This document shows, piece by piece, positions 1 to 64,000 of a DNA stretch of 64,000 nucleotides. Position 1 is the first letter of the stretch. Every line of letters begins with the position of its first letter. Source of the DNA: an uncultured Solirubrobacterales bacterium (GTDB lineage Bacteria > Actinomycetota > Thermoleophilia > Solirubrobacterales > Solirubrobacteraceae). Both the position numbers and the translations under genes were made by a program. Under the pieces are notes generated by a model that searched no databases, was not told the origin of the DNA, and saw only the letters and a list, made by a program, of their open reading frames with translations. The stretch lies in NCBI GenBank assembly GCA_963794845.1, contig CAWCFD010000002.1, positions 890,960 to 954,959 of the forward strand, read 5' to 3'.

Positions 1-231
1 GATACGAGCTCGGGTGACGGCGTCTTGGACTTCGCTGATCGCGGTGCGGATGCTCTCGATCTCCTGTAGGTGCTCGTCGGTCAGGGGGAGTACGTCTTCG
101 GTGTCGGATGCCGCGTTGATGCGGGCTTGCAGTTGGGCTAGGTCCAGGCCACGCTCGCGAAGGTCGGCTGCTAGCTGACCGGCGACTTGGGGATCGCGAC
201 GGTCGTCTGCGCTCGGGTCGGTGGCGGTCAT
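1..231 (-). CDS. hypothetical protein, N-terminal part only (runs off left edge; not in ORF track)
   Basis: Minus-strand open frame from ATG at 229-231 (MTATDPSADDRRDPQVAGQLAADLRERGLDLAQLQ...) to the window edge. It is co-oriented and tightly spaced with the next small genes. Confidence 0.35.
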   Translation of the reverse strand, partial: MTATDPSADDRRDPQVAGQLAADLRERGLDLAQLQARINAASDTEDVLPLTDEHLQEIESIRTAISEVQDAVTRARI

Positions 232-244
232 CGAGGCGGTTGGG

Positions 245-511
245 TTAGAAGCTGAGGGAGTGCTCGGCCGCGAGCTTCTCGGCGGTTGATTCCAGGGCGA
301 CGGTCTCGCTCGTGGGCTCGTCGGCGCCGTCGTAGAGGCGAGCCGTCCAGGGACCGCCGGGGCGGTCCTGAGAGATGACGGCGGTGTCGATCCCGAGGTC
401 GGCGCGGGTGTAGATGGTGGTGACTTGCCCGCCGTAGGCGAGGGTCTGGATCGCCAGTGTCCTGTCCATATGGTCCATCTCCGTGGCTCCCGTGGTGGTG
501 TACGTGCTCAT
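245..511 (-). CDS. hypothetical small protein (88 aa)
   Basis: ATG at 509-511 overlaps the stop of the 508..834 gene (ATGA coupling). The Arg-rich N-terminal extension of the 152-aa track ORF overlaps that gene and is rejected. Confidence 0.45.
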   Translation of the reverse strand: MSTYTTTGATEMDHMDRTLAIQTLAYGGQVTTIYTRADLGIDTAVISQDRPGGPWTARLYDGADEPTSETVALESTAEKLAAEHSLSF

Positions 512-834
512 GCGCCTACTCCGAGGACCATCTCCAGGCGACCGACGAGCTGTCGCTGCGCGGAGACTACGCCGCAGAGGCGGTCCAGTTCTGGCCCCTG
601 CCCCTGTAGCTCGCCGAGGTCGTTGACTGACAGGGTCGAGGGGTCGGTCTCGCGCGAGCGAGCGATGCTCGCCCGCAGGCGCTCCATCTTGTCGGCGATC
701 CACTCCGCCTGTGTATCGAGCTTCTCGAGCAGCCGGTCGTAGTCGCGCGAGGCGTCGCGGAGCAGGTCGGCCAGCCGGTCGGCGTCGGGGTTGATCGCGG
801 CGGCGAGCTCGGCGTGTGTAAGGGTCGCTGTCAT
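508..834 (-). CDS. hypothetical coiled-coil-like protein (108 aa)
   Basis: AAGGAG lies 6 nt upstream of ATG 832-834 (MTATLTHAELAAA...). The longer 121-aa start lacks an RBS. Confidence 0.5.
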   Translation of the reverse strand: MTATLTHAELAAAINPDADRLADLLRDASRDYDRLLEKLDTQAEWIADKMERLRASIARSRETDPSTLSVNDLGELQGQGPELDRLCGVVSAQRQLVGRLEMVLGVGA

Positions 835-891
835 TGTCGGCTCCTTCGTTGTTCGGGGGTGGTTCGTGCTCATGCCCCCATTATGCCTAGC

Positions 892-940
892 GCACTAGAT
901 GAAGTCAAGAGCACTAGACTAATCTTTAGCAAGTCTTTAG
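892..940. promoter_or_regulatory. AT-rich intergenic region with two pairs of short direct repeats (GCACTAGA x2, TCTTTAG x2)
   Basis: GCACTAGA at 892-899 and 911-918, TCTTTAG at 923-929 and 934-940. This is the only low-GC stretch between two minus-strand gene blocks, so it is a likely promoter/operator for the 834->1 genes. Confidence 0.3.
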
Positions 941-974
941 GCGGGGGTTGGCCGGGTGGCACGGGCCAACGCGC

Positions 975-1760
975 CTAGCGAGCCCAGATCGGCTGTGGCA
1001 CGGTGGTCACTCGGACTGCCTGTAGGGTCGCCGGGTCAAGGATGATCTCGTGCTCGCCACGGCCGTTGGTGTAGGCGAGCAGCTGCGACTTCGGAAGCCT
1101 GGTGGTCGCTAGGTAGCCTCGCCGGTCGGGGCTGGTGAGCGCGGCGCGATTGGCGAACCACTCGGCTCTTGATCGGCTCAGTGACCAGCTCGGCGCGCGG
1201 TAGCTCCCCGGTCGCGCGAAGCCTCGGTAGATCATGACCTCCTCGCCCAGCTCGGCGAGCGTCGCGCGGTCCGCGTTGTCCATCAGCCATCTCGCGCGGC
1301 CGGGCCGGTGAGCGGTGAGCGCTCCCAGCCACTGCTCCTGATCGTCGTGGAGGTTCTCGGTCCCAATCCAGATGCTGCCGAGCGCCTCCCAATACTCCTG
1401 GTCGCTCAGCCGCTCGCGGATGGAGAGGAATGCGCCGAGCCGGTAGGGCTTCTCGTGCAGCCATACGATCTTGTGCCAGTTGCGCTCCGCTTCGGCACGA
1501 CGGATTCCCTGCGTCTTTGTGCGGTACATCTCATTGGCGAGGTGTGCCATCGCGGGGAGGTAGGGCACCATGAACACGAGCGGCGCCTTCAGCACTTCTC
1601 CGAGCACCTCGATCTCGGCCAGGTACGGCACCAAGTCGGGATGAAGCTCGACCTCGTCGGCTCCGGCTTGCATCGTCGCTGCGCTCGTTTCGCTCTGGGC
1701 CATCGGCACACACATGTAGCTCGATCCGCCAGCGAGTTCAAGCCCTTTCGCCGGCGACAC
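975..1760 (-). CDS. ADP-ribosyltransferase-like (R-S-ExE) domain protein
   Basis: The C-terminal ~90 aa carry, in order, MIYRG ... SWSLSRSRAEWFA ... GRGEHEIILDP (Arg / S-x-S / E-x-E as in exotoxin-type mono-ARTs). The N-terminal half is unassigned and the start codon is uncertain. Confidence 0.5.
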   Translation of the reverse strand: MSPAKGLELAGGSSYMCVPMAQSETSAATMQAGADEVELHPDLVPYLAEIEVLGEVLKAPLVFMVPYLPAMAHLANEMYRTKTQGIRRAEAERNWHKIVWLHEKPYRLGAFLSIRERLSDQEYWEALGSIWIGTENLHDDQEQWLGALTAHRPGRARWLMDNADRATLAELGEEVMIYRGFARPGSYRAPSWSLSRSRAEWFANRAALTSPDRRGYLATTRLPKSQLLAYTNGRGEHEIILDPATLQAVRVTTVPQPIWAR

Positions 1761-1890
1761 GAACTGGCCCGCTGGTCAGACTGGCGTGGTGGAAAGCGGT
1801 TTCGTCGCTTTCATGGACGTTTATCGGGCCCCAGGCGATCATCAAAGTCCTGCTCCCCATCTGCGCACGGCACGCGCCATCGTCCCCGAG

Positions 1891-2640
1891 TCAGGGGTGG
1901 CTGAGGAGATCGGTTCGGGTAATGATGCCGCGCTTGATCGCCTCCTCGACCAAGCGCTCGCGGCGCCTCGCGGGGGGCTGGAGTTTCTCGTGCAAGTCCT
2001 TGAGTTCCGTGTTGACTAGGGCGACCGGGATCGAGAGCGCAGTGGCTATCTCAGCGGTGCTAGCCGGGCGAGCAGATGGATCTGGCCCGGCGAGTGGCCT
2101 GGCGAGGGAGACGAGGATCTCGCGCTGAAGGCGTGTCAGCTCGGGGGGTCGCGGTCTTGGTGGCCGGTCGGGTGTGGGCGGTAGCGGCGGGAGTTCTCGT
2201 CGTATCGCCTCAAGCGCCGCGTGCGCATTGTCGAGTGCGATCAGCTCGATTCCACGCCTGCTAAGCGCGCGACGCGTGTAGGGGGCTTGCTGACGGATTT
2301 TGGACTCGGCAGCTTCCGCGTAGGGCGGCAGTTTCAGGACGGGCCGCCACTCGGGGAGGCGTAGGCCCTGCGCGTGCCATCTAATCTCGAGCATCCTGCC
2401 CTGTTCGGTAAATGCGTCCTCGGGTAGCCACTCGAACACCTCGAACTTGCTGCTGCCATCAAAGAATCTCACGGCGATCCCCGCGCAGACAAGCTCCAGT
2501 GCGTTCGTAACGGAGGTTCCTTTGTTGTCCTTGAGTTCGCCAAGGACGACGCCTTCACGGGCGACGAAGAGATGGCAGTAGCTCGGGCGTCCGGAAAAGC
2601 CGCCGAACCGGAGGAGATACTCGTTCGGGTCTTCAGGCAT
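1891..2640 (-). CDS. hypothetical protein with Pro-rich linker and C-terminal HTH-like segment
   Basis: 249-aa ORF that overlaps the end of 2633..3235 by 8 nt (operon). It has PPLPPTPDRPPRPRPP, then STAEIATALSIPVALVNTELKDLHEKL. Confidence 0.5.
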   Translation of the reverse strand: MPEDPNEYLLRFGGFSGRPSYCHLFVAREGVVLGELKDNKGTSVTNALELVCAGIAVRFFDGSSKFEVFEWLPEDAFTEQGRMLEIRWHAQGLRLPEWRPVLKLPPYAEAAESKIRQQAPYTRRALSRRGIELIALDNAHAALEAIRRELPPLPPTPDRPPRPRPPELTRLQREILVSLARPLAGPDPSARPASTAEIATALSIPVALVNTELKDLHEKLQPPARRRERLVEEAIKRGIITRTDLLSHP

Positions 2641-3235
2641 CCGTGTACTCGTCGGCGCGTCGGCGCGGTTGTAGGTTCTTGAGATCGTCTAGCTGCTCCT
2701 TGGTCTCTAGGCGAAGACCGCCGAGTCGCAACGTTACGTGTATCGCCGGGAGCACCCGGCTATCGAGATCTGCCTTTGCATCGGTGCTCGATGGGCCTGC
2801 GTAGTGGGAGACCTTGGAGCCAGGGAGGCACTCGAGCCGGTGAGCCGACTGGCAGACCTCGTGGAGCCGGGTCTCGAGGTAGCCGCTCTCTGCGCTGTCG
2901 AACCCACGGCTGGGCCGGCGGACGAGGATCACTTGTCGCCACCAGTTCTCCTTGGCGGGTAGATGCTCGTCCACGCGCTCGAGCAAAGGCCGCGTCTGAG
3001 TCGTGCCTGGCCGCACGCACGCATCGCAGCCGGGGCTGTTGCTGGGACCACTGAGGACGTAGACACCCCCTACGCTCCAGAGTTCGGCCGGCAGGTCTTG
3101 CTTGCTCGCATAGGTCTCGCGGGTGCAGATCGCTGTCTCGATCTCAACTCCCTCGAACCGCACGAAAACCGGGTGCGTAGCGTCGGGCGGGAATCGAACG
3201 ATCGCCAGCGGAGGGCCGTCGCCTTGGGACCACAC
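2633..3235 (-). CDS. GIY-YIG-like nuclease domain protein
   Basis: Ordered pattern GVYVLSG ... VRPGTT ... ERVDEH ... WWRQVILV ... SGYLETRLHE resembles the GIY / YIG / R / E core of GIY-YIG (DUF4357-type) proteins. Confidence 0.4.
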   Translation of the reverse strand: MWSQGDGPPLAIVRFPPDATHPVFVRFEGVEIETAICTRETYASKQDLPAELWSVGGVYVLSGPSNSPGCDACVRPGTTQTRPLLERVDEHLPAKENWWRQVILVRRPSRGFDSAESGYLETRLHEVCQSAHRLECLPGSKVSHYAGPSSTDAKADLDSRVLPAIHVTLRLGGLRLETKEQLDDLKNLQPRRRADEYTDA

Positions 3236-3479
3236 CCACGCGACTCTAGCCCCCTCAGAAGCAGCTCGGATGGCTCGTAGATATCGAACGGCTGGCTATC
3301 GCCCGACGGACTGCCGTGCGCAGAGTCTCGGCAGCTGCCCTGGCACGTGGTCTGCGCATCGACACTCACGCTAGAACCAAGCAGAGCTGCGCGCGGCCGA
3401 CGAAGCGCTGCTGCTGATTTCCGAATTTGCCAGGCGCCCACAACGCCAACTGGGCCGGGGCGCGAGGGACGACCACCGC

Positions 3480-4535
3480 ATGGGAGCGGATCAGAAAGCT
3501 GCACGCAGAACGCTTCCTAACAGGCGAGTAGGCTCGTCGCTCGTGGAGCAGAGCCCGAAGAAGATACACGTCGTGACCCGCACCTACCTGACGGGCTGGA
3601 CCCTTAACGGATTGCTGCGGCCGGTCAGCGTGCGCTACGGCCCGCAGAAGCTCAAGACGCCTGCCGCGGTGGCATGGGAGCACGAATGGTGGGGGGCGGG
3701 AGCCCCGGCCCTCAACGAGGCGTGCGAGGAGGCGTGCGCCAAGCTTGAGAACTTGCTGCCGGACACGCTCGCTGCCGTCGAGGCTGACTGGCCACTCGAC
3801 ACGCCGACGACGGCCGTCGTCGCTGAACTCATGGCTCTGCATGTCCTTCGCACGCGGGCGTTCCAACAGTGGTTCACTCCTGTTCGGGATGCGTCGCTCG
3901 CCGAGTATCGTGATCGCTTCCCCGACGAGCAGTCATTTGAGCGATGGAAGCGAGACATGCAGACTGATCGGCGGCGCGCAGAACGTTTGCTCAGTGCGAT
4001 GAACAAGCTGAGCACGGTCCTCGGGTCCATGCATTGGTCTCTACTGCGCTTTGACGAGCCGCTGCTGATAACCGGAGATCAGCCGGTCTGCCCGGTGTCT
4101 CTTCCCACGACGGCGCCGGTGCAGCCGATCTCGGCGATGCCGGGCGCCGGCTGGCTCGATACATACGAGGTTAGGTTTCCATTGACCCCGCGCCTCGCGC
4201 TCCTTGCGACGTGGTACATGGGAACAGAGACCGAGCCGATTGCAGGCACCCGGGAGCACGCTGCGAACCTGAACGCGAGCGTTGCTCGCCAAGCATCCGA
4301 GCAGTGGTTCCAAACTCCGGCGTGCGAGCCAGCCTGGCCGGCTGAGACGGAGGGACCGTCACTCCTACTCCCGCTCGCTGCCGACATCCTTCCGGGTTAT
4401 TCCACGGGAAGCGCGGTTGCGTCCCCGCTTCGCAGCCGAACGAGGAAACACGCCGAAGACTTGATCGAGCTACAGGACCACAAGACGGTGATGCTGACCA
4501 GACCAGAAGCTCTATCGCCGTCGGGCGCCGGCTGA
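3480..4535 (+). CDS. DUF4238-like protein
   Basis: HVVTRTYLTGW lies near the N-terminus, followed by LHVLRTRAFQQWF and WSLLRFDEPLLITGDQPV, matching the DUF4238 pattern as I remember it. The true start may be internal. Confidence 0.55.
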   Translation: MGADQKAARRTLPNRRVGSSLVEQSPKKIHVVTRTYLTGWTLNGLLRPVSVRYGPQKLKTPAAVAWEHEWWGAGAPALNEACEEACAKLENLLPDTLAAVEADWPLDTPTTAVVAELMALHVLRTRAFQQWFTPVRDASLAEYRDRFPDEQSFERWKRDMQTDRRRAERLLSAMNKLSTVLGSMHWSLLRFDEPLLITGDQPVCPVSLPTTAPVQPISAMPGAGWLDTYEVRFPLTPRLALLATWYMGTETEPIAGTREHAANLNASVARQASEQWFQTPACEPAWPAETEGPSLLLPLAADILPGYSTGSAVASPLRSRTRKHAEDLIELQDHKTVMLTRPEALSPSGAG

Positions 4536-4728
4536 ACGGGTGGGCTAGCGGAGAGGCTGTCAAGGATCGCACGAGCGCGTGCGTCGATCGGAAGGTCGGG
4601 CATCATCTGCGACGCCCGAACGCATGCTCGGTTGCCCCGCTCTCGGCGAGCATATTGCTAGAGCTATGATCGGTCGGCGCGGGTGCAGAGACTCGACGCG
4701 GGTCCAATCCTGCGCCTAGCATGGCCTG

Positions 4729-5080
4729 GTGAGCGAGCAGGCAACACTGGCGGCTGCCGGACCACTCAGTGGTTCGGGCAACGAGCAGGGAACCGAGCTT
4801 CGCGCGCGTGTCGGTGCGTGGGTGGGGAGTGCCATCATCGCCGAGCGACCGCTCGACGAGGTCGGGCTGCCGGTAATCGGTGCCGTTGGAGTGGCGGTCG
4901 CTGCCGAGGGTGACGACGCAGTCGATGATCTCGTGGTTCCTCTGCACGACGGCGGGCGTGTGTTCATCCAGAGCAAGCTTCGCGCAGGACTGGCCCAACG
5001 AGAAGGCACTCCTTTCGCGAAGGGCGGTCGCCCAGTTCGCGAGCACGGTGTGTGCAGGCGTCCATGACGACGATCGACTG
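4729..5080 (+). pseudogene. decayed paralog of the N-terminal (nuclease-like) domain of the 979-aa NTPase
   Basis: GTELRARVGAWVGSAIIAE..DDAVDDLVV..GGRVFIQSK aligns with GSEFQARVAAFFGVAMLSE..FAAVDDVRL..GRVDLQAK of 5406..8345. The continuation (AVAQFASTV ~ ALGQFVNAF) appears only after a frame change, and no NTPase part follows. Confidence 0.45.
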
Positions 5081-5089
5081 GTGGGTCCT

Positions 5090-5330
5090 GGCGGTTATGT
5101 TGCAGGTGGCGCAAACCCAGCGCGCTTGACGGTCATATGCCCGACCCTTCCACTCGCGTATCTCGCGCACCTCTCCTTCACGGTCAGAGAGATTGACAAT
5201 TGAACGCTGCTCGGAATCAGCGAACCGACCAGCCCAGCTGCCGACTACGTGCTCTTTGGTGAGCGGTGTTCGCCCGCAGAAGATGCACGTGCGAGGTGTC
5301 TGGCTGAGGCCAGCCTAGCGGCATTGCCGG
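5090..5330 (-). pseudogene. HNH/zinc-finger nuclease-like N-terminal remnant
   Basis: Start-less minus frame TCIFCGRTPLTKEHVVGSW ... ARWVCATCN (CxxC..EH..CxxC). Similarity is lost after the second Cys pair. Confidence 0.3.
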
Positions 5331-5405
5331 AGACGGTGCTCGGCTCAGAACGAGGAGCCCAGTGCAGAAAAGCGAAAATGGATCGCAGCCCGGCAGGCAG
5401 AGGAA

Positions 5406-8345
5406 GTGAGTAAGAATCATTCGGTCATGGGCACTTCTGGAAGACTTCGCTCAAGTGCGTCCAAAATGGGCGCCTCGGGTGGCGCCGCGGCATCGGCGGG
5501 CTCAGAGTTCCAGGCGCGTGTGGCCGCGTTCTTCGGGGTGGCGATGCTGTCCGAGCAGCTTGCCGTTGCCCGGTTTGATCTGCAGGAGGGGGTGCGCGTC
5601 GAGGCAGTGCGCTGCGAGCAGTTCGCCGCGGTCGACGATGTGCGCTTGGCGACCTCTGAGGCGGGCCGTGTCGACTTGCAGGCGAAGAACCGAGTGACTG
5701 CGAGTAAAGGCGAGCGGTCGCCTCTTGCAGGCGCGCTGGGACAGTTCGTCAACGCATTCCTCGACGCGCGTGATGGGGTCGACCCGCGCGGCGCATTGAG
5801 CAAACAGCGCGACCGTCTCGTGCTTGCGTGTGGACCCACCAGCTCGGCTTCGGTGCGCCGAGCGCTGCCGGCTCTGCTCGAACGCCTGCGCGAGGACCCA
5901 CCGGCGAGCCCCGATGAACTGACGTTGAGGAACAAGGACGAGCGGACGATCTGGCCGCTCTTGCTGATGCACCTGCGGCGTGTGTTCGCGGCGCGCACGG
6001 ACTCAGACCCGACGCCGGCGGAGCTGACCGAGCTGCTGTCGCTCATTCGGGTTCGTGAGTTCGAGTTCGACGGTGCCGGGCGGGACACCGAGGCGGCGAA
6101 GACGGCGCTCGCCTCGACCGTGCTCGCTGAGCCTGCGCAGGCCGAGCTTGCGTGGCAGCAAGTGGTGGCGTTGATGCTAAACGCAGCCTCCGGGCAGCGG
6201 GGCCTACGCCGCGAGGCGCTTGCGCAGAGGCTTGCTGGTGCTGGAGTGCAGATGCTGGCAGCCCCCAGCTTCCGAACCGACGTCGAGCGCTTGCGCAGCG
6301 AGACCGAGCGCAGCCGGGCGGTGCTACGTCGCTTCGGCGCGATCGAGCTGTCCTCGGGGGCGGTGAAGATCACCCGCTCCGTCGCGGCGGCCGCGCGCGC
6401 CCGCGCAGACGAGGCTCCGTGTCTGGTGATCTCGGTGCCCGGCGGCGGCAAGAGCGGCGTCGTCAGCGACGTGGTCGAGGCGCTGCTTGGTGACGCCCAA
6501 GACGTCGTTGCCCTGGCTGCTGACAGTTACAAGGTGGCTGACGAAGCTGAGCTTGCCGAGCGGCTGGGCCTGGAGCACCGCTTGGCCGATGTGCTCGCGG
6601 CCTGGCCGGGGGAGCGTAAGGGCGTGCTAGTGATCGACGGGTTGGACGCTGCGCGCGGAGGCGATGGGCTCGCGGTGTTCACGTCGCTCATCGAGACCGT
6701 TGCCGCGCGCGACGGACGCTGGACGGTGCTCGCGTCGATCCGCAGCTTCGACCTCCGCTACAACCCTCGCTTGCAGGAAGCATTCAGGCAGGGCGCGGGC
6801 GCGCTAGAGCTGGTGGACTCCGAGTTCGCCGGCACCCGGCACCTACTCGTGCCGGAGCTAGATGCGGAGGAGATCAGCCAGGCCGCCGCGCGAATCCCGC
6901 GGCTGGCTGAGCTGCTCGACGGAGCGCCGGAGGATCTGCGTCAGCTGGCGCGAAATCCGTTCAACCTGGCCAGGCTCGCCGAGCTGCTGGAGGCGGGTGC
7001 TGCTAGCGACGAGCTACGCCCGCTGCGCACGCGCCTTGAGCTATTGGAGGTCTACTGGAAGCATCGCGTGCTGTCACCGGCTGACGGCGCCGACAACCGT
7101 GTGCGGCTGGCACGAACGCTGTGCGATACAGCGACCCGAGCGCCTGCCCTGTTCGCTGTGCGTGCCGATGTGGCCACCGGCGAAGAAAACGATGCAGCGA
7201 TCCGCGACCTGCTCGGCTCGGGTGTGCTGGTCGAGGCCCAGAGCCAGACGGGTGCGGACACCCTTGCGTTCTCCCACCATGTCCTGTTCGATTATGCGGT
7301 CGCACGGCTGATGCTCCGCGTCGACCGGCTTCAACTGGCAGAGCTTGTCCGCGCGCGTCCTGAGCTTGCGCTGGTGGCAAGACCGAGCTTCACACTGCAC
7401 TTCCAGTACCTGTGGGAGCAACAGCGCGAGATGTTCTGGACGCTCACGCTTGAGCTGTCGGGAGACGCGTCGCTGCCATTGCTCGGAAGGATCGTGGCGC
7501 CAGCCGTCGCCGCCGATGCGGCGTCTGCCGATGATCTCGATCCGTTGATCGGTGCTCTCAGCTCCGGTGGCGAACGCCGGGAGCACGCACTGGCCGCGCT
7601 CGTGCATGTGGTCGGTGCGGCGCTCGCCGGCGGCAGCGACGGCCGCCCGCTGCAAAAAGCCAGCGTCCAGGTTTGGGCGAGCTTCGCCGACCGGCTAAGC
7701 GAGCATCTCGACGATCACATCGCCACGCAACTCCGGATACTGACCTGGGGGCTGATCGCGGAGCGCGAGCGACTAGGGGATGACGAGCTGGCGGCGGTGG
7801 GGCGAGTCGGCAGGCGCCTGCTGCGGCGAGCGCTCGACAACGAGCCCTATCGGTTCGACCTCGTCTACGTGGGCCTCGACGCGGTCGCTGCAACCTACGC
7901 GACAGACCCGCAGGGGTCTCGGGATCTACTCGGCCGGTTCGTCGCGCCGGAGAGGATGGCGAGGCTGGGCTGGCAGGAGCTTAGCTGGGTGATGGACGCG
8001 CTGTTCACCCTCCGGCGGGAGGAGCCGGAGCTTGTCGCGCAGCTGTATGCAAGTGCGTTCGCCGCGCCGGAACCCGACGGAACCGCAGTGCCGATGGGCG
8101 GCCCGGTGACGACGCTGATCTCCAACCGAGGCCAGGATTTCAGAGTCGCGCTTACGAACCTGGCCGAACGTTTCCCCGCGTTCTTGAAAGATGCTCCCGA
8201 GGCTGCGGTGGACGCGTTGATCGAGGTGTGCCGCGCCACCGGCGAGCAACGGTCCCTCGTCGCCGAAGCCCCTGAACGTGAGCTGCGCTGGCAAGGGCAG
8301 ACCGGCACGGTGATCGACGCCTTCAGTGTCGGGTTGGAACTGTGA
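5406..8345 (+). CDS. nuclease-like N-domain + NACHT/STAND-like P-loop NTPase + helical C-region (979 aa)
   Basis: N-terminal E..DD..QxK pattern (EQFAAVDDVRL..GRVDLQAKN), Walker A VPGGGKSGV, Walker B VLVIDGLDAARG, and a long Leu/Ala-rich helical C-terminus. A GTG/ATG start cluster lies at 5406-5470. Confidence 0.75.
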   Translation: MSKNHSVMGTSGRLRSSASKMGASGGAAASAGSEFQARVAAFFGVAMLSEQLAVARFDLQEGVRVEAVRCEQFAAVDDVRLATSEAGRVDLQAKNRVTASKGERSPLAGALGQFVNAFLDARDGVDPRGALSKQRDRLVLACGPTSSASVRRALPALLERLREDPPASPDELTLRNKDERTIWPLLLMHLRRVFAARTDSDPTPAELTELLSLIRVREFEFDGAGRDTEAAKTALASTVLAEPAQAELAWQQVVALMLNAASGQRGLRREALAQRLAGAGVQMLAAPSFRTDVERLRSETERSRAVLRRFGAIELSSGAVKITRSVAAAARARADEAPCLVISVPGGGKSGVVSDVVEALLGDAQDVVALAADSYKVADEAELAERLGLEHRLADVLAAWPGERKGVLVIDGLDAARGGDGLAVFTSLIETVAARDGRWTVLASIRSFDLRYNPRLQEAFRQGAGALELVDSEFAGTRHLLVPELDAEEISQAAARIPRLAELLDGAPEDLRQLARNPFNLARLAELLEAGAASDELRPLRTRLELLEVYWKHRVLSPADGADNRVRLARTLCDTATRAPALFAVRADVATGEENDAAIRDLLGSGVLVEAQSQTGADTLAFSHHVLFDYAVARLMLRVDRLQLAELVRARPELALVARPSFTLHFQYLWEQQREMFWTLTLELSGDASLPLLGRIVAPAVAADAASADDLDPLIGALSSGGERREHALAALVHVVGAALAGGSDGRPLQKASVQVWASFADRLSEHLDDHIATQLRILTWGLIAERERLGDDELAAVGRVGRRLLRRALDNEPYRFDLVYVGLDAVAATYATDPQGSRDLLGRFVAPERMARLGWQELSWVMDALFTLRREEPELVAQLYASAFAAPEPDGTAVPMGGPVTTLISNRGQDFRVALTNLAERFPAFLKDAPEAAVDALIEVCRATGEQRSLVAEAPERELRWQGQTGTVIDAFSVGLEL

Positions 8346-10309
8346 TCTACCGCGACGATCAGATGATGCTCGAGGCGTTCAGGGAGCGACTGATCGAGCT
8401 TGCCGGCGCGGGCGACAGCGAGGCGGTGCAGACGCTGCTCACGCCCCTAGCGGGCCGGGCTGTGGACGCGTCGTTGTGGCGGCAGATCCTTCAGGTCGCC
8501 GCCGAGCACCCGCCTGTGCTCGCGCCACTGCTGGCCGAGCCGCTTGCGTCGCCAGCGATCCTGGGAGCCATGAACACGAACGGCGCTGCAGCGGCTGCGC
8601 TCGACGCGTGCTTCCCGTTTCTCGGCAAGCGCGAGCGCGAGGCGGTCGAGACGGCGATCCTTGCTCTCGCCGTCGAGGACGAGTGGGACCAGCATCGGCG
8701 CGACCGTGTGCTGCTCGCGTTGCCGCAAGAGCTGCTTGTCACTGTCGCGGCGCGCGAGCAGCAGGCCCAGGCGGGCTCCCGGCACGAGGCCCGCGAGCGC
8801 CGCGAACGGGAAATGTATGAGCGCGCGGTCGATGAACACGGACAGCACGCGGCGCCGTCGCCACACTCTGACCCCGAGGACGCGATCCTGTCGAAGTTGA
8901 TCGGACGCGTGCAGATCGCGCAGCCGAGCACCGAAGCCGTGGACTGGGATGAGCTGGCGCAGGCGATGCGCGAGTTGAAGGCCCACCTCGATGGCTCGAA
9001 CGGTGTCAGCCAGCTGCGCTCGGAAGCGGGTGGCTGGCTCACGCACGCCGCCGTCGCGACAGCTGCGCGGACTCCGCTCCCAGCTGACGAGGCGACAAGG
9101 GTCGCAGGCGAAGTGCTGCTCGCAGCCAGCGATGACCCACGCCCACATCAGGAGGAGGACCCAGACAGCTTCGACAAGTTCCCGACCGGCGAGTTCCCGT
9201 CTGGCCGCACCGACGCGGCGCGCGGTCTTCTTGGACTTGCCCGCGACCCGGATCTGCTGCCCGATGGCGGGCTCGCCGCGATCGAGCAAATGGCAAACGA
9301 TGTCGCGGCAGCGGTGCGGCTCCCGGTTGCCGAGAATCTGCATCTCCTCGCAGTGAGCGATGAGCAGCTCGCGTGGCGATTGGCCGAGAAGATGACCGCC
9401 GATCCGCGGGCCGCAGTACGCCTGGCGCTGCAGCGCTCGCTCGCCAGCCTGTGCGCGCGTGACCGCGACCGCGCGCTCGACCTCGTGCTCGCGGTCTGCC
9501 GTGCGGAGGCCGCCCGTGAGCAGCCGAACGAGGGCGTGCTCGAGCACTTCAGCCGCCTGCTCCTCGAATCGTGGGTGTGGCAGGGCACATCGCAGGGCAA
9601 AGCGATGCTGGACGAGTTCCTGGCCGACCTGCCCCGCTACGCACACGCCGCGGCGCGCCTGCCCGGAGCGCTGCGAGCCCCCACCACCCACGGCGAAATC
9701 GGCGCAAACGACCTTGAGGCGGACGCCGTACGGGCGCGCGCGATCGACGCGTTCGCCCGCCTCGCGGAAGCCGGCCTGGCCTCACTGGCTGCCTCGTGGG
9801 ACGCCTATCGCGATGCGGCCGCCAAGGGCGAGCCTCTGGACGAGGAGCGCCTGAAGGCGGCCGGCAAGGTTGTCGACCACTGCTGCATGGAGCTGTATTT
9901 CGCGTCCGGCGCGTACCGTGACGGCCAGCACAAGATCAGCGACGCCAAGCGCAGGCGCTTCTACGGCGAGGCGCACGTGCTGATCGATGCGCTGTGCGAG
10001 GCCCCGATACCGCACGCTGCCCACCACGTCATGGAGACCCTCGAGGCTTCGATTGAGTTTGACCCACGCGGAGTGCTGATCCGCAGCGGGCGGTTGATGC
10101 AGGCCGCCCACGACTGGCAGTACGACACAGACGGCCAGGCGCTCAGCCTGTTTGTCAACATGACCCAGCGCTACCTGGCAGAGCACCGCGAGCTGCTCGC
10201 AGACGCCGAATGCCGCGCAAGCCTGCTGCGGTCCCTGGAGCTATTCGTGATGGCTGGCTGGCCTGCCGCGCGGCGTCTCATCTACCGTTTGGACGAGGCG
10301 TTTCGCTAA
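8342..10309 (+). CDS. all-helical repeat (HEAT/ARM-like) partner protein (655 aa)
   Basis: The GTG start overlaps the upstream TGA (GTGA at 8342-8345). The composition is Ala/Leu/Arg-rich with repetitive helices and no catalytic motif recognised. Confidence 0.65.
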   Translation: MIYRDDQMMLEAFRERLIELAGAGDSEAVQTLLTPLAGRAVDASLWRQILQVAAEHPPVLAPLLAEPLASPAILGAMNTNGAAAAALDACFPFLGKREREAVETAILALAVEDEWDQHRRDRVLLALPQELLVTVAAREQQAQAGSRHEARERREREMYERAVDEHGQHAAPSPHSDPEDAILSKLIGRVQIAQPSTEAVDWDELAQAMRELKAHLDGSNGVSQLRSEAGGWLTHAAVATAARTPLPADEATRVAGEVLLAASDDPRPHQEEDPDSFDKFPTGEFPSGRTDAARGLLGLARDPDLLPDGGLAAIEQMANDVAAAVRLPVAENLHLLAVSDEQLAWRLAEKMTADPRAAVRLALQRSLASLCARDRDRALDLVLAVCRAEAAREQPNEGVLEHFSRLLLESWVWQGTSQGKAMLDEFLADLPRYAHAAARLPGALRAPTTHGEIGANDLEADAVRARAIDAFARLAEAGLASLAASWDAYRDAAAKGEPLDEERLKAAGKVVDHCCMELYFASGAYRDGQHKISDAKRRRFYGEAHVLIDALCEAPIPHAAHHVMETLEASIEFDPRGVLIRSGRLMQAAHDWQYDTDGQALSLFVNMTQRYLAEHRELLADAECRASLLRSLELFVMAGWPAARRLIYRLDEAFR

Positions 10310-10431
10310 CTCGCGCCAGTTTCCTCTGCGATCGCCCTTTGCCGAGTTCGCATTCAACTGCAGGCGCGTACCGCCATCGCCACTCAGGCCCGCCCCCAAC
10401 TACGCCCAAAAGCCCTCCCAAGACCGACCGT

Positions 10432-10573
10432 CAAACCCTCAACCAACGTCGCCCGACTCGCGCCAAATCCGCGCCAGTTCAAGCGCGGATCGTGCGGTTT
10501 CGGGCGGTTAACAGCGGTCCCGCGGGGCTGGACACCCGCAGCCGCCAACCGGCCGAATGCGGCTCAACCATGC
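10432..10573. repeat. ~140-bp non-coding repeat, copy A (copy B at 24349..24489)
   Basis: Shared blocks: CAAACCCTCAACCAAC, TCGCGCCAAATCCGCGCCAGT..AGCGCGGATCG, GGCGGTT..CAGCGGTCCCGC, GCTCAACCATGC. The CCGCGC/GCGCGG stem is kept while its loop differs. Indels break every reading frame. Confidence 0.6.
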
Positions 10574-10587
10574 GGAAAACGGCTCAG

Positions 10588-10679
10588 GAAAGCCAAGAAT
10601 CCGGGCGCTGGCAAAAGGCGCGACTTTTCGGCCGGTGGGATTTCAAGACCGGTGCATTCAACCGCTCTGCCACCCTTCC
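10588..10679 (-). pseudogene. truncated tRNA-Ser(UGA)-like gene (intact 5' half only)
   Basis: The minus strand reads GGAAGGG TG GCA GAGCGGTTGAA TGC A CCGGT CTTGAAA, position-for-position like the 5' half of the genuine tRNA-Ser at 27367. After the loop the return strand is offset by 4 nt, and no GTTCGAATC T-arm or matching 3' acceptor strand follows. Confidence 0.45.
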
Positions 10680-10700
10680 GTGTGATCCACAAGGCTAGTC

Positions 10701-10823
10701 GATCCGTTGCGCTCGCTCACCCGGCGCTACGAGCGGCTCGCCCACACCCTCGACGAGCGGCTCGGGCTCAAGCCCGCGCGCGAGACGCGGATCATGTACC
10801 GTGACCTGCTCGGGCAGGGCTGA
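10701..10823 (+). pseudogene. C-terminal remnant of a SARP/BTAD-type activator
   Basis: Start-less frame DPLRSLTRRYERLAHTLDERLGLKPARETRIMYRDLLGQG* is the typical last helix pair of a bacterial transcriptional activation domain. There is no upstream coding continuation. Confidence 0.4.
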
Positions 10824-10834
10824 GGCGCCGGGGC

Positions 10835-10863
10835 TTGACAGTTGCGCATGGACCTGCTATGAA
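10835..10863 (+). promoter_or_regulatory. sigma70/SigA-type promoter of cassette copy 1
   Basis: TTGACA (10835-10840), a 17-nt spacer, then TATGAA (10858-10863). An equivalent TTGACA-N17-TATAAA sits at 41836-41864 in copy 2. Confidence 0.55.
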
Positions 10864-10869
10864 TAGACA

Positions 10870-11111
10870 GTCGCCGTCTGCGGGTGCAGATGGGGGCAAG
10901 AACATAAGACTGGGTTTGGGTCGATCCTCGTGGTCGACGGCAAGCGCTTTGGACGGGACCGTGGAGAGGGACCGGGTCAGAACAGAGAGGGAGTTGTAGT
11001 TCGCGTGGTTTCATTGGGGAATAGCGCAGTTGAGAGGTCGTGCGCGCCTGGCGGGTCCTTTATAGGACGTGTCAGCGTCGCTGACACGTCTCTCTCTCTC
11101 TCTCTCTCTCT
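10870..11111 (+). ncRNA. conserved structured non-coding domain (candidate sRNA or riboswitch-like leader), copy 1
   Basis: ~240 nt downstream of the promoter share long identical blocks with 41870..42110: CATAAGACTGG, GAGAGGGACC, GAGAGGGAG, TGTAGTTCGCGTGGTTTC, TTGGGGAATAGCGCAGTTGAGAG, GGCGGGTCCTTTATAGGACG. Stop codons and indels exclude a shared ORF. The domain ends in a palindrome plus CU tract. Confidence 0.5.
11089..11111 (+). repeat. (TC)11T dinucleotide tract
   Basis: Hand-counted 23 nt, the same length as the tract at 42088..42110. Confidence 0.9.
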
Positions 11112-11486
11112 GCGACTCAAGCGCTAGGCCCCTCCGTCCGGCCTTTCGGCCGGCCGGGATCCCCGAAGGGGGATATGGGGAGGGGCATGCCCTCCTCCGT
11201 CCGGCCCTAACGGGCCGTCCGGGCTCCCCCGAAGGGGGTAAGGGGAAGGCTGGGCTCCTCTGCGATCCTCGCCGCCGCGTAAGCCGGTCGGCGTCCTGCC
11301 CCCGTAGGGGAGGGGGGCTCTCTTGTCCTCTTAAGACGCGCGCGCAAGGCGCGCTGTCTGCCTTTCACGATCGTGGGACGGTCGCTGGCGACCCGGCCTC
11401 CGTTCTGCCTGCGCGGGCTTTGCCCCTGGGCGCCATCTCCCTACCGGGCGTCCAGGGGTCCGCGCGATCCGGGGGGGCATGGTGAG
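11112..11486 (+). promoter_or_regulatory. long GC-hairpin-rich 5' leader upstream of the regulator gene
   Basis: Tandem modules of two hairpins, for example CCGTCCGGCC-TTTC-GGCCGGCCGG followed by ATCCCC-GAAG-GGGGAT, occur twice, with GCGCGC-GCAAG-GCGCGC further downstream. The last ~70 nt (CTGGGCGCCATCTCC..GGGCGTCCAGGGGTCCG) are conserved with copy 2. Confidence 0.45.
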
Positions 11487-12515
11487 ATGGCGGGTGGGCG
11501 TCCAGCGAAGCGTCCCGGCGCGCGTGCGGCGCAGCGATACAACGGCGCTGTCCGCGAGCAGTTGGGTGAGCTTCAGCGCGCGCGGATCATCGGCGCGACG
11601 TTCGAGGTCACAGCGCAGCGGGGGGCGGGCAACGTGACCGTCGCGCACGTCGTGGAGCGCTCGGGCGTGTCGCGGCGCACGTTCTACGAGCATTTCTCCG
11701 ATCGCGAAGACTGCCTGCTGGCGGCGTTCGAGCACGCGCTGGCGCTCGCCTCGGAGCGTGTCGTCCCGGTCTATGAAGCCGAGCAGGGTTGGCGTGAGCG
11801 GATCAGGGCGGGTCTGCTCGCGCTGTTGGCCTTCTGCGATGAGCAGCCGAGCGTCGGGCGCTTGCTCGTGTGCGAGTCGCCGGCCGGTGGTCCGAGGGTC
11901 GATGAGCGCCGCCGGGACGCGATCGCGCTGCTCACCCGGATCGTGGATCGGGGGCGCGGTGAGACCAAGAGCGACACGCTCTCCCCGCTCGTGGCGGAGG
12001 GGACCGTCGGCGGTGTGCTCGCGGTTATCCAGGCGCGGTTGCTGGAATCGAAACGCACCCCGCTGCTTGGCCTGACCAACGAGCTGATGAGCATGATCGT
12101 CATGCCATATCTGGGCGCCTCGGCGGCCAGGCGCGAGCTCGACCGTCCAGTGCCCGCACCGGCGGGCGTCCAGCGCGACGGCGCGCTGCTCTCAGACCCC
12201 TTCAAAGACACCGGCATGCGCTTGACCTACCGCACGGTGCGCGTGCTGCTCGCCGTCTCCGAGCACCAGCGCGCCTCCAATCGCACGATTGGCCAGACCG
12301 CCGGCATCACAGACCCGGGCCAGATATCCAAGCTGCTCGGCCGCCTGGCGCGCCTCGGCCTGATCGAGAACACCGGCCTCGGCCCCGGTCAGGGAGCACC
12401 CAACGCGTGGACCTTGACCGACAAGGGCCGGCAGATCGCCGAGAACATCCGCGCCAACACCAAAGGCAGCCAAAGCACCCTGAAGCGCACAAGCCACGGA
12501 GCCAGCGAGCGATGA
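11487..12515 (+). CDS. TetR-family N-terminal HTH + C-terminal MarR-like winged-helix fusion regulator
   Basis: TVAHVVERSGVSRRTFYEHFSDREDCLL is a TetR_N HTH. The C-terminal LTYRTVRVLLAVSEHQRASNRTIGQTAGITDPGQISKLLGRLARLGLIENTG..NAWTLTDKGRQI is MarR/wHTH-like. Start set at MAGGRPAKR, conserved with copy 2. Confidence 0.7.
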   Translation: MAGGRPAKRPGARAAQRYNGAVREQLGELQRARIIGATFEVTAQRGAGNVTVAHVVERSGVSRRTFYEHFSDREDCLLAAFEHALALASERVVPVYEAEQGWRERIRAGLLALLAFCDEQPSVGRLLVCESPAGGPRVDERRRDAIALLTRIVDRGRGETKSDTLSPLVAEGTVGGVLAVIQARLLESKRTPLLGLTNELMSMIVMPYLGASAARRELDRPVPAPAGVQRDGALLSDPFKDTGMRLTYRTVRVLLAVSEHQRASNRTIGQTAGITDPGQISKLLGRLARLGLIENTGLGPGQGAPNAWTLTDKGRQIAENIRANTKGSQSTLKRTSHGASER

Positions 12516-12674
12516 GCCGCCGCCCACGCATCCTCGCTCCCACCGGCCGGGACGCCACACCAAAGCTTGTGTCTCACTGTGAAGTAGCAAGTAAACCTAA
12601 ATCAATCTCATTCTTACATCAATCTGTATCTGTGGACCCACGCGCTAGGCGCGCTTTCAGGAGGGGATGGCTCG

Positions 12675-15600
12675 ATGAACGCTCGTAGGCTCTATTTGGC
12701 GGTTGTGGCGTCGTTGTGCGCGCTGGGCGCCGCGCTTGCCGTGAGTGTGGCTCCCGCGGGGGCCGTGCTGCCGGCCCAGTTCGGTGAAGCGGGTGAACTG
12801 GCCGGTCAGTTCGAGGGGCCTACGGGTATCGCGGTGGATCAGACCAGTCAGGATGTGTATTTGATGGATCGTGGGAACCAGCGGGTCGATGAGTTCACTG
12901 GTGAAGGGCAGTTCCTGCGCGCGTGGGGGTGGGGTGTTCACAACGGTGCCGACGAATTTCAGATCTGTGGTCCTGGGGCGTCCCCGCCGACCAAGAGGTG
13001 TCAGGATGGAATTCCGCGACACGACCAGGGCGGCGTGGCGGACGGGGCGGGCCAGTTTGATTATCCGGAAGGTAACGGGGTTATCGCGGTAGATAACGCG
13101 TCGGGGGATCCGTTGGACATGTCCGTGGGGGATGTGTATGTAGCCGATATCAGAAACGGCCGTGTTGAGAAGTTCGGTCCGAACGGCGAATTCCTGGCGG
13201 CGTTGACCGAACATTTGGGTCGGCCGGAGTCGATCGCGGTCGGTGCGACGGGGACGCTGTTCGTAGGTGAAGCCGCCAGTGTTCAGGAGTTCTCCTCCGA
13301 AGGTACCTACGAGATGACCTTGGCGTTGGAAGGCGGCTCCGGGTCTGTCAAGGGTCTCGCGGTCGATGCGGCGGGCGATCTGATCGTCAACGCCGAAGAC
13401 GGCAGTGTGCGTGAGTACAGCGAATCGGGGACACTGCTGCAGACGCTCGTGGCCGAAGGCGCCAGCTCGATCGCGCTGGGGTCCCACGAAGAACTGTTCG
13501 CCAGCGTCGGCCGTGAATCAATCAGAATGTTGGAGTTCGCGCCCTCCGGTGAAGAGATCGCGAGCTTCGACACCACCGTCAGCAACTCAAAAGAAATACC
13601 AGGGCGCTATGGCCTTGCTTTCGGCGATGCGCTCGGCGGGCTATACGTCGCCACCCAGATTTACGAGCCCGAAACGAATAGCACGACAGACGATGTTGGT
13701 GTGGTGGCGCCGCCTCTAGGTCGGGAGCCTTATCTCCCTTCGGTTTCGGTTAGCGAAGTACAGCCGACTGGCGCGACGCTGCAAGCGAGAATCGACCCGG
13801 AGAATCACGCGACCAGCTACCGTTTCGAATACGGTCAAACGGAAGCGTACGGGTCGAGCGTGCCCGTGCCGGACGGCTCTCTGGCGGCGAGCTTCGAAGA
13901 AGAAACGGTCGCGCTGCCGATCGCGAAACTCCGTGCCGGCACGACCTACCACTACCGGCTGGTGGCCTCCAGCGAATGCGAACCGGAAGCACACCCCGGC
14001 ATACAGTGCCCCGTGCACAGCGAAGATCGCACGTTCTCGACGCTACCGGCCGTCTCGATCGACAGCGAGTACGCCACCGCGGTCGCCTCCACGAGCGCCA
14101 CGCTCGGCGCGCAGTTTAACCCGTTGGGCGCACCGGCGACGTACACCATCGAATACGGAGCCACGACGGCCTACGGTCACATGACGTCGCCGGCGTCGCT
14201 GAGCCCTGTCTCAACGGATGTGGGCGTGAGCGCGCATGTCGATGGGCTGGAACCCGACACGCTCTACCATTATCGTGTCGTCGCGCACGACGAACGCGAA
14301 GGGCAGACCTATACGGTCGAAGGGGCCGACGAGGCGTTCACGACTCAGCCGGCCGGCGCGCCGTTCGCACTGCCAGACGGCCGTGCTTGGGAACAGGTCT
14401 CGCCGGTGAACAAGCACGGAGCGCAAATCTTCGAACTGCCGCGCGCAGAAGAAAATGTCTATCCGATGCAGGCGTCGTTGGCTGGTGACGCGATCGCATA
14501 CACGGCGGGCACTCCAACCGAATCGAATCCGACGGGGTACCTCGCGTTTACGCAGGTGCTTTCCAGGCATGGCGTGGACGGGTGGACATCGCAGGATCTC
14601 GCGACGCCCAATGCATTGCTGGCGGGCGCTGAAATCAATTACATGGAATTCCCGATCTTCTCCGAAGATCTGTCCGGGGCGCTGGTTGAGCAGCTGGGGG
14701 CGGACGCTCCGCTGCTCTCACCGTTGGCGAGTGAATTGACGCCGTACGTGCGCCGGCAGAGCGCCTGTGAATCGCAGGCGAGTGCGAGCGAATGCTACAC
14801 GCCGCTGATCACCGGCAAGCAGGGGGACGCCGACGTGCCGGCAGGCACACACTTCGCCTACCCGGTTCCCAGCGAAATCGACCAAGAATTGAATCTTGAA
14901 GGGGCGACCGGCGATCTCAGTCATGTGGTGTTCGGATACGAGCACCACCAGAGCAGGTATTATGAGGAACCTAATCATCCTACGCCTGAATCGGCTTCGC
15001 TGACCGAAACGCCCGCGTCGACGGGCGGGTTGTATGAGTGGTCGGCGAGCGAACCGCCCGCGAAGCGGCTGCGGCTGGTGAGCGTGCTTCCCGACGGCAA
15101 AGCAGCGGAAGAAGATAGCGAACTCGGGGGAGATGTAGGCGGTGTTCTTGGGCTGCACACCAATGGTCGTGGGGCAATCGCGGCAAACGGTTCGCGCATA
15201 TTCTGGAGCGGGAGTAGGGGCAACGGAGAATCGCTTCACGTCTCGCTTTATATGCGCGATTTTGCCAGGGGCGAAAAGGGCGAAACGCTTGAAATCGGCG
15301 AACCGGAACCGGGGGAAGAAACGGAAGCCGGCAGTGCGCTCTATCAGTCGACTGCGAGCGATGGGTCGAAGGTCTTCTTCACCGATAGCGGGCGCCTGAT
15401 CGAAGGCGCGAGTAACGACAGTTTCTACGAGTGTGAAATCGTCGAAGTGGCCGGGAAGCTGAAGTGCAGGTACACGGATCTGACCCCGAGCGGCGGCGCG
15501 ACGAAATTGGAGTTGGGCTCCAACGCAGACGGCTCCTATGTGTATTTCGCGACGACGAAGAGCGAGGCGCTATTGCAGGATAATCTGTACGTACGTCACG

Positions 15601-16535
15601 AAGGCGTGACGAAGCTGATCGCCGAAGACGTGCAGCCCGGCGAACCATACGACTTCGCGGAAGGGACCTGGGAACAGAAAGAGATGAGGATGTCGCCGAG
15701 CGGGCGGTTCGCGGCATTTCTGTCCAAGGCGCCGTTGACCGGTTATGACAATGTGGATTTGGCGACGGGGCAGCCCGATTCAGAGGTGTTTGTGTATGAC
15801 GCGCAGACGGGCGATTTGGCGTGCGCCTCATGCAACCCGTCGGGCGCACGTCCGGTGCATGGGGGCGCGTGGGTTCCCGGTTGGACGACCTATGCTTACC
15901 AGTCGGCGTACCTGTCCAATAGCGGCCGGTTGTTCTTCAACACCGCCGAAGCGTTGGTGGCGCAGGACATCAATGGTGTGGCGGATGTGTATGAGTGGGA
16001 GCCTGCGGGTGTGGGCAGTTGCACGGTGGCGAGCTCGACCTATAGTCCCGCGTCGGGTGGTTGCGATGGGTTGATCTCCTCTGGCACGTCATCGGAAGCC
16101 TCGACGTTCGTGGACGCCAGCGAATCGGGCGATGATGTGTTTTTCTTGACGCTCGAAAAACTCGTGAAGCAGGACACGGATACGTCCTTCGATTTGTATG
16201 ACGCGCACGTGTGCGGGAGTGGCTGGCAGTGCGCGAGCCCGCCCGCGGCGGCGCGTGAATGCACGACCACGGATGCCTGTCGCGCGGCGCCACTCTCGCA
16301 GCCTGAGATCTATGGCGCGCCGTCGAGCGCGACGTTCACGGGCGCCGGCAACGTCAGCTCGTCGCCGCCGGCGTCTGGGAAGACGGTCAAGTCGAAGTCC
16401 GCGGCGAAACTGAGGGCCGAGAAGCTCGCGAAGGCATTGCGTGCCTGCGCTCGCAAGCCCAAGCGCAAGCGCAGGGCATGCAGACGCAGCGCGCGAGCGA
16501 AGTATGCGATCAGCGACAGGGGGGTACGGCGATGA
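12675..16535 (+). CDS. secreted NHL-repeat / Fn3-like x2 / PD40 (TolB-like) beta-propeller protein with Cys-rich, polybasic C-terminus
   Basis: RBS AGGAGGGGA precedes a signal peptide ending ...AVSVAPAGA. NHL-like blades (GQFEGPTGIAVD, VYVADIRNGRVEKF), two TxYRFEYG...YHYR(L/V)VA units, and DGSxVFF/DGSYVYF blades follow. The tail is KSKSAAKLRAEKLAKALRACARKPKRKRRACRRSARAKY. Confidence 0.75.
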   Translation: MNARRLYLAVVASLCALGAALAVSVAPAGAVLPAQFGEAGELAGQFEGPTGIAVDQTSQDVYLMDRGNQRVDEFTGEGQFLRAWGWGVHNGADEFQICGPGASPPTKRCQDGIPRHDQGGVADGAGQFDYPEGNGVIAVDNASGDPLDMSVGDVYVADIRNGRVEKFGPNGEFLAALTEHLGRPESIAVGATGTLFVGEAASVQEFSSEGTYEMTLALEGGSGSVKGLAVDAAGDLIVNAEDGSVREYSESGTLLQTLVAEGASSIALGSHEELFASVGRESIRMLEFAPSGEEIASFDTTVSNSKEIPGRYGLAFGDALGGLYVATQIYEPETNSTTDDVGVVAPPLGREPYLPSVSVSEVQPTGATLQARIDPENHATSYRFEYGQTEAYGSSVPVPDGSLAASFEEETVALPIAKLRAGTTYHYRLVASSECEPEAHPGIQCPVHSEDRTFSTLPAVSIDSEYATAVASTSATLGAQFNPLGAPATYTIEYGATTAYGHMTSPASLSPVSTDVGVSAHVDGLEPDTLYHYRVVAHDEREGQTYTVEGADEAFTTQPAGAPFALPDGRAWEQVSPVNKHGAQIFELPRAEENVYPMQASLAGDAIAYTAGTPTESNPTGYLAFTQVLSRHGVDGWTSQDLATPNALLAGAEINYMEFPIFSEDLSGALVEQLGADAPLLSPLASELTPYVRRQSACESQASASECYTPLITGKQGDADVPAGTHFAYPVPSEIDQELNLEGATGDLSHVVFGYEHHQSRYYEEPNHPTPESASLTETPASTGGLYEWSASEPPAKRLRLVSVLPDGKAAEEDSELGGDVGGVLGLHTNGRGAIAANGSRIFWSGSRGNGESLHVSLYMRDFARGEKGETLEIGEPEPGEETEAGSALYQSTASDGSKVFFTDSGRLIEGASNDSFYECEIVEVAGKLKCRYTDLTPSGGATKLELGSNADGSYVYFATTKSEALLQDNLYVRHEGVTKLIAEDVQPGEPYDFAEGTWEQKEMRMSPSGRFAAFLSKAPLTGYDNVDLATGQPDSEVFVYDAQTGDLACASCNPSGARPVHGGAWVPGWTTYAYQSAYLSNSGRLFFNTAEALVAQDINGVADVYEWEPAGVGSCTVASSTYSPASGGCDGLISSGTSSEASTFVDASESGDDVFFLTLEKLVKQDTDTSFDLYDAHVCGSGWQCASPPAAARECTTTDACRAAPLSQPEIYGAPSSATFTGAGNVSSSPPASGKTVKSKSAAKLRAEKLAKALRACARKPKRKRRACRRSARAKYAISDRGVRR

Positions 16536-19500
16536 GCGGCGTGTTGGAGAAGACGAACGACAGGCTGCTTGTTCGTGTTGGGCCGGCGCTTGTAGCAGTG
16601 CTGGTGGCGTGGTTGATTGGGACCGGGGTGGCGCGTGCGGAACAACCGTCGCCGTGGTGGGGCTTGACGTCGAGTGCGGCGCCGACTCATATCCAGCCGG
16701 GTGGTGCTCAAAGTGAGGTACAGGAAGCGAGCGGCGCCGTTGGCGGGGAAATCGAAGGTGAACCGGTGCTGTTGTTTGAACTGTCGGTCGGAAGTGGTCC
16801 GGTGTTGGGGTCCTTCGCGGTCGAACCGTTCTTGTCGGCGAATCCCTTGGGTCCCCTATACGAAGCGATTTTTGGGCTGAGTCCGGCGACCGATGAAAAC
16901 TTGCAGAAAGCGCTCGAATCCAGTCAGGCATACGGTCCGGGCGGCGTGAGCGTGACGGGCGGTCCGATCGGGACCGCGCCGATAACGATCACGGCGAGGG
17001 GTGGTGCTGCCGACGCGCCGCTGCCTGCGGTCAAAATAGTCCCGCTCATGGGCGAAGCGCAGACGAAAGTCCTCACGCCGGGTCGAGGTGACGGCACGAT
17101 CGTCTTGACGGCGCAGAATCTCGGCGATGCGGAAGCCAACGGTGGAGCTGATCCGATCGTCCTCACCGACCTGCTTCCCGCAGGGTGGCGTCCGGCCAGC
17201 TTTGTCGAAGCGGGTTATTGGCCACAGGTGGGGCTTTGGGGGGAGGAACTGCTCGTGCCGACCGAATGTCACAGCACCCCGGTGGGGCCGCGCCTGTCGT
17301 TGAGCTGCTCGTACGCCGCGCACCTGCCTGCCGGCGAGCTCTTGGAAGAGCGGGTCGCGGTAACCGACGCGGGCGCGACATCGGGTGCGATCAACGAAGC
17401 GAGCGTCTCAGGCGGCGGCGCGGCGACCGTGAAGAGGGCGAACCATCCGGTATTGATCGGTGGCGAAACGCCGTTCGGTATCGAAAACTACGAGATGACG
17501 GCTGAAGAACCGGGGGGAGCCCAGGATACGCAGGCGGGGTCGCACCCGTTCCAGTTGACGACGACGTTCACGTTGAATCAGAACGGCGAACGCGATCCGG
17601 CGGGCGCGGCGAACAAGGATCTGCGCTTCAACCTGCCGCCGGGGCTGATCGGCAACCCGACACCGTTCGCGCGGTGCACGACGCAACAGTTCCAAGAAAA
17701 CAAATGTCCGATCGGCTCGATCGTAGGGTATGGGAGCACCACATTTATCGGGCGTGGCTACGTCGCTCCCCAGAATACCGATAACGCGGTCTACAACATG
17801 GTTCCGAACGTCGGCGAGCCCGCGCGCTTCGCGTTCTACGCGTTCACCAACCCGGTGTACCTGGACACGTCGGTGCGTACCGGCAGCGATTATGGCGTGA
17901 CGGTGAGTACGGCCAACATCACCGAGAGCGTTGGGTTCATGGCGAGCAGGGTGACGTTCTGGGGCGTGCCGGGTGATCCGCGTCATGATGCGAAGCGCGG
18001 TGGCCCGTCTCCCGAAGCCGCCCATCCCGCGCCGCTGCTCTCGCTGCCGACCTCCTGCACCGGCCCGATGCAGAGCAGCATGGAAGCCGACTCGTGGACG
18101 CAGCCCGGAGTTTTCCTCTCCTCTGAAGCGAATGAACCGATGGCGGAGTTGGATGGCTGTAACCATCTGCCGTTCAACCCCGAAATCAGCGTCGCGCCCG
18201 ATGTGTCCTCCGCGAGCACGCCGTCGGGTTTGACGGTCGGGGTGCGCATCCCCCAGGCCGCGGCGCTGAACCCGACGGGCTTGGCGGAGTCGACGTTGAA
18301 GGATACAACGGTCACATTGCCCGAAGGCGTCGCGGTGAACTCTGGTGGCGCCGATGGCCTGGAAGCGTGCTCTGAGGGCCAGATCGGGTATCTGCAGGGG
18401 GAAAGCACGCCTGAAAATCTGCGCTTCACACCGGAAGAGGGCGAACCGTTCTGTCCCGACGCGTCGAAGGTCGGCACGGTCGAAATCGAAACGCCGCTGC
18501 TGCCGAACGCATTGAAGGGCGCGGTGTATCTGGGCACGCCCGCGCCGTTCGGGGAAGCGGGGATGAACCCGTTCGGGTCGCTGCTCGCGATGTACATCGT
18601 CGCGCACGACCCCGTATCCGGGGTGCTGCTCAAGCTCCCCGGCCAGGTCACGCTCGACCCGAACACGGGCCGGCTGGTCGCGACGTTCGATCACACGCCA
18701 CCTTTGCCGTTTGAAAACCTGCGCATGCACTTCTTCGGTGGTGCGCGCGCACCGTTGTCGACGCCGGCGAAGTGCGGGTCTTATGAAACACAAGCGTCGT
18801 TCGTACCGTGGACGGGGGAAGCGTCCGCGAACGTCGGCTCTACGTTCCGGGTCGACTCGGGTCCGAGTGGCGGTCCGTGCGAGAGCCCGTTGCCGTTCAG
18901 CCCGGCGTTGACGGCGGGCACGACGAGCGTGCAGGCGGGCGGGTTCAGCCCGTTCACGATGACGATGAGCCGCCCCGATGGCAGCCAGACGCTCAGCTCG
19001 ATCGCGCTGCGCATGCCCGACGGGCTCTCGGGGGAGCTCTCCAAAGTCGCGCTATGCTCCGAAGCTCAGGCCAACGAAGGGACCTGCGGTCCGGAAAGCC
19101 AGATCGGCGAATCGACCGTCAGCGTCGGCGTGGGCGGCAACCCGTTCACGGTGACGGGCGGCAAGGTGTTCATCACCGGCCCCTACCACGGAGCGCCGTT
19201 CGGCCTGTCGATACTCACCCCGGCGAAGGCCGGGCCGTTCGATCTCGGCCACGTCGTGGTGAGGGCGAAGATCGAAGTGGATCCGGTTACGGCGGCACTC
19301 ACGATCACGAGCAATCCCCCGGGCACGCAGTACTCGATCCCGACGATCCTGCACGGCATTCCATTGGAGATCCAGCACATCAACGTGACCGTCGGACGGC
19401 CCGAATTCACGTTCAACCCAACCGATTGCGAGAAGAGCGCGATCACCGGCACACTGTTCTCGACCGAAAACACAAGCGATCAGCTGTCGGTGCCCTTCCA

Positions 19501-20179
19501 GGTCACCAACTGCGCGGCGCTCGGCTTCAAACCCGGATTCAAGGTCTCCACGTCAGGAAAGACCAGTCGCGCGAACGGAGCGAGCCTGCGCGTCAAGCTC
19601 GTCTATCCCAAAGCGCCGTTCGGGTCGCAGGCGAACATCAAAAGCGTCAAGGTGGACCTCCCCAAGCAGCTGCCCTCGCGTTTGACGACGCTGCAGAAGG
19701 CGTGCACCTCCGCGCAGTTTGAAGCCAACCCGGCTGGATGCCCGCAAGCCTCGATCGTGGGACACGCCACCGCGATCACGCCCCTGATCCCGGTGCCGTT
19801 GACAGGACCGGCGTATTTCGTCAGCTACGGCGGCGCGAAGTTCCCCGAACTGGTGATCGTGCTCCAGGGTTACGGCGTCACGCTCGACCTGCACGGCGAA
19901 ACGTTCATCAGCAAAGCCGGGATCACCTCGAGCACGTTCCACACCGTCCCCGACGCGCCCGTCGGCAGCTTCGAGTTGACGTTGCCTCAGGGTAAATATT
20001 CGGCGCTGGCCGCGAACGGGAACCTCTGCAAGAGCAAACTCGCGATGCCCACAGCGTTCACCGCGCAGAACGGAGCGGTGATCCACCAGTCGACCAAGAT
20101 CAGCGTCACGGGCTGTGCGAAGACCAAGACGGCCAAGAAGAAGGGCAAGAAGGCCGGCAAGCGCCACAAGCACGGGTAG
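16532..20179 (+). CDS. large secreted protein of unknown family with four Cys-pair modules (paralog 1)
   Basis: The ATG overlaps the upstream stop (ATGA 16532-16535), and a signal-like segment LVAVLVAWLIGTGVARA follows. The motif C-x3-Q-(I/F)...C-P-x2-S-x-(V/I)-G...L-x-G-x-(V/A)-Y-(L/F) recurs four times. The tail is lysine-rich: KTKTAKKKGKKAGKRHKHG. Confidence 0.75.
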   Translation: MSGVLEKTNDRLLVRVGPALVAVLVAWLIGTGVARAEQPSPWWGLTSSAAPTHIQPGGAQSEVQEASGAVGGEIEGEPVLLFELSVGSGPVLGSFAVEPFLSANPLGPLYEAIFGLSPATDENLQKALESSQAYGPGGVSVTGGPIGTAPITITARGGAADAPLPAVKIVPLMGEAQTKVLTPGRGDGTIVLTAQNLGDAEANGGADPIVLTDLLPAGWRPASFVEAGYWPQVGLWGEELLVPTECHSTPVGPRLSLSCSYAAHLPAGELLEERVAVTDAGATSGAINEASVSGGGAATVKRANHPVLIGGETPFGIENYEMTAEEPGGAQDTQAGSHPFQLTTTFTLNQNGERDPAGAANKDLRFNLPPGLIGNPTPFARCTTQQFQENKCPIGSIVGYGSTTFIGRGYVAPQNTDNAVYNMVPNVGEPARFAFYAFTNPVYLDTSVRTGSDYGVTVSTANITESVGFMASRVTFWGVPGDPRHDAKRGGPSPEAAHPAPLLSLPTSCTGPMQSSMEADSWTQPGVFLSSEANEPMAELDGCNHLPFNPEISVAPDVSSASTPSGLTVGVRIPQAAALNPTGLAESTLKDTTVTLPEGVAVNSGGADGLEACSEGQIGYLQGESTPENLRFTPEEGEPFCPDASKVGTVEIETPLLPNALKGAVYLGTPAPFGEAGMNPFGSLLAMYIVAHDPVSGVLLKLPGQVTLDPNTGRLVATFDHTPPLPFENLRMHFFGGARAPLSTPAKCGSYETQASFVPWTGEASANVGSTFRVDSGPSGGPCESPLPFSPALTAGTTSVQAGGFSPFTMTMSRPDGSQTLSSIALRMPDGLSGELSKVALCSEAQANEGTCGPESQIGESTVSVGVGGNPFTVTGGKVFITGPYHGAPFGLSILTPAKAGPFDLGHVVVRAKIEVDPVTAALTITSNPPGTQYSIPTILHGIPLEIQHINVTVGRPEFTFNPTDCEKSAITGTLFSTENTSDQLSVPFQVTNCAALGFKPGFKVSTSGKTSRANGASLRVKLVYPKAPFGSQANIKSVKVDLPKQLPSRLTTLQKACTSAQFEANPAGCPQASIVGHATAITPLIPVPLTGPAYFVSYGGAKFPELVIVLQGYGVTLDLHGETFISKAGITSSTFHTVPDAPVGSFELTLPQGKYSALAANGNLCKSKLAMPTAFTAQNGAVIHQSTKISVTGCAKTKTAKKKGKKAGKRHKHG

Positions 20180-20702
20180 CCTTGATGCTCGATGTCTTCC
20201 CGTTCGCGCTCTGAGTCGCGCCGGGCCGCAGGCATTCAAGCAGGCGCTCTCCAGCTTCGCGTCGTGCTTGAGCCGCAACGGCGTGGCGCTGCCCCGGGCT
20301 CCGGGCGCAGCGGGGCTCAGCCTGAAGGGCGTGGACACGAAGAGCGCCACGTACAAGCGGGCGCTCGCCGCGTGCAGGCCCGTGATCGCCGCCGCCCTGA
20401 AGGCGATCTCCCCCGCGCGCTCGAAGCCCGTCTCGCCGTTGCATCCCGCCTCCCCGCCGGCGGCGCCGCCGAGCAGGCCGAGTGCGCCAACGCTGCCCGT
20501 GCACGTCCCGCCGGCGGTAACCGCCGTCATGAAACGTTTCACCGCGTGCATGCGCAAGGAAGGCGTCACGGCCTTCCCCGAACCGACCGGCGCGAGCTTC
20601 GAGCTGAGCGGCACCGGCGTCGATGCGACCAGCCCGCGGTACAAGACGGCCCAGACCCGCTGCAACCCGATCCTGAGCGGGATGTTCAAGGCGGGCGGGT
20701 GA
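20115..20702 (+). CDS. small protein with duplicated Cys-pair motif; N-terminus or start unclear
   Basis: Two repeats, F..C(L/M)(S/R)..GV..P......G.D..S..YK.A...C.P, at ~20230-20400 and ~20520-20690, resemble small secreted actinobacterial proteins. No signal peptide or clean start is present, and the only ATG lies inside the upstream gene. Confidence 0.35.
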   Translation: MRRPRRPRRRARRPASATSTGSLDARCLPVRALSRAGPQAFKQALSSFASCLSRNGVALPRAPGAAGLSLKGVDTKSATYKRALAACRPVIAAALKAISPARSKPVSPLHPASPPAAPPSRPSAPTLPVHVPPAVTAVMKRFTACMRKEGVTAFPEPTGASFELSGTGVDATSPRYKTAQTRCNPILSGMFKAGG

Positions 20703-20806
20703 GGGCCGTGCGGCGGTAGCGTGGGAGCCAGCTGACGTTTGTCTGCCGTCGCCGGCTGTATCGTGTCGCTGCGAAATGGCGATCTTCAAGCCAGGTCTGT
20801 CAAGCC

Positions 20807-21310
20807 GTGCCAGCTGAGCTGCCCGAGCACGAGCGAGAGATCGCGCGTGTCGCGTATGCCATCGCGCAGGCGGCACTCAATGAGCAGCACGAGTCGGTTC
20901 GCGATTTGCGTGCACGAACCGGTGCGCTTCTCACCGCCACGTCGGTGGTCGTCTCGCTCCTTGGGGCGCGAGCGCTGACGACAAGTCATCTGCGAGGCAT
21001 GGCGTTTGTCGGGCTTGGCGTGTTCGTGTTCTCGCTGGTGTTCTGTCTCTATGTGCTCCTGCCGACCAAGAAGATCGAGTCGTTGGCTCAGGGCGGCGCG
21101 CTCTTTGACTTGACGCTCGCCGACCCTGATCCAGCCACGGACGTGTACAGACGGCTCGCGGCCACGTGCGACACGATCGCCGCTGCCAACGAGTCCCATA
21201 TCGAGCGGCTCGGGCGGGTGTTCTCGCTGGCCTCGGCCGCGATAATCATCGAGGTCCTGTTGTGGGGGCTGCAGCTAGACCATATGGGTCGCCGTCTTGG
21301 CGTCCGTTGA
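20807..21310 (+). CDS. hypothetical membrane protein (2-3 predicted TM helices)
   Basis: 167-aa ORF with hydrophobic stretches LLTATSVVVSLLGA, AFVGLGVFVFSLVFCLYVLL and SAAIIIEVLLWGL. Confidence 0.5.
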   Translation: MPAELPEHEREIARVAYAIAQAALNEQHESVRDLRARTGALLTATSVVVSLLGARALTTSHLRGMAFVGLGVFVFSLVFCLYVLLPTKKIESLAQGGALFDLTLADPDPATDVYRRLAATCDTIAAANESHIERLGRVFSLASAAIIIEVLLWGLQLDHMGRRLGVR

Positions 21311-21326
21311 GGGTGTGAAGGTCGGC

Positions 21327-21349
21327 ACCCGCGCATGAGGTGCGCGGGT
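21327..21349 (+). terminator. 9-bp GC hairpin after 20807..21310 (weak T tail)
   Basis: ACCCGCGCA-TGAGG-TGCGCGGGT followed by TT. It could alternatively be the palindromic target of the adjacent IS110-family element. Confidence 0.3.
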
Positions 21350-22780
21350 TGAGGGTCCAGGAATGGCCTGGGCCCCGACCGCAATCATGGGGGTGCCGAC
21401 ATGACACAGGTTCGCAGTTGGGCTGGTTTGGATGTGCACGCGGCGAAGGTGCTCGCGGTGACGGTTGACGCGGTGTCGGGTGAACTCCGCTCGCGGACGC
21501 TTTCCGGGCGCACGAGCGAGGTGGTCGAGTTCTGTGGTTCGTTGCCCGGGCCGACGCGCGTGGCGTATGAGGCGGGGCCGACGGGGTTCGGGCTCGCGCG
21601 GGCGCTCGCGGCGGCCGGGGTGGGGTGCGTGGTCGCTGCGCCGGGCAAGATCGAGCGTCCCGCGCAGGACCGCGTCAAGACTGATCGTCGCGACGCGGAG
21701 CGCTTAGTGCGGTTGTTGATGGTCGGAGGCCTGTATCCGGTCAGGGTGCCGAGCACCGAGGAAGAGGCGCTGCGGGACCTCGTCCGAGCACGCGAGGACG
21801 TTCGTGGTGATCTGATGCGCGCACGCCACCGGATGAGCAAGCTGTTGCTGCGTCACGAGATCGTCTTCGAGGGTCCCGGCTCTAACTGGACGATCCGTCA
21901 CCGCGAGTGGCTCGGGCGCCTGGAGCTGAGCGACCGGGGTGCGCAGGTCACGCTGCTTGACTATCTCGGCGCGATCGACGCGCTGATCGTGCGCCGGACC
22001 GCGCTGGAGGGCACGATCGGCGAGCTCGTGCCCGCCTCGCCGTGGGCGCAGAGCGTCGCTCGGTTGCGCTGCCTGCGCGGGATGGACACGCTCAGCGCGG
22101 TAGGGCTGTGCGCGGAGATCGGCGACTGGCAGCGCTTCGCCAGGGCGGGACAGCTGATGAGCTTCGTCGGCCTGGTCCCCAGCGAGGACAGCTCCGGGGA
22201 GCGTCGCCGTCAAGGCTCGATCACCAAGACAGGGTCTCGCCACGCCCGCCGGCTCCTCGTCGAGGCCGCCTGGCACTACCGCAGAGCGCCCGCCAAGGGC
22301 ACCGCGCTCAAGCGCCGCCAAGACGGCCAGGACGCGCACGTGATCGCGCTCTCCTGGAAGGCTCAACAGCGCCTGCACCGCACCTGGCGGCGGCTCGACG
22401 CAGAACGAGGCAAGCGACGCACGATCGTCGCGGTCGCTGTCGCCCGCGAACTCGCCGGGTTCTGCTGGGCGATCGCCAACGCCGACTGACCCGACCAGCA
22501 CCACGTCGGTCAAGGAGGCGGCGGGAACAACCTGGCCACCACGCGCGAGAGCACCCGCGGTCGCGCTATGAGCAACCCCCCAACCGGGGGCCACGCTCGA
22601 TCCTAGACAGCGGGCTCTCACGACGAAACCCGGTCCTGCGGTACCCAACCCGCGCATATCAGCCTGACCGCGCGTCGCGCACCCGCCAGGCCCGCCGCCC
22701 CCTTGACCGACCAGGATGCCCGCCCCGTCGCGGGCATCCGGTGCTGGGCACTTGACAAACCGACGTCCATATCAGCGCTA
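21350..22780 (+). mobile_element. IS110-family insertion sequence (ends not determinable from sequence alone)
   Basis: Single DEDD-type transposase gene with ~50-90 nt upstream and ~300 nt of non-coding DNA downstream. No terminal inverted repeats were found, as expected for this family. Confidence 0.45.
21401..22489 (+). CDS. IS110-family (DEDD) transposase
   Basis: N-terminal WAGLDVHAAKVLAVTVD, and a C-terminal Transposase_20-type block LRCLRGMDTLSAVGLCAEIGDWQRFARAGQLMSFVGLVPSEDSSGERRRQGSITKTGSRHARRLLVEAAWHY. Confidence 0.9.
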   Translation: MTQVRSWAGLDVHAAKVLAVTVDAVSGELRSRTLSGRTSEVVEFCGSLPGPTRVAYEAGPTGFGLARALAAAGVGCVVAAPGKIERPAQDRVKTDRRDAERLVRLLMVGGLYPVRVPSTEEEALRDLVRAREDVRGDLMRARHRMSKLLLRHEIVFEGPGSNWTIRHREWLGRLELSDRGAQVTLLDYLGAIDALIVRRTALEGTIGELVPASPWAQSVARLRCLRGMDTLSAVGLCAEIGDWQRFARAGQLMSFVGLVPSEDSSGERRRQGSITKTGSRHARRLLVEAAWHYRRAPAKGTALKRRQDGQDAHVIALSWKAQQRLHRTWRRLDAERGKRRTIVAVAVARELAGFCWAIANAD

Positions 22781-23343
22781 ACATGACTGCGATGCCTGAA
22801 AAGCCAGCTCCCCGGCCAGCCCCACCGGCCCCGATCAAGACGATGATCAAGCCCGAGCCGGGTGCGATCATCGGCGGTCGCGGCAGCGCCGGGCAGTAGT
22901 CGCGTCAGCTCCACGCGGCGGAACGGTGCTCGCTGCTTCGCGACTCGACGGCGACGAGCAGGCTTCGCTCCCGCAGCCAGCTCGCGGCCTGCTGGGCGGC
23001 GTCACGCTCGCCCGCGTCAAACCGCGCCACCTCGCGCACAAGCTCCGGGTACTCGCGTCAGGAGCCCGTCACGCTCGCTGTCGTGCGCGTACGCGGGCGG
23101 CGCGATCGACCGCGGTCCTGTTCGCGCGGATGACCTGCGCCACGCTCCTGCAGCGCAGGCCGAACGTCCTCGCGATCCGTTCCGGCTCCTGGCCGTCGCG
23201 CCATGCCGCGAGCAGCTGCGCGGCGTGAGCCTGGTTCTCCTTCCGGTCTCGGCATCGAAGGAGGCGCGCAGCCGGCGAGCACCACGCGCCCCGGCCGTGA
23301 GCCGTCCCATACGGCCCGACGCGCGCGCTACGATGTGGGGACC

Positions 23344-23574
23344 ATGAAGGTCACCGAAACAGCAGCCGGCACGCCGATCGTCGAGTTCACCGAGGAGGAG
23401 GAAGCCGCGTACCTGGAGCGCCAGGTACAGCGCGAAATGGGCATGTCGGTCGCGGAGTTCACGCGGGCCTACCTGGCCGGCGAGCTTGCCGACATGGTTC
23501 CGGACGTCGACGACATCGTCGGCCTGCTGAGGATCGGACAGAACGGGCAGAACGGGCGGGCCCCTGCCGCGTAG
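23344..23574 (+). CDS. small acidic hypothetical protein (76 aa)
   Basis: ATG at 23344 (MKVTETAAGTPIVEFTEEEEAAYLERQVQREMGMSVAEFTRAYLAGEL...). No family recognised. Confidence 0.35.
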   Translation: MKVTETAAGTPIVEFTEEEEAAYLERQVQREMGMSVAEFTRAYLAGELADMVPDVDDIVGLLRIGQNGQNGRAPAA

Positions 23575-23579
23575 GGTCG

Positions 23580-24240
23580 CGCAGGGCCTGGCCGATGCTC
23601 TGAACGAAGTCCTGAACCGGACCGTCACGGTCAACCACCTGCATATTCCCACCCGCCGCCTCTCGCTCGAGCTCGTCATAAGGCACCTGATCACCGACTG
23701 GGGCGTTAAGCCACGAACCGATGATTGGGAAACCATTCTCGACGAGTCGGTCGCGGGCTTCGACTAAAGGGATAAACAGGAAACTCGCCAGAGGAGGAAG
23801 TTGAACGCGGCGTGTGGGAACGCAGCCCGCAGCCGGTGCCTCCACAGCTCCTCGTAGCGACGCCCGAAGAGCCCTGCCCAGAATCTGAAGGAGACGCCGG
23901 CGACGACGCGTCCGCGTGCCACGAGCTTGCCCTTCTCCAACCGTTAGATCGCGATGATGGCCTGCTTGATCCCGTCGGGCTGGAGAATCTCGAAGTCGAG
24001 CAGCCACGTGTCCTTGATCGGCGTCTGCGGCTGACGCGCACCGAGGACGCCATTGATGGTGTTGCGCAGGAGCACCTCGAAGTGGTGGATCAGGCCAAAT
24101 GACGCGACGCTGAGCTCAGCGTGCCACTCGTACAGCGCCACCGCGCGCTCATGGTCGCCGCCGGCAGCGTCGAGGAACCGTGCGTAGCGCGGCTCGGATA
24201 GCCAGGCGAGTGCTTGCTGCTCGTCTACGTTCGCGCTAAA
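23580..24240 (-). pseudogene. Abi-like (Abi_2/AbiD-F type) abortive-infection gene, inactivated
   Basis: LAWLSEPRYARFLDAAGGDHERAVALYEWHAELSVASFGLIHHFEVLLRNTINGVL, then an in-frame TAA at 23944-23946, then SFRFWAGLFGRRYEELWRHRLRAAFPHA. The remaining C-terminal similarity is only seen in another frame. Confidence 0.55.
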
Positions 24241-24348
24241 CTATCTAACGACGCCCCGGTCCCGCCTAGGACTCCTCGGAGTTATGCGGCGGGGCTTTGT
24301 CGTTCCATACACGGCCAGCGCAGACCAGCCCGCCACCGTGGTCAGCGG

Positions 24349-24489
24349 CAAACCCTCAACCAACTTCCCCGTTTTCGCGCCAAATCCGCGCCAGTCCGAG
24401 CGCGGATCGAGCGTTTCAGGCGGTTTCCAGCGGTCCCGCTGCGCATCCCACGCGGAGCGGGCGTCTCGCCGAATCCCGCTCAACCATGC
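24349..24489. repeat. ~140-bp non-coding repeat, copy B (copy A at 10432..10573)
   Basis: Same conserved blocks and same orientation as copy A. Confidence 0.6.
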
Positions 24490-24558
24490 CAAATCTCACC
24501 TATCTCCTGGACCAGCGAGCATAGGAGGATGACATGCCGGCGATCGACCGTGTGCGCA

Positions 24559-24972
24559 TCATGCGCTCGCGGAGGCGACGCGCTCCACGACGAGGGCGAG
24601 GCGCCGGCGCACATCGGCGGCGATCTCCGAGAGCGCGGGGTTGCCGACGATCGAGAGCATCTGCTCGGCGTCGATGGCGGCGAGGTGTGTCTTGCCGTCG
24701 CGCTCATAGACGATCACGTTGCACGGAAGCAGCGCGCCAAGCTCGGGCTCGGCGTCGAGCGCTTGGTGAGCGAGCGGAGGGTTGCAGGCGCCGAGGATGA
24801 CATAGGGCTCGCGATCGACGCCGAGCTTCTGCTCGAGCGTCGCTTGGACGTCGATCTCGCAGAGCACTCCGAAGCCCTCCGAGGCCAGCTCCTCGCGGGC
24901 TCGGGCGAGCGCGTCCGCGAATGGCAGCTCAGTGGTGGCGCTCAGGGTGTAGCCGTTGCCAGCTTGGGACAT
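24559..24972 (-). CDS. DUF302 domain protein
   Basis: FADALARAREELASEGFGVLCEIDVQATLEQKLG...YVILGACNPPLAHQAL...LLPCNVIVYE is the typical DUF302 pattern. Confidence 0.75.
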   Translation of the reverse strand: MSQAGNGYTLSATTELPFADALARAREELASEGFGVLCEIDVQATLEQKLGVDREPYVILGACNPPLAHQALDAEPELGALLPCNVIVYERDGKTHLAAIDAEQMLSIVGNPALSEIAADVRRRLALVVERVASASA

Positions 24973-25307
24973 GCCTCCTCCAGTTCTTTTCGTCTTGCCT
25001 TGTCCGCCCTTTCACGCTGCGCCGCCGCCTCGGCGGGCTCGGCGAAGGTGCAGCCGAGATAGGCGAGGATGCCCTCCTCGCCGGCGATCGTCTCCTCGCC
25101 GGCGACCAGCACCGGGATCGTGCTCGTGCCCGTCGCCTCGCGCAGCTCCGACCGGGCGTCCGGGTCGACGGCCACCTGGTGGGCGAGGAAGGCGAGGCCC
25201 AGCTCCGTCAGGCGCTGGCGCACCCGACGCGAGGAGGGACACCACTCGGTCTGCCAGAGCTCGAGCGGCGTCTCGGGGATCGTGTTCGCGGGGACGGCCA
25301 TGTTCAC
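24942..25307 (-). CDS. glutaredoxin/GST-N-like thioredoxin-fold protein
   Basis: LELWQTEWCPSSRRVRQRLTELGLAFLAHQV...TGTSTIPVLV. It forms an operon with DUF302 and is divergent from ArsR. Confidence 0.6.
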   Translation of the reverse strand: MNMAVPANTIPETPLELWQTEWCPSSRRVRQRLTELGLAFLAHQVAVDPDARSELREATGTSTIPVLVAGEETIAGEEGILAYLGCTFAEPAEAAAQRERADKARRKELEEACPKLATATP

Positions 25308-25417
25308 AGTCGAGATCTACACCTCGACAACTGTAAAGCAGTAGATGATGGGGGAGGATAGCGCGGCGTTCATCGCTTGTCAACTACACAACTGTGTGCT
25401 TGGGCTACCATCGCCCG

Positions 25418-25789
25418 ATGGCAACGGCGGCGGCCCCCCTGTCTGAGCCGATGATCGAGCTTGTGGCTCAGCGCTTTCGGGTGCTGGGCGAGCCGATGCG
25501 CATAAAGCTGCTCGACCGCCTGCGCGAGGGAGACGCCACGGTCGGCGAGCTGAGGGAGGCGCTCGGCGCCTCGCAGCAGAACGTTTCCAAGCACCTCAGG
25601 ATCCTGCTGGATGCCGGCATGGTCAGCCGTGCCAAGCAGGGAAACCGTGCCCGCTACGCGATCAGCGACCCGAGCGTGTTCGAGCTGTGCGACCAGGTCT
25701 GTGGCGGCGTGCGCCGGCGCGCCTCCGAGCTTGACGCCATCGTCACAGCCCCCACTCGCCCGCGAGCGCGCACGGCTCCGAAGACGTAG
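25418..25789 (+). CDS. ArsR/SmtB-family transcriptional regulator
   Basis: FRVLGEPMRIKLLDRLREGDATVGELREALGASQQNVSKHLRILLDAGMVSRAKQGNRARYAI. Confidence 0.85.
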   Translation: MATAAAPLSEPMIELVAQRFRVLGEPMRIKLLDRLREGDATVGELREALGASQQNVSKHLRILLDAGMVSRAKQGNRARYAISDPSVFELCDQVCGGVRRRASELDAIVTAPTRPRARTAPKT

Positions 25790-25840
25790 GAGCCGAGCAT
25801 TCGGCGAACGGTCGATTGTGGACGGCTGTCTGTCAAGCGG

Positions 25841-27307
25841 TTGGCGTGTGCTGCCGATCAAACGGTGGTGCGGAGCATTCGCCTACCCGTCGCCCTGATC
25901 GTCGCCGTCGCGACGGCGCTCACGCCCGCGGTGGAGTCCGCTCAGGGCGCGGAATCCGGCGTGGTGGTGAATGGCTCGGTGGGGTTCTCGCCGCAGAGCG
26001 ACGGCCTGATCGCCGGCCTTGGGGTGGGCTGGGTGAGGAGCTACGTGTCGTGGAGCGCATTCGAACCGTCGCGCGGCCACATCAGCCAGGCGCAGGTGAG
26101 CGCCCTCGAAACCGACCTGGCGGGCCTGCCGGCCGGGACGAAGGTGATCCTCGACGTCGTGGACACCCCCCAATGGGAGTCGGGCTCTCCCAACCAGGTG
26201 ACGCCGCCGCGCCGCCCCGCCGACTATGGGCGCTTCGTCGGCGCCATGGCAAGGCGCTTCGCCGGTCGCGTGGCGGCCTGGGAGATATGGAACGAGGAGG
26301 ACGACTCCCTGTGGTGGGCGGGCGGCCCGCAAGCGACCGTCTACACGGCGATGTTGAAGGCGACCCACACCGCCGTGGAGGCGGCCGACCCGCACGCGAC
26401 CGTGGTGCTCGGCGGCTTGACGGGCAACGACTACGAGTATCTGTCCCAGCTCTACGCCGATGGGGCGAAGGGTTCCTTCGACGCGGTGGCGGTGCACACG
26501 GACACGATCTGCAGCCTGGTGTCGCCCTACGAAGTGCTGCGCAACGGGCGCGTTGACCAGCGCATCAACCGCTGGGCGTTCCTGGGCTACCGGACGGTGC
26601 ACGAAGTGATGCGGGCTCACGGCGACCACAGTCCGATCTGGATGACCGAGCTCGGCTGGAGCACCACCTCGCAGATCTGCAACTCGGGCAGGTTCGCCGG
26701 CCAGAAGGCCGGCGGCGTGAGCCCCCAACAGGCCGCCGCCTTCCTGCTTCAGGCCTACCACTGCCTCGCACAGGACAGCTACGTGCAGGTGGGCATCTGG
26801 TACGGGCTGCAGGAAACGGCGCCCTTCGACAGCCCGCGCGGCAGCTACGGTCTGCTCGACGCCAACCTCGTCCCGAAGCCCGCGTATGCCGCGCTCGCCG
26901 ACTACTCCCGCAACGGAGATCGCCTCACCGAACCGTGCCAAAACAGGGGAGGCCCCGTGGTCAAGCTGGTGCGCCCGAAGACGGGGGTGCGCTACACCAA
27001 CACGCTGCCCATCGCGGTGACCGCGAGCGACAGCTGGGGGGTGTACGAGATCTCGCTCTACAGCGACGGGCACGCGATCCGCAACTTCTACGTGCACCGC
27101 GGCGTCCCCACGCTGAGCGGTCAGATGATGTGGTACGGCGCGCGTTTGCTGAAGCCCGGCAGGCATGTGCTCACGGCGAGGGCGTTCGACGAGAGAAACA
27201 ACTCGAACGCCACCTCGATCACGATCGTGCGCGGGGTCACTTCCAAGAAGGCCGCGCACAGGCGCCACCCTCGGGGCACGCGCCTCCAGCCTCACAAGCA
27301 CGGTTGA
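25841..27307 (+). CDS. secreted TIM-barrel glycoside hydrolase (GH5/GH39-like) with C-terminal Ig-like domain
   Basis: Signal-like LPVALIVAVATALTPAVESAQG, WEIWNEED (acid/base NE) and IWMTELGWS (nucleophile E). The C-terminal beta-rich ~90 aa are followed by a basic tail. Confidence 0.7.
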   Translation: MACAADQTVVRSIRLPVALIVAVATALTPAVESAQGAESGVVVNGSVGFSPQSDGLIAGLGVGWVRSYVSWSAFEPSRGHISQAQVSALETDLAGLPAGTKVILDVVDTPQWESGSPNQVTPPRRPADYGRFVGAMARRFAGRVAAWEIWNEEDDSLWWAGGPQATVYTAMLKATHTAVEAADPHATVVLGGLTGNDYEYLSQLYADGAKGSFDAVAVHTDTICSLVSPYEVLRNGRVDQRINRWAFLGYRTVHEVMRAHGDHSPIWMTELGWSTTSQICNSGRFAGQKAGGVSPQQAAAFLLQAYHCLAQDSYVQVGIWYGLQETAPFDSPRGSYGLLDANLVPKPAYAALADYSRNGDRLTEPCQNRGGPVVKLVRPKTGVRYTNTLPIAVTASDSWGVYEISLYSDGHAIRNFYVHRGVPTLSGQMMWYGARLLKPGRHVLTARAFDERNNSNATSITIVRGVTSKKAAHRRHPRGTRLQPHKHG

Positions 27308-27366
27308 GCGGCGTAGCGCGAGCCGTCGCGGCCGCCGATCCCTAAACTTGTGCTACCGGAGTCCTT

Positions 27367-27458
27367 GGAGAGGTGGCCGAGTGGCTGAAGGCACTCGCCT
27401 GCTAAGCGAGTATGGGGGTTAAACTCCATCGCGGGTTCGAATCCCGCCCTCTCCGCCA
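27367..27458 (+). tRNA. tRNA-Ser (anticodon GCU), CCA encoded
   Basis: GGAGAGG TG GCC GAGTGGCTGAA GGC A CTCGC CTGCTAA GCGAG, a long variable arm, GCGGGTTCGAATCCCGC and CCTCTCC G CCA. Confidence 0.95.
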
Positions 27459-27679
27459 TAAGGTCTTCACGTTTGAAGGCCTCTCCAGTTCACGTTTGGG
27501 CTTGCCGGCGTGTGTTGTGGTGGGCCTTCGTGCGTCGGGGGCGCTGATGGGGGGTACCGGCGGGCCGCCTGGAATCTTGTGGGAGGATCACAGGCCGCCC
27601 GGACGGGTTTTTGAGGCGCCGCGGGACGCTGAGGTCTGGTCGGCGTCGCTGGGAGGGTCTGCTTGGGTGTGTGTGAGGT

Positions 27680-29335
27680 TCAGGCCGCGAGGTGCGGCGG
27701 CGCGTTGGCCTGGCTGGTGAGGTCGTGGGGGCTGCGCCGGCGCCGGCGGCGTTTGCGCGGCGGCAGCCCGCAGGCGGCGCGGCGCTGGCTCTCGGCCTGG
27801 CGGGCGGCGAAGGCCTCCGCTGTGCGGATGTTGGTGATGATGAAGGCGCAGGTGAGCATGAGCGCGTTGGGGGTCAGGCCCATCAGGCGGCTCCATCCGC
27901 GGCTGGTGTCGATGCCGGCCGGGTCGCTCGTCTGCGAGAAGCTGCGCTCGGAGGCGGTGCGCCGGGCGTAGGAGACGCGGTGCGCTTTGGAGGGGTAGTC
28001 GTGCTTCTGGGCGGTCTTCGCGTTAACGCTTGCCGGCACGGTGATCGTCTGTTGGGTGCAGCAGAGGGGCGGGTGCTCTGGCGGGTTTGCGATCGTCGGG
28101 CGCTCATGGGAGAGCTGCATGGATGCCGGCCTGTGCGGGCAGCGGATCTTGCCGGCCGCGGCGGGGCAGATCACGCGGCGGTAGCCGTCTTGATCGGCGG
28201 CGGTGAGCGGGGAGAGCTTGTGGCGGGAGAGCTCTTCGCTCTTTTGGTCGTGGGCGGTGAGCTCGGTCTCTGTGGCTCCGGGAGCTGGCGGGCCGAGCTG
28301 GAAGAGCGCCCTGGGCGTGGCCGGACAGTAGAGGTTGCCGTTGCAGGCGATAGCGCCCTCATGGCTGCCGTTGATGCCGCGGTCGCCCGGGTGCAGGTCG
28401 ATGACGAGTGCTGCGCCGGCCGTGCGCATCGGCGTCGCGAAGGTCTCTGGGGCGCGGTAGGAGTAGCCGCAGTCGCCGAGCAGGTCGCCGAGCTTTATGC
28501 CTTCGGCTGCCATGCGCTCGATCACGGGCACGATCATCGCGGGCGGGTCGTGCTTGGCGGAGGCGAGCGTGATCCTGCGCACGAGCTCCGGCACCTCGGG
28601 GCCGCCCTCTTCCTTGACGATCGTGGCGGCCTGCAGGTGGTAGCCGAAGAAGATCTCCTTCTTGCCGAAGGAGTTGGCTTTGCGGTGCCCGAAGGCGGCC
28701 TCCGGGTCGGCGCAGCGCTCCTGCTGCTTCTGCTCCCCCGCCTGCTCCTCCTCCTGCTCCTGCTCGCCGTCTGCCTGCCGGGGCTCTGCCTGCTGGGGCG
28801 GGCCCGGGCTGGCATCGCCTGTGTCCTTGCCCTCTTTCTCTTGAAGCGTCTTGCGCCCTCTGCGCGGCGGCCGCGCGAATGTCTCATAGTCGGTCCAGTC
28901 CACGGCCAGCGCGCTTGACTGGGGGACCCTCCCCCCGCCGAGCACCTTCACGCTGGCCTCGATCAGCGCGTCCATCACTTCAGAGAGCGCCTGTGAGGGC
29001 CGCCCGTCGGGCTTCTGCCTTGAGAGCGCCTCCTTCACGAGGCGGTAGGTGCGCTCCACCTGGCGGTAGGTGAGCTCATGAGGGCCCTCCTTCCAGTCGG
29101 CGATCACGCCCAGGCGGCGCTGATCGGGCTCGCTCAGGCCGATCAGCGCCCGGTGCACCCGCACAAGATGCGCGGGGCGGTCATCGTCGAGCGTGATCAG
29201 GGTCCCGAGCAGCAGCGTCCTGACGGAGAGCTGGCGGGGTCTGACGCCGACCGGCAGCATCGCCTCTATGCGCCGCGGCTCGCCGGAGGCGTCGAGGATC
29301 GCCTCAAGGCGCGGCAGGTCGGCGGCGGCGCTCAC
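27680..29335 (-). CDS. DDE-type transposase (IS4/IS5-superfamily-like) with acidic low-complexity insert
   Basis: Candidate D/D/E: AVDWTDYETF, LLGDCGYSY, ARRTASERSFSQTSDP..RGWSRLMGLTPNALMLTCAFIITNIR (typical C-terminal E..F...K...rG...a.Nl.R block). The GTG start at 29333-29335 overlaps the upstream TGA. Confidence 0.6.
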   Translation of the reverse strand: MSAAADLPRLEAILDASGEPRRIEAMLPVGVRPRQLSVRTLLLGTLITLDDDRPAHLVRVHRALIGLSEPDQRRLGVIADWKEGPHELTYRQVERTYRLVKEALSRQKPDGRPSQALSEVMDALIEASVKVLGGGRVPQSSALAVDWTDYETFARPPRRGRKTLQEKEGKDTGDASPGPPQQAEPRQADGEQEQEEEQAGEQKQQERCADPEAAFGHRKANSFGKKEIFFGYHLQAATIVKEEGGPEVPELVRRITLASAKHDPPAMIVPVIERMAAEGIKLGDLLGDCGYSYRAPETFATPMRTAGAALVIDLHPGDRGINGSHEGAIACNGNLYCPATPRALFQLGPPAPGATETELTAHDQKSEELSRHKLSPLTAADQDGYRRVICPAAAGKIRCPHRPASMQLSHERPTIANPPEHPPLCCTQQTITVPASVNAKTAQKHDYPSKAHRVSYARRTASERSFSQTSDPAGIDTSRGWSRLMGLTPNALMLTCAFIITNIRTAEAFAARQAESQRRAACGLPPRKRRRRRRSPHDLTSQANAPPHLAA

Positions 29336-30237
29336 GATGAGCCCCCCAAGAGCGCGACTATCTCCCGCTCGGGCAGTGCGGGCAGGGAGAAGGCGATATC
29401 CCCCAGCCGCTGTGAGCAACAGACCCCGGCGGCGGCCATGAACGCCTGCAGGCCGATCGCCTTCGCGGCCTCAGAGAGCCAGGTCGATCTCAGCCGCCCG
29501 GTATCAAGCCGTGGCAGGCCGGGATCGCAGAAGAGGGCGGTGATCTCGCCGCTGAGGTTCTTGCGGTCAGGAGCTCTGCCGCCGAGCAGGTACCTTCCTC
29601 CCGCGAACGCGGCGGCCTGCCGCAGCGGCTCCTGGTAGCGGCAGAGCACCGGCACGCTGCGCGCCCTGCCGCCGCCGATCGCCACCAGAAGCCCGCCGGA
29701 GCGCTCGGCCACATCGATGCCGCGGACGTGGCGAAGCTCTGAGCCGATCACCCCCGCGCCCGCGCCCAGGCAGATCAGCGCCGTTGCGCGCACCCGCCTC
29801 GATTGCGTGGACAGCGCAGAGGCGGCCGCCAGGAACAGGCCGATCTCATGGTCGCTGTATGGGGGCTTGGCGCGCTCTCTTGGCAGCGGGGTCGGCCCCG
29901 GCGGCGGGTGGGTCTGAAGCGTCCGGGCGAGCGCGCGCAGGTTGCTGCGCAGCGTGCGGCGGGTTGCCGGCGAGAAGCCCTGCGTGCCGCAGAGGATGAA
30001 GCGCTCGATGACCGCGCCATCCAGCAGCGTCGAGGGCTCGAGTTCCAAGCCGACCGACTCCCCGAAGCCCGCCAGGCGACTTGCGGCGAACAGAAGCGCC
30101 TTCGCCCGCGCCGGGCTCTCGGGATCAGCAGCGCCCACCACCTCCCGCGCGAAGGCGCCCGCGGCATCGCTCACGCCGTGCGAGCGGTAGGCGCAGATCG
30201 CGGCTGATACCCCCGAGGCGGGGTCTCTCCCGCTCAT
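29332..30237 (-). CDS. degenerate tyrosine-recombinase-like protein
   Basis: YSDHEIGLFLAAASAL..RATALICLGAGAGVIGSELRHVRGIDV..LLVAIGGGRARSVPV..GRLRSTWL resembles an integrase catalytic-domain layout, but canonical R/H/Y residues are not all identifiable. Confidence 0.4.
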   Translation of the reverse strand: MSGRDPASGVSAAICAYRSHGVSDAAGAFAREVVGAADPESPARAKALLFAASRLAGFGESVGLELEPSTLLDGAVIERFILCGTQGFSPATRRTLRSNLRALARTLQTHPPPGPTPLPRERAKPPYSDHEIGLFLAAASALSTQSRRVRATALICLGAGAGVIGSELRHVRGIDVAERSGGLLVAIGGGRARSVPVLCRYQEPLRQAAAFAGGRYLLGGRAPDRKNLSGEITALFCDPGLPRLDTGRLRSTWLSEAAKAIGLQAFMAAAGVCCSQRLGDIAFSLPALPEREIVALLGGSS

Positions 30238-30299
30238 CGTACGAGAGATATACTGTACGGTCAAGACGTGATGACTGCTCTCTCTGCCAGACTGTGCCC

Positions 30300-30677
30300 G
30301 TGAGCCGCGATCAGCCGGCACGCGAGCAGGCCAGACAGATCGCGGGCGAGCTCGCCAAGATCGCCCGCACCGGCAAGGTGCTGCCCGGCTCGATCCAGCA
30401 GCGCCTCACGCGCTGCGGACGGCCAGGCTGTGCCTGCCAGGCCGACCCACCACGCCCGCACGGCCCTTACTGGCAGTGGACGCGCAAGCTCTCAGGCAAG
30501 ACCGTCAGTAGATGGCTGAACGCCAGCCACGCCGCCGACTATGAGCACTGGATCGCCAACGACCGGCGCATCCGCGAGCTGCTCTCAGCCCTGGAGGCAA
30601 TCGGCATCGCCCACCTGGAAGCCGACCACTCGGCGCTGGCAAAAGACAAGCGCCCATCCGCCCGCCGCAGCGCCTGA
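30300..30677 (+). CDS. small Cys-rich (zinc-ribbon-like, DUF6788-like) protein
   Basis: GSIQQRLTRCGRPGCACQADPPRPHGPYWQWTRKLSGKTVSRWL. It is divergent from the recombinase-like gene and lies inside the TIR-bounded element. Confidence 0.5.
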   Translation: MSRDQPAREQARQIAGELAKIARTGKVLPGSIQQRLTRCGRPGCACQADPPRPHGPYWQWTRKLSGKTVSRWLNASHAADYEHWIANDRRIRELLSALEAIGIAHLEADHSALAKDKRPSARRSA

Positions 30678-30923
30678 GGCACGCCAGTGTGGTCAAACGC
30701 CGCTAAAGGTGTGGTCAACGCGCCAAGACACCCGAAAAAGCCCTGCAAACAACGAAACGTGAAGACCTAGCCATCTGCTCGAAGTGCGAACCTTTGCTCT
30801 GAGAACCGGGGTCGGGGTTCGCACGTCGTACCGGTCTCCGCGTCTGTCCGTCCTTCCCCTCCGTCCCGCGGACGGGCTGGCCATGAAATCGCTCCACGAG
30901 CGAGCCCGGGTGGCCACCGGTCG

Positions 30924-31346
30924 TCAGGCGTCGTAGGGCAGGATCGTGAAGGCTCCGCCCTGCAGTGGCGTAACGGCACGGAAATGCCGCTCGTCGAAGC
31001 TGACGATGCGATTGGTCCCGTAGCGGCTCGCGATCACGACCAGCGCGCAATCGGCGAGCCCAAGCTCAAGATCCGCATAGCGTGCGTCGAGCTCTCCGAT
31101 CGTGGCATAGTCCTCGCGCTCCAGACAGGCGACCGTAAATCGCCCGGCGGCGAGGTCGGCGATGAAATTTCGCCGTGGCCCACGTCCAACCCGCTGTCCG
31201 AGTAGGTAGTCCACCTCTGCGGTGACGGGTGCTGGAATGATCAGCGGTCCATCGACAGTCCGCATCAGCTTGTCGATGCGGGCGAATTGCGGATCGTTGA
31301 CATCGCCAAACGCCACAAGGGGAGCGGCGTCGATGACGACGGTCAC
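30924..31346 (-). CDS. vapC: PIN-domain toxin (VapC-like)
   Basis: VVIDAAPLVAFGD...AEVDYLL...LADCALVVIASRYGTNRIVSFDERHF. There is a 4-nt overlap with the upstream antitoxin. Confidence 0.8.
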   Translation of the reverse strand: MTVVIDAAPLVAFGDVNDPQFARIDKLMRTVDGPLIIPAPVTAEVDYLLGQRVGRGPRRNFIADLAAGRFTVACLEREDYATIGELDARYADLELGLADCALVVIASRYGTNRIVSFDERHFRAVTPLQGGAFTILPYDA

Positions 31347-31576
31347 TCGCCGAAGCCCTTAAGCAGATCCGCCTCTGGTACGTCCGCGATCGATGAACCG
31401 TCACCGTGACCGGAGCCGGCCAGTGCGAAGTTCCGGTCCTGGGACGGCTTGGGCTGGTAGGTAGCGACGGCCTCGCGCAGCACCTCTGCCTGTGACCTGC
31501 CCTCCTCACGGGCAAGGCGGGCGAGGCGCTGGGCCTGATCCTCATCAAGATAGACGCTTGTCTTACGCATTGGCAC
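31343..31576 (-). CDS. vapB: ribbon-helix-helix (CopG-like) antitoxin
   Basis: RKTSVYLDEDQAQRLARLAREEGRSQAEVLREAV. Confidence 0.75.
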   Translation of the reverse strand: MPMRKTSVYLDEDQAQRLARLAREEGRSQAEVLREAVATYQPKPSQDRNFALAGSGHGDGSSIADVPEADLLKGFGE

Positions 31577-31810
31577 TAGTATAGGGCATCGGGTAGGGCA
31601 CTAAGTTCGGCCTGCCGCGGGCGCACTTGACCCGAGGTCCGCCCGTCAGCTCTCCGCTTGGCGGATCGCCTGAGCTGCTCGTCGGCGTGCCTCCCGCCCA
31701 GCCGGCTCCATCGGAAGCTGGACCAAAGCCTCAAGCTGGGCGTGACGGTTTGCAACGCGTCCCGAACTCTCCGTCCCTGTTCGCCCTGCGCAGGGGCTTC
31801 GCAGCACCGC

Positions 31811-33388
31811 CTATTTGATGCCCGGCAGGGATGGCAGGGGAAGGCCGGGGACGCTCGGGAGCGGCACCGGCACGCTGACCGGCAGTTCGGGCAGCGCTGG
31901 AGCTTCGGTAGCCGGGAGCGGAGTTTCCGGGGAGGTGGTGGTGGGCGGTGGTGTGGCCGCCGGTGTGGTCGCCGGTGAGCTTGTCGTGGGCGCGCCGGCG
32001 GCAGGTTCGGGCGGACTCGTGCGTGCGCCGCTCGTGGGGGTATTCGGTTGGCCTGTGGTTCGCCGCTTGGGCGCCGTCGTGCCGGGAGAGGTGGGCACGG
32101 CTCGGCGGCTTCTGTGGTGTACGGATGAGGTCGGACGAAGGCTCCCCACCCGCCTGGTGTGGCGCGTTGCGACTGTGGTTGGGGCCGCCGGAATGGTAAG
32201 CCGTTGGGAGCGTGCGGCTATGGGCCGGCGGTGTGCGCCCCGATCGACGCCCGTGCCGTGGCGCAAGCCGGGCGCGAAGGCGAGCAGGCCCGCGGCGCCC
32301 AGGGCCGGCAGTATCGAGGTGGTCCCCGCGGCGCCGGCTCCGAGGCTCGAGGAGGCTGCCTGCAGCCCCGTGAGGATACGCTCGGGGATGGCTGCGGCGA
32401 AAGCGAGCAAAGCGAGCGAGCGGCGAGCGGAGTAGCGGTGCAGGAAGGCCGCGACCGCGGCGCCGTCGAGTTGGGAGCCCGCCTCGCGGGAGAGAACGTC
32501 CAGCGCCTGCTTGTGGGTGCCCGCCGGTCGGTAGGCGCGGCTGGAGGTGATGGCGTCGAAAGTGTCGGCCACCGCGATGATGCGGGCGCCGAGCGGTATG
32601 TCCGAGCCTGCCAAACCGTCGGGATAGCCGCCGCCGTCGATGCGCTCGTGGTGATGGCGCACCATCGCCGCGATCTCGGGGTCCCCGACCTCCGCGAGCA
32701 TCTCGGCGCCGTCGCCGGGATGGAGCTTTACGATCGCGAATTCCCTGTCCGTGAGTTGCCCCGGGTTGTTGAGTATCTCTCTCGGGGTGTAGAGCTTGCC
32801 CACGTCATGGACCGTGGCGGCCGTGCGGATCTTGGCGATCTCAGTCGGGGAGAGGCGCATCGCGCTCGCGATGCGCCCCGCGTGGCGCGCCACCCGCCGG
32901 CTGTGCCCGTGGGTGTAGGCGTCGCGTGCTTCGAGCCGCCTGCTCAAACGTTGCAACAGCTCGATGCTCACCGTGGGGCCGGCCCTCCTGGCGGAGTCGT
33001 AGAGCTCTCGCGCCTGGGCCAAACGTCGCTCGGTCCAGCAGCGACGCAGCCATCCCCATAGCATCAAATCGGCGAACACGAGGTCGCGCGACCGGGGTTG
33101 CCGCGCCCACAGGGACGCCTCGGCGCTCGCGACGACGATCGCAACGGCCATCGCCAGGGCGGCGCAGGCCAGCGCCGAGAACGTGCCGCCCCACGGCACG
33201 ACGGCCGCCACGAGCGCCCCCGGCAGAACGACGATCGACCCGGTTGCGAGCATCGCCAACGGGAGATATCGCCACATGCGCACAGCCGCGGTCTCCGCGC
33301 CCTCGACGGCCGCATCGGCCATATTCCCGCGGCGCCTGAGGCCGTCGCCTCCGCGCATCGGCGCCAACAAATCGGCTGACCGGAACAT
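31811..33388 (-). CDS. membrane-associated HD-GYP domain protein with Pro/Thr-rich C-terminal tail
   Basis: HGHSRRVA..VHDVGKLYTP..HHHERIDGGGYPDG..AVADTFDAITSSRAY. N-terminal TM segments. The last ~150 aa are P/T/A-rich. Confidence 0.8.
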   Translation of the reverse strand: MFRSADLLAPMRGGDGLRRRGNMADAAVEGAETAAVRMWRYLPLAMLATGSIVVLPGALVAAVVPWGGTFSALACAALAMAVAIVVASAEASLWARQPRSRDLVFADLMLWGWLRRCWTERRLAQARELYDSARRAGPTVSIELLQRLSRRLEARDAYTHGHSRRVARHAGRIASAMRLSPTEIAKIRTAATVHDVGKLYTPREILNNPGQLTDREFAIVKLHPGDGAEMLAEVGDPEIAAMVRHHHERIDGGGYPDGLAGSDIPLGARIIAVADTFDAITSSRAYRPAGTHKQALDVLSREAGSQLDGAAVAAFLHRYSARRSLALLAFAAAIPERILTGLQAASSSLGAGAAGTTSILPALGAAGLLAFAPGLRHGTGVDRGAHRRPIAARSQRLTIPAAPTTVATRHTRRVGSLRPTSSVHHRSRRAVPTSPGTTAPKRRTTGQPNTPTSGARTSPPEPAAGAPTTSSPATTPAATPPPTTTSPETPLPATEAPALPELPVSVPVPLPSVPGLPLPSLPGIK

Positions 33389-33551
33389 GGCCCTTCGGAA
33401 ATCTACATCAAGCCGGCCGTCGAACGGGGGGCGGGGGACGTATGTTCTACACGCTACCCGTGCGGCCCGATCTTCATGGTGGCCACCATGCGGCTGCGCG
33501 TTCCCGCCGCCCCTGTGAGCCCCAGGCCCGGACGGTACACTAGGCGGCTCT

Positions 33552-33625
<74 letters not shown>

Positions 33626-33897
33626 CTCACCGTCTCGCCGCTTCTCGCCGTTTGCCCAATGCAAACAAGCTGGAAACGGCCTATCGGCCTCCAGCACCGG
33701 CGCCGTGCGTCGCCGGGCCTCGCACGGCCTCTCCGCGGGCCCGTGGTCACAAATTGGTCGCAAGAAAAGACCCAGCCGGCGGCACGGTTATCGTCGTCTG
33801 CGCGGGGCGGACGTTCGTGGAGCACACAGCTTCGTCCTCAAGCCCCGACGCTCGGCCTGTCGAGAAAGCACAGAAGCGACCAATGGCATGAGCGCGA

Positions 33898-34110
33898 ATG
33901 GCGAAGCGAAACACCTGGGACGGATTCTGCGGCGTGTGTGGCTCACAGGTGCGTGCGCTGGAGGGCATCGTCGAGGCGGCAGGTCCAGGGGAGGGCTATC
34001 GAATCCTCTGCGCCGAGCACATGCCCGCGGGAATCCTCGACCCGCCGAAGCCGCCTGACGCATCCAAGCTGCCCTCCATCCACCTCGGGGATGACCGCTA
34101 CGAGCGGTGA
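33898..34110 (+). CDS. small CxxC zinc-ribbon-like hypothetical protein
   Basis: 70-aa ORF with FCGVCGSQV...ILCAEHMP. No family recognised. Confidence 0.3.
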   Translation: MAKRNTWDGFCGVCGSQVRALEGIVEAAGPGEGYRILCAEHMPAGILDPPKPPDASKLPSIHLGDDRYER

Positions 34111-34701
34111 GCCGGGCTTCTGCTGGCAAGATCACGCCCGCGCTCGCTGTTTTGCCTCCCGGTTTCTGCGAACAGTCGTCCGGTAGGATGCAAAGGCGAT
34201 GCAGCGCAACGATGAACGTTTTGATCCCAGTGTTCGCGCCCGCGAGAAGCAGGCTTCTCGCGAAGCGGACGAGCGCGACCTGCGCTCGGGCCGCAAGTCA
34301 GCCGAGCAGTTGCGCAGGGAGAATGAGTTTCTCGCGCGGTTCGCGCATTCGGCGCGGGTTGACCTTGCCGCCTCGCGTTCTCTCGGGTAGGCGCCCGTGA
34401 CCGCCAAGCCGCCCCTCCGAGACGAGGAGGTGCACCGGATACTTGGGCTGCTGGAAGACCGGCGCGCCCACAACCGCAGAGCGCCCCATTCCTGACGCGG
34501 GGAGTATGTAGCCCGTCCCCGGGCGTCACTGCAAACATCGGCGCCAGGCCTCACTCGCCCGCCCCTACCCTTCTCCGCCCCCGCCCATGAGCGCCGGCGC
34601 CGCCGCGTCGCCCAACGCCCTCGCCGGCACGCTGACCTGCCGTTGAAGCGCGCGCCCGGCGCCCTTCCCCCGAAACCCGTTGGAGGTGACCTGCACGACC
34701 G

Positions 34702-35286
34702 TCATGCTCCGGGCAAATCGACGATCTGCTCGAGCAGCGCCCGAAGTTGGTCGTTCTGGCCGTTGAGACTGCGCACGTTGGCGGCGAAGCTCCGCTCGTG
34801 ATCGAGAGACCCCCAGGCGATCCGATACCCCGCCTGTCCGGCGAGCTGGCCCAGGAACACGCGCAGGCTGCGTGTGTTGCCCTCCCGGAACGGGTGAACC
34901 GCGTACATCTCGGCGTGGTAGTGCGTCAGCCGCTCCAGGAAGGCGCCGCGATTGAGACCCTCCAAGTACCGCTCACGAGCAAGCTCAGCGAAGATGCCCT
35001 GCGCGTAGGCCGCAATGTGCTCCGGGCGCGCGTAGAACGCACTCGGCTTTGCGATCTGCACGGTACGCAGCTCCCCCGCCCACGGGTAGAGCCCGCCGAA
35101 GATGCGGCGGTGAAACGCCTGCCAATGCGCCAGGTCATAGACGCCGGGAAGCGGACGACCGGCCAGGACGGCGAGGCCGGCACGAACGACGTCCGCCTCG
35201 ACCTGCAAGAGCTCCCGGGGATCACGAATCTCCAGGTTGTTGCGCAGGACACCGGTGCCCGGATAGACATACGGATCCTCCGCCAT
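34702..35286 (-). CDS. Fic/DOC family protein (FicT-like toxin)
   Basis: Fic motif HPFREGNTRSLR. Start set at MAEDPYVYPGTGVLRNN (the N-terminal extension in the track is rejected). Confidence 0.85.
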   Translation of the reverse strand: MAEDPYVYPGTGVLRNNLEIRDPRELLQVEADVVRAGLAVLAGRPLPGVYDLAHWQAFHRRIFGGLYPWAGELRTVQIAKPSAFYARPEHIAAYAQGIFAELARERYLEGLNRGAFLERLTHYHAEMYAVHPFREGNTRSLRVFLGQLAGQAGYRIAWGSLDHERSFAANVRSLNGQNDQLRALLEQIVDLPGA

Positions 35287-35299
35287 CAGGGCTGAGCAG

Positions 35300-35533
35300 C
35301 TATCGACCGGGGGTGGCAGCCAGACGCTCGCGCACTTGCTCCAAGTTGAGACGCTCGAACTGCTCGTCGTCGATCTCGCCAGCCACCCAGCGGGCAGCAA
35401 GCGCCTGGTGCGCGGGACTCGGCTCAAGCCCCTCGGCGCGCAGCAAGCCCAGCGCGTCCGCCGCCGCCTGCTCGCGGCTCACATGGACCGCACTCGGCGC
35501 GGCGCCATTACGTGCGACGGCGGAGCGTTGCAT
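35300..35533 (-). CDS. VbhA-like antitoxin
   Basis: ALGLLRAEGLEPSPAHQALAARWVAGEIDDEQF lies immediately upstream of the Fic gene. Confidence 0.6.
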   Translation of the reverse strand: MQRSAVARNGAAPSAVHVSREQAAADALGLLRAEGLEPSPAHQALAARWVAGEIDDEQFERLNLEQVRERLAATPGR

Positions 35534-35682
35534 CCCTCCATTGTAAACCAGTGATCGGTTTGCAGCAGGGTGTGCCAGAAGCCGCGGCTGGCGGTCCTAA
35601 CGCAGCAGCGCGCTTACGCTACGGACAAACTCACCGCCGTGAAGGCCGCGTCGGGAGGTCGCTGTCGCGGCTGCCATCACAC

Positions 35683-36000
35683 CTACGACTTCCGCCGATA
35701 GAGCACCGGCGCGATGAGCCCCACAGCCCCCACGACGATCAACACCAGCGGCCAGCCGACTACGCCCGCGGTCGGTGCCCGCCCGGCCTCCAGTCGCGTG
35801 ATCTGCGCCGCGACGCTGATGACGAAGGCGAGCAGCCCGATCGCGCCGGCCGTGGCGATCTCGCTCGCTCCGATCGCCCTCGCGCGAGCGAGCCCGACCG
35901 CGACGATCACAAGCAGAGCTCCCGCGGCGACGAGCAGCCAGCGCCCTGTGTTTGCGGAAGGGTGGTGGAGGATCTTCTCCCAGGCATACAGCCACGCCAA
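35683..36000 (-). CDS. hypothetical membrane protein (start uncertain)
   Basis: Hydrophobic helices LLVAAGALLVIVAVGL, AIGLLAFVISVAA, WPLVLIVVGAVGLIAPVL. The frame stays open and hydrophobic upstream to ~36270 but contains no ATG/GTG/TTG there. Confidence 0.35.
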   Translation of the reverse strand: MAWLYAWEKILHHPSANTGRWLLVAAGALLVIVAVGLARARAIGASEIATAGAIGLLAFVISVAAQITRLEAGRAPTAGVVGWPLVLIVVGAVGLIAPVLYRRKS

Positions 36001-36284
36001 CAGCGCGGAGAGTCCCGCGAGCAGCGCGGCGTATGGAATGCGTGCTCCGCGAGCCGCATAGGCCGCGAGCAGGCCGGTGACCGCGAAGACCGCCGCGACG
36101 TACAGCGGCTGCCGGTAGGTGCCGTTGTGCGCGACTTGGAGGCGTCCAGCGAGCGCAGCGCCGCGCTGTATGATCGGCTCGGCTTTCAGATCACGAGCGA
36201 GCTGCGCGTTGCCGGCAGCCCGCCGCTGCGCCTCATGCGACGGCCTCCAAGCCCACTGACGGACATCCCCGCAACGCCAGAGTC

Positions 36285-38453
36285 ATGATCAGACGGTTCA
36301 CGATGCTCGCCACCGGGCGTACCCGGCGCGTTCTGGTCGCGGCAGGCGTGCTGTTCCTGCTGGCAGCGGGACTCGGCGCGCCCGTGACCGGGATGCTCGG
36401 CTCGAGCGGAGAAGACTTTCAGGATCCCGCCTCGCAGTACGAACGGGCGAACGACGCGCTGAGGGCGGCCACGGGGCAGAGCCCGTATTTCAACGTGGCT
36501 GTGCTGCTGCGCGGGGAGCACCCGGTCGAGACCCACCCGGCCGAGCAGCATGCCGCCGTGACGCTCGCGGCGCTGCTCGCCGTGCAGAAAGGCTTCCAGC
36601 GCGCGGTGGACTACCCGGCGACGCGCTCGAGCACGTTGCTGTCGCGCGACGGCCGCGAGACGGTTGTACTGGCGGCGTTCGCTTCCACGGGCGATGCGAC
36701 GGCGGCGACATCGCGTGTGGAAGACGCGCTGTCGAGGCAGCCGGCGAAGGCGGAGCTGGCCGGGATGAGCCCCCGGTTCGGCGGGTATGCGCTGACCACC
36801 AAGGAACTGAACGAGCGCACGACCAGCGATCTGACGCGCGCCGAGCTGCTCGGCTTCCCGTTCCTTCTGCTGCTGTCGTTCTGGTTCTTCAGGGGGCTCG
36901 TCGCCGCGCTGCTGCCGCTGCTGGTCGGTGGTTTCGCGATCTTGTTGACGTTCCTCGCGCTGCGCCTGGTCGACCAATTCACGCCGCTCTCGGTCTTTTC
37001 GCTGAATCTCGTCAGCGGCATGGGTCTCGGTCTCGGGATCGACTACAGCCTGTTCGTGCTCTACCGCTATCGCGAGGAGCTGGCGGGAGGCGTGAGCGCG
37101 CGCGAGGCGATCGGGCGCATGCTGCAGACCACGGGGCGCACGGTGTTGTTCAGCGCTCTGACCGTCGCGGCGGCGATGATGAGCCTGCTCGTGTTCCCGC
37201 TGCGCTTCCTCTACTCGATGGGCATCGGCGGGGCGATCGTCACGCTGTGCGACGGCGCTGTCGCGCTGCTGCTGCTACCGGCGGTGCTGATCGCGCTCGG
37301 ACCGCGCATCAATGCGCTGTCGCCCGCGTGGATGCAGCGCCGCGCGGCGCGCACCGCACGGACAACGCAAGCAGGCGGCTGGTGGAGGCTCGCGCACGGC
37401 GTCGTGCGCCGACCCGCCCCGGTCGCGGTTCTCAGCGCGATCGCGCTGCTCGCCGCGGCGACGCCCGCGCTGCATGTTTTGTTCACATCTCCCGGCGCCA
37501 ACCTGCTGCCGGCCGGCGCGGCAAGCCGTCAGGTCGAAACCGCGCTTGCACATGACTTTTCGGCCAATGCCGGCGAATCGACCGAAATCGTGCTGAAAGG
37601 GGACGGTGCGTCCGCGCGGCGCCTCGCCGCGGCCGCGGCGAGAACGGCGGGCAACCTTGCGAGCGCCGCACCGCCGCGCTATGTCGGCCGCGGCACGTGG
37701 GCGACCACTCTGTTCCCACACGGCTCCCCGTACTCGGACTCCCAGCAGCGGCTGCTGTCCGGGCTGCGTGCGCTCGCGCGGCCCTACGGCGCGCTGGTCG
37801 GCGGCGCGAGCGCGTTCTTCGCAGACCAGAAGAGCTCGATCGCAGCGCACATTCCGCTCGCGCTACTGATCCTGATACCGCTGACGGCTGGCTTCCTGTT
37901 CCTGATGACCGGCTCGATCGTGATCCCGGTGAAGGCGCTCGTGATGAACATGCTGAGCGTGAGCGTCGCCGTCGGGCTGCAGGTTCTCATCTTCCAGGAC
38001 GGCCACCTCTCGGGCCCGCTTGGATTCACGCCGATCGGCGGCCTTGAAGAGTCGAGCCTGGTGCTGATGATCGTGCTCGCGTTCGCGCTCGCCACCGACT
38101 ACGAGGTGTTCGTGCTCGCCCGCATCAAGGAGGCGCACGACCGTGGCCTGCCCAACCGCGAGGCGATCGCGCTCGGGATCGAGCGCACCGGACGGATCGT
38201 GACCGCCGCCGCGCTGCTGTTCTGCGTAGCGATCGGGGCTCTGAGCACCTCTGAGCTGTTCTTCACCAAGCAGCTCGGACTCGGCGCCGCGCTCGCCGTC
38301 GCGGTTGACGCGAGCATCGTCAGGGCGCTGCTCGTCCCCTCGCTGATGGCGCTGATGGGCAAGTGGAACTGGTGGGCGCCAAAGCCACTGCGACGCCTGC
38401 ACGACCGTATCGCGCTGCGGGAGTCAATTCCGCCCGGCGTGGAGCTTCAGTAA
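36285..38453 (+). CDS. MMPL-family (RND superfamily) membrane transporter
   Basis: Two MMPL halves with GIDYSLFVLYRYREEL and ATDYEVFVLARIKEAHDRG, 12-TM-like hydropathy. Confidence 0.88.
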   Translation: MIRRFTMLATGRTRRVLVAAGVLFLLAAGLGAPVTGMLGSSGEDFQDPASQYERANDALRAATGQSPYFNVAVLLRGEHPVETHPAEQHAAVTLAALLAVQKGFQRAVDYPATRSSTLLSRDGRETVVLAAFASTGDATAATSRVEDALSRQPAKAELAGMSPRFGGYALTTKELNERTTSDLTRAELLGFPFLLLLSFWFFRGLVAALLPLLVGGFAILLTFLALRLVDQFTPLSVFSLNLVSGMGLGLGIDYSLFVLYRYREELAGGVSAREAIGRMLQTTGRTVLFSALTVAAAMMSLLVFPLRFLYSMGIGGAIVTLCDGAVALLLLPAVLIALGPRINALSPAWMQRRAARTARTTQAGGWWRLAHGVVRRPAPVAVLSAIALLAAATPALHVLFTSPGANLLPAGAASRQVETALAHDFSANAGESTEIVLKGDGASARRLAAAAARTAGNLASAAPPRYVGRGTWATTLFPHGSPYSDSQQRLLSGLRALARPYGALVGGASAFFADQKSSIAAHIPLALLILIPLTAGFLFLMTGSIVIPVKALVMNMLSVSVAVGLQVLIFQDGHLSGPLGFTPIGGLEESSLVLMIVLAFALATDYEVFVLARIKEAHDRGLPNREAIALGIERTGRIVTAAALLFCVAIGALSTSELFFTKQLGLGAALAVAVDASIVRALLVPSLMALMGKWNWWAPKPLRRLHDRIALRESIPPGVELQ

Positions 38454-38469
38454 CCGCGGCGCCCTATAT

Positions 38470-38757
38470 TTACGGCTTAGTGAAGTTGTGAACCGGGAAC
38501 TCCTTGATCTCCGGCGGGCTGGGGAACGCCCGATCGCCGAGCTCCTGGGCGGCCGGCATGAGCTGACTCTGGGCGAAGCTGTCGAACGCCTCGCGCGACT
38601 CCCAGACGTCGATCACCCCCCAGCCCCCCTCGATCGGGCCGGCCGCATGGAAGATCATGCCCTGCGGCGGATTGGCGTCGATGCTCATATGCCCGTGAAT
38701 CGCGTCGTACTGCTGCTGCGTGCCTCCGCTGAACTTCGCTCTGATGCCGACAGCCAT
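38470..38757 (-). CDS. small alpha+beta hypothetical protein (95 aa)
   Basis: GAGGAG RBS lies before ATG 38755-38757 (MAVGIRAKFSGGTQQQYDAIHGHM...). The N-terminal extension in the track is rejected. Confidence 0.5.
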   Translation of the reverse strand: MAVGIRAKFSGGTQQQYDAIHGHMSIDANPPQGMIFHAAGPIEGGWGVIDVWESREAFDSFAQSQLMPAAQELGDRAFPSPPEIKEFPVHNFTKP

Positions 38758-38866
38758 TGCGGCTCCTCTGCTCGGGTGTGTCCAGCGACCATACCCGCTC
38801 GTCTCCGGCCGCACACCATGGGCAGGACGCCCCATATGCGGACGAGCAAGCGAGTGGGGGAGGGCC

Positions 38867-40453
38867 ATGTCCGGTCACAGGGTCGTTCTGAGAACAGTTC
38901 TGGCGCTGCTGCTCGCGTCGGCGATCGTGCCGGCGGCGGCGAGCGCGGCTCCCGGATGGGCGCGGGCCGTCACATTCCCCGTGCCCGGCAACGCCTTCGG
39001 CGGCCAGGACACGGTCGCCTATCAGAACGGTGGTGTCGCCACCGAGGCGTTCTTGGAAGTGCCGTCGCTCTCGCCTCTACGGACCGTGCTGCACGTCGGC
39101 ACGCTCGCACCGGGCGGCAGCTACGCCGACCAGCTCACGATCCCCTCCGTCGAAGGCGCGATCCCGACCGGAGCGCAGATCGCCGTCGCACCCGACGGCG
39201 CCGCGGTGGCCACGTGGGTCGAGCTCACCGGCGCCAACCTCGAAACCTCGCCCTATCGCTACCGAGCCGCCTACCGGCCAGCGGGCAGCGCCGCGTGGGA
39301 AGCGCCGTTCACGATCGCGACCGACGCCGAACGCAACAAAGAAATCTACGAGTACCTCACGCCCGTGATCAGCCCTGACGGCACGGCCGCGGTCGGCGTA
39401 CAGCACATCGCCAGCGGTGAGAAAGGAGCAGGGCAGAGCGAGCCTGTCTACCGAGTCGATGTCGCTGTGCACCCGGCGGGCGCGACCTGGCAAGCTCCGA
39501 CGCGGATCAGTCCTCCTTCTGAATCCGGTGAGAGCCTGGCGCTCGGTCTTGACGGTCAGGGCGACATCACAGTGGCCTACACGCTGCGCTTCAGCGAAGG
39601 CGGGACGAGCGCGATGACAGACGACAGCTACACCGTGATCGTCCGTCGACGCCCGGCCTCCAGCGGCGTGTGGGGGCCTGAAGAAAACGTCACCGGCTCG
39701 GAAATCCTGTGGACAGCCGACGCGCTGCACCTCGGCGAGAACGAAGCCGGCGACGCCGTCGTGACGTACCAGTACGTGCGCAAATCGCCGCAGAGCCTCG
39801 ACGTCTGGGGAGTGACGCGCCAGGGACCGAACGGCTCCTGGACCACGCCGGCGCAGCTCGTCACCGGCAGCGGCGCACCGGAGGCCGCCGGCGTCGCGCC
39901 GAACGGGATGGCTTACATCCTCTACTCCTTCCAGGGAACCAGCAGTAGCGAAAGCTGCGAGGGCGTCCTGCGCGGTCCAACAGGCGGCAGCTTCATCGCT
40001 CAGCGCTGCGTGTCGCCCACGAACGAGGACACCTTCTCGGGCTCGATGGCGTTCCTCGGCAACGACGCCTACTTCGCCTGGAAGGGCAACGTGCCTGGCG
40101 AATCGAGCAACGCGACGATCCAGGGCGCGCGTTGGCCGGATGGCGCGACGCTGCCCGAGGTGGCCCGCAACCTCGACCTGACGGGCGTGCCCTACGGCAG
40201 CCCGACGCTGCTTCCCGACCGTCAGGGCAGCGTGGTGGCGTTCTACACCAACCAGGCAAACCAGCTGCGTGCCGCGGCGGCTATGCAGGTAGCCCTCGGC
40301 CGCCAGCTGCGCGTAGGTCCACGGCTCGGCGGCCGGCTGTGCATCGCCGGCCGCCTTGTGCATCGCTACCAGATCGTGGCGCGAGGATCGAACTCGCGCA
40401 GGCTCCTGTCGCGAGTGACCAGGCGCGCTCCGGCAAAGCGGGCGGTGGCGTAG
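38867..40453 (+). CDS. secreted beta-propeller-like repeat protein; 3' end overlapped by a TA module
   Basis: Signal peptide VLRTVLALLLASAIVPAAASAAP. Blade-like repeats IAVAPDGAAVATW, VISPDGTAAVGV, LGLDGQGDITVAY, NEAGDAVVTY, VAPNGMAYILY, DRQGSVVAFY. The last ~30 codons overlap the convergent vapC and look non-native. Confidence 0.6.
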   Translation: MSGHRVVLRTVLALLLASAIVPAAASAAPGWARAVTFPVPGNAFGGQDTVAYQNGGVATEAFLEVPSLSPLRTVLHVGTLAPGGSYADQLTIPSVEGAIPTGAQIAVAPDGAAVATWVELTGANLETSPYRYRAAYRPAGSAAWEAPFTIATDAERNKEIYEYLTPVISPDGTAAVGVQHIASGEKGAGQSEPVYRVDVAVHPAGATWQAPTRISPPSESGESLALGLDGQGDITVAYTLRFSEGGTSAMTDDSYTVIVRRRPASSGVWGPEENVTGSEILWTADALHLGENEAGDAVVTYQYVRKSPQSLDVWGVTRQGPNGSWTTPAQLVTGSGAPEAAGVAPNGMAYILYSFQGTSSSESCEGVLRGPTGGSFIAQRCVSPTNEDTFSGSMAFLGNDAYFAWKGNVPGESSNATIQGARWPDGATLPEVARNLDLTGVPYGSPTLLPDRQGSVVAFYTNQANQLRAAAAMQVALGRQLRVGPRLGGRLCIAGRLVHRYQIVARGSNSRRLLSRVTRRAPAKRAVA

Positions 40454-40755
40454 ATGATCCTGTCGGCCGGGTCGCCGACGAACCCCTCGCGACCGAGCAG
40501 CGCGGCTTGAACAGCCACGGCGCTCGTGAGCGGAAGCGATTGGGTACGCGAATCCGCGAGCGCCTGCTCGATCCACGCTCCGGCGGGGCGGTCGAGCTCG
40601 ATACGCCCGGCCTCGGCGAGCATCGCGACCTCCCAGCAGCTGATCGTGGCGACGGCGATCCGGTCCGCGTGGTCGATCGCGTCCTGAGCCGGCAGACTGA
40701 GCTTTGCGGGCTCGGCGGTCCACCACAGCCATGCGTGCGTGTCGAGAACGATCAC
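40366..40755 (-). CDS. vapC: PIN-domain toxin (VapC-like)
   Basis: MIVLDTHAWLWW...SCWEVAMLAEAGRI...DPADRIIYATARFAGARLVTRDRSL. Confidence 0.85.
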   Translation of the reverse strand: MIVLDTHAWLWWTAEPAKLSLPAQDAIDHADRIAVATISCWEVAMLAEAGRIELDRPAGAWIEQALADSRTQSLPLTSAVAVQAALLGREGFVGDPADRIIYATARFAGARLVTRDRSLREFDPRATIW

Positions 40756-40758
40756 CGG

Positions 40759-40980
40759 CTACGCGGCGTCCCACTGCTCGGGCAGCGGCGCGATCAGCTC
40801 CTCGTCGCTGCTCGCAAACGTGACGCTCCCGCGCAGCGAGGCCGGCGGTGCAACCGGATCGACGCGCGCCACCGGCCGGCCGCGCTTGGTGATGAGCAGC
40901 GACTCGCCCGTCTCGGCGACCTCGTCGAGCAGGGCGAGGCATTGGGCCTTGAAACGAGTTGCCGTCAAGGTCTTGTCCAT
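40759..40980 (-). CDS. Phd/YefM-type antitoxin
   Basis: LTATRFKAQCLALLDEVAETGESLLITKRGRPVARV. Confidence 0.8.
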   Translation of the reverse strand: MDKTLTATRFKAQCLALLDEVAETGESLLITKRGRPVARVDPVAPPASLRGSVTFASSDEELIAPLPEQWDAA

Positions 40981-41005
40981 ATGACCATAGTAGCATGGTC
41001 ATATG
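40978..41005. promoter_or_regulatory. palindromic operator at the antitoxin start
   Basis: CATATGACCAT-AGTAG-CATGGTCATATG (11/12 matching arms) spans the antitoxin start codon. Confidence 0.45.
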
Positions 41006-41238
41006 TGTGCGAACTCGCCCAGCGCATCCCCCTCCCGCCCCTGTCATGGAAGCTTATTTCCCGCGCTTCTGTGAGCGTGCGAGGACTTCTCGATCAGGTG
41101 CACGGTCCTGGCCTGCGTCTCGCCGGAGGTCTCTTCGATCGCCAAGCGCGCGGTGAGCCGTCCTCCTTTGCAACCGTTGTCAGCGTCTTGAGACCCTGAT
41201 AGAGCGTGAGTGGCTCAACTCGGGGATGAGTGCGGCCG

Positions 41239-41505
41239 TCAGGCGTATACGAGCTCGGAGCTGGCGGTCGTCGCGACCGGCTCCGGATGCAGCGCGGCCA
41301 GCGTCACCGCGGGTGGCTCTTGGCCGGGGGAGGCGAGCATGAGCGCGATACCCTCCCGCAGGCTCTCACGCAACTCGTCGAGGTCATCGCCCGTAGCCGG
41401 GACGCCCGGGAACTCGTCGACGGTGGCCCACAGCGCATCGTCCTCGAGACGCACGTGGACATGCAGTTGCTGGGACTCTGGCATCGTGCTCTGCATCATA
41501 GACAT
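41239..41505 (-). CDS. hicB: HicB-like antitoxin
   Basis: HVHVRLEDDALWATVDEFPGVPATGDDLDELRESLREGIALML (UPF0150/HicB N-domain pattern). Confidence 0.7.
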   Translation of the reverse strand: MSMMQSTMPESQQLHVHVRLEDDALWATVDEFPGVPATGDDLDELRESLREGIALMLASPGQEPPAVTLAALHPEPVATTASSELVYA

Positions 41506-41515
41506 CGGTCAAGGC

Positions 41516-41625
41516 TACTTGTCCTGTAGGCCGGCCTCACGGCGCAGCTGCGCCTCAAAGTCCTTGGAGTAGGCGCGGCGCTTGTTCTCCGGGAGCGTGA
41601 CGGGCCGATGCCCGGGCTTGGTCAT
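41516..41625 (-). pseudogene. possible truncated HicA-like toxin (36 aa)
   Basis: MTKPGHRPVTLPENKRRAYSKDFEAQLRREAGLQDK lies 10 nt upstream of hicB. It resembles only the C-terminal half of HicA, and an upstream N-terminal-like piece is in another frame. Confidence 0.3.
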
Positions 41626-41835
41626 CTTGACCTGGTGCCAGCCTCCTCGTGCCGGACACCTCCTCCGTCGTCGGCTTCAGCGACGACATGTGGTTCAGCT
41701 CGCGGCCCCGGACGGAACTTCGTCGCGGGGCCTCGACCCGCGTTTCGCGCTGCGCCGCTCCACGCTCGAAAGCCCCGGCGCCGGCGGGTTCGTGGCGCCT
41801 CGCGCGCGGCTTCTTAAAGATTCTCGCTCAGGTAC

Positions 41836-41864
41836 TTGACACGAGCAGCGTGGTGGTGTATAAA
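41836..41864 (+). promoter_or_regulatory. sigma70/SigA-type promoter of cassette copy 2
   Basis: TTGACA (41836-41841), a 17-nt spacer, then TATAAA (41859-41864). Confidence 0.55.
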
Positions 41865-41869
41865 GACCC

Positions 41870-42110
41870 CATGCCTCGATCCGAAAGGGATCGGGGAAGA
41901 CATAAGACTGGTTTGGGCCGGCCCTGTGGCTAGCCGCAAACGTTTTAGACGGGGAACCTTGGGAGAGGGACCAAGTCGCAACTGAGAGGGAGCTGTAGTT
42001 CGCGTGGTTTCTTTGGGGAATAGCGCAGTTGAGAGTCGTTGTGCGCGTGGCGGGTCCTTTATAGGACGCGTCAGCGGCGCTGACGCGTCTCTCTCTCTCT
42101 CTCTCTCTCT
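41870..42110 (+). ncRNA. conserved structured non-coding domain, copy 2
   Basis: Homologous to 10870..11111 (same blocks). It ends in the palindrome ACGCGTCAGCG-G-CGCTGACGCGT (42066-42088) and the (TC)11T tract. Confidence 0.5.
42088..42110 (+). repeat. (TC)11T dinucleotide tract
   Basis: Hand-counted 23 nt, identical in length to 11089..11111. Confidence 0.9.
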
Positions 42111-42521
42111 GGCCGCCTCAGCCTTCACGGCTTAGGCCGCTCCGCTCCGGCCGCGTCTCGCGGCCGCTTCACCCCGAAGGGGGTGGGGGCATGAGCTGTT
42201 CTTCTCGCGCTCACGCGTCTGCGTGTTGCGCGCACTTGTCGTACCCACGGCCTCAGGCCCCCCTCCGTCCGGCAAGCCGGACGGGATCCCCCCAAGGGGG
42301 GAGATTGAGTGGGTCTCCGGCCTGCAGCCGGACGGGTTCCCCCCTCGGGGGGAGTTTCTCTTTCAAAGTGTCGTACCCACGCGGGATGGTCGCACTAGAC
42401 CCTGCCTCTGTTCTGCTGGACGGGCAACCCCTGGGCGCCATCTCCACGAGGGCGCCTGCGCTCTTGGGCGTCCAGGGGTCCGTCCTACCCATTGTGTGCG
42501 GGTGTGGGAGGAGCCGGTGAG
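42111..42521 (+). promoter_or_regulatory. GC-hairpin-rich 5' leader, copy 2
   Basis: Three double-hairpin modules: CGGCCGCG-TCT-CGCGGCCG + CACCCC-GAAG-GGGGTG; CCGTCCGG-CAAG-CCGGACGG + TCCCCCC-AA-GGGGGGA; TCCGGC-CTGCA-GCCGGA + TCCCCCC-TC-GGGGGGA. TGTCGTACCCACG occurs twice. Confidence 0.45.
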
Positions 42522-43619
42522 ATGGCCGGTGGTAAACGAGCGTCACGGTCTGCTCACGCCGGTACAGGTGACCGGATCGGTCATGGCGCGCGTATCGCGC
42601 AGGCGTATAACGGCGCCGTGCGTGAGCAGCTCGCTGATCTTCAGCGCGCGCGGATCCTCAGCGCGACGTTCGACGTCGTGGCGCAACGGGGGGCGGGGAG
42701 CGTGACCGTCGCTCACGTCGTGGAGCGCTCGGGTGTGAGCCGGCGCACGTTCTACGAGAACTTCGATGATCGTGACGACTGTCTGCTCGCCTCCTTCGAG
42801 CGCGCAGTGACGCTCGCCTCGCAACGGGTCATCCCGGCGTATGAGTCCGAGAAGGGTTGGCGGGAGCGAATCGGGGCCGGCCTGGTCGCGCTGCTCGCCT
42901 TCTGCAATGAGCAGCCGAGCGTTGCTCGGATGCTCGTGTGCGAGTCACTCACAAGCGGCGAGAGAGTCGCCCAGCGCCGGACGGAAATCCTGGCGCGCCT
43001 CACACGGATCGTCGATCAGGGCCGCACCCTTACGGGCACACCCAAAGGGCGCCCGGCAGGCAACTCGGGTATGGCCACGAACGTCTCCCCGCTCGCGGCG
43101 GAGGGGACCGTCGGTGGCGTGCTCGCGGTCATCCAGGCACGGCTGACAGCCTGTCCCCGTGTGGGGGAAGCGAAGCGTGAGCCTCTCATCGTCCTGACTA
43201 ACGAGCTGATGAGCATGATCGTCCTTCCGTACCTCGGTGCTGCAGCAGCGAGGCGCGAGCTCGAGCGTCCGCTGCCCACCTCGGTGAGCGCACCGCGCGA
43301 GGACGCACTCATCTCAGACCCCTTCAAAGCCGCCGGCATGCGCCTCACCTACAGGACGGTGCGGGTATTGATGGCCATCGCCCAGCACCCGGATGGGTCA
43401 AACCGTGTGATCGGTGAGACGGCCGGGATCACAGACCAGGGCCAGATATCGAAGCTGCTCGGTCGCTTGGAGCGGATCGGCCTCGTGTCGAACACGGGGA
43501 TCCACCCCGGTAAGGGCGCCCCGAACTCATGGACCCTCACAGAGGAGGGCCAGCGGATCGCGCAGAACATCCGCGCCAACACCGAAGGCAGCCAAGGCCA
43601 CGGAGCCAGCGAGCGATGA
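42522..43619 (+). CDS. TetR-N / MarR-like-C fusion regulator, paralog 2
   Basis: Colinear with 11487..12515. Shared stretches include TVAHVVERSGVSRRTFYE, AEGTVGGVLAVIQARL, TNELMSMIV, GMRLTYRTVRVL and GQISKLLGRL. Confidence 0.7.
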   Translation: MAGGKRASRSAHAGTGDRIGHGARIAQAYNGAVREQLADLQRARILSATFDVVAQRGAGSVTVAHVVERSGVSRRTFYENFDDRDDCLLASFERAVTLASQRVIPAYESEKGWRERIGAGLVALLAFCNEQPSVARMLVCESLTSGERVAQRRTEILARLTRIVDQGRTLTGTPKGRPAGNSGMATNVSPLAAEGTVGGVLAVIQARLTACPRVGEAKREPLIVLTNELMSMIVLPYLGAAAARRELERPLPTSVSAPREDALISDPFKAAGMRLTYRTVRVLMAIAQHPDGSNRVIGETAGITDQGQISKLLGRLERIGLVSNTGIHPGKGAPNSWTLTEEGQRIAQNIRANTEGSQGHGASER

Positions 43620-43940
43620 GCCACCACGCACGCATCCTCGCCGCCCTGGCCGGCGCCGAACCACAAGCTTGTAATCAAAAAGGAAGCAAGCAAGTAAAGG
43701 CTCTCTCACTGAGTCCGTTGCCCTTGATCTCAATAGCAGAGCGTTTCGCTCCTAGAAATGCAATTGGGATGTTCAAACAATGCACAGGCGACTTTTGGGA
43801 GTAACAAAGGTATGCAGTTCAGAAGAGAGACAAAGCTGAGGGTTCTTTGGCAGGTTGTGTTGGCGGAGAGGTGCTCTTCGCGGCGGGCCATGCCAGTTCG
43901 GAGCCGGGTATTGACACGTAGGCAGAGAGGGGATGGCTTG

Positions 43941-45040
43941 ATGGGTTCTCGCAGGCTGGCATTGACGGTCACGATCGCGCTGTGCATATGGGGGTGGGGA
44001 CTCGCCTGGGCAGGCTCCGCGTTGGCGGCTAGCGCTCCGACGATCGAACTCGAGGCTGTGTCCGACGTGGAATATGCGGGCGCCACGCTGAGTGCGACGA
44101 TCAAGCCAAACGAAGCGGCGACTACATATCGGTTCGAATACGGCAGCAGTGTCTCCTACGGCACGAGCCTGCCCTCCTCGGAAGCCCAAGTCGGGTCGGG
44201 TACGGAAGCTGTGACAGTCAAACAGCTGGCGTTGGGACTCACACCGGGCAGCACCTATCACTATCGGGTCGTAGCGGTCAGCGCCGAAGGCACGACGTTT
44301 GGACCGGACAAGGTGTTTAGGACGTTCCCTGAGCCCGTCGCTGAAACAGAAACATGTAGCAACGCGGGGATCCGCGCTAAGCAGTTCGCCTCTTATCTTC
44401 CCGACTGCCGTGCTTACGAGATGGTTTCGCCGCTCGATAAGAACGGCGGGAACATCTCAGCGGTCGAGAGCATGACTCAATCTTCGATCACCGGCGACGC
44501 GGTCAAGTACGTTTCTCCCGCTGCGTTCGGCGACACGGTGGGAATGCAGGCCAGCGGAAACGAATACGTGGCTCAGCGCGGGCCGGAAGGCTGGATCAGC
44601 CACTCGATAACTCCGCATCAGCCGGCAGAACCCTATCCTTTCGTCACACCCGAGTACACACTGATCTCCGAAGATCTGTCCAAGGGCGTGTACTACGCGA
44701 TATCGCCGCTTGCCGGGACCGATCCCAACGTCGCCGGCGTGCACAACCTCTACCTGCGCAAGGATCTGCTGTCGGCGCCTCCCGGCAGCTACGAACTTTT
44801 GAGTGACTCCATAGAACCTCTGCCGGCCAGGGAACAGCTGGGCTTCAAACACTCCATAGCGGTCGCTGCCGCGTCCAAGGATCTGACTCACATCGTGTTC
44901 GAGTCGTTGGACGATCTGACGCCGGAAGCGAAAGGCCTGCCGGCAGGCGCAAAGACTTACGAATGGCACAACGGTACGGTGCACCTGGTGGGCATACTGC
45001 CCGATGGGCAGCCGGCCGAAAACTCGGTCGCAGGTCAGGG
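43941..45040 (+). pseudogene. N-terminal fragment of Fn3/beta-propeller secreted protein (paralog of 12675..16535, lacks the NHL part), interrupted by IS
   Basis: Signal peptide LALTVTIALCIWGWGLAWAGSALAASA, one TTYRFEYG..YHYRVVA unit, then propeller-type sequence. The frame is broken at 45040/45041 by the IS. Confidence 0.7.
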
Positions 45041-46613
45041 CTCGACTTTCGCGGTTTAGGCAGCCGCGAGTGCTGATGAGAGCTGGGGTTCTCTGATTTG
45101 TTGATGCGTGGTCATCGGGTGTGCTTGTGCATGAAACTCCTGCCGGATGAGCTCGCGGCGTAGCGCTGCGAGCATGTCGGCGTAGCTGACGGTGGCCTTC
45201 TGGCGGTACCACGGAGCCCGGCGGCGGCGCTCGATCAGGTCGGCCTGCGGGTCGCCGCAGAGCTGGTACCAGAGGATCGTGATCGTGATCGTCAGGAAAC
45301 CGAACGGCACGGTGCGCTCCACGGCTCCCTTGACTCTGTTGCGGGCGTCGCCGACGCCATGGGCCTTGGCCTCTTGGTGGACGGTCTCGATCACCCAGCG
45401 CCCGTCGTAGCGTTCGATGGTCTGTACGGCGGTGGCGGTGGTGTCGGTTGATGCCATCGCGATGTCGAAGCTGTCGGTCTTTGTGCTGTTGGGGCTGCGG
45501 ACGAGGATCACCTTGATCGGCCGCGTGTGAAACGGCTTGTACCACAGGCACACAAACTCGTGGATGAGGGCGGTGCGGCTCCGCCCGTCGCGTCCGGTGA
45601 GCGTGACGGGCGTGAAGGTCGCGGCTTTGGCGATCTCGGCGAGGCTCCCCATCCTCTTGCCCTTCAGCGGCGTGCGGCCGTGCTGGTGTGGCCGGCGTGC
45701 CAGGGGGAGCTCGTGGATCGCGGCGTTTGCGCGCATCCTGGTTGTCAGGCTGACGTGATCGGGCAGGCTCCGCCAGGCCCTGGAGGCGTAGGCGCCGTCC
45801 ATCACCAGCTCGACCTGGCGGCCGGGGAAGCGCTTGATGACCAGGTCGATGAGCGTTCGTCCGAGCTCGGGTTGGGAGGGCCGGCCGGGGTGCTCATCGT
45901 CCTTCGGTCGGAAGAGCCGGCAGAGGACCGGCAGGCCGATCGTCCGCCCGCCGGTGCATGGCAGCGCCACGACGAGCACGACCGTAACGAAGCAGTTGCC
46001 GAAGCGGGTGCGCCTGCCCGAGCCCTCCGGTTGCGCGCCGTCGTGCAGGTAGTGCGCCCCCCACACGCGCTTTCCCGTGCGCCCGAAGAGGGTGTCGTCC
46101 ACGGCCAGAGAGATCGGGCCGTCGGCTCCGATCAGCAGCGAGACCAGGAGGTCCAGCAGCCGCAGCCCGAGCTCATCCGGGCACCACCGGCGATAGGCGA
46201 AGAACGCGTGCGCGCGGCTGTGATGCCAGACGCCCGCCAGGCCCGCTGCCTGCAGCATCCCCGTGACCGTGTTCTCGCGGATGCGCGCGATGAAGCCGAC
46301 CGTGAGCATGCAGAACGTCCGGTACGTGGGTGCCGTGAAGCACGGCGCAAGCAGGGACAGCAAGCCGGCGAGCGAACTGGGAACCTGAGGCATGGCGGCG
46401 ACCCCCCGATGGGCAGGCCGCGGGAACGCTCACTACGCCCCGCGGCCGATGGACTTTGTCGCCCACCGGATTCGGGGTCGCCGCCAGCCCTCCTGCGGTC
46501 GCGCTCAACCCACACCAACCCCGCCGCTCAGCCAGCCAGACGCACCCGCCGCGCGCCGACCACACCAGTCATCACTACACCACGCTCAGACCTCGAAAAA
46601 CCCGAAACTCGAG
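45041..46613 (-). mobile_element. IS4/IS701-like insertion sequence (1573 bp) with imperfect 17-bp terminal IRs and 6-bp TSD
   Basis: Left end CTCGACTTTCGCGGTTT versus reverse complement of right end CTCGAGTTTCGGGTTTT. TCAGGG is duplicated at 45035-45040 and 46614-46619. Confidence 0.8.
45056..46393 (-). CDS. DDE transposase (IS701/IS4-like)
   Basis: 445-aa ORF filling the element: LAVDDTLFGRTGKRVWGA, ELVMDGAYAS, RWVIETVHQEAKAHGVGDARNR (D, D, E regions). Confidence 0.8.
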   Translation of the reverse strand: MPQVPSSLAGLLSLLAPCFTAPTYRTFCMLTVGFIARIRENTVTGMLQAAGLAGVWHHSRAHAFFAYRRWCPDELGLRLLDLLVSLLIGADGPISLAVDDTLFGRTGKRVWGAHYLHDGAQPEGSGRRTRFGNCFVTVVLVVALPCTGGRTIGLPVLCRLFRPKDDEHPGRPSQPELGRTLIDLVIKRFPGRQVELVMDGAYASRAWRSLPDHVSLTTRMRANAAIHELPLARRPHQHGRTPLKGKRMGSLAEIAKAATFTPVTLTGRDGRSRTALIHEFVCLWYKPFHTRPIKVILVRSPNSTKTDSFDIAMASTDTTATAVQTIERYDGRWVIETVHQEAKAHGVGDARNRVKGAVERTVPFGFLTITITILWYQLCGDPQADLIERRRRAPWYRQKATVSYADMLAALRRELIRQEFHAQAHPMTTHQQIREPQLSSALAAA

Positions 46614-46619
46614 TCAGGG

Positions 46620-48054
46620 GGCGGGTGTTGAATTCTCTCAAAATGCGATCTCCACCGCCGATGCAGTCAATATTCCTGGCACGGTCTCAGACGACGGGTC
46701 ACGAATAGTTTTTGCGACTCCTCCTTACGCGATAACCGCCGAAGGCATCGACAAAGAAGGAATGGGCGGCCAGCTTTACATGCGTGTGAACGGATCGGAA
46801 ACGATCTATTTGAATGAAAGCGAGCGCTCCTCGCCGGATCCCAACGGTACTAAGCCTGCGTTCTTCTGGGCTGCCACTTCGGACGACTCCAAGCTCTTCT
46901 TCACGAGTTCCGAGATGCTGACCGAAGATGCGCCCGAAACGGGCGTGAAGTACTACATGTACGATGTAAACGCCCCTGCGAAAAAACACCTCACGCTGCT
47001 GGTGTCGGGTCCGCCAGGCGAACAGAACGGCAAAATCAACGGTATCAGCGCCGACGGCAGTTACGTCTATTTCACGTCATCCGCGCCGCTTCGCCCACAA
47101 GACCAGATTGAAGTCGAAGGCAGGTCGGGTCACTTCCTGGGGTATGTCTATGTACTGCACCAGGGAGAACTCCGCTTCATTACTACGCACACTTGGCAGG
47201 AAAATGAACTGTGGGAAGAAGGGGGTCTCGAATATGGTCACGGCCTGCGAATCTCGGCCGACGGCAAGACGGTGCTGTTCACAAATGAAGATCCGGCGAC
47301 CGCCGAGCAGGCAGGCTATGAAAACGACCCGTATCCAAAGAAGTTGAAAGACACTGAGGTTTACCTCTATCGTTACGACTCGAACAAGATAACCTGCGTC
47401 TCGTGCGACCCCAGCGGCGCGTATCCGGTCAGTTTCGCCGGGTTCTCCGGTGGTTTCAGCGTCGACGCCAATGCATTCTCGATTCTGGTGAGTCCAACCC
47501 ATTATCGCGCGCATGCGCTCAGCGACGACGGCCGCTATGTATTCTTCGATACCGCAGACGCTCTGACTCCGCAGGACGTCAACAAACAGCGCGATGTCTA
47601 TGAGTACGATATTGCGACCGGCAAGATCCATCTGATCTCAAGCGGCACCTGTAACTGCGGATCGTTCTTCGTGGACGCGTCGCCCGACGGGCGCAACGTA
47701 TTCTTCACGACCTATCAAAAACTGGTGCGGTCGGACATCGACGACAGCGCGGACCTGTACGACGCGCGCATCGAAGGGGGAATACCGGCCCAGAATGTGC
47801 CGCCAAGCGTGCCCTGCATCGGAGACGACTGCCAGGCTCCTGCCAGTTCCGCTCCACCGCTCTCGGTGGCAGCGTCATCGACGTTCTTTGGCGCCGGCAA
47901 TCCCCTGACACCTGTCGTGAAAGCGAAGCCCAAACCAAAGGCCAAGCACACCAGGCACGGGAAAGCTAAGCGCAAGCATAAGTCGAGGCAGGGGCGCAAG
48001 AGTCGCAGAGCCGCCAAGGCGCGCCACACCACACTACGTCGAGCCGCGCGTTAG
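46620..48054 (+). pseudogene. C-terminal fragment of the IS-disrupted beta-propeller protein
   Basis: Removing 45041-46619 joins ...VAGQG|AGVEFSQNAIS... in frame. PD40-like blades (DGSRIVF, DDSKLFF, DGSYVYF, DGKTVLF, DGRYVFF, DGRNVFF) and a polybasic tail KAKPKPKAKHTRHGKAKRKHKSRQGRKSRRAAKARH. Confidence 0.75.
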
Positions 48055-48069
48055 GGAGAGGACGAACCA

Positions 48070-51000
48070 ATGTATCTAAAGACTATGAAGATGGACAGGC
48101 TCAGGACTGTGCTCGCGCTCGCAGTAGCGGTGGTCGTGACTGTCGCGATGGTCCTAGGCGCAGACTCAGCTAGCGCCAATTTCGGTATCGAAGGCTTCGA
48201 TCAGCAGATCACTGCGGGTCCCGCCGGTGGAGTATTCACGCAAGCAGGTGGACACCCATATGAAATCATCACCGAAATAGAGCTCAACCATCATGAACAG
48301 ACGTTGTTCGGGACCAAAATTCAGATGCCCGACGCGGACGCCAGAGACATCGTCACGAAGCTCCCGCCGGGACTGTTCGGAAACCCGACCGGGATCGAGC
48401 AGTGCACGATCGAACAGTTGTCCGGCGCCAATGAGCCTCTGCACACATCTCACTACGCAGAATGCCCCATCGCATCCCAGGTCGGCTATATCGAACTGCA
48501 TATCCCGCTCGCCGAACTGTTTGGCCGCCCCGCTGCCGTGGCGCAGCTCTACAACATCGTCCCCGCGTTCGACCAGCCGGCGGCGTTTGGGTTCGATGTG
48601 GCGGGACAGTCGATCATATTGACGGGAAATGTGCGCAACGGTGGCGACTTTGGCATCAACGTCATCTCGCCGAAAATTCCGGACGCCCTGCCGATCACCG
48701 GCATCAAGGTCGTCTTTTGGGGTGTGCCGGGAGACCCGAGGCACGACTTCCAGAGATGCCAATATTCTCTTGCCCACGAAGAAGGCGAAACCGGTCCGCC
48801 TCGTTGCGGAAGTGCTACAGAAGAACATCCACTTGCCGGGCCCAGTAAAGACCCGGAAGCGCCGAGAGCTTTCTTGACGCTCCCGGTTTCCTGTACCGCC
48901 ATCGGTTCGGGTGTTCAGACGACGCTACAGACGGATGCCTGGTCTGCTCCCGGTGTGTTTGCCGAACAAAGCATGTTCAGCCACGAACCCCCCGGCTATC
49001 CGCTCGCGCCCAGCGAATGGGGCGCGCAGATCGGTACGACCGGTTGCCCGATCGTGCCCTTCAAACCGGCGGTCGACATCGAGCCGAGCACCCAACAGGC
49101 CGATACGCCGGCGGGGTTGAACATAGATTTCTCGCTGCCCCAAGAAGGGCTGTTGGCTCCCGAAGGAATCGCGACCTCGGATGTTCGCAAGACAGTCGTA
49201 ACGCTGCCCGCAGGCGTTTCGGTCTCGCCGTCGGCCGCCGATGGCTTGGGTGCATGCACGCTCGCGCAGATCGGCTTGGGCAGCGGCGAAACACCGTCAT
49301 GCCCCGACTCCGCGAAGATGGGCACAGTAGAGATAGACACGCCGTTGCTCTCCGAACCGTTGCATGGCGCGATCTATCTGGCCAAGCAGAACGAAAACCC
49401 CTTCCATTCCTTGATCGCGCTGTATCTCGTGGCGGAAGGTCATGGTGTGGTCTTGAAGCTGGCCGGCCAGGTCAATCTTGACCCGGTGACCGGTCAGCTA
49501 CAGAGCACGTTCGACAACAGCCCCGAGTTGCCATTCAACGATCTGAAGATCGACTTCAAGGGCGGACCCAGGGCGCCGCTTGTCACGCCCCATGAATGTG
49601 GCACCTACACCAGCACCGCGACCATGACCCCGTGGTCGGGCAACGCTCCGGCGACTGTCTCGAGCTCCTTTGAGATCACCTCCGGTCCTGGCGGAAAGCC
49701 GTGTCCTTCGCCGCGACAGTTCGCGCCTGGCTTCACGATGGGTACCACCAGCATCCAGGCTGGAGGCTTTAGTCCCCTGACGATGACGATGAGCCGCCCC
49801 GACGGGGACGAGCAGCTTGGAGGGGTGTCACTCAAGACTCCACCCGGCCTGCTGGGAACACTCTCTACGGTCGCGTTGTGTGGGGAACCACGGGCCGCCC
49901 AGGGCACTTGCGGTCCGGAATCCCAAATAGGCACTGTCGTGGCAGCAGCGGGCGCCGGGGCGAACCCGTTCTACGTAAACGGCGGCAAGGTGTTCATCAC
50001 GCAGTCCTACCACGGAGCGCCGTTCGGTCTGTCCGTGGTCGTCCCTGCCGTCGCGGGCCCGTTCGATCTCGGCACTGTCGTCGTCAGAGGAACGATTGCG
50101 GTGGATCCACATACTGCTGCACTTACGATTACCACGGACCCTCTACCGACGATCCTTGATGGCATACCTCTGGACATTAGAGTGGTAAACGTAAATATTG
50201 ACAGGCCTGGCTTCGTCTTCAACTCGACCAACTGTGAACCACAGGCGATCACCGGGACACTGAGTGGTGGACTAGGGGATACGGAGAGCGTTGGGGCTCA
50301 CTATCAGGTGACGAACTGCGCGAGTCTCGGGTTCAAGCCGGTGTTCAAAGTGGCGACGAACGGGCACACTTCGAGAGCCAACGGTGCGAGCCTGCATGTG
50401 TCTCTTCTCTATCCGAAAGCGCCGTTCGGTACGCAGGCCAACATTGCGAAAGTGCATATTGAACTTCCTAAGGCTCTTCCTTCTCGTTTGAGCACCCTCA
50501 ACCATGCTTGCTTGGATTCTGTTTTCAATCAGAATCCTGCCAGTTGTCCTTCTCAATCAAGAGTTGGATTTGCTAAGGCTGTGACTCCAGTACTTCCTGT
50601 TCCTCTAGAAGGTCCAGCTTATTTTGTGAGTCATGGAGGACAAAAGTTTCCTGAATTGATAGTTGTTCTTCAAGGTTATGGAGTAACTGTCGACCTTCAG
50701 GGCGAAACGTTCATCAGCAAGGCTGGTATAACCTCCTCAACCTTCAAGACCGTGCCGGACGTACCGGTAGGGTCCTTCGAACTGACGCTACCGGAGGGCC
50801 CGTTCTCAGCCCTGGCGGCCAACACCGATCTCTGTACGGCGAACCTCGTGATGCCGAACACCTTCGACGCGCAGAACGGGGCTCAGATCAAGCAGAACAC
50901 CCCGATCGAAGTGCAGGGCTGCCAGTACTCGCTGCGGATCGTGCACCGGGCCGTCAAGAGGCGCACGTTGACGGTGAAGGTGTCGGTGCCTGCCGCCGGG

Positions 51001-51207
51001 AGGCTCGTCGCTAGCGGGAAGGGCGTCTCGAAGGCCGCCAAGACGGCCAAGGGCCGCTCTACGCTCACCCTGACCCTCGAAGAGGGTCACGCCGGCAAGC
51101 TGCGCACGAAGGTTCAGCTGCGCTTCACGCCGAGTGGCGCCGCCGGCAAGCAGCGCGGCAAGCAGGCGAAGATCCTGCGCAAGAGCCTCACCGTCACGTT
51201 CGGATAA
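48070..51207 (+). CDS. large secreted four-Cys-pair-module protein, paralog 2 (extra C-terminal beta-sandwich-like domain)
   Basis: RBS GGGAGAGGA, signal LALAVAVVVTVAMVLGADSASA. It is colinear with residues ~340-1215 of paralog 1, for example TQAGGHPYE, GTCGPESQIG, GAPFGLS, GPAYFVSHGG, GETFISKAGITSSTF. Confidence 0.8.
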   Translation: MYLKTMKMDRLRTVLALAVAVVVTVAMVLGADSASANFGIEGFDQQITAGPAGGVFTQAGGHPYEIITEIELNHHEQTLFGTKIQMPDADARDIVTKLPPGLFGNPTGIEQCTIEQLSGANEPLHTSHYAECPIASQVGYIELHIPLAELFGRPAAVAQLYNIVPAFDQPAAFGFDVAGQSIILTGNVRNGGDFGINVISPKIPDALPITGIKVVFWGVPGDPRHDFQRCQYSLAHEEGETGPPRCGSATEEHPLAGPSKDPEAPRAFLTLPVSCTAIGSGVQTTLQTDAWSAPGVFAEQSMFSHEPPGYPLAPSEWGAQIGTTGCPIVPFKPAVDIEPSTQQADTPAGLNIDFSLPQEGLLAPEGIATSDVRKTVVTLPAGVSVSPSAADGLGACTLAQIGLGSGETPSCPDSAKMGTVEIDTPLLSEPLHGAIYLAKQNENPFHSLIALYLVAEGHGVVLKLAGQVNLDPVTGQLQSTFDNSPELPFNDLKIDFKGGPRAPLVTPHECGTYTSTATMTPWSGNAPATVSSSFEITSGPGGKPCPSPRQFAPGFTMGTTSIQAGGFSPLTMTMSRPDGDEQLGGVSLKTPPGLLGTLSTVALCGEPRAAQGTCGPESQIGTVVAAAGAGANPFYVNGGKVFITQSYHGAPFGLSVVVPAVAGPFDLGTVVVRGTIAVDPHTAALTITTDPLPTILDGIPLDIRVVNVNIDRPGFVFNSTNCEPQAITGTLSGGLGDTESVGAHYQVTNCASLGFKPVFKVATNGHTSRANGASLHVSLLYPKAPFGTQANIAKVHIELPKALPSRLSTLNHACLDSVFNQNPASCPSQSRVGFAKAVTPVLPVPLEGPAYFVSHGGQKFPELIVVLQGYGVTVDLQGETFISKAGITSSTFKTVPDVPVGSFELTLPEGPFSALAANTDLCTANLVMPNTFDAQNGAQIKQNTPIEVQGCQYSLRIVHRAVKRRTLTVKVSVPAAGRLVASGKGVSKAAKTAKGRSTLTLTLEEGHAGKLRTKVQLRFTPSGAAGKQRGKQAKILRKSLTVTFG

Positions 51208-51370
51208 GCGTTTTTCTCCCCCCGAGGGTGCTCCCGGGCTGAAGCAGAGGCTCGGGGGCGTCTCGGCGCGGGGCCGCCGATCGGAAGGCTGAGACGGGTC
51301 GCTGAGGCCCGCTGAGGGAGGCCGTGACGGAATACCGTCGCCCACGTTTGCAAAGCTGGGACGCATGTCC
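51205..51370. repeat. diverged direct repeat flanking the VapBC cassette, left copy (right copy 52096..52226)
   Basis: Both copies start at a stop codon followed by GCGTTT. Both contain GCGTCTCGGCG, CGCTGAGG and CCGTC.CCA..GTTTGCAAA.CTGGG, and both end with ATGTCC. Confidence 0.6.
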
Positions 51371-51463
51371 GTTCGCGAACGAGATCAGCCGGTGGCTTGC
51401 GCTGCACGCGAGGAGCCCGACGCCCCGGATCGTGCCCCACGCGGCGGGTGCTACGCTGCGCGT

Positions 51464-51679
51464 ATGCCCACGACGAAGAAGCCCACCGCCGCCGCCAAGC
51501 CCGCGTCCGGTTCCAACGGCTATTCGACTGCGACCCGCCCTGGACGGATCCGCTCCAAGGCTCGCCGCGAAGCGATCGAGGCGCTGATCGAGCGGACAAC
51601 GAAGGGCCCAGGACCGACCCCCGAGATGGAAGCCCGGTTGAAGGACGACGCTTGGGGCAAGCGCCTCGTCGATCCGTGA
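51464..51679 (+). CDS. vapB: antitoxin of VapBC-type module
   Basis: MPTTKKPTAAAKPASG...RSKARREAIEALIERTTKG. Its stop overlaps the vapC GTG (GTGA at 51676-51679). Confidence 0.55.
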   Translation: MPTTKKPTAAAKPASGSNGYSTATRPGRIRSKARREAIEALIERTTKGPGPTPEMEARLKDDAWGKRLVDP

Positions 51680-52098
51680 GCCTGCCGGCCGACCGGATCT
51701 ACCTGTTCGACACGTCGGTCTGGCTTCGCACAAAGCATCCGCTGATCGCCTCCGACTGGGAAGCGGCGCTGCGGAACGACCAGCTGGCCGTCTCGCCGAT
51801 CGTCGCCTTCGAGGCTTTCTACGACGCCCAGAGCCAGGCTGACTTCGAGCATCTCGAAAGGCAACTCGACGCTCTGCGGCAGGCGCCGCTGACGCAGGGG
51901 ATCGTCCGTGACGCCCGCCGTGCGCTGCACGACCTCTCGGCGAAGGCGAACCATCGGCTGCCGTTCCCGGACGCGCTGCTCGCCGCGACGGCCGCGCACA
52001 AGAACATGACCGTGCTGCACTACGACGGGCATTTCGACACGCTCAGCAAAGTGCTCGGCTTCGAGAGTCGCTGGATCGCCGCGCCAGGATCGCTCTAG
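51676..52098 (+). CDS. vapC: PIN-domain toxin (VapC-like)
   Basis: IYLFDTSVWLR...SPIVAFEAFY...FPDALLAATAAHKNMTVLHYDGHFD. Confidence 0.8.
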   Translation: MSLPADRIYLFDTSVWLRTKHPLIASDWEAALRNDQLAVSPIVAFEAFYDAQSQADFEHLERQLDALRQAPLTQGIVRDARRALHDLSAKANHRLPFPDALLAATAAHKNMTVLHYDGHFDTLSKVLGFESRWIAAPGSL

Positions 52099-52226
52099 CG
52101 TTTCCGAACCTGAGGGAGCGTCTCGGCGTGGGTTCGCTCGAGCGGGGTGAGGAGTGTCGCTGGGGGCCGCTGAGGGGTCCGCGGAAAAATTCCGTCCCAG
52201 TCGTTTGCAAATCTGGGTCGATGTCC
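52096..52226. repeat. diverged direct repeat flanking the VapBC cassette, right copy
   Basis: See 51205..51370. This copy leads into the ATG (52221) of the repeat-protein gene. Confidence 0.6.
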
Positions 52227-52900
52227 ACGACGGCGACGATCGAGCCGGCCGGCGCCTGCCAAGCGTTCCGGCCCACGTTCAGCGAGCTGCTCGCTAGCGA
52301 AGACCGTGAGCTTTTGCGCGAGCCGCTGCGTCGGTGGATGGCCAAGCGCGAGGAGCGGGCGAGTGCGGCGTTCATCTACGAGGGGTGTTTGAGGGCCGGC
52401 GGCGAGCCCGGGTTCGTGCGCGATTCGATCCGCGAGTGGCTCCAGAGCAACGCCGAGGCGCAGAGCGCGCGGGCCGTCTACGCGGCGTGGCTTGCGGCCG
52501 GCGGGGAGCCTGCACTCCTGCAGGGACCGATCGGCCGGTGGGTCGCTGTGCACGGCGATGAGCCGGCGGCGCGGTTCGTGTACGTCACATGGCTGATGGC
52601 CGCGAAAGACGTGCGGCCGTTCGCCGAGCCGATCAGCGCCTGGCTTGCCGCACACGTCGATGAGCCGGACACCCACTACGTGCTCGTCGAGCGGCTGCGG
52701 GCGGCGATCCCGACGTTGCCGGTGGCCACGTCGAGCGGTGGCTTTCCCTGCACGGTGAGCGTCCCGAGGCGAGCTTCCTGTTCACCGCATGGCTCACGAA
52801 GGAGGGTGAGCACGAGCTGGTGGCAGCACCTGTGCGGCGCTGGCTGGCGCTCCGCGGCGACACTCGCGGTCGGTTAGGGCAGTTGCGCCGGATCGCGTTC
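52221..52900 (+). pseudogene. ~35-aa tandem-repeat protein (W-L-x-A-G-G-E-P type repeats), frameshifted and 3'-truncated
   Basis: Repeats RRWMAKRE..FIYEGCLRAGGEPGF, REWLQSNAE..VYAAWLAAGGEPAL, GRWVAVHGD..FVYVTWLMAAKD, SAWLAAHVD. After ~52705 the repeat continues only in another frame (GDPDVAGGHVERWLSLHGERPEASFLFTAWLTKEGE..VRRWLALRGD). Confidence 0.55.
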
Positions 52901-52902
52901 GC

Positions 52903-53193
52903 TCACTCCCCAACCGGCCAGTGCTCGACGTCGAGCCCTGCCATCGGGAAGCGCTTGGGGGTGCCCGTCGCCAGTCGCGCGCCGATTCCGGCGGCGGCGG
53001 CGGCGATGAAGCAGTCCGCCTGGCTGAGGGTGATGCCCTTGCGCGCGTGCGCCCTGCGCCAGCGGCCCGCGCGCAAGCCCTCCGCCCGTCCGAGCGGCGC
53101 GAGCTGCATGCCTTGCAGGAATTGCGTTACCACCGGCTCCTCCTCATCGCGTGTTCCGTGCAGCACCTCCTCGACGTTGTAGCGTAAGCGCAT
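52903..53193 (-). pseudogene. 5'-truncated PIN (VapC-like) gene
   Basis: C-terminal PIN half GITLSQADCFIAAAAAGIGARLATGTPKRFPMAGLDVEHW. An in-frame stop 8 codons upstream of the Met removes the N-terminal Asp-containing strand. No antitoxin is adjacent. Confidence 0.5.
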
Positions 53194-54112
53194 GCACTCG
53201 GCATGGCCTGCGCTTCCCTACGAGCAGTGGAGCGACACCTGCGACACGCTGCACGCTCACACGCAGGTGCTCGGCAAGCTGGCTGCGACGCTCGCCCCGC
53301 CGGAGCCCCAGCTCCAGCACGCCGCGCTGCGGCTCACCGCGCGCGGCTGGGAGACGCTCGCGCTGCCCGCGCCGGATGGCTCGGGCGCGCTCGTCGTGGC
53401 GCTCGACCTGCACGCCCACGAGGCGATCGCGGAGCACGGCGACGGGCGCGCGCTGCGCGTCGCGCTCACCCCCAACCGGCCGGTGGGGGAGGTCACGCGC
53501 GATCTGCTTCAGGCGGTCAGAACGCTCGCGGGCGCGGTCGAGATCGACCCCACCCCGCAGGAGGTGTCGTGGACCGTGCCGCTCGACGAGGACCACGAGC
53601 ACACGCGCTACGACCCCTCCCAGGTGGCCTCCTACTTCGCCGCGGCGACCCGTGCCGCGCTTGTGCTCGCCGCGTTCAGGGCGCCCTATCGCGGACGCTC
53701 CACGCCCGTCAACGCCTGGTGGGGCTCGTTCGACCTCGCGGTCAACCTCTTCTCCGGCCTTCCCGCCGACCCGCCGTCGAAGGACTTCATCATGCGCAAC
53801 GCCATGGACGCCCAGGAGGTGGCCGTGGGGTGGTGGCCCGGAGACTCCCGCTACGAAAAGGCCGCCTTCTACGCCTACGCCCACCCGGCCCCTGACGGGT
53901 TCGCCTCCGCGACGCTCTCGCCTCCCGCCGCGCGCTGGGAGGCGTCGCTCGGCGAGTACGTGCTCGACTGGGACGACGTCCGCGCGAGTCCCGACCCGCA
54001 CGCGTTCGCGCTCGACTTCGCGCGCTCTGCCTTCCGCCACGCCTGCCTGGTGTGCGAGTGGGACCCGGCGCTGGGCGCCAGCGCCGAAGGAACGCCCCCG
54101 CCGGTGGCCTGA
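53192..54112 (+). CDS. conserved hypothetical protein (DUF5996-like)
   Basis: WPALPYEQWSDTCDTLHAHTQVLGKL...NAWWGSFDLAVNLFSG...AFYAYAHPAP matches my recollection of the DUF5996 family. The 865-aa track ORF in another frame is rejected. Confidence 0.55.
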   Translation: MHSAWPALPYEQWSDTCDTLHAHTQVLGKLAATLAPPEPQLQHAALRLTARGWETLALPAPDGSGALVVALDLHAHEAIAEHGDGRALRVALTPNRPVGEVTRDLLQAVRTLAGAVEIDPTPQEVSWTVPLDEDHEHTRYDPSQVASYFAAATRAALVLAAFRAPYRGRSTPVNAWWGSFDLAVNLFSGLPADPPSKDFIMRNAMDAQEVAVGWWPGDSRYEKAAFYAYAHPAPDGFASATLSPPAARWEASLGEYVLDWDDVRASPDPHAFALDFARSAFRHACLVCEWDPALGASAEGTPPPVA

Positions 54113-54114
54113 CC

Positions 54115-54489
54115 TCACTCCGTTTCGATCTGCTCCCGAAACCACTGGGAGGGCTCGACGCTCGCTCCCTCCGCGTGCACGCGGTCCGACAGCCAGTGGT
54201 CGGAGGTCACCACGCGCACCAATCCCGGCTCGGGCTCGGCCTTCAGCAGGCGCACGATCTCGTCGTCGGCGGAGTCGCGTCGCGGCCGGGGGGCGTGCTT
54301 CACCTCGATCACGCTCGAGCGGATCGGGGGCCTCGGCGGCTGCTCGAACACGACGGTCACGTCCTCCCCGCCGCAGGACGCCCACAGCTCGAGCTGGCCC
54401 ACGAGCCTCACCATCGCTCCGTGGCGATCGTTCCACCACCCGTCGGGCCTCGTGCCGATCACGTTCATACCGTCCACCAGCCAGCGCAT
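54115..54489 (-). CDS. NYN/YacP-like RNA-binding (PIN-like) domain protein
   Basis: MRWLVDGMNVIGTRPDGWWNDR...VVTSDHWLSDRV. Confidence 0.65.
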   Translation of the reverse strand: MRWLVDGMNVIGTRPDGWWNDRHGAMVRLVGQLELWASCGGEDVTVVFEQPPRPPIRSSVIEVKHAPRPRRDSADDEIVRLLKAEPEPGLVRVVTSDHWLSDRVHAEGASVEPSQWFREQIETE

Positions 54490-54575
54490 TGGGCTCAGCC
54501 TATGCCGTCCGTAGTCTCTACGCCTCACACACGGGACTACCACCGAGGTCGCGCCACCGTGGTGGGTCTAGCGTG

Positions 54576-55748
54576 ATGCTCGTGCCAGGCCGCAGCTATC
54601 GGATCGCCCGCATCGCCGGCATCCCGGTCGGCGTGAGCCCTTGGTGGCTCGTGATCGTCGGCCTCATCACCTGGACGCTCGGCGACAGCTACTTCCCGAG
54701 CGTGGTCCACAACATCTCGCCCGGCCTCTCCTACGCGCTCGGTCTCGCCTCGGCGCTGCTCTTGTTCGTGAGCATCCTCGCGCACGAGTTCGGCCACGCG
54801 ATCGTAGCCCGCCGTCACGGCATCGAAGTGGAGGAGATCGACCTGTGGCTGCTCGGCGGGGTCTCCAAGATGCGCGACGAGGCCCACGATCCCGACGACG
54901 AGCTGCGCTACGCGCTCGCCGGCCCCGCCGTCACCGCCGTTGTGGCGGTCGTGTTCGGCGCCATCTCGCTCGCGCTCCCGGAATCGAGCCCCTCGGTGTT
55001 GCGCGCGCTCGTCGACTATCAGCTGCTCGTCAACGTGCTCATCCTCGGCTTCAACCTGCTGCCCGCCTTCCCGCTCGACGGCGGGCGCGTGCTGCGCTCG
55101 CTGATGTGGCGCCATAACCACGACCTGGAGCGCTCGACCAACACGGCGGCGGGCGTGGGGCGCATGTTCGGGTACCTGATGATCGGCTTCGGCCTGCTCG
55201 AGCTGTTCGCCGGCTATGCGGGTGGTCTGTGGCTGGCGGTGATAGGGCTGTTCATCGTGGCGGCCGCCGGGGCGCAGGCGGTGAGCGCCCAGGTTCAGGC
55301 CACCTTCTCGGGCGTGCACGCGCGCGAGCTAATGTCCACCCCGGTCGTGTCCATCCCGCTCGACGTGTCGCTCGAGCAGGCGGGCGTCGACTACTTCCTG
55401 CCCTACCTCTACACCGCCTTCCCCGTGGTCGACGCGGCCGGGCATTTCGGCGGCGTGATCGCCGTCAACCGCGTCGAGGCCATCCCGCGGCCCGAGCGCT
55501 CCTCGCGGCTCGTGGCCGACGTCGCCGACCGCGACCCCGAGCTCGCGATCGGGGAAGAGGAGGACGTCGCCACGCTGCTCTCGCGCCCCGCCTTCGGCCG
55601 CGTCGGGCGCGCGGTCGTGGTGGACGCCTCGGGCTCGCCCGTGGGGCTGCTGTCGATCACCGACATCCAGCGCACCCTGCGCGCGGCTCGCCTCGGCAAC
55701 GGTGGCGTCAGGTCCCCGAAAGCGCCTTCAAGGGTGTCATCCGGGTGA
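54576..55748 (+). CDS. site-2 (M50) metalloprotease with tandem CBS domains
   Basis: HEFGHAIVARRHG, FNLLPAFPLDGGRVLRS, multiple TM helices, and a C-terminal CBS pair (MSTPVVSIPLD..., VVVDASGSPVGLLSITDI). Confidence 0.85.
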   Translation: MLVPGRSYRIARIAGIPVGVSPWWLVIVGLITWTLGDSYFPSVVHNISPGLSYALGLASALLLFVSILAHEFGHAIVARRHGIEVEEIDLWLLGGVSKMRDEAHDPDDELRYALAGPAVTAVVAVVFGAISLALPESSPSVLRALVDYQLLVNVLILGFNLLPAFPLDGGRVLRSLMWRHNHDLERSTNTAAGVGRMFGYLMIGFGLLELFAGYAGGLWLAVIGLFIVAAAGAQAVSAQVQATFSGVHARELMSTPVVSIPLDVSLEQAGVDYFLPYLYTAFPVVDAAGHFGGVIAVNRVEAIPRPERSSRLVADVADRDPELAIGEEEDVATLLSRPAFGRVGRAVVVDASGSPVGLLSITDIQRTLRAARLGNGGVRSPKAPSRVSSG

Positions 55749-56814
55749 CGCGCCAGGCTGGGTAGATGCCGCCGAGCACGCCGATGGCCACGCCCACCAG
55801 CAGTCCGCGGCCGAGGCCCCACGCCGTCACCGACGGCGAAACGTAGCCGCTCACGCCGAGCGCCCTCACGAGCTCCTCGCCGCCGATCACGCCCAGCAGC
55901 AGCCCGCCCGTGGCGCCGAGGATGCTCACCGCTATACCCTCGCCGAGGATCAGGGTCGCAACCCGTCCCGGGGACCAGCCGACGGTGCTGAGCAGCCCCA
56001 GCTCGCCGCGGCGTTCGGCGATCGCCATCGCCATCGTGTTCGTCACGCCGATGATGCCCACGATGATCGCGATCGCCACGATCACGAGGATCGCCTTGGA
56101 GATGAGCGTCCCGTTGGCGCCCGCCCGCAGCGCCTGCTCGGGAGTCGTGATCGCCTGAGTGCCGGGGAAGCTCCGTTCGATCGCCCTGCCCGCGACGTCC
56201 GCGCGCGTGCCCGAGGAGAGCTGCGCGATCACGTTCGTCACCTCGCCGGAGCGTTCGATGAGCCGCTGAGCCTCGCCGAGGTCCAGGATGGCGCCGGAGT
56301 CCTCGAACAGGATGCCCGAGTGATAGACGCCCGCCACCCTGAAGCGGCGGCCCTTGACGGCGAGCACGCTTCCGGGGGAGAGATGCCGCTGGGCGGCGAG
56401 CCGATCTCCCACGAGCGCTTCGCGGTGCGGGGCGATTGGCCGCGCGCCGCCGACCATCACGAGTTGTTTTGCGAAGAACCCACTCGACTGCGCCCCGAAC
56501 ACGACGGCCGAGGGATCGGACTTGACGCCTTCGACGATCAACAGCAGCGGCGTCGCCTGCGCCACCTGCGGGAGCCCCCTGAGTCGTTCAACCATCAATT
56601 CGGGCAGCACGGAGGTCGTGGGGTCCGAGACGTTGGCCTGGAACACTCCCAGCTCGGACCCACCGAGGTGTACGAACCCCGCGGCGCTTTCGCGCAGGCC
56701 CTGCGTGAACGACAGCAGCGCCACGATCGTGGCCACGCCCACGGCGATCCCGGCCGCCGTGAGCAGCGTGCGCGCCGGCCGCCGCCTCAGGTTGGTGACG
56801 ATGATCGACAGCAT
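55708..56814 (-). CDS. ABC transporter permease (FtsX/MacB-type)
   Basis: N-terminal TM, a large periplasmic-type domain, then a C-terminal FtsX-like 3-TM block (IVAIAIIVGIIGVTNTMAMAIAERRGELGLL). Confidence 0.8.
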   Translation of the reverse strand: MLSIIVTNLRRRPARTLLTAAGIAVGVATIVALLSFTQGLRESAAGFVHLGGSELGVFQANVSDPTTSVLPELMVERLRGLPQVAQATPLLLIVEGVKSDPSAVVFGAQSSGFFAKQLVMVGGARPIAPHREALVGDRLAAQRHLSPGSVLAVKGRRFRVAGVYHSGILFEDSGAILDLGEAQRLIERSGEVTNVIAQLSSGTRADVAGRAIERSFPGTQAITTPEQALRAGANGTLISKAILVIVAIAIIVGIIGVTNTMAMAIAERRGELGLLSTVGWSPGRVATLILGEGIAVSILGATGGLLLGVIGGEELVRALGVSGYVSPSVTAWGLGRGLLVGVAIGVLGGIYPAWRVTRMTPLKALSGT

Positions 56815-56818
56815 CCGC

Positions 56819-57511
56819 TCAGCCCGCCGGCGCCCGCGCGTCGCTGTCGCGGATCAGCCCGTCGACGATCGTCACCGTCTGGTCGGCGCGGGCACCGACC
56901 GCGCTGTCGTAGCTGACGAGAATCATCGTCATGCCGAGTCGGTCGCGCAACCCGAACAGCAGGTCGAGCACGCGCTCGGAGGTGGCGGAGTCGAGTGCTC
57001 CCGTCGGCTCGTCGGCGAGCAGCAGGCGCGGTTCGTTGGCGAGCGCCCTCGCCACCGCCACGCGCTGACGCTCGCCACCGGAGAGCTGTGCGGGGATGTG
57101 CTCCGCGCGCTCTGCCAAACCCACCTGCTCGAGCAGCCGCTGCGCTCGCATGCGACGCTCGGAGCGGCGCATGCCCGCTCCGAGCAGCGGCACTTCGACG
57201 TTCGCCCGCGCCGAGAGCGTCTCGAGCAGCAGGTGGCGCTGGAACACGAAGCCCACCACTTCACGGCGCGCCCGCGCGGTGCGCGGCTCGCTCCAGACCG
57301 CCCGTCCGTCGATCAGCACCCTGCCCGCGTCGGGTCGCTCCAGACCGCCGATCAGGGCGAGCAGCGTGCTCTTGCCCGAGCCGCTGCGCCCGGTGACGAG
57401 CACCACCTCGCCGGGGGCGACGTGCAGGGATGCCTCGCGCAGCGCGCTGATCCTTCCGAAGCTCTTGGCGACGCGCTCGACGAGAACCTCTGCGCCGGCG
57501 TGCGCGCTCAC
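56819..57511 (-). CDS. ABC transporter ATP-binding protein (MacB/LolD-like)
   Basis: GRSGSGKSTLL, LSGGERQRVAVARAL, LLLADEPTGALD. Confidence 0.92.
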   Translation of the reverse strand: MSAHAGAEVLVERVAKSFGRISALREASLHVAPGEVVLVTGRSGSGKSTLLALIGGLERPDAGRVLIDGRAVWSEPRTARARREVVGFVFQRHLLLETLSARANVEVPLLGAGMRRSERRMRAQRLLEQVGLAERAEHIPAQLSGGERQRVAVARALANEPRLLLADEPTGALDSATSERVLDLLFGLRDRLGMTMILVSYDSAVGARADQTVTIVDGLIRDSDARAPAG

Positions 57512-57595
57512 GTGAGGATCCGAGCGGCGTTGTGGAGACTGCTCACTGCAGCCATCATGATGAGCGAATCGGCGGCGGAAGGGCTCGGTCGGGCC

Positions 57596-57847
57596 TCAAG
57601 CGGCCGCCGGCATGAGCGGCCGCACGGGACGCATGCCGAGCTCTGCCACCGACTGCGCCGAGCACACGATCAGCTCGAGCGTGGCGCAGTCCTCGATCTC
57701 GACGAGCAGCTCTCCGCGCGGGTCGTCGAGGAGCGTGCGCTCGACATGGAACAGCATCGTGCCGTCGGTCAGATAGCCGCGGTCCAAGCGGGCGGGCCGG
57801 ACGTCCCCGGCCCTGCGCCTTGGATTTGTCTGGCGTACACGGGGCAT
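57596..57847 (-). CDS. hypothetical small protein
   Basis: 83-aa ORF in an otherwise unassigned gap. No motif recognised. Confidence 0.3.
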   Translation of the reverse strand: MPRVRQTNPRRRAGDVRPARLDRGYLTDGTMLFHVERTLLDDPRGELLVEIEDCATLELIVCSAQSVAELGMRPVRPLMPAAA

Positions 57848-57955
57848 GACACGAACCTACCCTTCCGGGCCGCCTCCGCCGTCGGTAGGGGGTGCTGGTC
57901 TGTATGCGGGAAATCACGGAAACCGTCTCTGCGTGACCCACGGAGCTCATGGAGC

Positions 57956-59101
57956 TCATGGCGTTCGCGGGCGCTCGCGCGCCAGTCCCAGCGCGCCGAC
58001 CGAGCAGGCCACGATGCTGAGCAGCGCCGCGACCACGATCGCCGCCGCCTGGGGCGGCGTCAGCACGTGAGCGGGCACGCCCAGCGCCACCAGCGCAGCG
58101 GGCACGCCGAGCTGCGCGGATGCCACCAGACCCGCGGCCCTGGGGAGGCGCACGATCCGCGCGCCAAGCACGTGCACCGCCACATTGAGCGCCGCCAGGG
58201 CGCCGGCGAGCGCGATCAGGGCCGGATCTGAGAACAGCCCGCGCAGGTCCAGGCGCGCCCCGAGCACCACGAAGAACAGCGGGATGAAGAAGCCGCCGGC
58301 GATCCCAAGCACCTCGTTGGACAAACGTTTAGGACCACCGATCGAGGCCACCATCAGCCCCGCTCCGAATCCGGCGATCAGCAGGCTCGCGCCGCTGCGC
58401 TCGGTCAGCCAGGCCAGCCCGAACAGCACGATCAGCGCCATGCGCAGGTCCACGGCCCAGCCGCGCCGCTTGCCGAGCTGCCTGAGCTTCTGCACGTCGG
58501 CACGCCGGCGAAGGTGTCGCGCGGCCATCAGCATCGCGATCACGCAGGCGGCCACGATCGCGCTACCCACCACTATTCGGTCGGTGCGCGCCGGAGCGAG
58601 CACGAGCGGCACCGCCACCATCGCGCCGATGTCGGCCACCGTCACCTGCGCCATCACCGCGAGCGCCGTCGGTCCGGTCAAGCCGCGTTCCTGCAGGATC
58701 GGCAGCACCACGGCGGCCGACCCGGAGGCGATCAACACCGCATACACCGCCGGGTGCCCGGCGCCCCCGATGCGCGACACGAGCAGCCCGGCGCCGACCG
58801 CGATCGCCGCCACGATCGCGGCGGTCGTGGCGCCTGTGCCGAGCGACTCCCGTATCCCGCGCTCGCGCAGCGGGACGCTCATGCCGACCGCGAACATCAG
58901 CATCGCGAAGCCGATTTCCGACAGGAATGCGAGCGTCGCGTTGCCCGTGTCGATCGCATCGAGGCCGCTGCGTCCGAGCACGATCCCCGCCAGCAGCTCT
59001 CCCACGACCACCGGCACCGCGCCGCGGCCGGCCGCCGCCAGCAGCGGTCCGGCAAAGCCGCACAGGCCGATCAGCGCGAGCGTGCCGAAGCTCATGTCCA
59101 C
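57956..59101 (-). CDS. cation:proton antiporter (CPA-type Na+/H+ or K+/H+ exchanger)
   Basis: Polytopic membrane protein: VVGELLAGIVLGRSGL..LSEIGFAMLMFAVGMSV. Confidence 0.8.
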   Translation of the reverse strand: MDMSFGTLALIGLCGFAGPLLAAAGRGAVPVVVGELLAGIVLGRSGLDAIDTGNATLAFLSEIGFAMLMFAVGMSVPLRERGIRESLGTGATTAAIVAAIAVGAGLLVSRIGGAGHPAVYAVLIASGSAAVVLPILQERGLTGPTALAVMAQVTVADIGAMVAVPLVLAPARTDRIVVGSAIVAACVIAMLMAARHLRRRADVQKLRQLGKRRGWAVDLRMALIVLFGLAWLTERSGASLLIAGFGAGLMVASIGGPKRLSNEVLGIAGGFFIPLFFVVLGARLDLRGLFSDPALIALAGALAALNVAVHVLGARIVRLPRAAGLVASAQLGVPAALVALGVPAHVLTPPQAAAIVVAALLSIVACSVGALGLARERPRTP

Positions 59102-59105
59102 CTGC

Positions 59106-60584
59106 TCATGCCGGGTCCAGCAGGTGCAGATTCAGCTCCTGCGTCCGCTCGGGAGTGACGAGGGCATTGGTCTGGCTCAGCAGTTCCAGCACCCGGTCGT
59201 GGTCGCTCCAGCTCATCAGCGACGCCCAGCGTTGAGCGCGGTCGATCATGCGCCATAGGGGCGTCGGGTTGTCGTTGTGGCTGAGCGCGCGCAGCGCGCT
59301 CATGTACTCGTCGCGATAGGACAGGGGCACCATCACGCGGCACATCCCCGCGGCGCTCAGCTCCGCGTTCATCAGCGCGCGCGCCACACGTCCGTTGCCG
59401 TCCGCAAACGGGTGGACCTCGGCGATCAGGAACATCGCATAGATGGCCCGCGGCATTCCTGCGGGCAGCGTTCGGTAGAGCGTAAAGCCCTCGTGCAGCG
59501 TCCCGCGCACGAGATCGGGGTGAACGAACACGGTCATGCCCGCTCTGTTGCTCTGCTGCTTGTACTCGCCCGGCTCCATCTCCGGGCGTCCGACCATGAT
59601 CTGCCGGTGGGCCTCGCGAACGTAGTTCTCGAGCTGCTCGGCGCTGCTCGGCGCCGCCCTGCCCAGCCCAGGGTCGGTGATGACCTCGAAGGTGCCCTGG
59701 ACGTCGTGTGCGTCGGCGGGGCGCTGGGTGGGGATGCGTCCCTCGAAGACGATCTCCTCGGCCTGCTCGATCTCGAAGACGGTTCCCTCGATCCAGTTGG
59801 AGAAGTAGGCCTCGAAGAACGCGAACAGACGCTTCGGGTCCTCGGGCGCCGCTCGCCGCGAGAGCTCCTGACGGGCGAGCTCCGATCTGAGCGTCTCGAA
59901 AAGCCGCAGCCGGTCGCCGTCATAGCCCAGGCCCGCACGGCGTGCCCTTGCGGCCGGTGTGCGCAGTTCGTCCTCGCGGGTGCCAAGCAGCGCCCCGATG
60001 AGACGCTCGAGCGCGGTGAGCTGCTCCTCGGCGCCAAGCGCGGGAGCGATGGCGCGGGCTTCGTCGCGCAGCTCGTTCAGCGCCTCGTCGCCTCGGATGC
60101 GCGCCAGGCGGTCGAGGCGCTCCTCCTGCTCCTCGCGGCGCAGGGTGCGTCGCACGCCCATGCGTTCGCGCGAGGGCCGCATGTTCTCCAGAGCGGTGCG
60201 CGCCGGGCCGGCGATGTGCACGCGGGCGAACTCGACGTCGCCCTTGACGGGTCCCGGGCCCCTGCGCGGCCTGAGCGTCAGGCCGGGGAGCTCCACCGGC
60301 CGCGACCTGGCGGGTGTGGGGCCGCTGTCGAGGAACAGCGACCCATCGGACGCGGGCCCCGAGAGCACGGCGCTGCGGTCGACGACCACCGCCCCCGGGA
60401 AGTAGAGCGCGGCGACGTCATACCAGCGCCGACGCAACAGCTGCTCGGCGGGCTCGTCGAGATTGGTCGAATACAGCCCCCGCGCCAGGCGCCGGATCTC
60501 CCCCCGCCCCGCCGCGCGGCTGGCCCACCGCGGGTCCTCGGGGTTGAAGATCTCGGGCAGGTTCTCGCGCTTAGGGGTGGCCAT
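59106..60584 (-). CDS. AbiEi-like N-terminal domain fused to Fic domain
   Basis: N-terminal GEIRRLARGLYSTN...YFPGAVVVDRSA (AbiEi antitoxin-like) and a C-terminal Fic motif HPFADGNGRVARALMN. Confidence 0.7.
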   Translation of the reverse strand: MATPKRENLPEIFNPEDPRWASRAAGRGEIRRLARGLYSTNLDEPAEQLLRRRWYDVAALYFPGAVVVDRSAVLSGPASDGSLFLDSGPTPARSRPVELPGLTLRPRRGPGPVKGDVEFARVHIAGPARTALENMRPSRERMGVRRTLRREEQEERLDRLARIRGDEALNELRDEARAIAPALGAEEQLTALERLIGALLGTREDELRTPAARARRAGLGYDGDRLRLFETLRSELARQELSRRAAPEDPKRLFAFFEAYFSNWIEGTVFEIEQAEEIVFEGRIPTQRPADAHDVQGTFEVITDPGLGRAAPSSAEQLENYVREAHRQIMVGRPEMEPGEYKQQSNRAGMTVFVHPDLVRGTLHEGFTLYRTLPAGMPRAIYAMFLIAEVHPFADGNGRVARALMNAELSAAGMCRVMVPLSYRDEYMSALRALSHNDNPTPLWRMIDRAQRWASLMSWSDHDRVLELLSQTNALVTPERTQELNLHLLDPA

Positions 60585-60594
60585 GGGTGGGCTA

Positions 60595-60648
60595 TGGTGG
60601 AAGAAGTCGTACTTAGCGCCGCGATTTGGTGGAAGAAGTCGTACTTAG
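60595..60648. repeat. two 22-bp perfect direct repeats upstream of the AbiEi-Fic gene
   Basis: TGGTGGAAGAAGTCGTACTTAG at 60595-60616 and 60627-60648 (32-bp period), 11-64 nt upstream of the minus-strand ATG. Confidence 0.85.
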
Positions 60649-60699
60649 TATAGGGCGCCCCATCGACTGGCCATCCGCGTTGAGAACACTTGGGCGATC

Positions 60700-60739
60700 A
60701 GACGATTATGCGTCTACACGAGTAGACGTTGAATCGTCT
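60700..60739. promoter_or_regulatory. 40-nt nested palindrome with GTCTAC motifs
   Basis: AGACGATT-ATG-CGTCTAC-ACGA-GTAGACG-TTG-AATCGTCT. Further GTCTA(C/G)A-like copies occur at ~60737 and ~60893, between the Fic gene and paralog 3. Confidence 0.4.
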
Positions 60740-60954
60740 AGATGCATATGCGGCTGACCATGCCCCACCTTGCAGTGGGCACGACGGAAGAGGGTATTTG
60801 GACGACAAACGAGGCTTCGGATGGTGCGGCAATCCAGGGTGGGGGCCTGCCCCGGCGACTGAGACCGCATCGAAGCGGGTAGATGAGGGTTGTCTACAGA
60901 AACACTGGTCGCTACATAGATGGTGTGGTTCGGCTTTTCACGGAGGAGGACGGC

Positions 60955-63900
60955 ATGAAGGCGAGGGCTCGCATTTGGCTTCTAGGGATGGTGGCCTGCG
61001 CGGTCATGGGCCTCTCGGCGCCGGTGGCGTGGGGCGGCGAATTCGGCGTGAAACGCTTCGTCGCGGCCAACTGCAAGGTCGGAGCCCCATTCGAAAAATG
61101 CGCTGAAGAAGAAGTCAAAGTCGGGCCGCTCACCTACTCCCTCCCGAAGGAACCGACCAAGGCCGAAGCCGAACTAGGCGGCTATACGCAGGCCGCCGGT
61201 CATCCGGGCTGGGGCCTTACGGCATTCGAAGTCAACACGGAAGGCGAAGCATTTCCCAACGCTACTCCTGCGGGTATCGGCAGTGGCGGCGTCGTTACGC
61301 ACGTGCGAACGGATGTCGCGCCGGGAGTGAGTACGAACCCAGAGGCCGTAAAGAAGTGCAAGATGAGCGAATTCGAAGGCACGAAAGTCGGGGCCGGCGT
61401 CTTCACGCCGCCGACGTGCAACGCGGAAACCGAAATAGGCTTCAACAACGTTGTCGTCTTCCTGGGTCCGACACCCCCTGGCGTCCCTAAAGATTATCCG
61501 CTGAAAGGCAAGGTCTACAACATCGAACAGCCCAACGGGCTCGCGTCCTTGTTCGGTGTCGCGCTGGAACTCCCCGAATTCATAACCGGCTTTCCCGGAC
61601 TGGTGGCGCACACCCTGATCGAAGGTCATATCGAATGGGCCGGCAACTACCACGACTACTACGAAATCGAAGTGTCGCCGACGCTGCCGCTGATCGCCTC
61701 GCGACTTGAGCTGTTCGGCAACAAGGGCAACACCGGGCAAGGCGGCTTCATCACCAACCCGAGCCGCTGCGCCGGGTCGGGACCGTTCACCGAAAACACC
61801 GTGACGCTCAAATCGGCCGCCAGCCAGGAAGGCGCCAGGACCTTCACCACCCCGATCGGCCCAGAAGGCTGCCTCGGCGAAGCCGGCTTCACGGCCCCGC
61901 CGTTCGAACCGGAATTCAAGCTGATCGCCGCGACGACGCAATCCGATCAGCCTGACGGGATCACGACCGAAGCGATCGGCCCGCACGATCCGAGCGCGAG
62001 TGGGATCGACAGCTCGCAGGTGCGCAACGCGAGCGTCACGCTTCCCGAAGGCATGACGTTGAACCCGGCGGCGGCCCAAGGGATGAAGGCGTGCACGCCG
62101 GAACAGATCGGCATCAAAACCCGCAATCCGGTTACATGTCCGGCCGAATCGAAGCTCGGCACGGTCACGCTCACGGTCCCGGATCTGCCGGCAGGCGAAC
62201 CGCTGGAAGGCAATGTCTACCTGGGCGGTGGGCCGACGATCACCAATCCGCCGTTCAAGGTCTACGTCGACGCCGAGACGGCTCGCTACGGCATCTCCAC
62301 GCGGCTGGAAGGAACTGTCAAAGTCAACGAATCGACGGGCCAGCTGACGACCGAATTCCTGGAGAACCCCGAACAGCCGTTCAGCGACATCAAGATCGCC
62401 TTCAACGGCGGCGCGTTGGCGCCGATCGCCAACCCCCTGACGTGCGGACCGGCGTTGACGGCGACCAGCTTCGTTCCGTACACGGGCGGCGCCACGAAGA
62501 CGCCCTCCTCGGCCTTTACCGTCGACAGCAACAACGCCGGCGGCGCCTGCCCCTCGCCGCTGCCCTTCTCGCTGGGCCAGAGCGCTGAAGCTCACCCGAC
62601 GAACGGTGGCGCCGCCACCAACTTCACGTTGAACCTCACGCGCCCCGACGGGCAGCAGTACCTCTCCAGGGTCAGCACCACCCTGCCCGCCGGGCTCGTC
62701 GGGAAGATCCCGGCCGTCCCGCTCTGCCTCGAGCCGCAGGCGACGCTCGGCACGTGCTCCTCGACGAGCCAGATCGGGATCGCGACCACCACGGTCGGGT
62801 CCGGCCCCACCCCGGTCCACTTCTCGGGGCCCGTCTACCTCACCGGCCCGACGGGCGGAGCTCCCTACGGCATGACCGTTGTGGTCAACGCGGAAGTCGG
62901 GCCTTTCAGCCTCGGCAACGTCATCACGCGCGCAGGGATCGAAGTCGACCCGTTCACCGCGCGCGTCACGGTGTCCAGCACGCTGCCCACGATCTTCAAG
63001 GGCATCCCGCTGCGCCTCAAAACGCTCAACGTCGCGATCACCAGGCAGGGCTTCCTGGTCAACCCGACCAACTGCGGCGCGCTCACCACGAACACGCTGC
63101 TCACGTCCACGTTCGGCGCGACGCAGAGCCTGTCCACGCCGTTCCAGGCGACCGGCTGCGGCTCGCTCGGCTTCAAACCGCGCTTCTCGGTCTCCACGAA
63201 CGCGAAGACCTCGCGCAGGAACGGGCCGCCCCTGTTCGTCAAAGTGGGCTATCCGGCGGGGTCGCAGGCCAACATCTCCTCGGTGTTCGTGACCCTGCCC
63301 AAACAGCTCCCCTCGCGTCTGAGCACGCTTAAAAACGCATGTCGCGAAGCCGTGTTCAACGCCAATCCGTGGAACTGTCCGGCCAACTCGCGGGTGGGCG
63401 GCGCGACCGCCTACACGCCCACGCTCCCATCCAAGCTCACCGGTCCCGCGTTCTTCGTGTCGCACGGCGGAGCCGCGTTCCCCGACCTCGACCTGGTGCT
63501 GACGGGCAACGGTGTGGAGACCATCCTCGTGGGCAACACCAACATCAGCAAAGGCATCACCTCCACGAAGTTCGCCGCCCTGCCGGACGTGCCCGTGTCG
63601 AGGTTCGAAATGAACCTCTCGAGAGGACCCAACTCGGCGCTCGCCGCGATCGGCAATCTCTGCAAGCCGACGCTCGTGATGCCCACCACGATCACCGCCC
63701 AGAACGGCAAGGTGACCAAGCAGAACACGCGAATATCGGTCTCCGGCTGCCCGGTGGCGATCCTCTCCCACCGCGTCAGCGGCCACAGGGCGATCATCAC
63801 CGTCAAGGCGCCCGCTGCGGGGCGCGTGAGCGGTGGCGGCTCGAAGCTCAAGACCGTCTACAAGCGCCCCGGCAAAGCCCAGAAGGTCACGCTCGAAGTG

Positions 63901-64000
63901 CCGCTCTCGAGCGCCGGCCTCAGGGCGCTCGCCCGCGGCCCGCTCGTGGTGCGCGTGCGCGTCGGCTTCATCCCGAAGACGAAAGAAAAAGGCTCGGTGG
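60955..64000 (+). CDS. large secreted four-Cys-pair-module protein, paralog 3 (3' end beyond window; absent from ORF track)
   Basis: GGAGGAGGA RBS, ATG 60955, signal IWLLGMVACAVMGLSAPVAWG. I translated it by hand to the window end with no stop. Family motifs are conserved: YTQAAGHPGW, MKACTPEQIG..CPAESKLGTV, GTCSSTSQIG, GAPYGMT, LKNACREAVFNANPWNCPANSRVG, GPAFFVSHGG. Confidence 0.8.
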   Translation, partial: MKARARIWLLGMVACAVMGLSAPVAWGGEFGVKRFVAANCKVGAPFEKCAEEEVKVGPLTYSLPKEPTKAEAELGGYTQAAGHPGWGLTAFEVNTEGEAFPNATPAGIGSGGVVTHVRTDVAPGVSTNPEAVKKCKMSEFEGTKVGAGVFTPPTCNAETEIGFNNVVVFLGPTPPGVPKDYPLKGKVYNIEQPNGLASLFGVALELPEFITGFPGLVAHTLIEGHIEWAGNYHDYYEIEVSPTLPLIASRLELFGNKGNTGQGGFITNPSRCAGSGPFTENTVTLKSAASQEGARTFTTPIGPEGCLGEAGFTAPPFEPEFKLIAATTQSDQPDGITTEAIGPHDPSASGIDSSQVRNASVTLPEGMTLNPAAAQGMKACTPEQIGIKTRNPVTCPAESKLGTVTLTVPDLPAGEPLEGNVYLGGGPTITNPPFKVYVDAETARYGISTRLEGTVKVNESTGQLTTEFLENPEQPFSDIKIAFNGGALAPIANPLTCGPALTATSFVPYTGGATKTPSSAFTVDSNNAGGACPSPLPFSLGQSAEAHPTNGGAATNFTLNLTRPDGQQYLSRVSTTLPAGLVGKIPAVPLCLEPQATLGTCSSTSQIGIATTTVGSGPTPVHFSGPVYLTGPTGGAPYGMTVVVNAEVGPFSLGNVITRAGIEVDPFTARVTVSSTLPTIFKGIPLRLKTLNVAITRQGFLVNPTNCGALTTNTLLTSTFGATQSLSTPFQATGCGSLGFKPRFSVSTNAKTSRRNGPPLFVKVGYPAGSQANISSVFVTLPKQLPSRLSTLKNACREAVFNANPWNCPANSRVGGATAYTPTLPSKLTGPAFFVSHGGAAFPDLDLVLTGNGVETILVGNTNISKGITSTKFAALPDVPVSRFEMNLSRGPNSALAAIGNLCKPTLVMPTTITAQNGKVTKQNTRISVSGCPVAILSHRVSGHRAIITVKAPAAGRVSGGGSKLKTVYKRPGKAQKVTLEVPLSSAGLRALARGPLVVRVRVGFIPKTKEKGSV

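Follow-up and report, generated by a model that had tools for sequence, protein, structure and literature searches.

A new, widely repeated family of cis-acting 5' leader RNAs in Solirubrobacterales, present as two diverged copies in one 64-kb window

Introduction

Rho binds 5'-YC dimers, and its rut sites may be masked or unmasked by riboswitches or by proteins, an example being ribM of the actinobacterium Corynebacterium (PMC12360218). According to the passage of PMC5021804 that cites Guerin et al. 1998, an artificial rut consisting of 15 rUrC repeats terminates transcription in E. coli. Other described systems that resemble parts of the element reported here are the classical terminator/antiterminator platforms, the cis-acting structured RNAs HK022 put and Bacillus EAR, and the SSR contingency loci of host-adapted bacteria.

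The window (the whole stretch of DNA analysed, 64 kb) contains two copies of an element that is a member of a new, widely repeated family of ~300-nt cis-acting 5' leader RNAs of the Solirubrobacterales. These are abundant soil Actinomycetota, almost entirely uncultured, and to our knowledge nothing is known of their gene regulation. That the element is a structured cis-regulatory leader is well supported: it has a covarying domain and is part of a 5' UTR, with the same sense as the gene that follows. Its most likely role is to decide if RNA synthesis proceeds into a downstream cassette, which codes for a TetR-type regulator and giant secreted proteins.

Two copies of one non-coding element

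Positions 41836-42521 (copy 2) and 10835-11486 (copy 1) of the window hold the same non-coding element in two diverged versions (Table 1). The sequence-only reading of this DNA had proposed that copy 2 is a second, independently diverged instance; the identities of the individual segments, the ~170 loci recovered and the covarying helices described below all agree with this. Between the copies, identity is 82% in the core domain and 94% in the hairpin plus (TC)11T, compared with 53% in the post-tract region, 59% in the pre-ATG block and 52% in unrelated upstream DNA. The regulator coding sequences are 71% identical, and third positions of identical four-fold codons in the adjacent gene show 60% identity. 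The excess of the core, hairpin and tract over the four-fold sites indicates that the non-coding sequence is under selection and, with identity low in the pre-ATG block and further upstream, the similarity is concentrated in the non-coding core and not in the promoter or start region.

The particular likenesses that had been claimed were also found. The promoter of copy 2 is TTGACA-N17-TATAAA, as described. A 42-nt block with a single variable position is shared by the copies (41994-42035 and 10995-11036); it has two matches in the window, against 0.00 expected. In the dyad, GACGCGTCAGCG-G-CGCTGACGCGTC at 42065-42089 of copy 2 and GACGTGTCAGCG-T-CGCTGACACGTC at 11066-11090 of copy 1, a C>T change in the left arm is matched by a G>A change in the right arm. 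Both copies carry (TC)11T, 23 nt in length, and no further tract of this type was detected on either strand of the window. An ORF with TetR_N and MarR_2-like regions, corresponding to the predicted TetR-MarR fusion gene, follows each copy.

Table 1. Features of the two leader copies and their cassettes (window coordinates)
Feature	Position	Strand	Remarks
Leader copy 2	41836-42521	+	Adjoins regulator ATG (42522)
-35 TTGACA	41836-41841	+	TTGAC invariant, final A at least 90%, in 43/43 aligned members
-10 TATAAA	41859-41864	+	17 nt past -35; family consensus TGTGTATAAGAT
P0, variable 5'-terminal hairpin CCUCGAUCC-GAAAG-GGAUCGGGG	41874-41896	+	Single-sequence fold
Domain 1, conserved pseudoknotted core, ~165 nt	41898-42062	+	Covariation, CM
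P1	41906-41913 with 41968-41977	+	
P2 hairpin	41917-41934	+	
Pseudoknot	41924-41927 (P2 loop) with 41949-41953	+	
P4	42001-42027	+	
Purine blocks GA1; GA2; GA3	41961-41970; 41984-41992; 42029-42035	+	
AT, antiterminator-like hairpin UGGCGGGUCC-UUUAUA-GGACGCGUCA	42048-42073	+	Overlaps 5' arm of palindrome
T, 25-nt perfect palindrome, 12-bp hairpin GACGCGUCAGCG-G-CGCUGACGCGUC	42065-42089	+	137 instances
(UC)11U tract	42088-42110	+	Gene strand
H1 (two-tier); H2; H3	42111-42138; 42148-42166; 42170-42185	+	Directly 3' of tract
Insertion	42237-42381	+	13-nt direct repeats TGTCGTACCCACG at 42237-42249 and 42369-42381
Two CCTCCGTCCGGC-type double-hairpin modules	42258-42303; 42314-42354	+	Inside repeat-bracketed insertion
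Terminator-like hairpin with T-rich tail	42337-42353	+	Terminator scan
Pre-ATG block, regulator-type leaders	42368-42521	+	Common to copy 1 and many regulator loci
Pre-ATG hairpins	42382-42404; 42428-42478 (CU-rich apical loop)	+	RNAalifold, 12 strict-pattern members (small sample)
SD GGGAGGAG	42506-42513	+	CCCAC able to pair with GUGGG of the SD region
Copy 2 regulator gene	42522-43619	+	TetR_N + C-terminal winged helix
Cassette-2 large secreted-protein genes	43758-45059; 46456-48054; 48070-51207	+	Within 43758-51207
DDE_5 transposase ORF	45056-46393	-	Interrupts cassette 2
Leader copy 1	10835-11486	+	CM match 10900-11119 (214.8 bits); palindrome 11066-11090; tract 11089-11111
Copy 1 regulator gene	11487-12515	+	TetR_N + MarR_2-like
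Paralogous cassette-1 genes	12675-16535; 16478-20179		Paralogy between cassettes

Promoter and conserved core

Judged by its sequence, the promoter is probably a strong, near-consensus sigma-70-type promoter; a strict sigma-70 rule, with T at position 6, does not flag the TATAAA -10. P0 is conserved across the family in position and free in sequence. Domain 1 is supported by covariation in an alignment of 137 sequences, in which 93.3% of cells are paired according to the consensus, compared with 36-50% when the partners are slid. Both sides are changed in a compensatory manner in 130 cells, against 40.3+-5.2 in shuffles, and none of 500 shuffles equalled the native alignment on any of five measures. 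The pairs of the pseudoknot covary also (CG77/UA22/UG22 and UA80/CG6/GC6). G.U pairs are abundant (for example GU95 and UG85), and the + strand is thus the strand that folds. The single-sequence fold has a z value of -3.86, and GGAGAGG is invariant in 137/137 sequences. With a P1-closed junction and a pseudoknot, the core has a riboswitch-like architecture.

The three purine blocks of this region are compatible with pairing to (UC)n. Their lengths are 10, 9 and 5 nt; the commonest sum is 24, and the modal tract is 23 nt. G occupies alternate positions of the blocks in 98-99% of cases, compared with 89-92% in shuffled runs, and the consensus structures from RNAalifold have the entire tract paired to GA1 and GA2. 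This predicted GA:CU pairing is beyond the reach of covariation because the sequence of the tract never varies; tract length is not correlated with GA-block length (rho -0.10, p 0.24).

Competing hairpins and the UC tract

The calculated energies of AT and T in copy 2 are -21.5 and -20.6 kcal/mol, and the family means are -17.3 and -20.0 kcal/mol, respectively. Shuffling the upstream part weakens AT to -11.8 kcal/mol, and 96% of sequences have a native value below the shuffled one. AT and T are predicted to be mutually exclusive and near-isoenergetic, and the modelled energetics support competition between the two hairpins. Covariation in AT is weak, with 78% of cells paired, and the P4-AT segment is missing from the truncated variants L094 and L175; both points count against a switch.

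T is near-invariant in sequence over its 137 instances, the compensatory classes being CG117/UA20 and CG135/UA2. In 1.59 Mb of locus DNA, 161/162 occurrences of the palindrome come with a tract of full length, the remaining one with a tract of 13 nt. That the palindrome is kept in sequence, beyond what concerns pairing, hints at recognition by a protein.

Among the instances listed, the tract measures 23 nt in 85, 25 nt in 25, 27 nt in 12, 29 nt in 19, 21 nt in three and 33 nt in one, which places its length floor at 21-23 nt. It is the sole window of the leader in which C exceeds G (C/G 1.68, versus 0.4-0.9 elsewhere). At 23-29 nt, with 0% G and ~48% C, it presents YC at every step and is flanked by stable hairpins. 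Its length is labile: two loci with 100% identical cores, L099 and L148, have tracts of 25 nt and 23 nt and, at 85-93% core identity, lengths differ as often as they do between unrelated pairs (63%). Hairpin T and the tract do not form a canonical intrinsic terminator, as the 12-bp hairpin is followed by a tail that alternates U and C and has fewer than 5 U in 8; the only hairpin flagged in a terminator scan of the leader lies inside the inserted module. Nor does the tract qualify as an SSR contingency locus, being situated in an untranslated leader ~220 nt past the -10 and 45-480 nt before the start codon.

Region between the tract and the start codon

Three double-hairpin modules had been described, and this is correct in part. 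H1-H3 (42111-42185) are conserved family-wide in position and pairing and all appear in the single-sequence fold, with GC<->CG swaps in H3. The post-tract MAFFT alignment supported H3 only, a more homogeneous subset gave H2 and H3, and H1 was recognized by eye. The CCTCCGTCCGGC-type pairs (42258-42354), by contrast, belong to an optional insertion; the modules as described are in part later additions, and among the retrieved loci the 12-mer of the module occurs solely inside leaders of this kind.

Distribution and gene context

At least ~170 instances of the element, about 220-300 nt in size, were recovered from Solirubrobacterales MAGs and soil metagenomes. The genome loci and the window together have 51 tracts, all on the gene strand and all after the palindrome, and there are at least 120 further metagenome loci. 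Matches to the CM reach 244 bits in the family, that of copy 2 being 216 bits (E=2.8e-59). Several copies occur per genome. All instances are on the same strand as the downstream gene, with a spacer of ~45-480 nt between tract and start codon.

The first homologous gene downstream could be assessed in 132 cases. It encodes the regulator in 72 and a big secreted protein in 54, the other six having neither. One of the two types, TetR+winged-helix regulator or large secreted NHL/beta-propeller protein, is thus downstream in 126/132. The 54 elements directly before a large secreted-protein gene have the regulator elsewhere; the element thus leads the whole cassette and not the regulator alone. The suggestion that the non-coding part is a selected component of the cassette is upheld by the covariation, the ~170 loci and the constant co-orientation upstream of cassette genes. 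About 30 regulator loci are without the RNA element, and in all of these the palindrome is absent within +-6 kb. Upstream of L001, the closest regulator homologue at 82% identity, the sequence is wholly different, and close regulator paralogues may therefore come without the leader.

The regulator belongs to a family with 5492 homologues, all from Solirubrobacterales/Solirubrobacteraceae MAGs; all hosts are uncultured MAGs. Pfam searches of the copy 2 protein matched TetR_N (9e-10) and, below the cutoff, MarR_2 (4.3e-05), the latter in a C-terminal winged helix (H277-E339) that scores 24 bits against a cutoff of 27. PDB sequence matches are to the N-terminal part only. The AF2 model (pLDDT 76) gave Foldseek matches to FadR, EthR and DarR with TM 0.6-0.76 over ~200 aa. 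The regulator is thus a TetR-family member with the complete fold in the model, HTH and ligand-binding domain included.

The secreted proteins have signal-peptide-like N-termini and matches to NHL, fn3-like and PD40. Their genes are very long (0.8-1.3 kaa each), with several in a row, and cassette GC is 0.61-0.65, compared with 0.67-0.71 in the surrounding genome. The combination of a regulator with secreted beta-propeller proteins points to no ligand.

A search of the whole window with Rfam 15 (4227 models) at the gathering threshold detected two tRNAs only, and a scan of 41780-42560 at E<=10 gave no match on the core. Sub-threshold whalefall-1 matches (24.8 and 18.6 bits; cutoff 37) fall on the inserted hairpin modules only. 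A tRNA-Ser-like fragment noted by eye near copy 1 was unconfirmed by ARAGORN or Rfam. A phage origin was rejected, as the pattern is absent from 2.9 M viral contigs. A coding role was also rejected: the tract is translated as SLSLSL in an ORF of copy 1 (11069-11485) without a counterpart in copy 2, where ORF 42191-42520 starts past the tract, and the family alignment is rich in indels that are not multiples of three.

A possible attenuation switch and its alternatives

The reading that we favour, with a probability of roughly 0.45, is that of a cis-acting transcription-attenuation switch in which the GA blocks hide the (UC)n tract or the tract is exposed as a Rho-loading site. From the features above, we infer both that the element switches and that Rho is the effector. 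A sigma-70-type promoter would drive a leader transcript presenting, in order, P0, the pseudoknotted core, three purine blocks, AT versus T, (UC)11-14 and three hairpins. In one conformation, the GA blocks would pair with the tract and hide it. In the other, the folded core would hold the GA blocks and the tract would be single-stranded and, as an uninterrupted row of YC dimers, ideally suited to the loading of Rho, and the loaded Rho would then end transcription in the structured region beyond the tract. A fuller version, in which a pseudoknotted sensor lets the three GA blocks zip up (UC)11-14 or release it as a landing pad for Rho, and the labile tract length acts as a heritable rheostat that diversifies paralogous secreted-protein cassettes, is doubtful. 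A role of Rho would be plausible in view of the C excess of the tract in an otherwise G-rich leader, the known rut-masking leaders, the artificial rUrC rut and the number of canonical hairpin-plus-U-tail terminators in this genome region, which shows no enrichment. Against Rho, the tract is 23-29 nt, while the artificial rut has 30 nt and natural rut sites are longer, and G-rich hairpins directly follow it. A tblastn search of the 1.59 Mb of locus DNA with an approximate E. coli Rho query gave no match and is uninformative as to the presence of rho.

A related possibility, which we regard as unlikely, dispenses with Rho: T plus (UC)n would act as an intrinsic terminator of non-canonical type, or as a strong pause site, for the RNA polymerase of this lineage, the upstream domain would choose between terminator and antiterminator, and the GA blocks would serve a ligand or tertiary structure. 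This would fit the mutually exclusive, near-isoenergetic T and AT, the riboswitch-like core and the pyrimidine run that adjoins the hairpin in every instance; canonical hairpin-plus-U-tail terminators are scarce in the genome region (4 versus 7.2 expected, no enrichment), and local signals may therefore differ. However, the tail has only alternating U, and a terminator rule (at least 5 T in 8) flags nothing; the rU/rC:dA/dG hybrid is not weak; and a plain terminator tail has no need of a perfect dinucleotide repeat of at least 21 nt or of a length floor, while the alternate-position G of the three purine blocks is left unexplained. Somewhat less probable is a leader operated by a protein, in which a dimeric protein, for which the TetR+winged-helix regulator of the cassette is the candidate, binds the palindrome, either in the DNA (operator or roadblock) or as a hairpin in the RNA, and the RNA fold is accessory. 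More than 130 instances have kept the sequence of the palindrome, in contrast to the drift of other helices, and a perfect 25-bp dyad is of typical TetR operator size. Nearly every element has, close by, a regulator with two putative DNA-binding domains, in which the recognition helix VSRRTFY does not vary, helix-2 residues differ between palindrome classes and the modelled TetR fold is complete, with its ligand-binding part. These class differences are, however, inseparable from shared descent, and the complementarity of upstream sequence to the 5' arm of the palindrome is a feature at the level of RNA. In addition, the palindrome lies ~200 nt downstream of the promoter -10 rather than at the promoter, and all instances are strand-locked to tract and gene. 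Never found apart from the tract in 1.59 Mb, and absent from the ~30 element-free regulator loci, the palindrome travels with the RNA and not with the regulator. It was therefore rejected as a general operator of the regulator family.

Three further explanations were considered. A processive antitermination or anti-Rho leader, in which the RNA, or the tract as a Rho decoy, protects the elongation complex through long operons of lower GC for extracellular proteins, is improbable. It would suit the length, serial arrangement and GC of the downstream genes, a constitutively promoted, highly structured leader, and the 54/132 cases with big genes directly after it. No Rfam family is similar, though, no feature ties this RNA to RNAP, and competing hairpins are better suited to a local switch than to a static RNAP-binding module. 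Very improbable is a stand-alone, trans-acting small RNA of ~240 nt that ends at the hairpin and tract, the downstream genes having promoters of their own. Such an RNA would have a strong promoter and a hairpin-plus-pyrimidine 3' module, is present in several copies per genome, and its purine-rich and CU-rich single strands could pair with targets; against this, the element is always co-oriented with a gene from one of two families, whose start lies 45-480 nt downstream, conservation extends beyond the tract into H1-H3 and gene-specific pre-start blocks, and no conserved second promoter was seen between tract and start codon. Equally remote is an effect at the level of DNA, with the (TC)n.(GA)n mirror repeat acting as a hypermutable contingency microsatellite or an H-DNA/triplex block and the RNA fold incidental. 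The fast drift in tract length and the multi-copy, paralogous cassettes for surface or secreted proteins would agree with this. However, the tract is in a transcribed leader, outside any ORF or promoter spacer, and steps of 2 nt therefore cannot switch a reading frame or promoter geometry. The length floor and strict strand polarity, and the surrounding 200 nt that covary as RNA, also argue against it. Blockage of transcription by homopurine.homopyrimidine DNA has been described mainly with the purine strand as non-template, the opposite of the orientation of the tract here.

Significance

These leaders constitute a large family of pseudoknotted RNAs that is absent from Rfam, has many copies per genome and heads a family-specific cassette of giant secreted proteins and putatively ligand-sensing regulators. 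We know of no described natural counterpart in bacterial leaders either of a hairpin of invariant sequence that is joined to a perfect (UC)n repeat or of purine blocks phased to pair with such a repeat. If the attenuation mechanism is true, the leaders would be the first example in nature of a Rho switch based on poly(UC) and a new form of coupling between RNA folding and termination in high-GC bacteria, which are largely without canonical terminators. Synthetic attenuators would also gain a part that is compact and portable. Should the Rho step prove wrong, the family is still a clearly delimited candidate for an orphan riboswitch or leader, for which an alignment, a covariance model and obvious sites to mutate are now available.

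Comparison with known systems

The SSR contingency loci of host-adapted bacteria also place a labile microsatellite beside multi-copy genes for surface or secreted proteins. In the Solirubrobacterales leader, the repeat is instead untranslated and within a structured RNA, has a length floor and a strict strand polarity, and has no possibility of frameshifting or of changing promoter spacing. HK022 put and Bacillus EAR are likewise cis-acting structured RNAs that head, or lie within, long operons for extracellular products. They have no homology to the leader that is detectable with Rfam, and its design is one of local competing hairpins, any effect on RNAP being putative.

In classical terminator/antiterminator platforms, as here, two exclusive hairpins of similar stability follow a pseudoknotted, sensor-like domain of the 5' UTR. 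The leader differs from these in that the terminator-like hairpin is not followed by a U tract, T is conserved in sequence as well as in pairing, and some truncated members are without the antiterminator segment. The artificial poly(rUrC) Rho terminator, as it is summarized in PMC5021804, is the same (UC)n RNA, an array of the 5'-YC dimers that Rho prefers. Compared with that summary, the Solirubrobacterales tract is natural and conserved, has 11-14 repeats rather than 15 or more, and is found in a high-GC actinobacterial host, within a structured leader that has complementary GA blocks.

Rho-dependent riboswitches and attenuators, such as E. coli ribB (FMN), Corynebacterium glutamicum ribM and the pgaA leader with CsrA, are also structured 5' leaders, and one actinobacterial case is documented (PMC12360218). 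In these, a loading site for Rho that is rich in C and poor in G is hidden or exposed by alternative folds, and the same is proposed here. They have no similarity in sequence or structure to the Solirubrobacterales leader (no match in Rfam), in which the candidate rut site consists of 21-29 nt of an unbroken dinucleotide repeat and directly joins an invariant hairpin.

Comparison of the two leaders

Comparison of copy 2 of the leader (41836–42521) with copy 1 (10835–11486) reveals that the duplicated and diverged unit is the entire cassette: leader, regulator and large secreted proteins. The two copies share 82% identity in the core domain and 94% in the hairpin and tract, vs 53% in the post-tract segment, 59% in the pre-ATG block, 71% in the regulator coding sequence, 60% at four-fold third positions and 52% in unrelated upstream DNA. 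The non-coding core is therefore better conserved than the adjoining protein-coding gene, and the likeness is not limited to the promoter and start region.

A sequence-only reading had claimed for copy 2 a TTGACA-N17-TATAAA promoter, conserved blocks, a co-varying dyad and a CU tract equal in length to that of copy 1, and all of these are borne out. TTGACA (41836–41841) and TATAAA (41859–41864) are 17 nt apart. A 42-nt block with one variable position is common to both copies (two matches in the window vs 0.00 expected), and the palindrome T, a perfect 25-nt dyad, recurs in copy 1 (11066–11090) with a mirrored C>T/G>A change. The (TC)11T tracts of the two copies (11089–11111 in copy 1) are the only ones in the window. 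The proposed TetR-MarR fusion gene is also found, as an ORF with TetR_N and MarR_2-like regions after each copy (42522–43619 and 11487–12515). The claimed double-hairpin modules are present in copy 2, but those of the CCTCCGTCCGGC type are optional. Two of them occupy 119 nt flanked on either side by a 13-nt direct repeat, TGTCGTACCCACG (42237–42249 and 42369–42381), an arrangement that suggests an insertion or duplication event at the beginning of the pre-ATG block. Among 200 fetched loci the module 12-mer is confined to these leaders, 20–250 nt past the tract, with one inverted case (locus L130). Inside the second inserted module, between the tract and the regulator start, a hairpin of canonical appearance is followed by a T-rich tail (TTCCCCCCTCGGGGGGA GTTTCTCTTT, 42337–42353); if functional, it would end leader transcripts before the regulator gene.

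RNA structure of the leader

Features of the copy-2 leader
Feature	Position	Strand	Remarks
Promoter	41836–41864	+	TTGAC invariant and closing A conserved at ≥90% (43/43 aligned members); −10 consensus TGTGTATAAGAT
P0, 5' hairpin	41874–41896	+	Sequence free
Domain 1	41898–42062	+	Holds P1, P2, pseudoknot and P4
P1, long-range	41906–41913 with 41968–41977	+	GACU/AGUC in copy 2, GGUC/GGUC in most members
P2 hairpin	41917–41934	+	
Pseudoknot	P2 loop 41924–41927 with ACGGG 41949–41953	+	
GA1 GGGAGAGGGA	41961–41970	+	Purine block in unpaired linker
GA2 GAGAGGGAG	41984–41992	+	Purine block in unpaired linker
P4	42001–42027	+	
GA3 (UU)GAGAG	42029–42035	+	Purine block in unpaired linker
AT, antiterminator-like hairpin	42048–42073	+	Has GGACGCGUCA in common with T
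T, 12-bp palindromic hairpin	42065–42089	+	
(UC)n tract	42088–42110	+	
H1–H3, three hairpins	42111–42185	+	Position and pairing kept across loci
Pre-ATG block, regulator-type leaders	42368–42521	+	Two hairpins, CU-rich apical loop

Across 137 sequences, the model comprising P1, P2, the pseudoknot, P4 and T gives 93.3% paired cells, vs 36–50% for slid partners, and 130 cells changed on both sides, vs 40.3±5.2 in shuffles; none of 500 shuffles reached any of the five structure measures. Its numerous G.U pairs are possible only in RNA of the + strand. The single-sequence fold of 41870–42200 has a z-score of −3.86. The element is shown to be an RNA that lies close to the promoter on the sense strand, covaries and is under purifying selection, and we put the probability that it is a functional cis-acting structured leader at about 0.85.

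Past H1–H3, leaders diverge by the type of gene that follows. In those preceding the regulator, a CCCAC/CUCCC segment of the pre-ATG block is able to pair with the SD (12 sequences only); those preceding the large proteins have a different common block of their own, ending in GAGGAGGGGAUG. Natural truncations at L094 (7778–7926, −) and L175 (2632–2780, +) keep the 5' pseudoknotted subdomain, GA1, GA2, hairpin and tract and lack the P4–antiterminator segment (~70 nt), and at L158 (4562–4634, −) a lone 5' subdomain adjoins a full copy.

Putative attenuation mechanism

The calculated energies support T and AT being mutually exclusive and near-isoenergetic (family means −20.0 vs −17.3 kcal/mol; copy 2, −20.6 vs −21.5 kcal/mol). 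With shuffled upstream sequence AT reaches −11.8 kcal/mol, and the native value is lower in 96% (AT much stronger). Other observations are suggestive. RNAalifold pairs GA1 and GA2 with the entire tract, and the modal sum of purine-block lengths is 24 nt, vs a modal tract of 23 nt. G occupies alternate purine-block positions at 98–99%, vs 89–92% in shuffled runs, the pattern needed for (UC)n pairing by G-C, A-U and G.U pairs alone. In every class two single-stranded features are invariant, GGAGAGG and the tract, and the tract is the sole C>G window of a G-rich leader.

Rho primary sites bind 5'-YC dimers, and masking of rut sites by a riboswitch or protein is a documented mechanism, with an example in Corynebacterium (PMC12360218). 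In E. coli, an engineered rut with 15 rUrC repeats terminates transcription (PMC5021804, citing Guerin 1998). Canonical U-tail terminators show no enrichment in the genome region studied here. Together with the T/AT competition and the putative GA–tract pairing, this leads us to infer a sequester-or-expose switch. In one state the GA blocks would sequester the tract, giving read-through; in the other, the exposed tract may load Rho, with termination in the hairpin-rich region downstream. This attenuation model, candidate Rho step included, is put forward tentatively, at a little under even odds.

Alternatively, though we consider it unlikely, the hairpin and pyrimidine tail of the same switch could serve as an intrinsic terminator of non-canonical type or as a pause site. 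Somewhat less probable still is that a protein, perhaps the regulator of the cassette itself, recognises the palindrome, which is invariant in sequence. A plain operator is difficult to reconcile with a palindrome that is always accompanied by the tract across 1.59 Mb, is missing from regulator loci without the RNA element and lies ~200 bp inside the transcript.

There is a slim chance that the element brings about processive antitermination in the manner of put or EAR, or acts as a Rho decoy, in long low-GC operons (GC 0.61–0.65 for cassette genes at 12001–20000 and 44001–52000, vs 0.67–0.71 in the flanking genome). A trans-acting sRNA is very improbable, and so, to the same degree, is a DNA-level effect through a microsatellite or H-DNA. 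The tract is labile in length, as two metagenome loci with identical (100%) cores carry 25 nt (L099:1115–1338) and 23 nt (L148:46–267), reflecting either genuine microsatellite instability or assembly error, but a role as RNA is favoured by its position, polarity and length floor.

Gene context and distribution

The association of the element is exclusive to one cassette. The first homologous gene downstream was scored for the 132 instances followed by 600 nt or more of sequence: 72 have a regulator, 54 a member of the large secreted-protein family and six neither. Elements that precede a large gene usually have one or two regulator genes close upstream. The N-termini of the large proteins resemble signal peptides, and their sequences give NHL, fn3-like and PD40 matches. 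The regulator is modelled as a complete TetR fold (FadR/EthR/DarR-like, TM 0.6–0.76) with a C-terminal winged helix. Not every regulator locus carries the element: ~30 lack it, among them that of the closest homologue, L001.

In cassette 2, a DDE_5/DDE_Tnp_1 transposase ORF (45056–46393, −) splits the first large secreted-protein gene (43758–45059 and 46456–48054), and a VapC-family toxin-like ORF (51397–52098, +) lies downstream. A 36-aa ORF (MTKPGHRPVTLPENKRRAYSKDFEAQLRREAGLQDK, ~41517–41627, −) is located ~200 nt upstream of the copy-2 promoter. An intergenic repeat of ~150 nt, unrelated to the leader, occurs at 10429–10575 and 24346–24495 (71-nt core 85% identical), one copy being ~300 nt upstream of the copy-1 promoter. 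By eye, ~10633–10681 (−) looks like the initial ~40 nt of a tRNA-Ser(UGA) cut short in the anticodon loop; it is called by neither ARAGORN nor Rfam (E≤1), and could be an integration scar beside cassette 1. Seven loci (L003, L004, L016, L021, L025, L026 and L066) have a TGTTCTCAGCAAACA-like inverted repeat ~15–30 nt upstream of the −35, a candidate protein operator missing from the window copies.

There are 5492 regulator homologues, the named ones from Solirubrobacteraceae, and genomes sampled at one per GTDB species gave at least 585 regulator relatives. All 80 regulator loci listed are from Solirubrobacterales MAGs, with several per genome. These loci and the window contain 51 (TC)≥7 tracts, every one on the regulator strand and immediately preceded by the GGACGCGTCAGCGTCGCTGACGCG palindrome or by a version with compensatory changes, e.g. 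GATGCTTCAGC...GCTGAAGCATC; at least 120 further loci came from a pattern scan of metagenomes. A covariance model of the element, R1 (222 positions, 37 base pairs), gives scores of 216 and 215 bits to the two copies in the window and of up to 244 bits elsewhere in the family, and also detected the truncated variants and L031, a member with a tract of only 13 nt. None of the viral contigs searched carries the element pattern.

Relation to known systems

The element core matches no Rfam 15 family, at gathering score or E≤10, and the literature searched yielded no published riboswitch or RNA motif for Solirubrobacterales or Conexibacter; the family is therefore new. We know of no natural parallel to its effector module, an invariant hairpin with a perfect (UC)11–14 repeat and phased GA blocks. 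The element is a strong candidate for experimental work, and as a structured cis-regulatory leader or attenuator it is of a kind already known.
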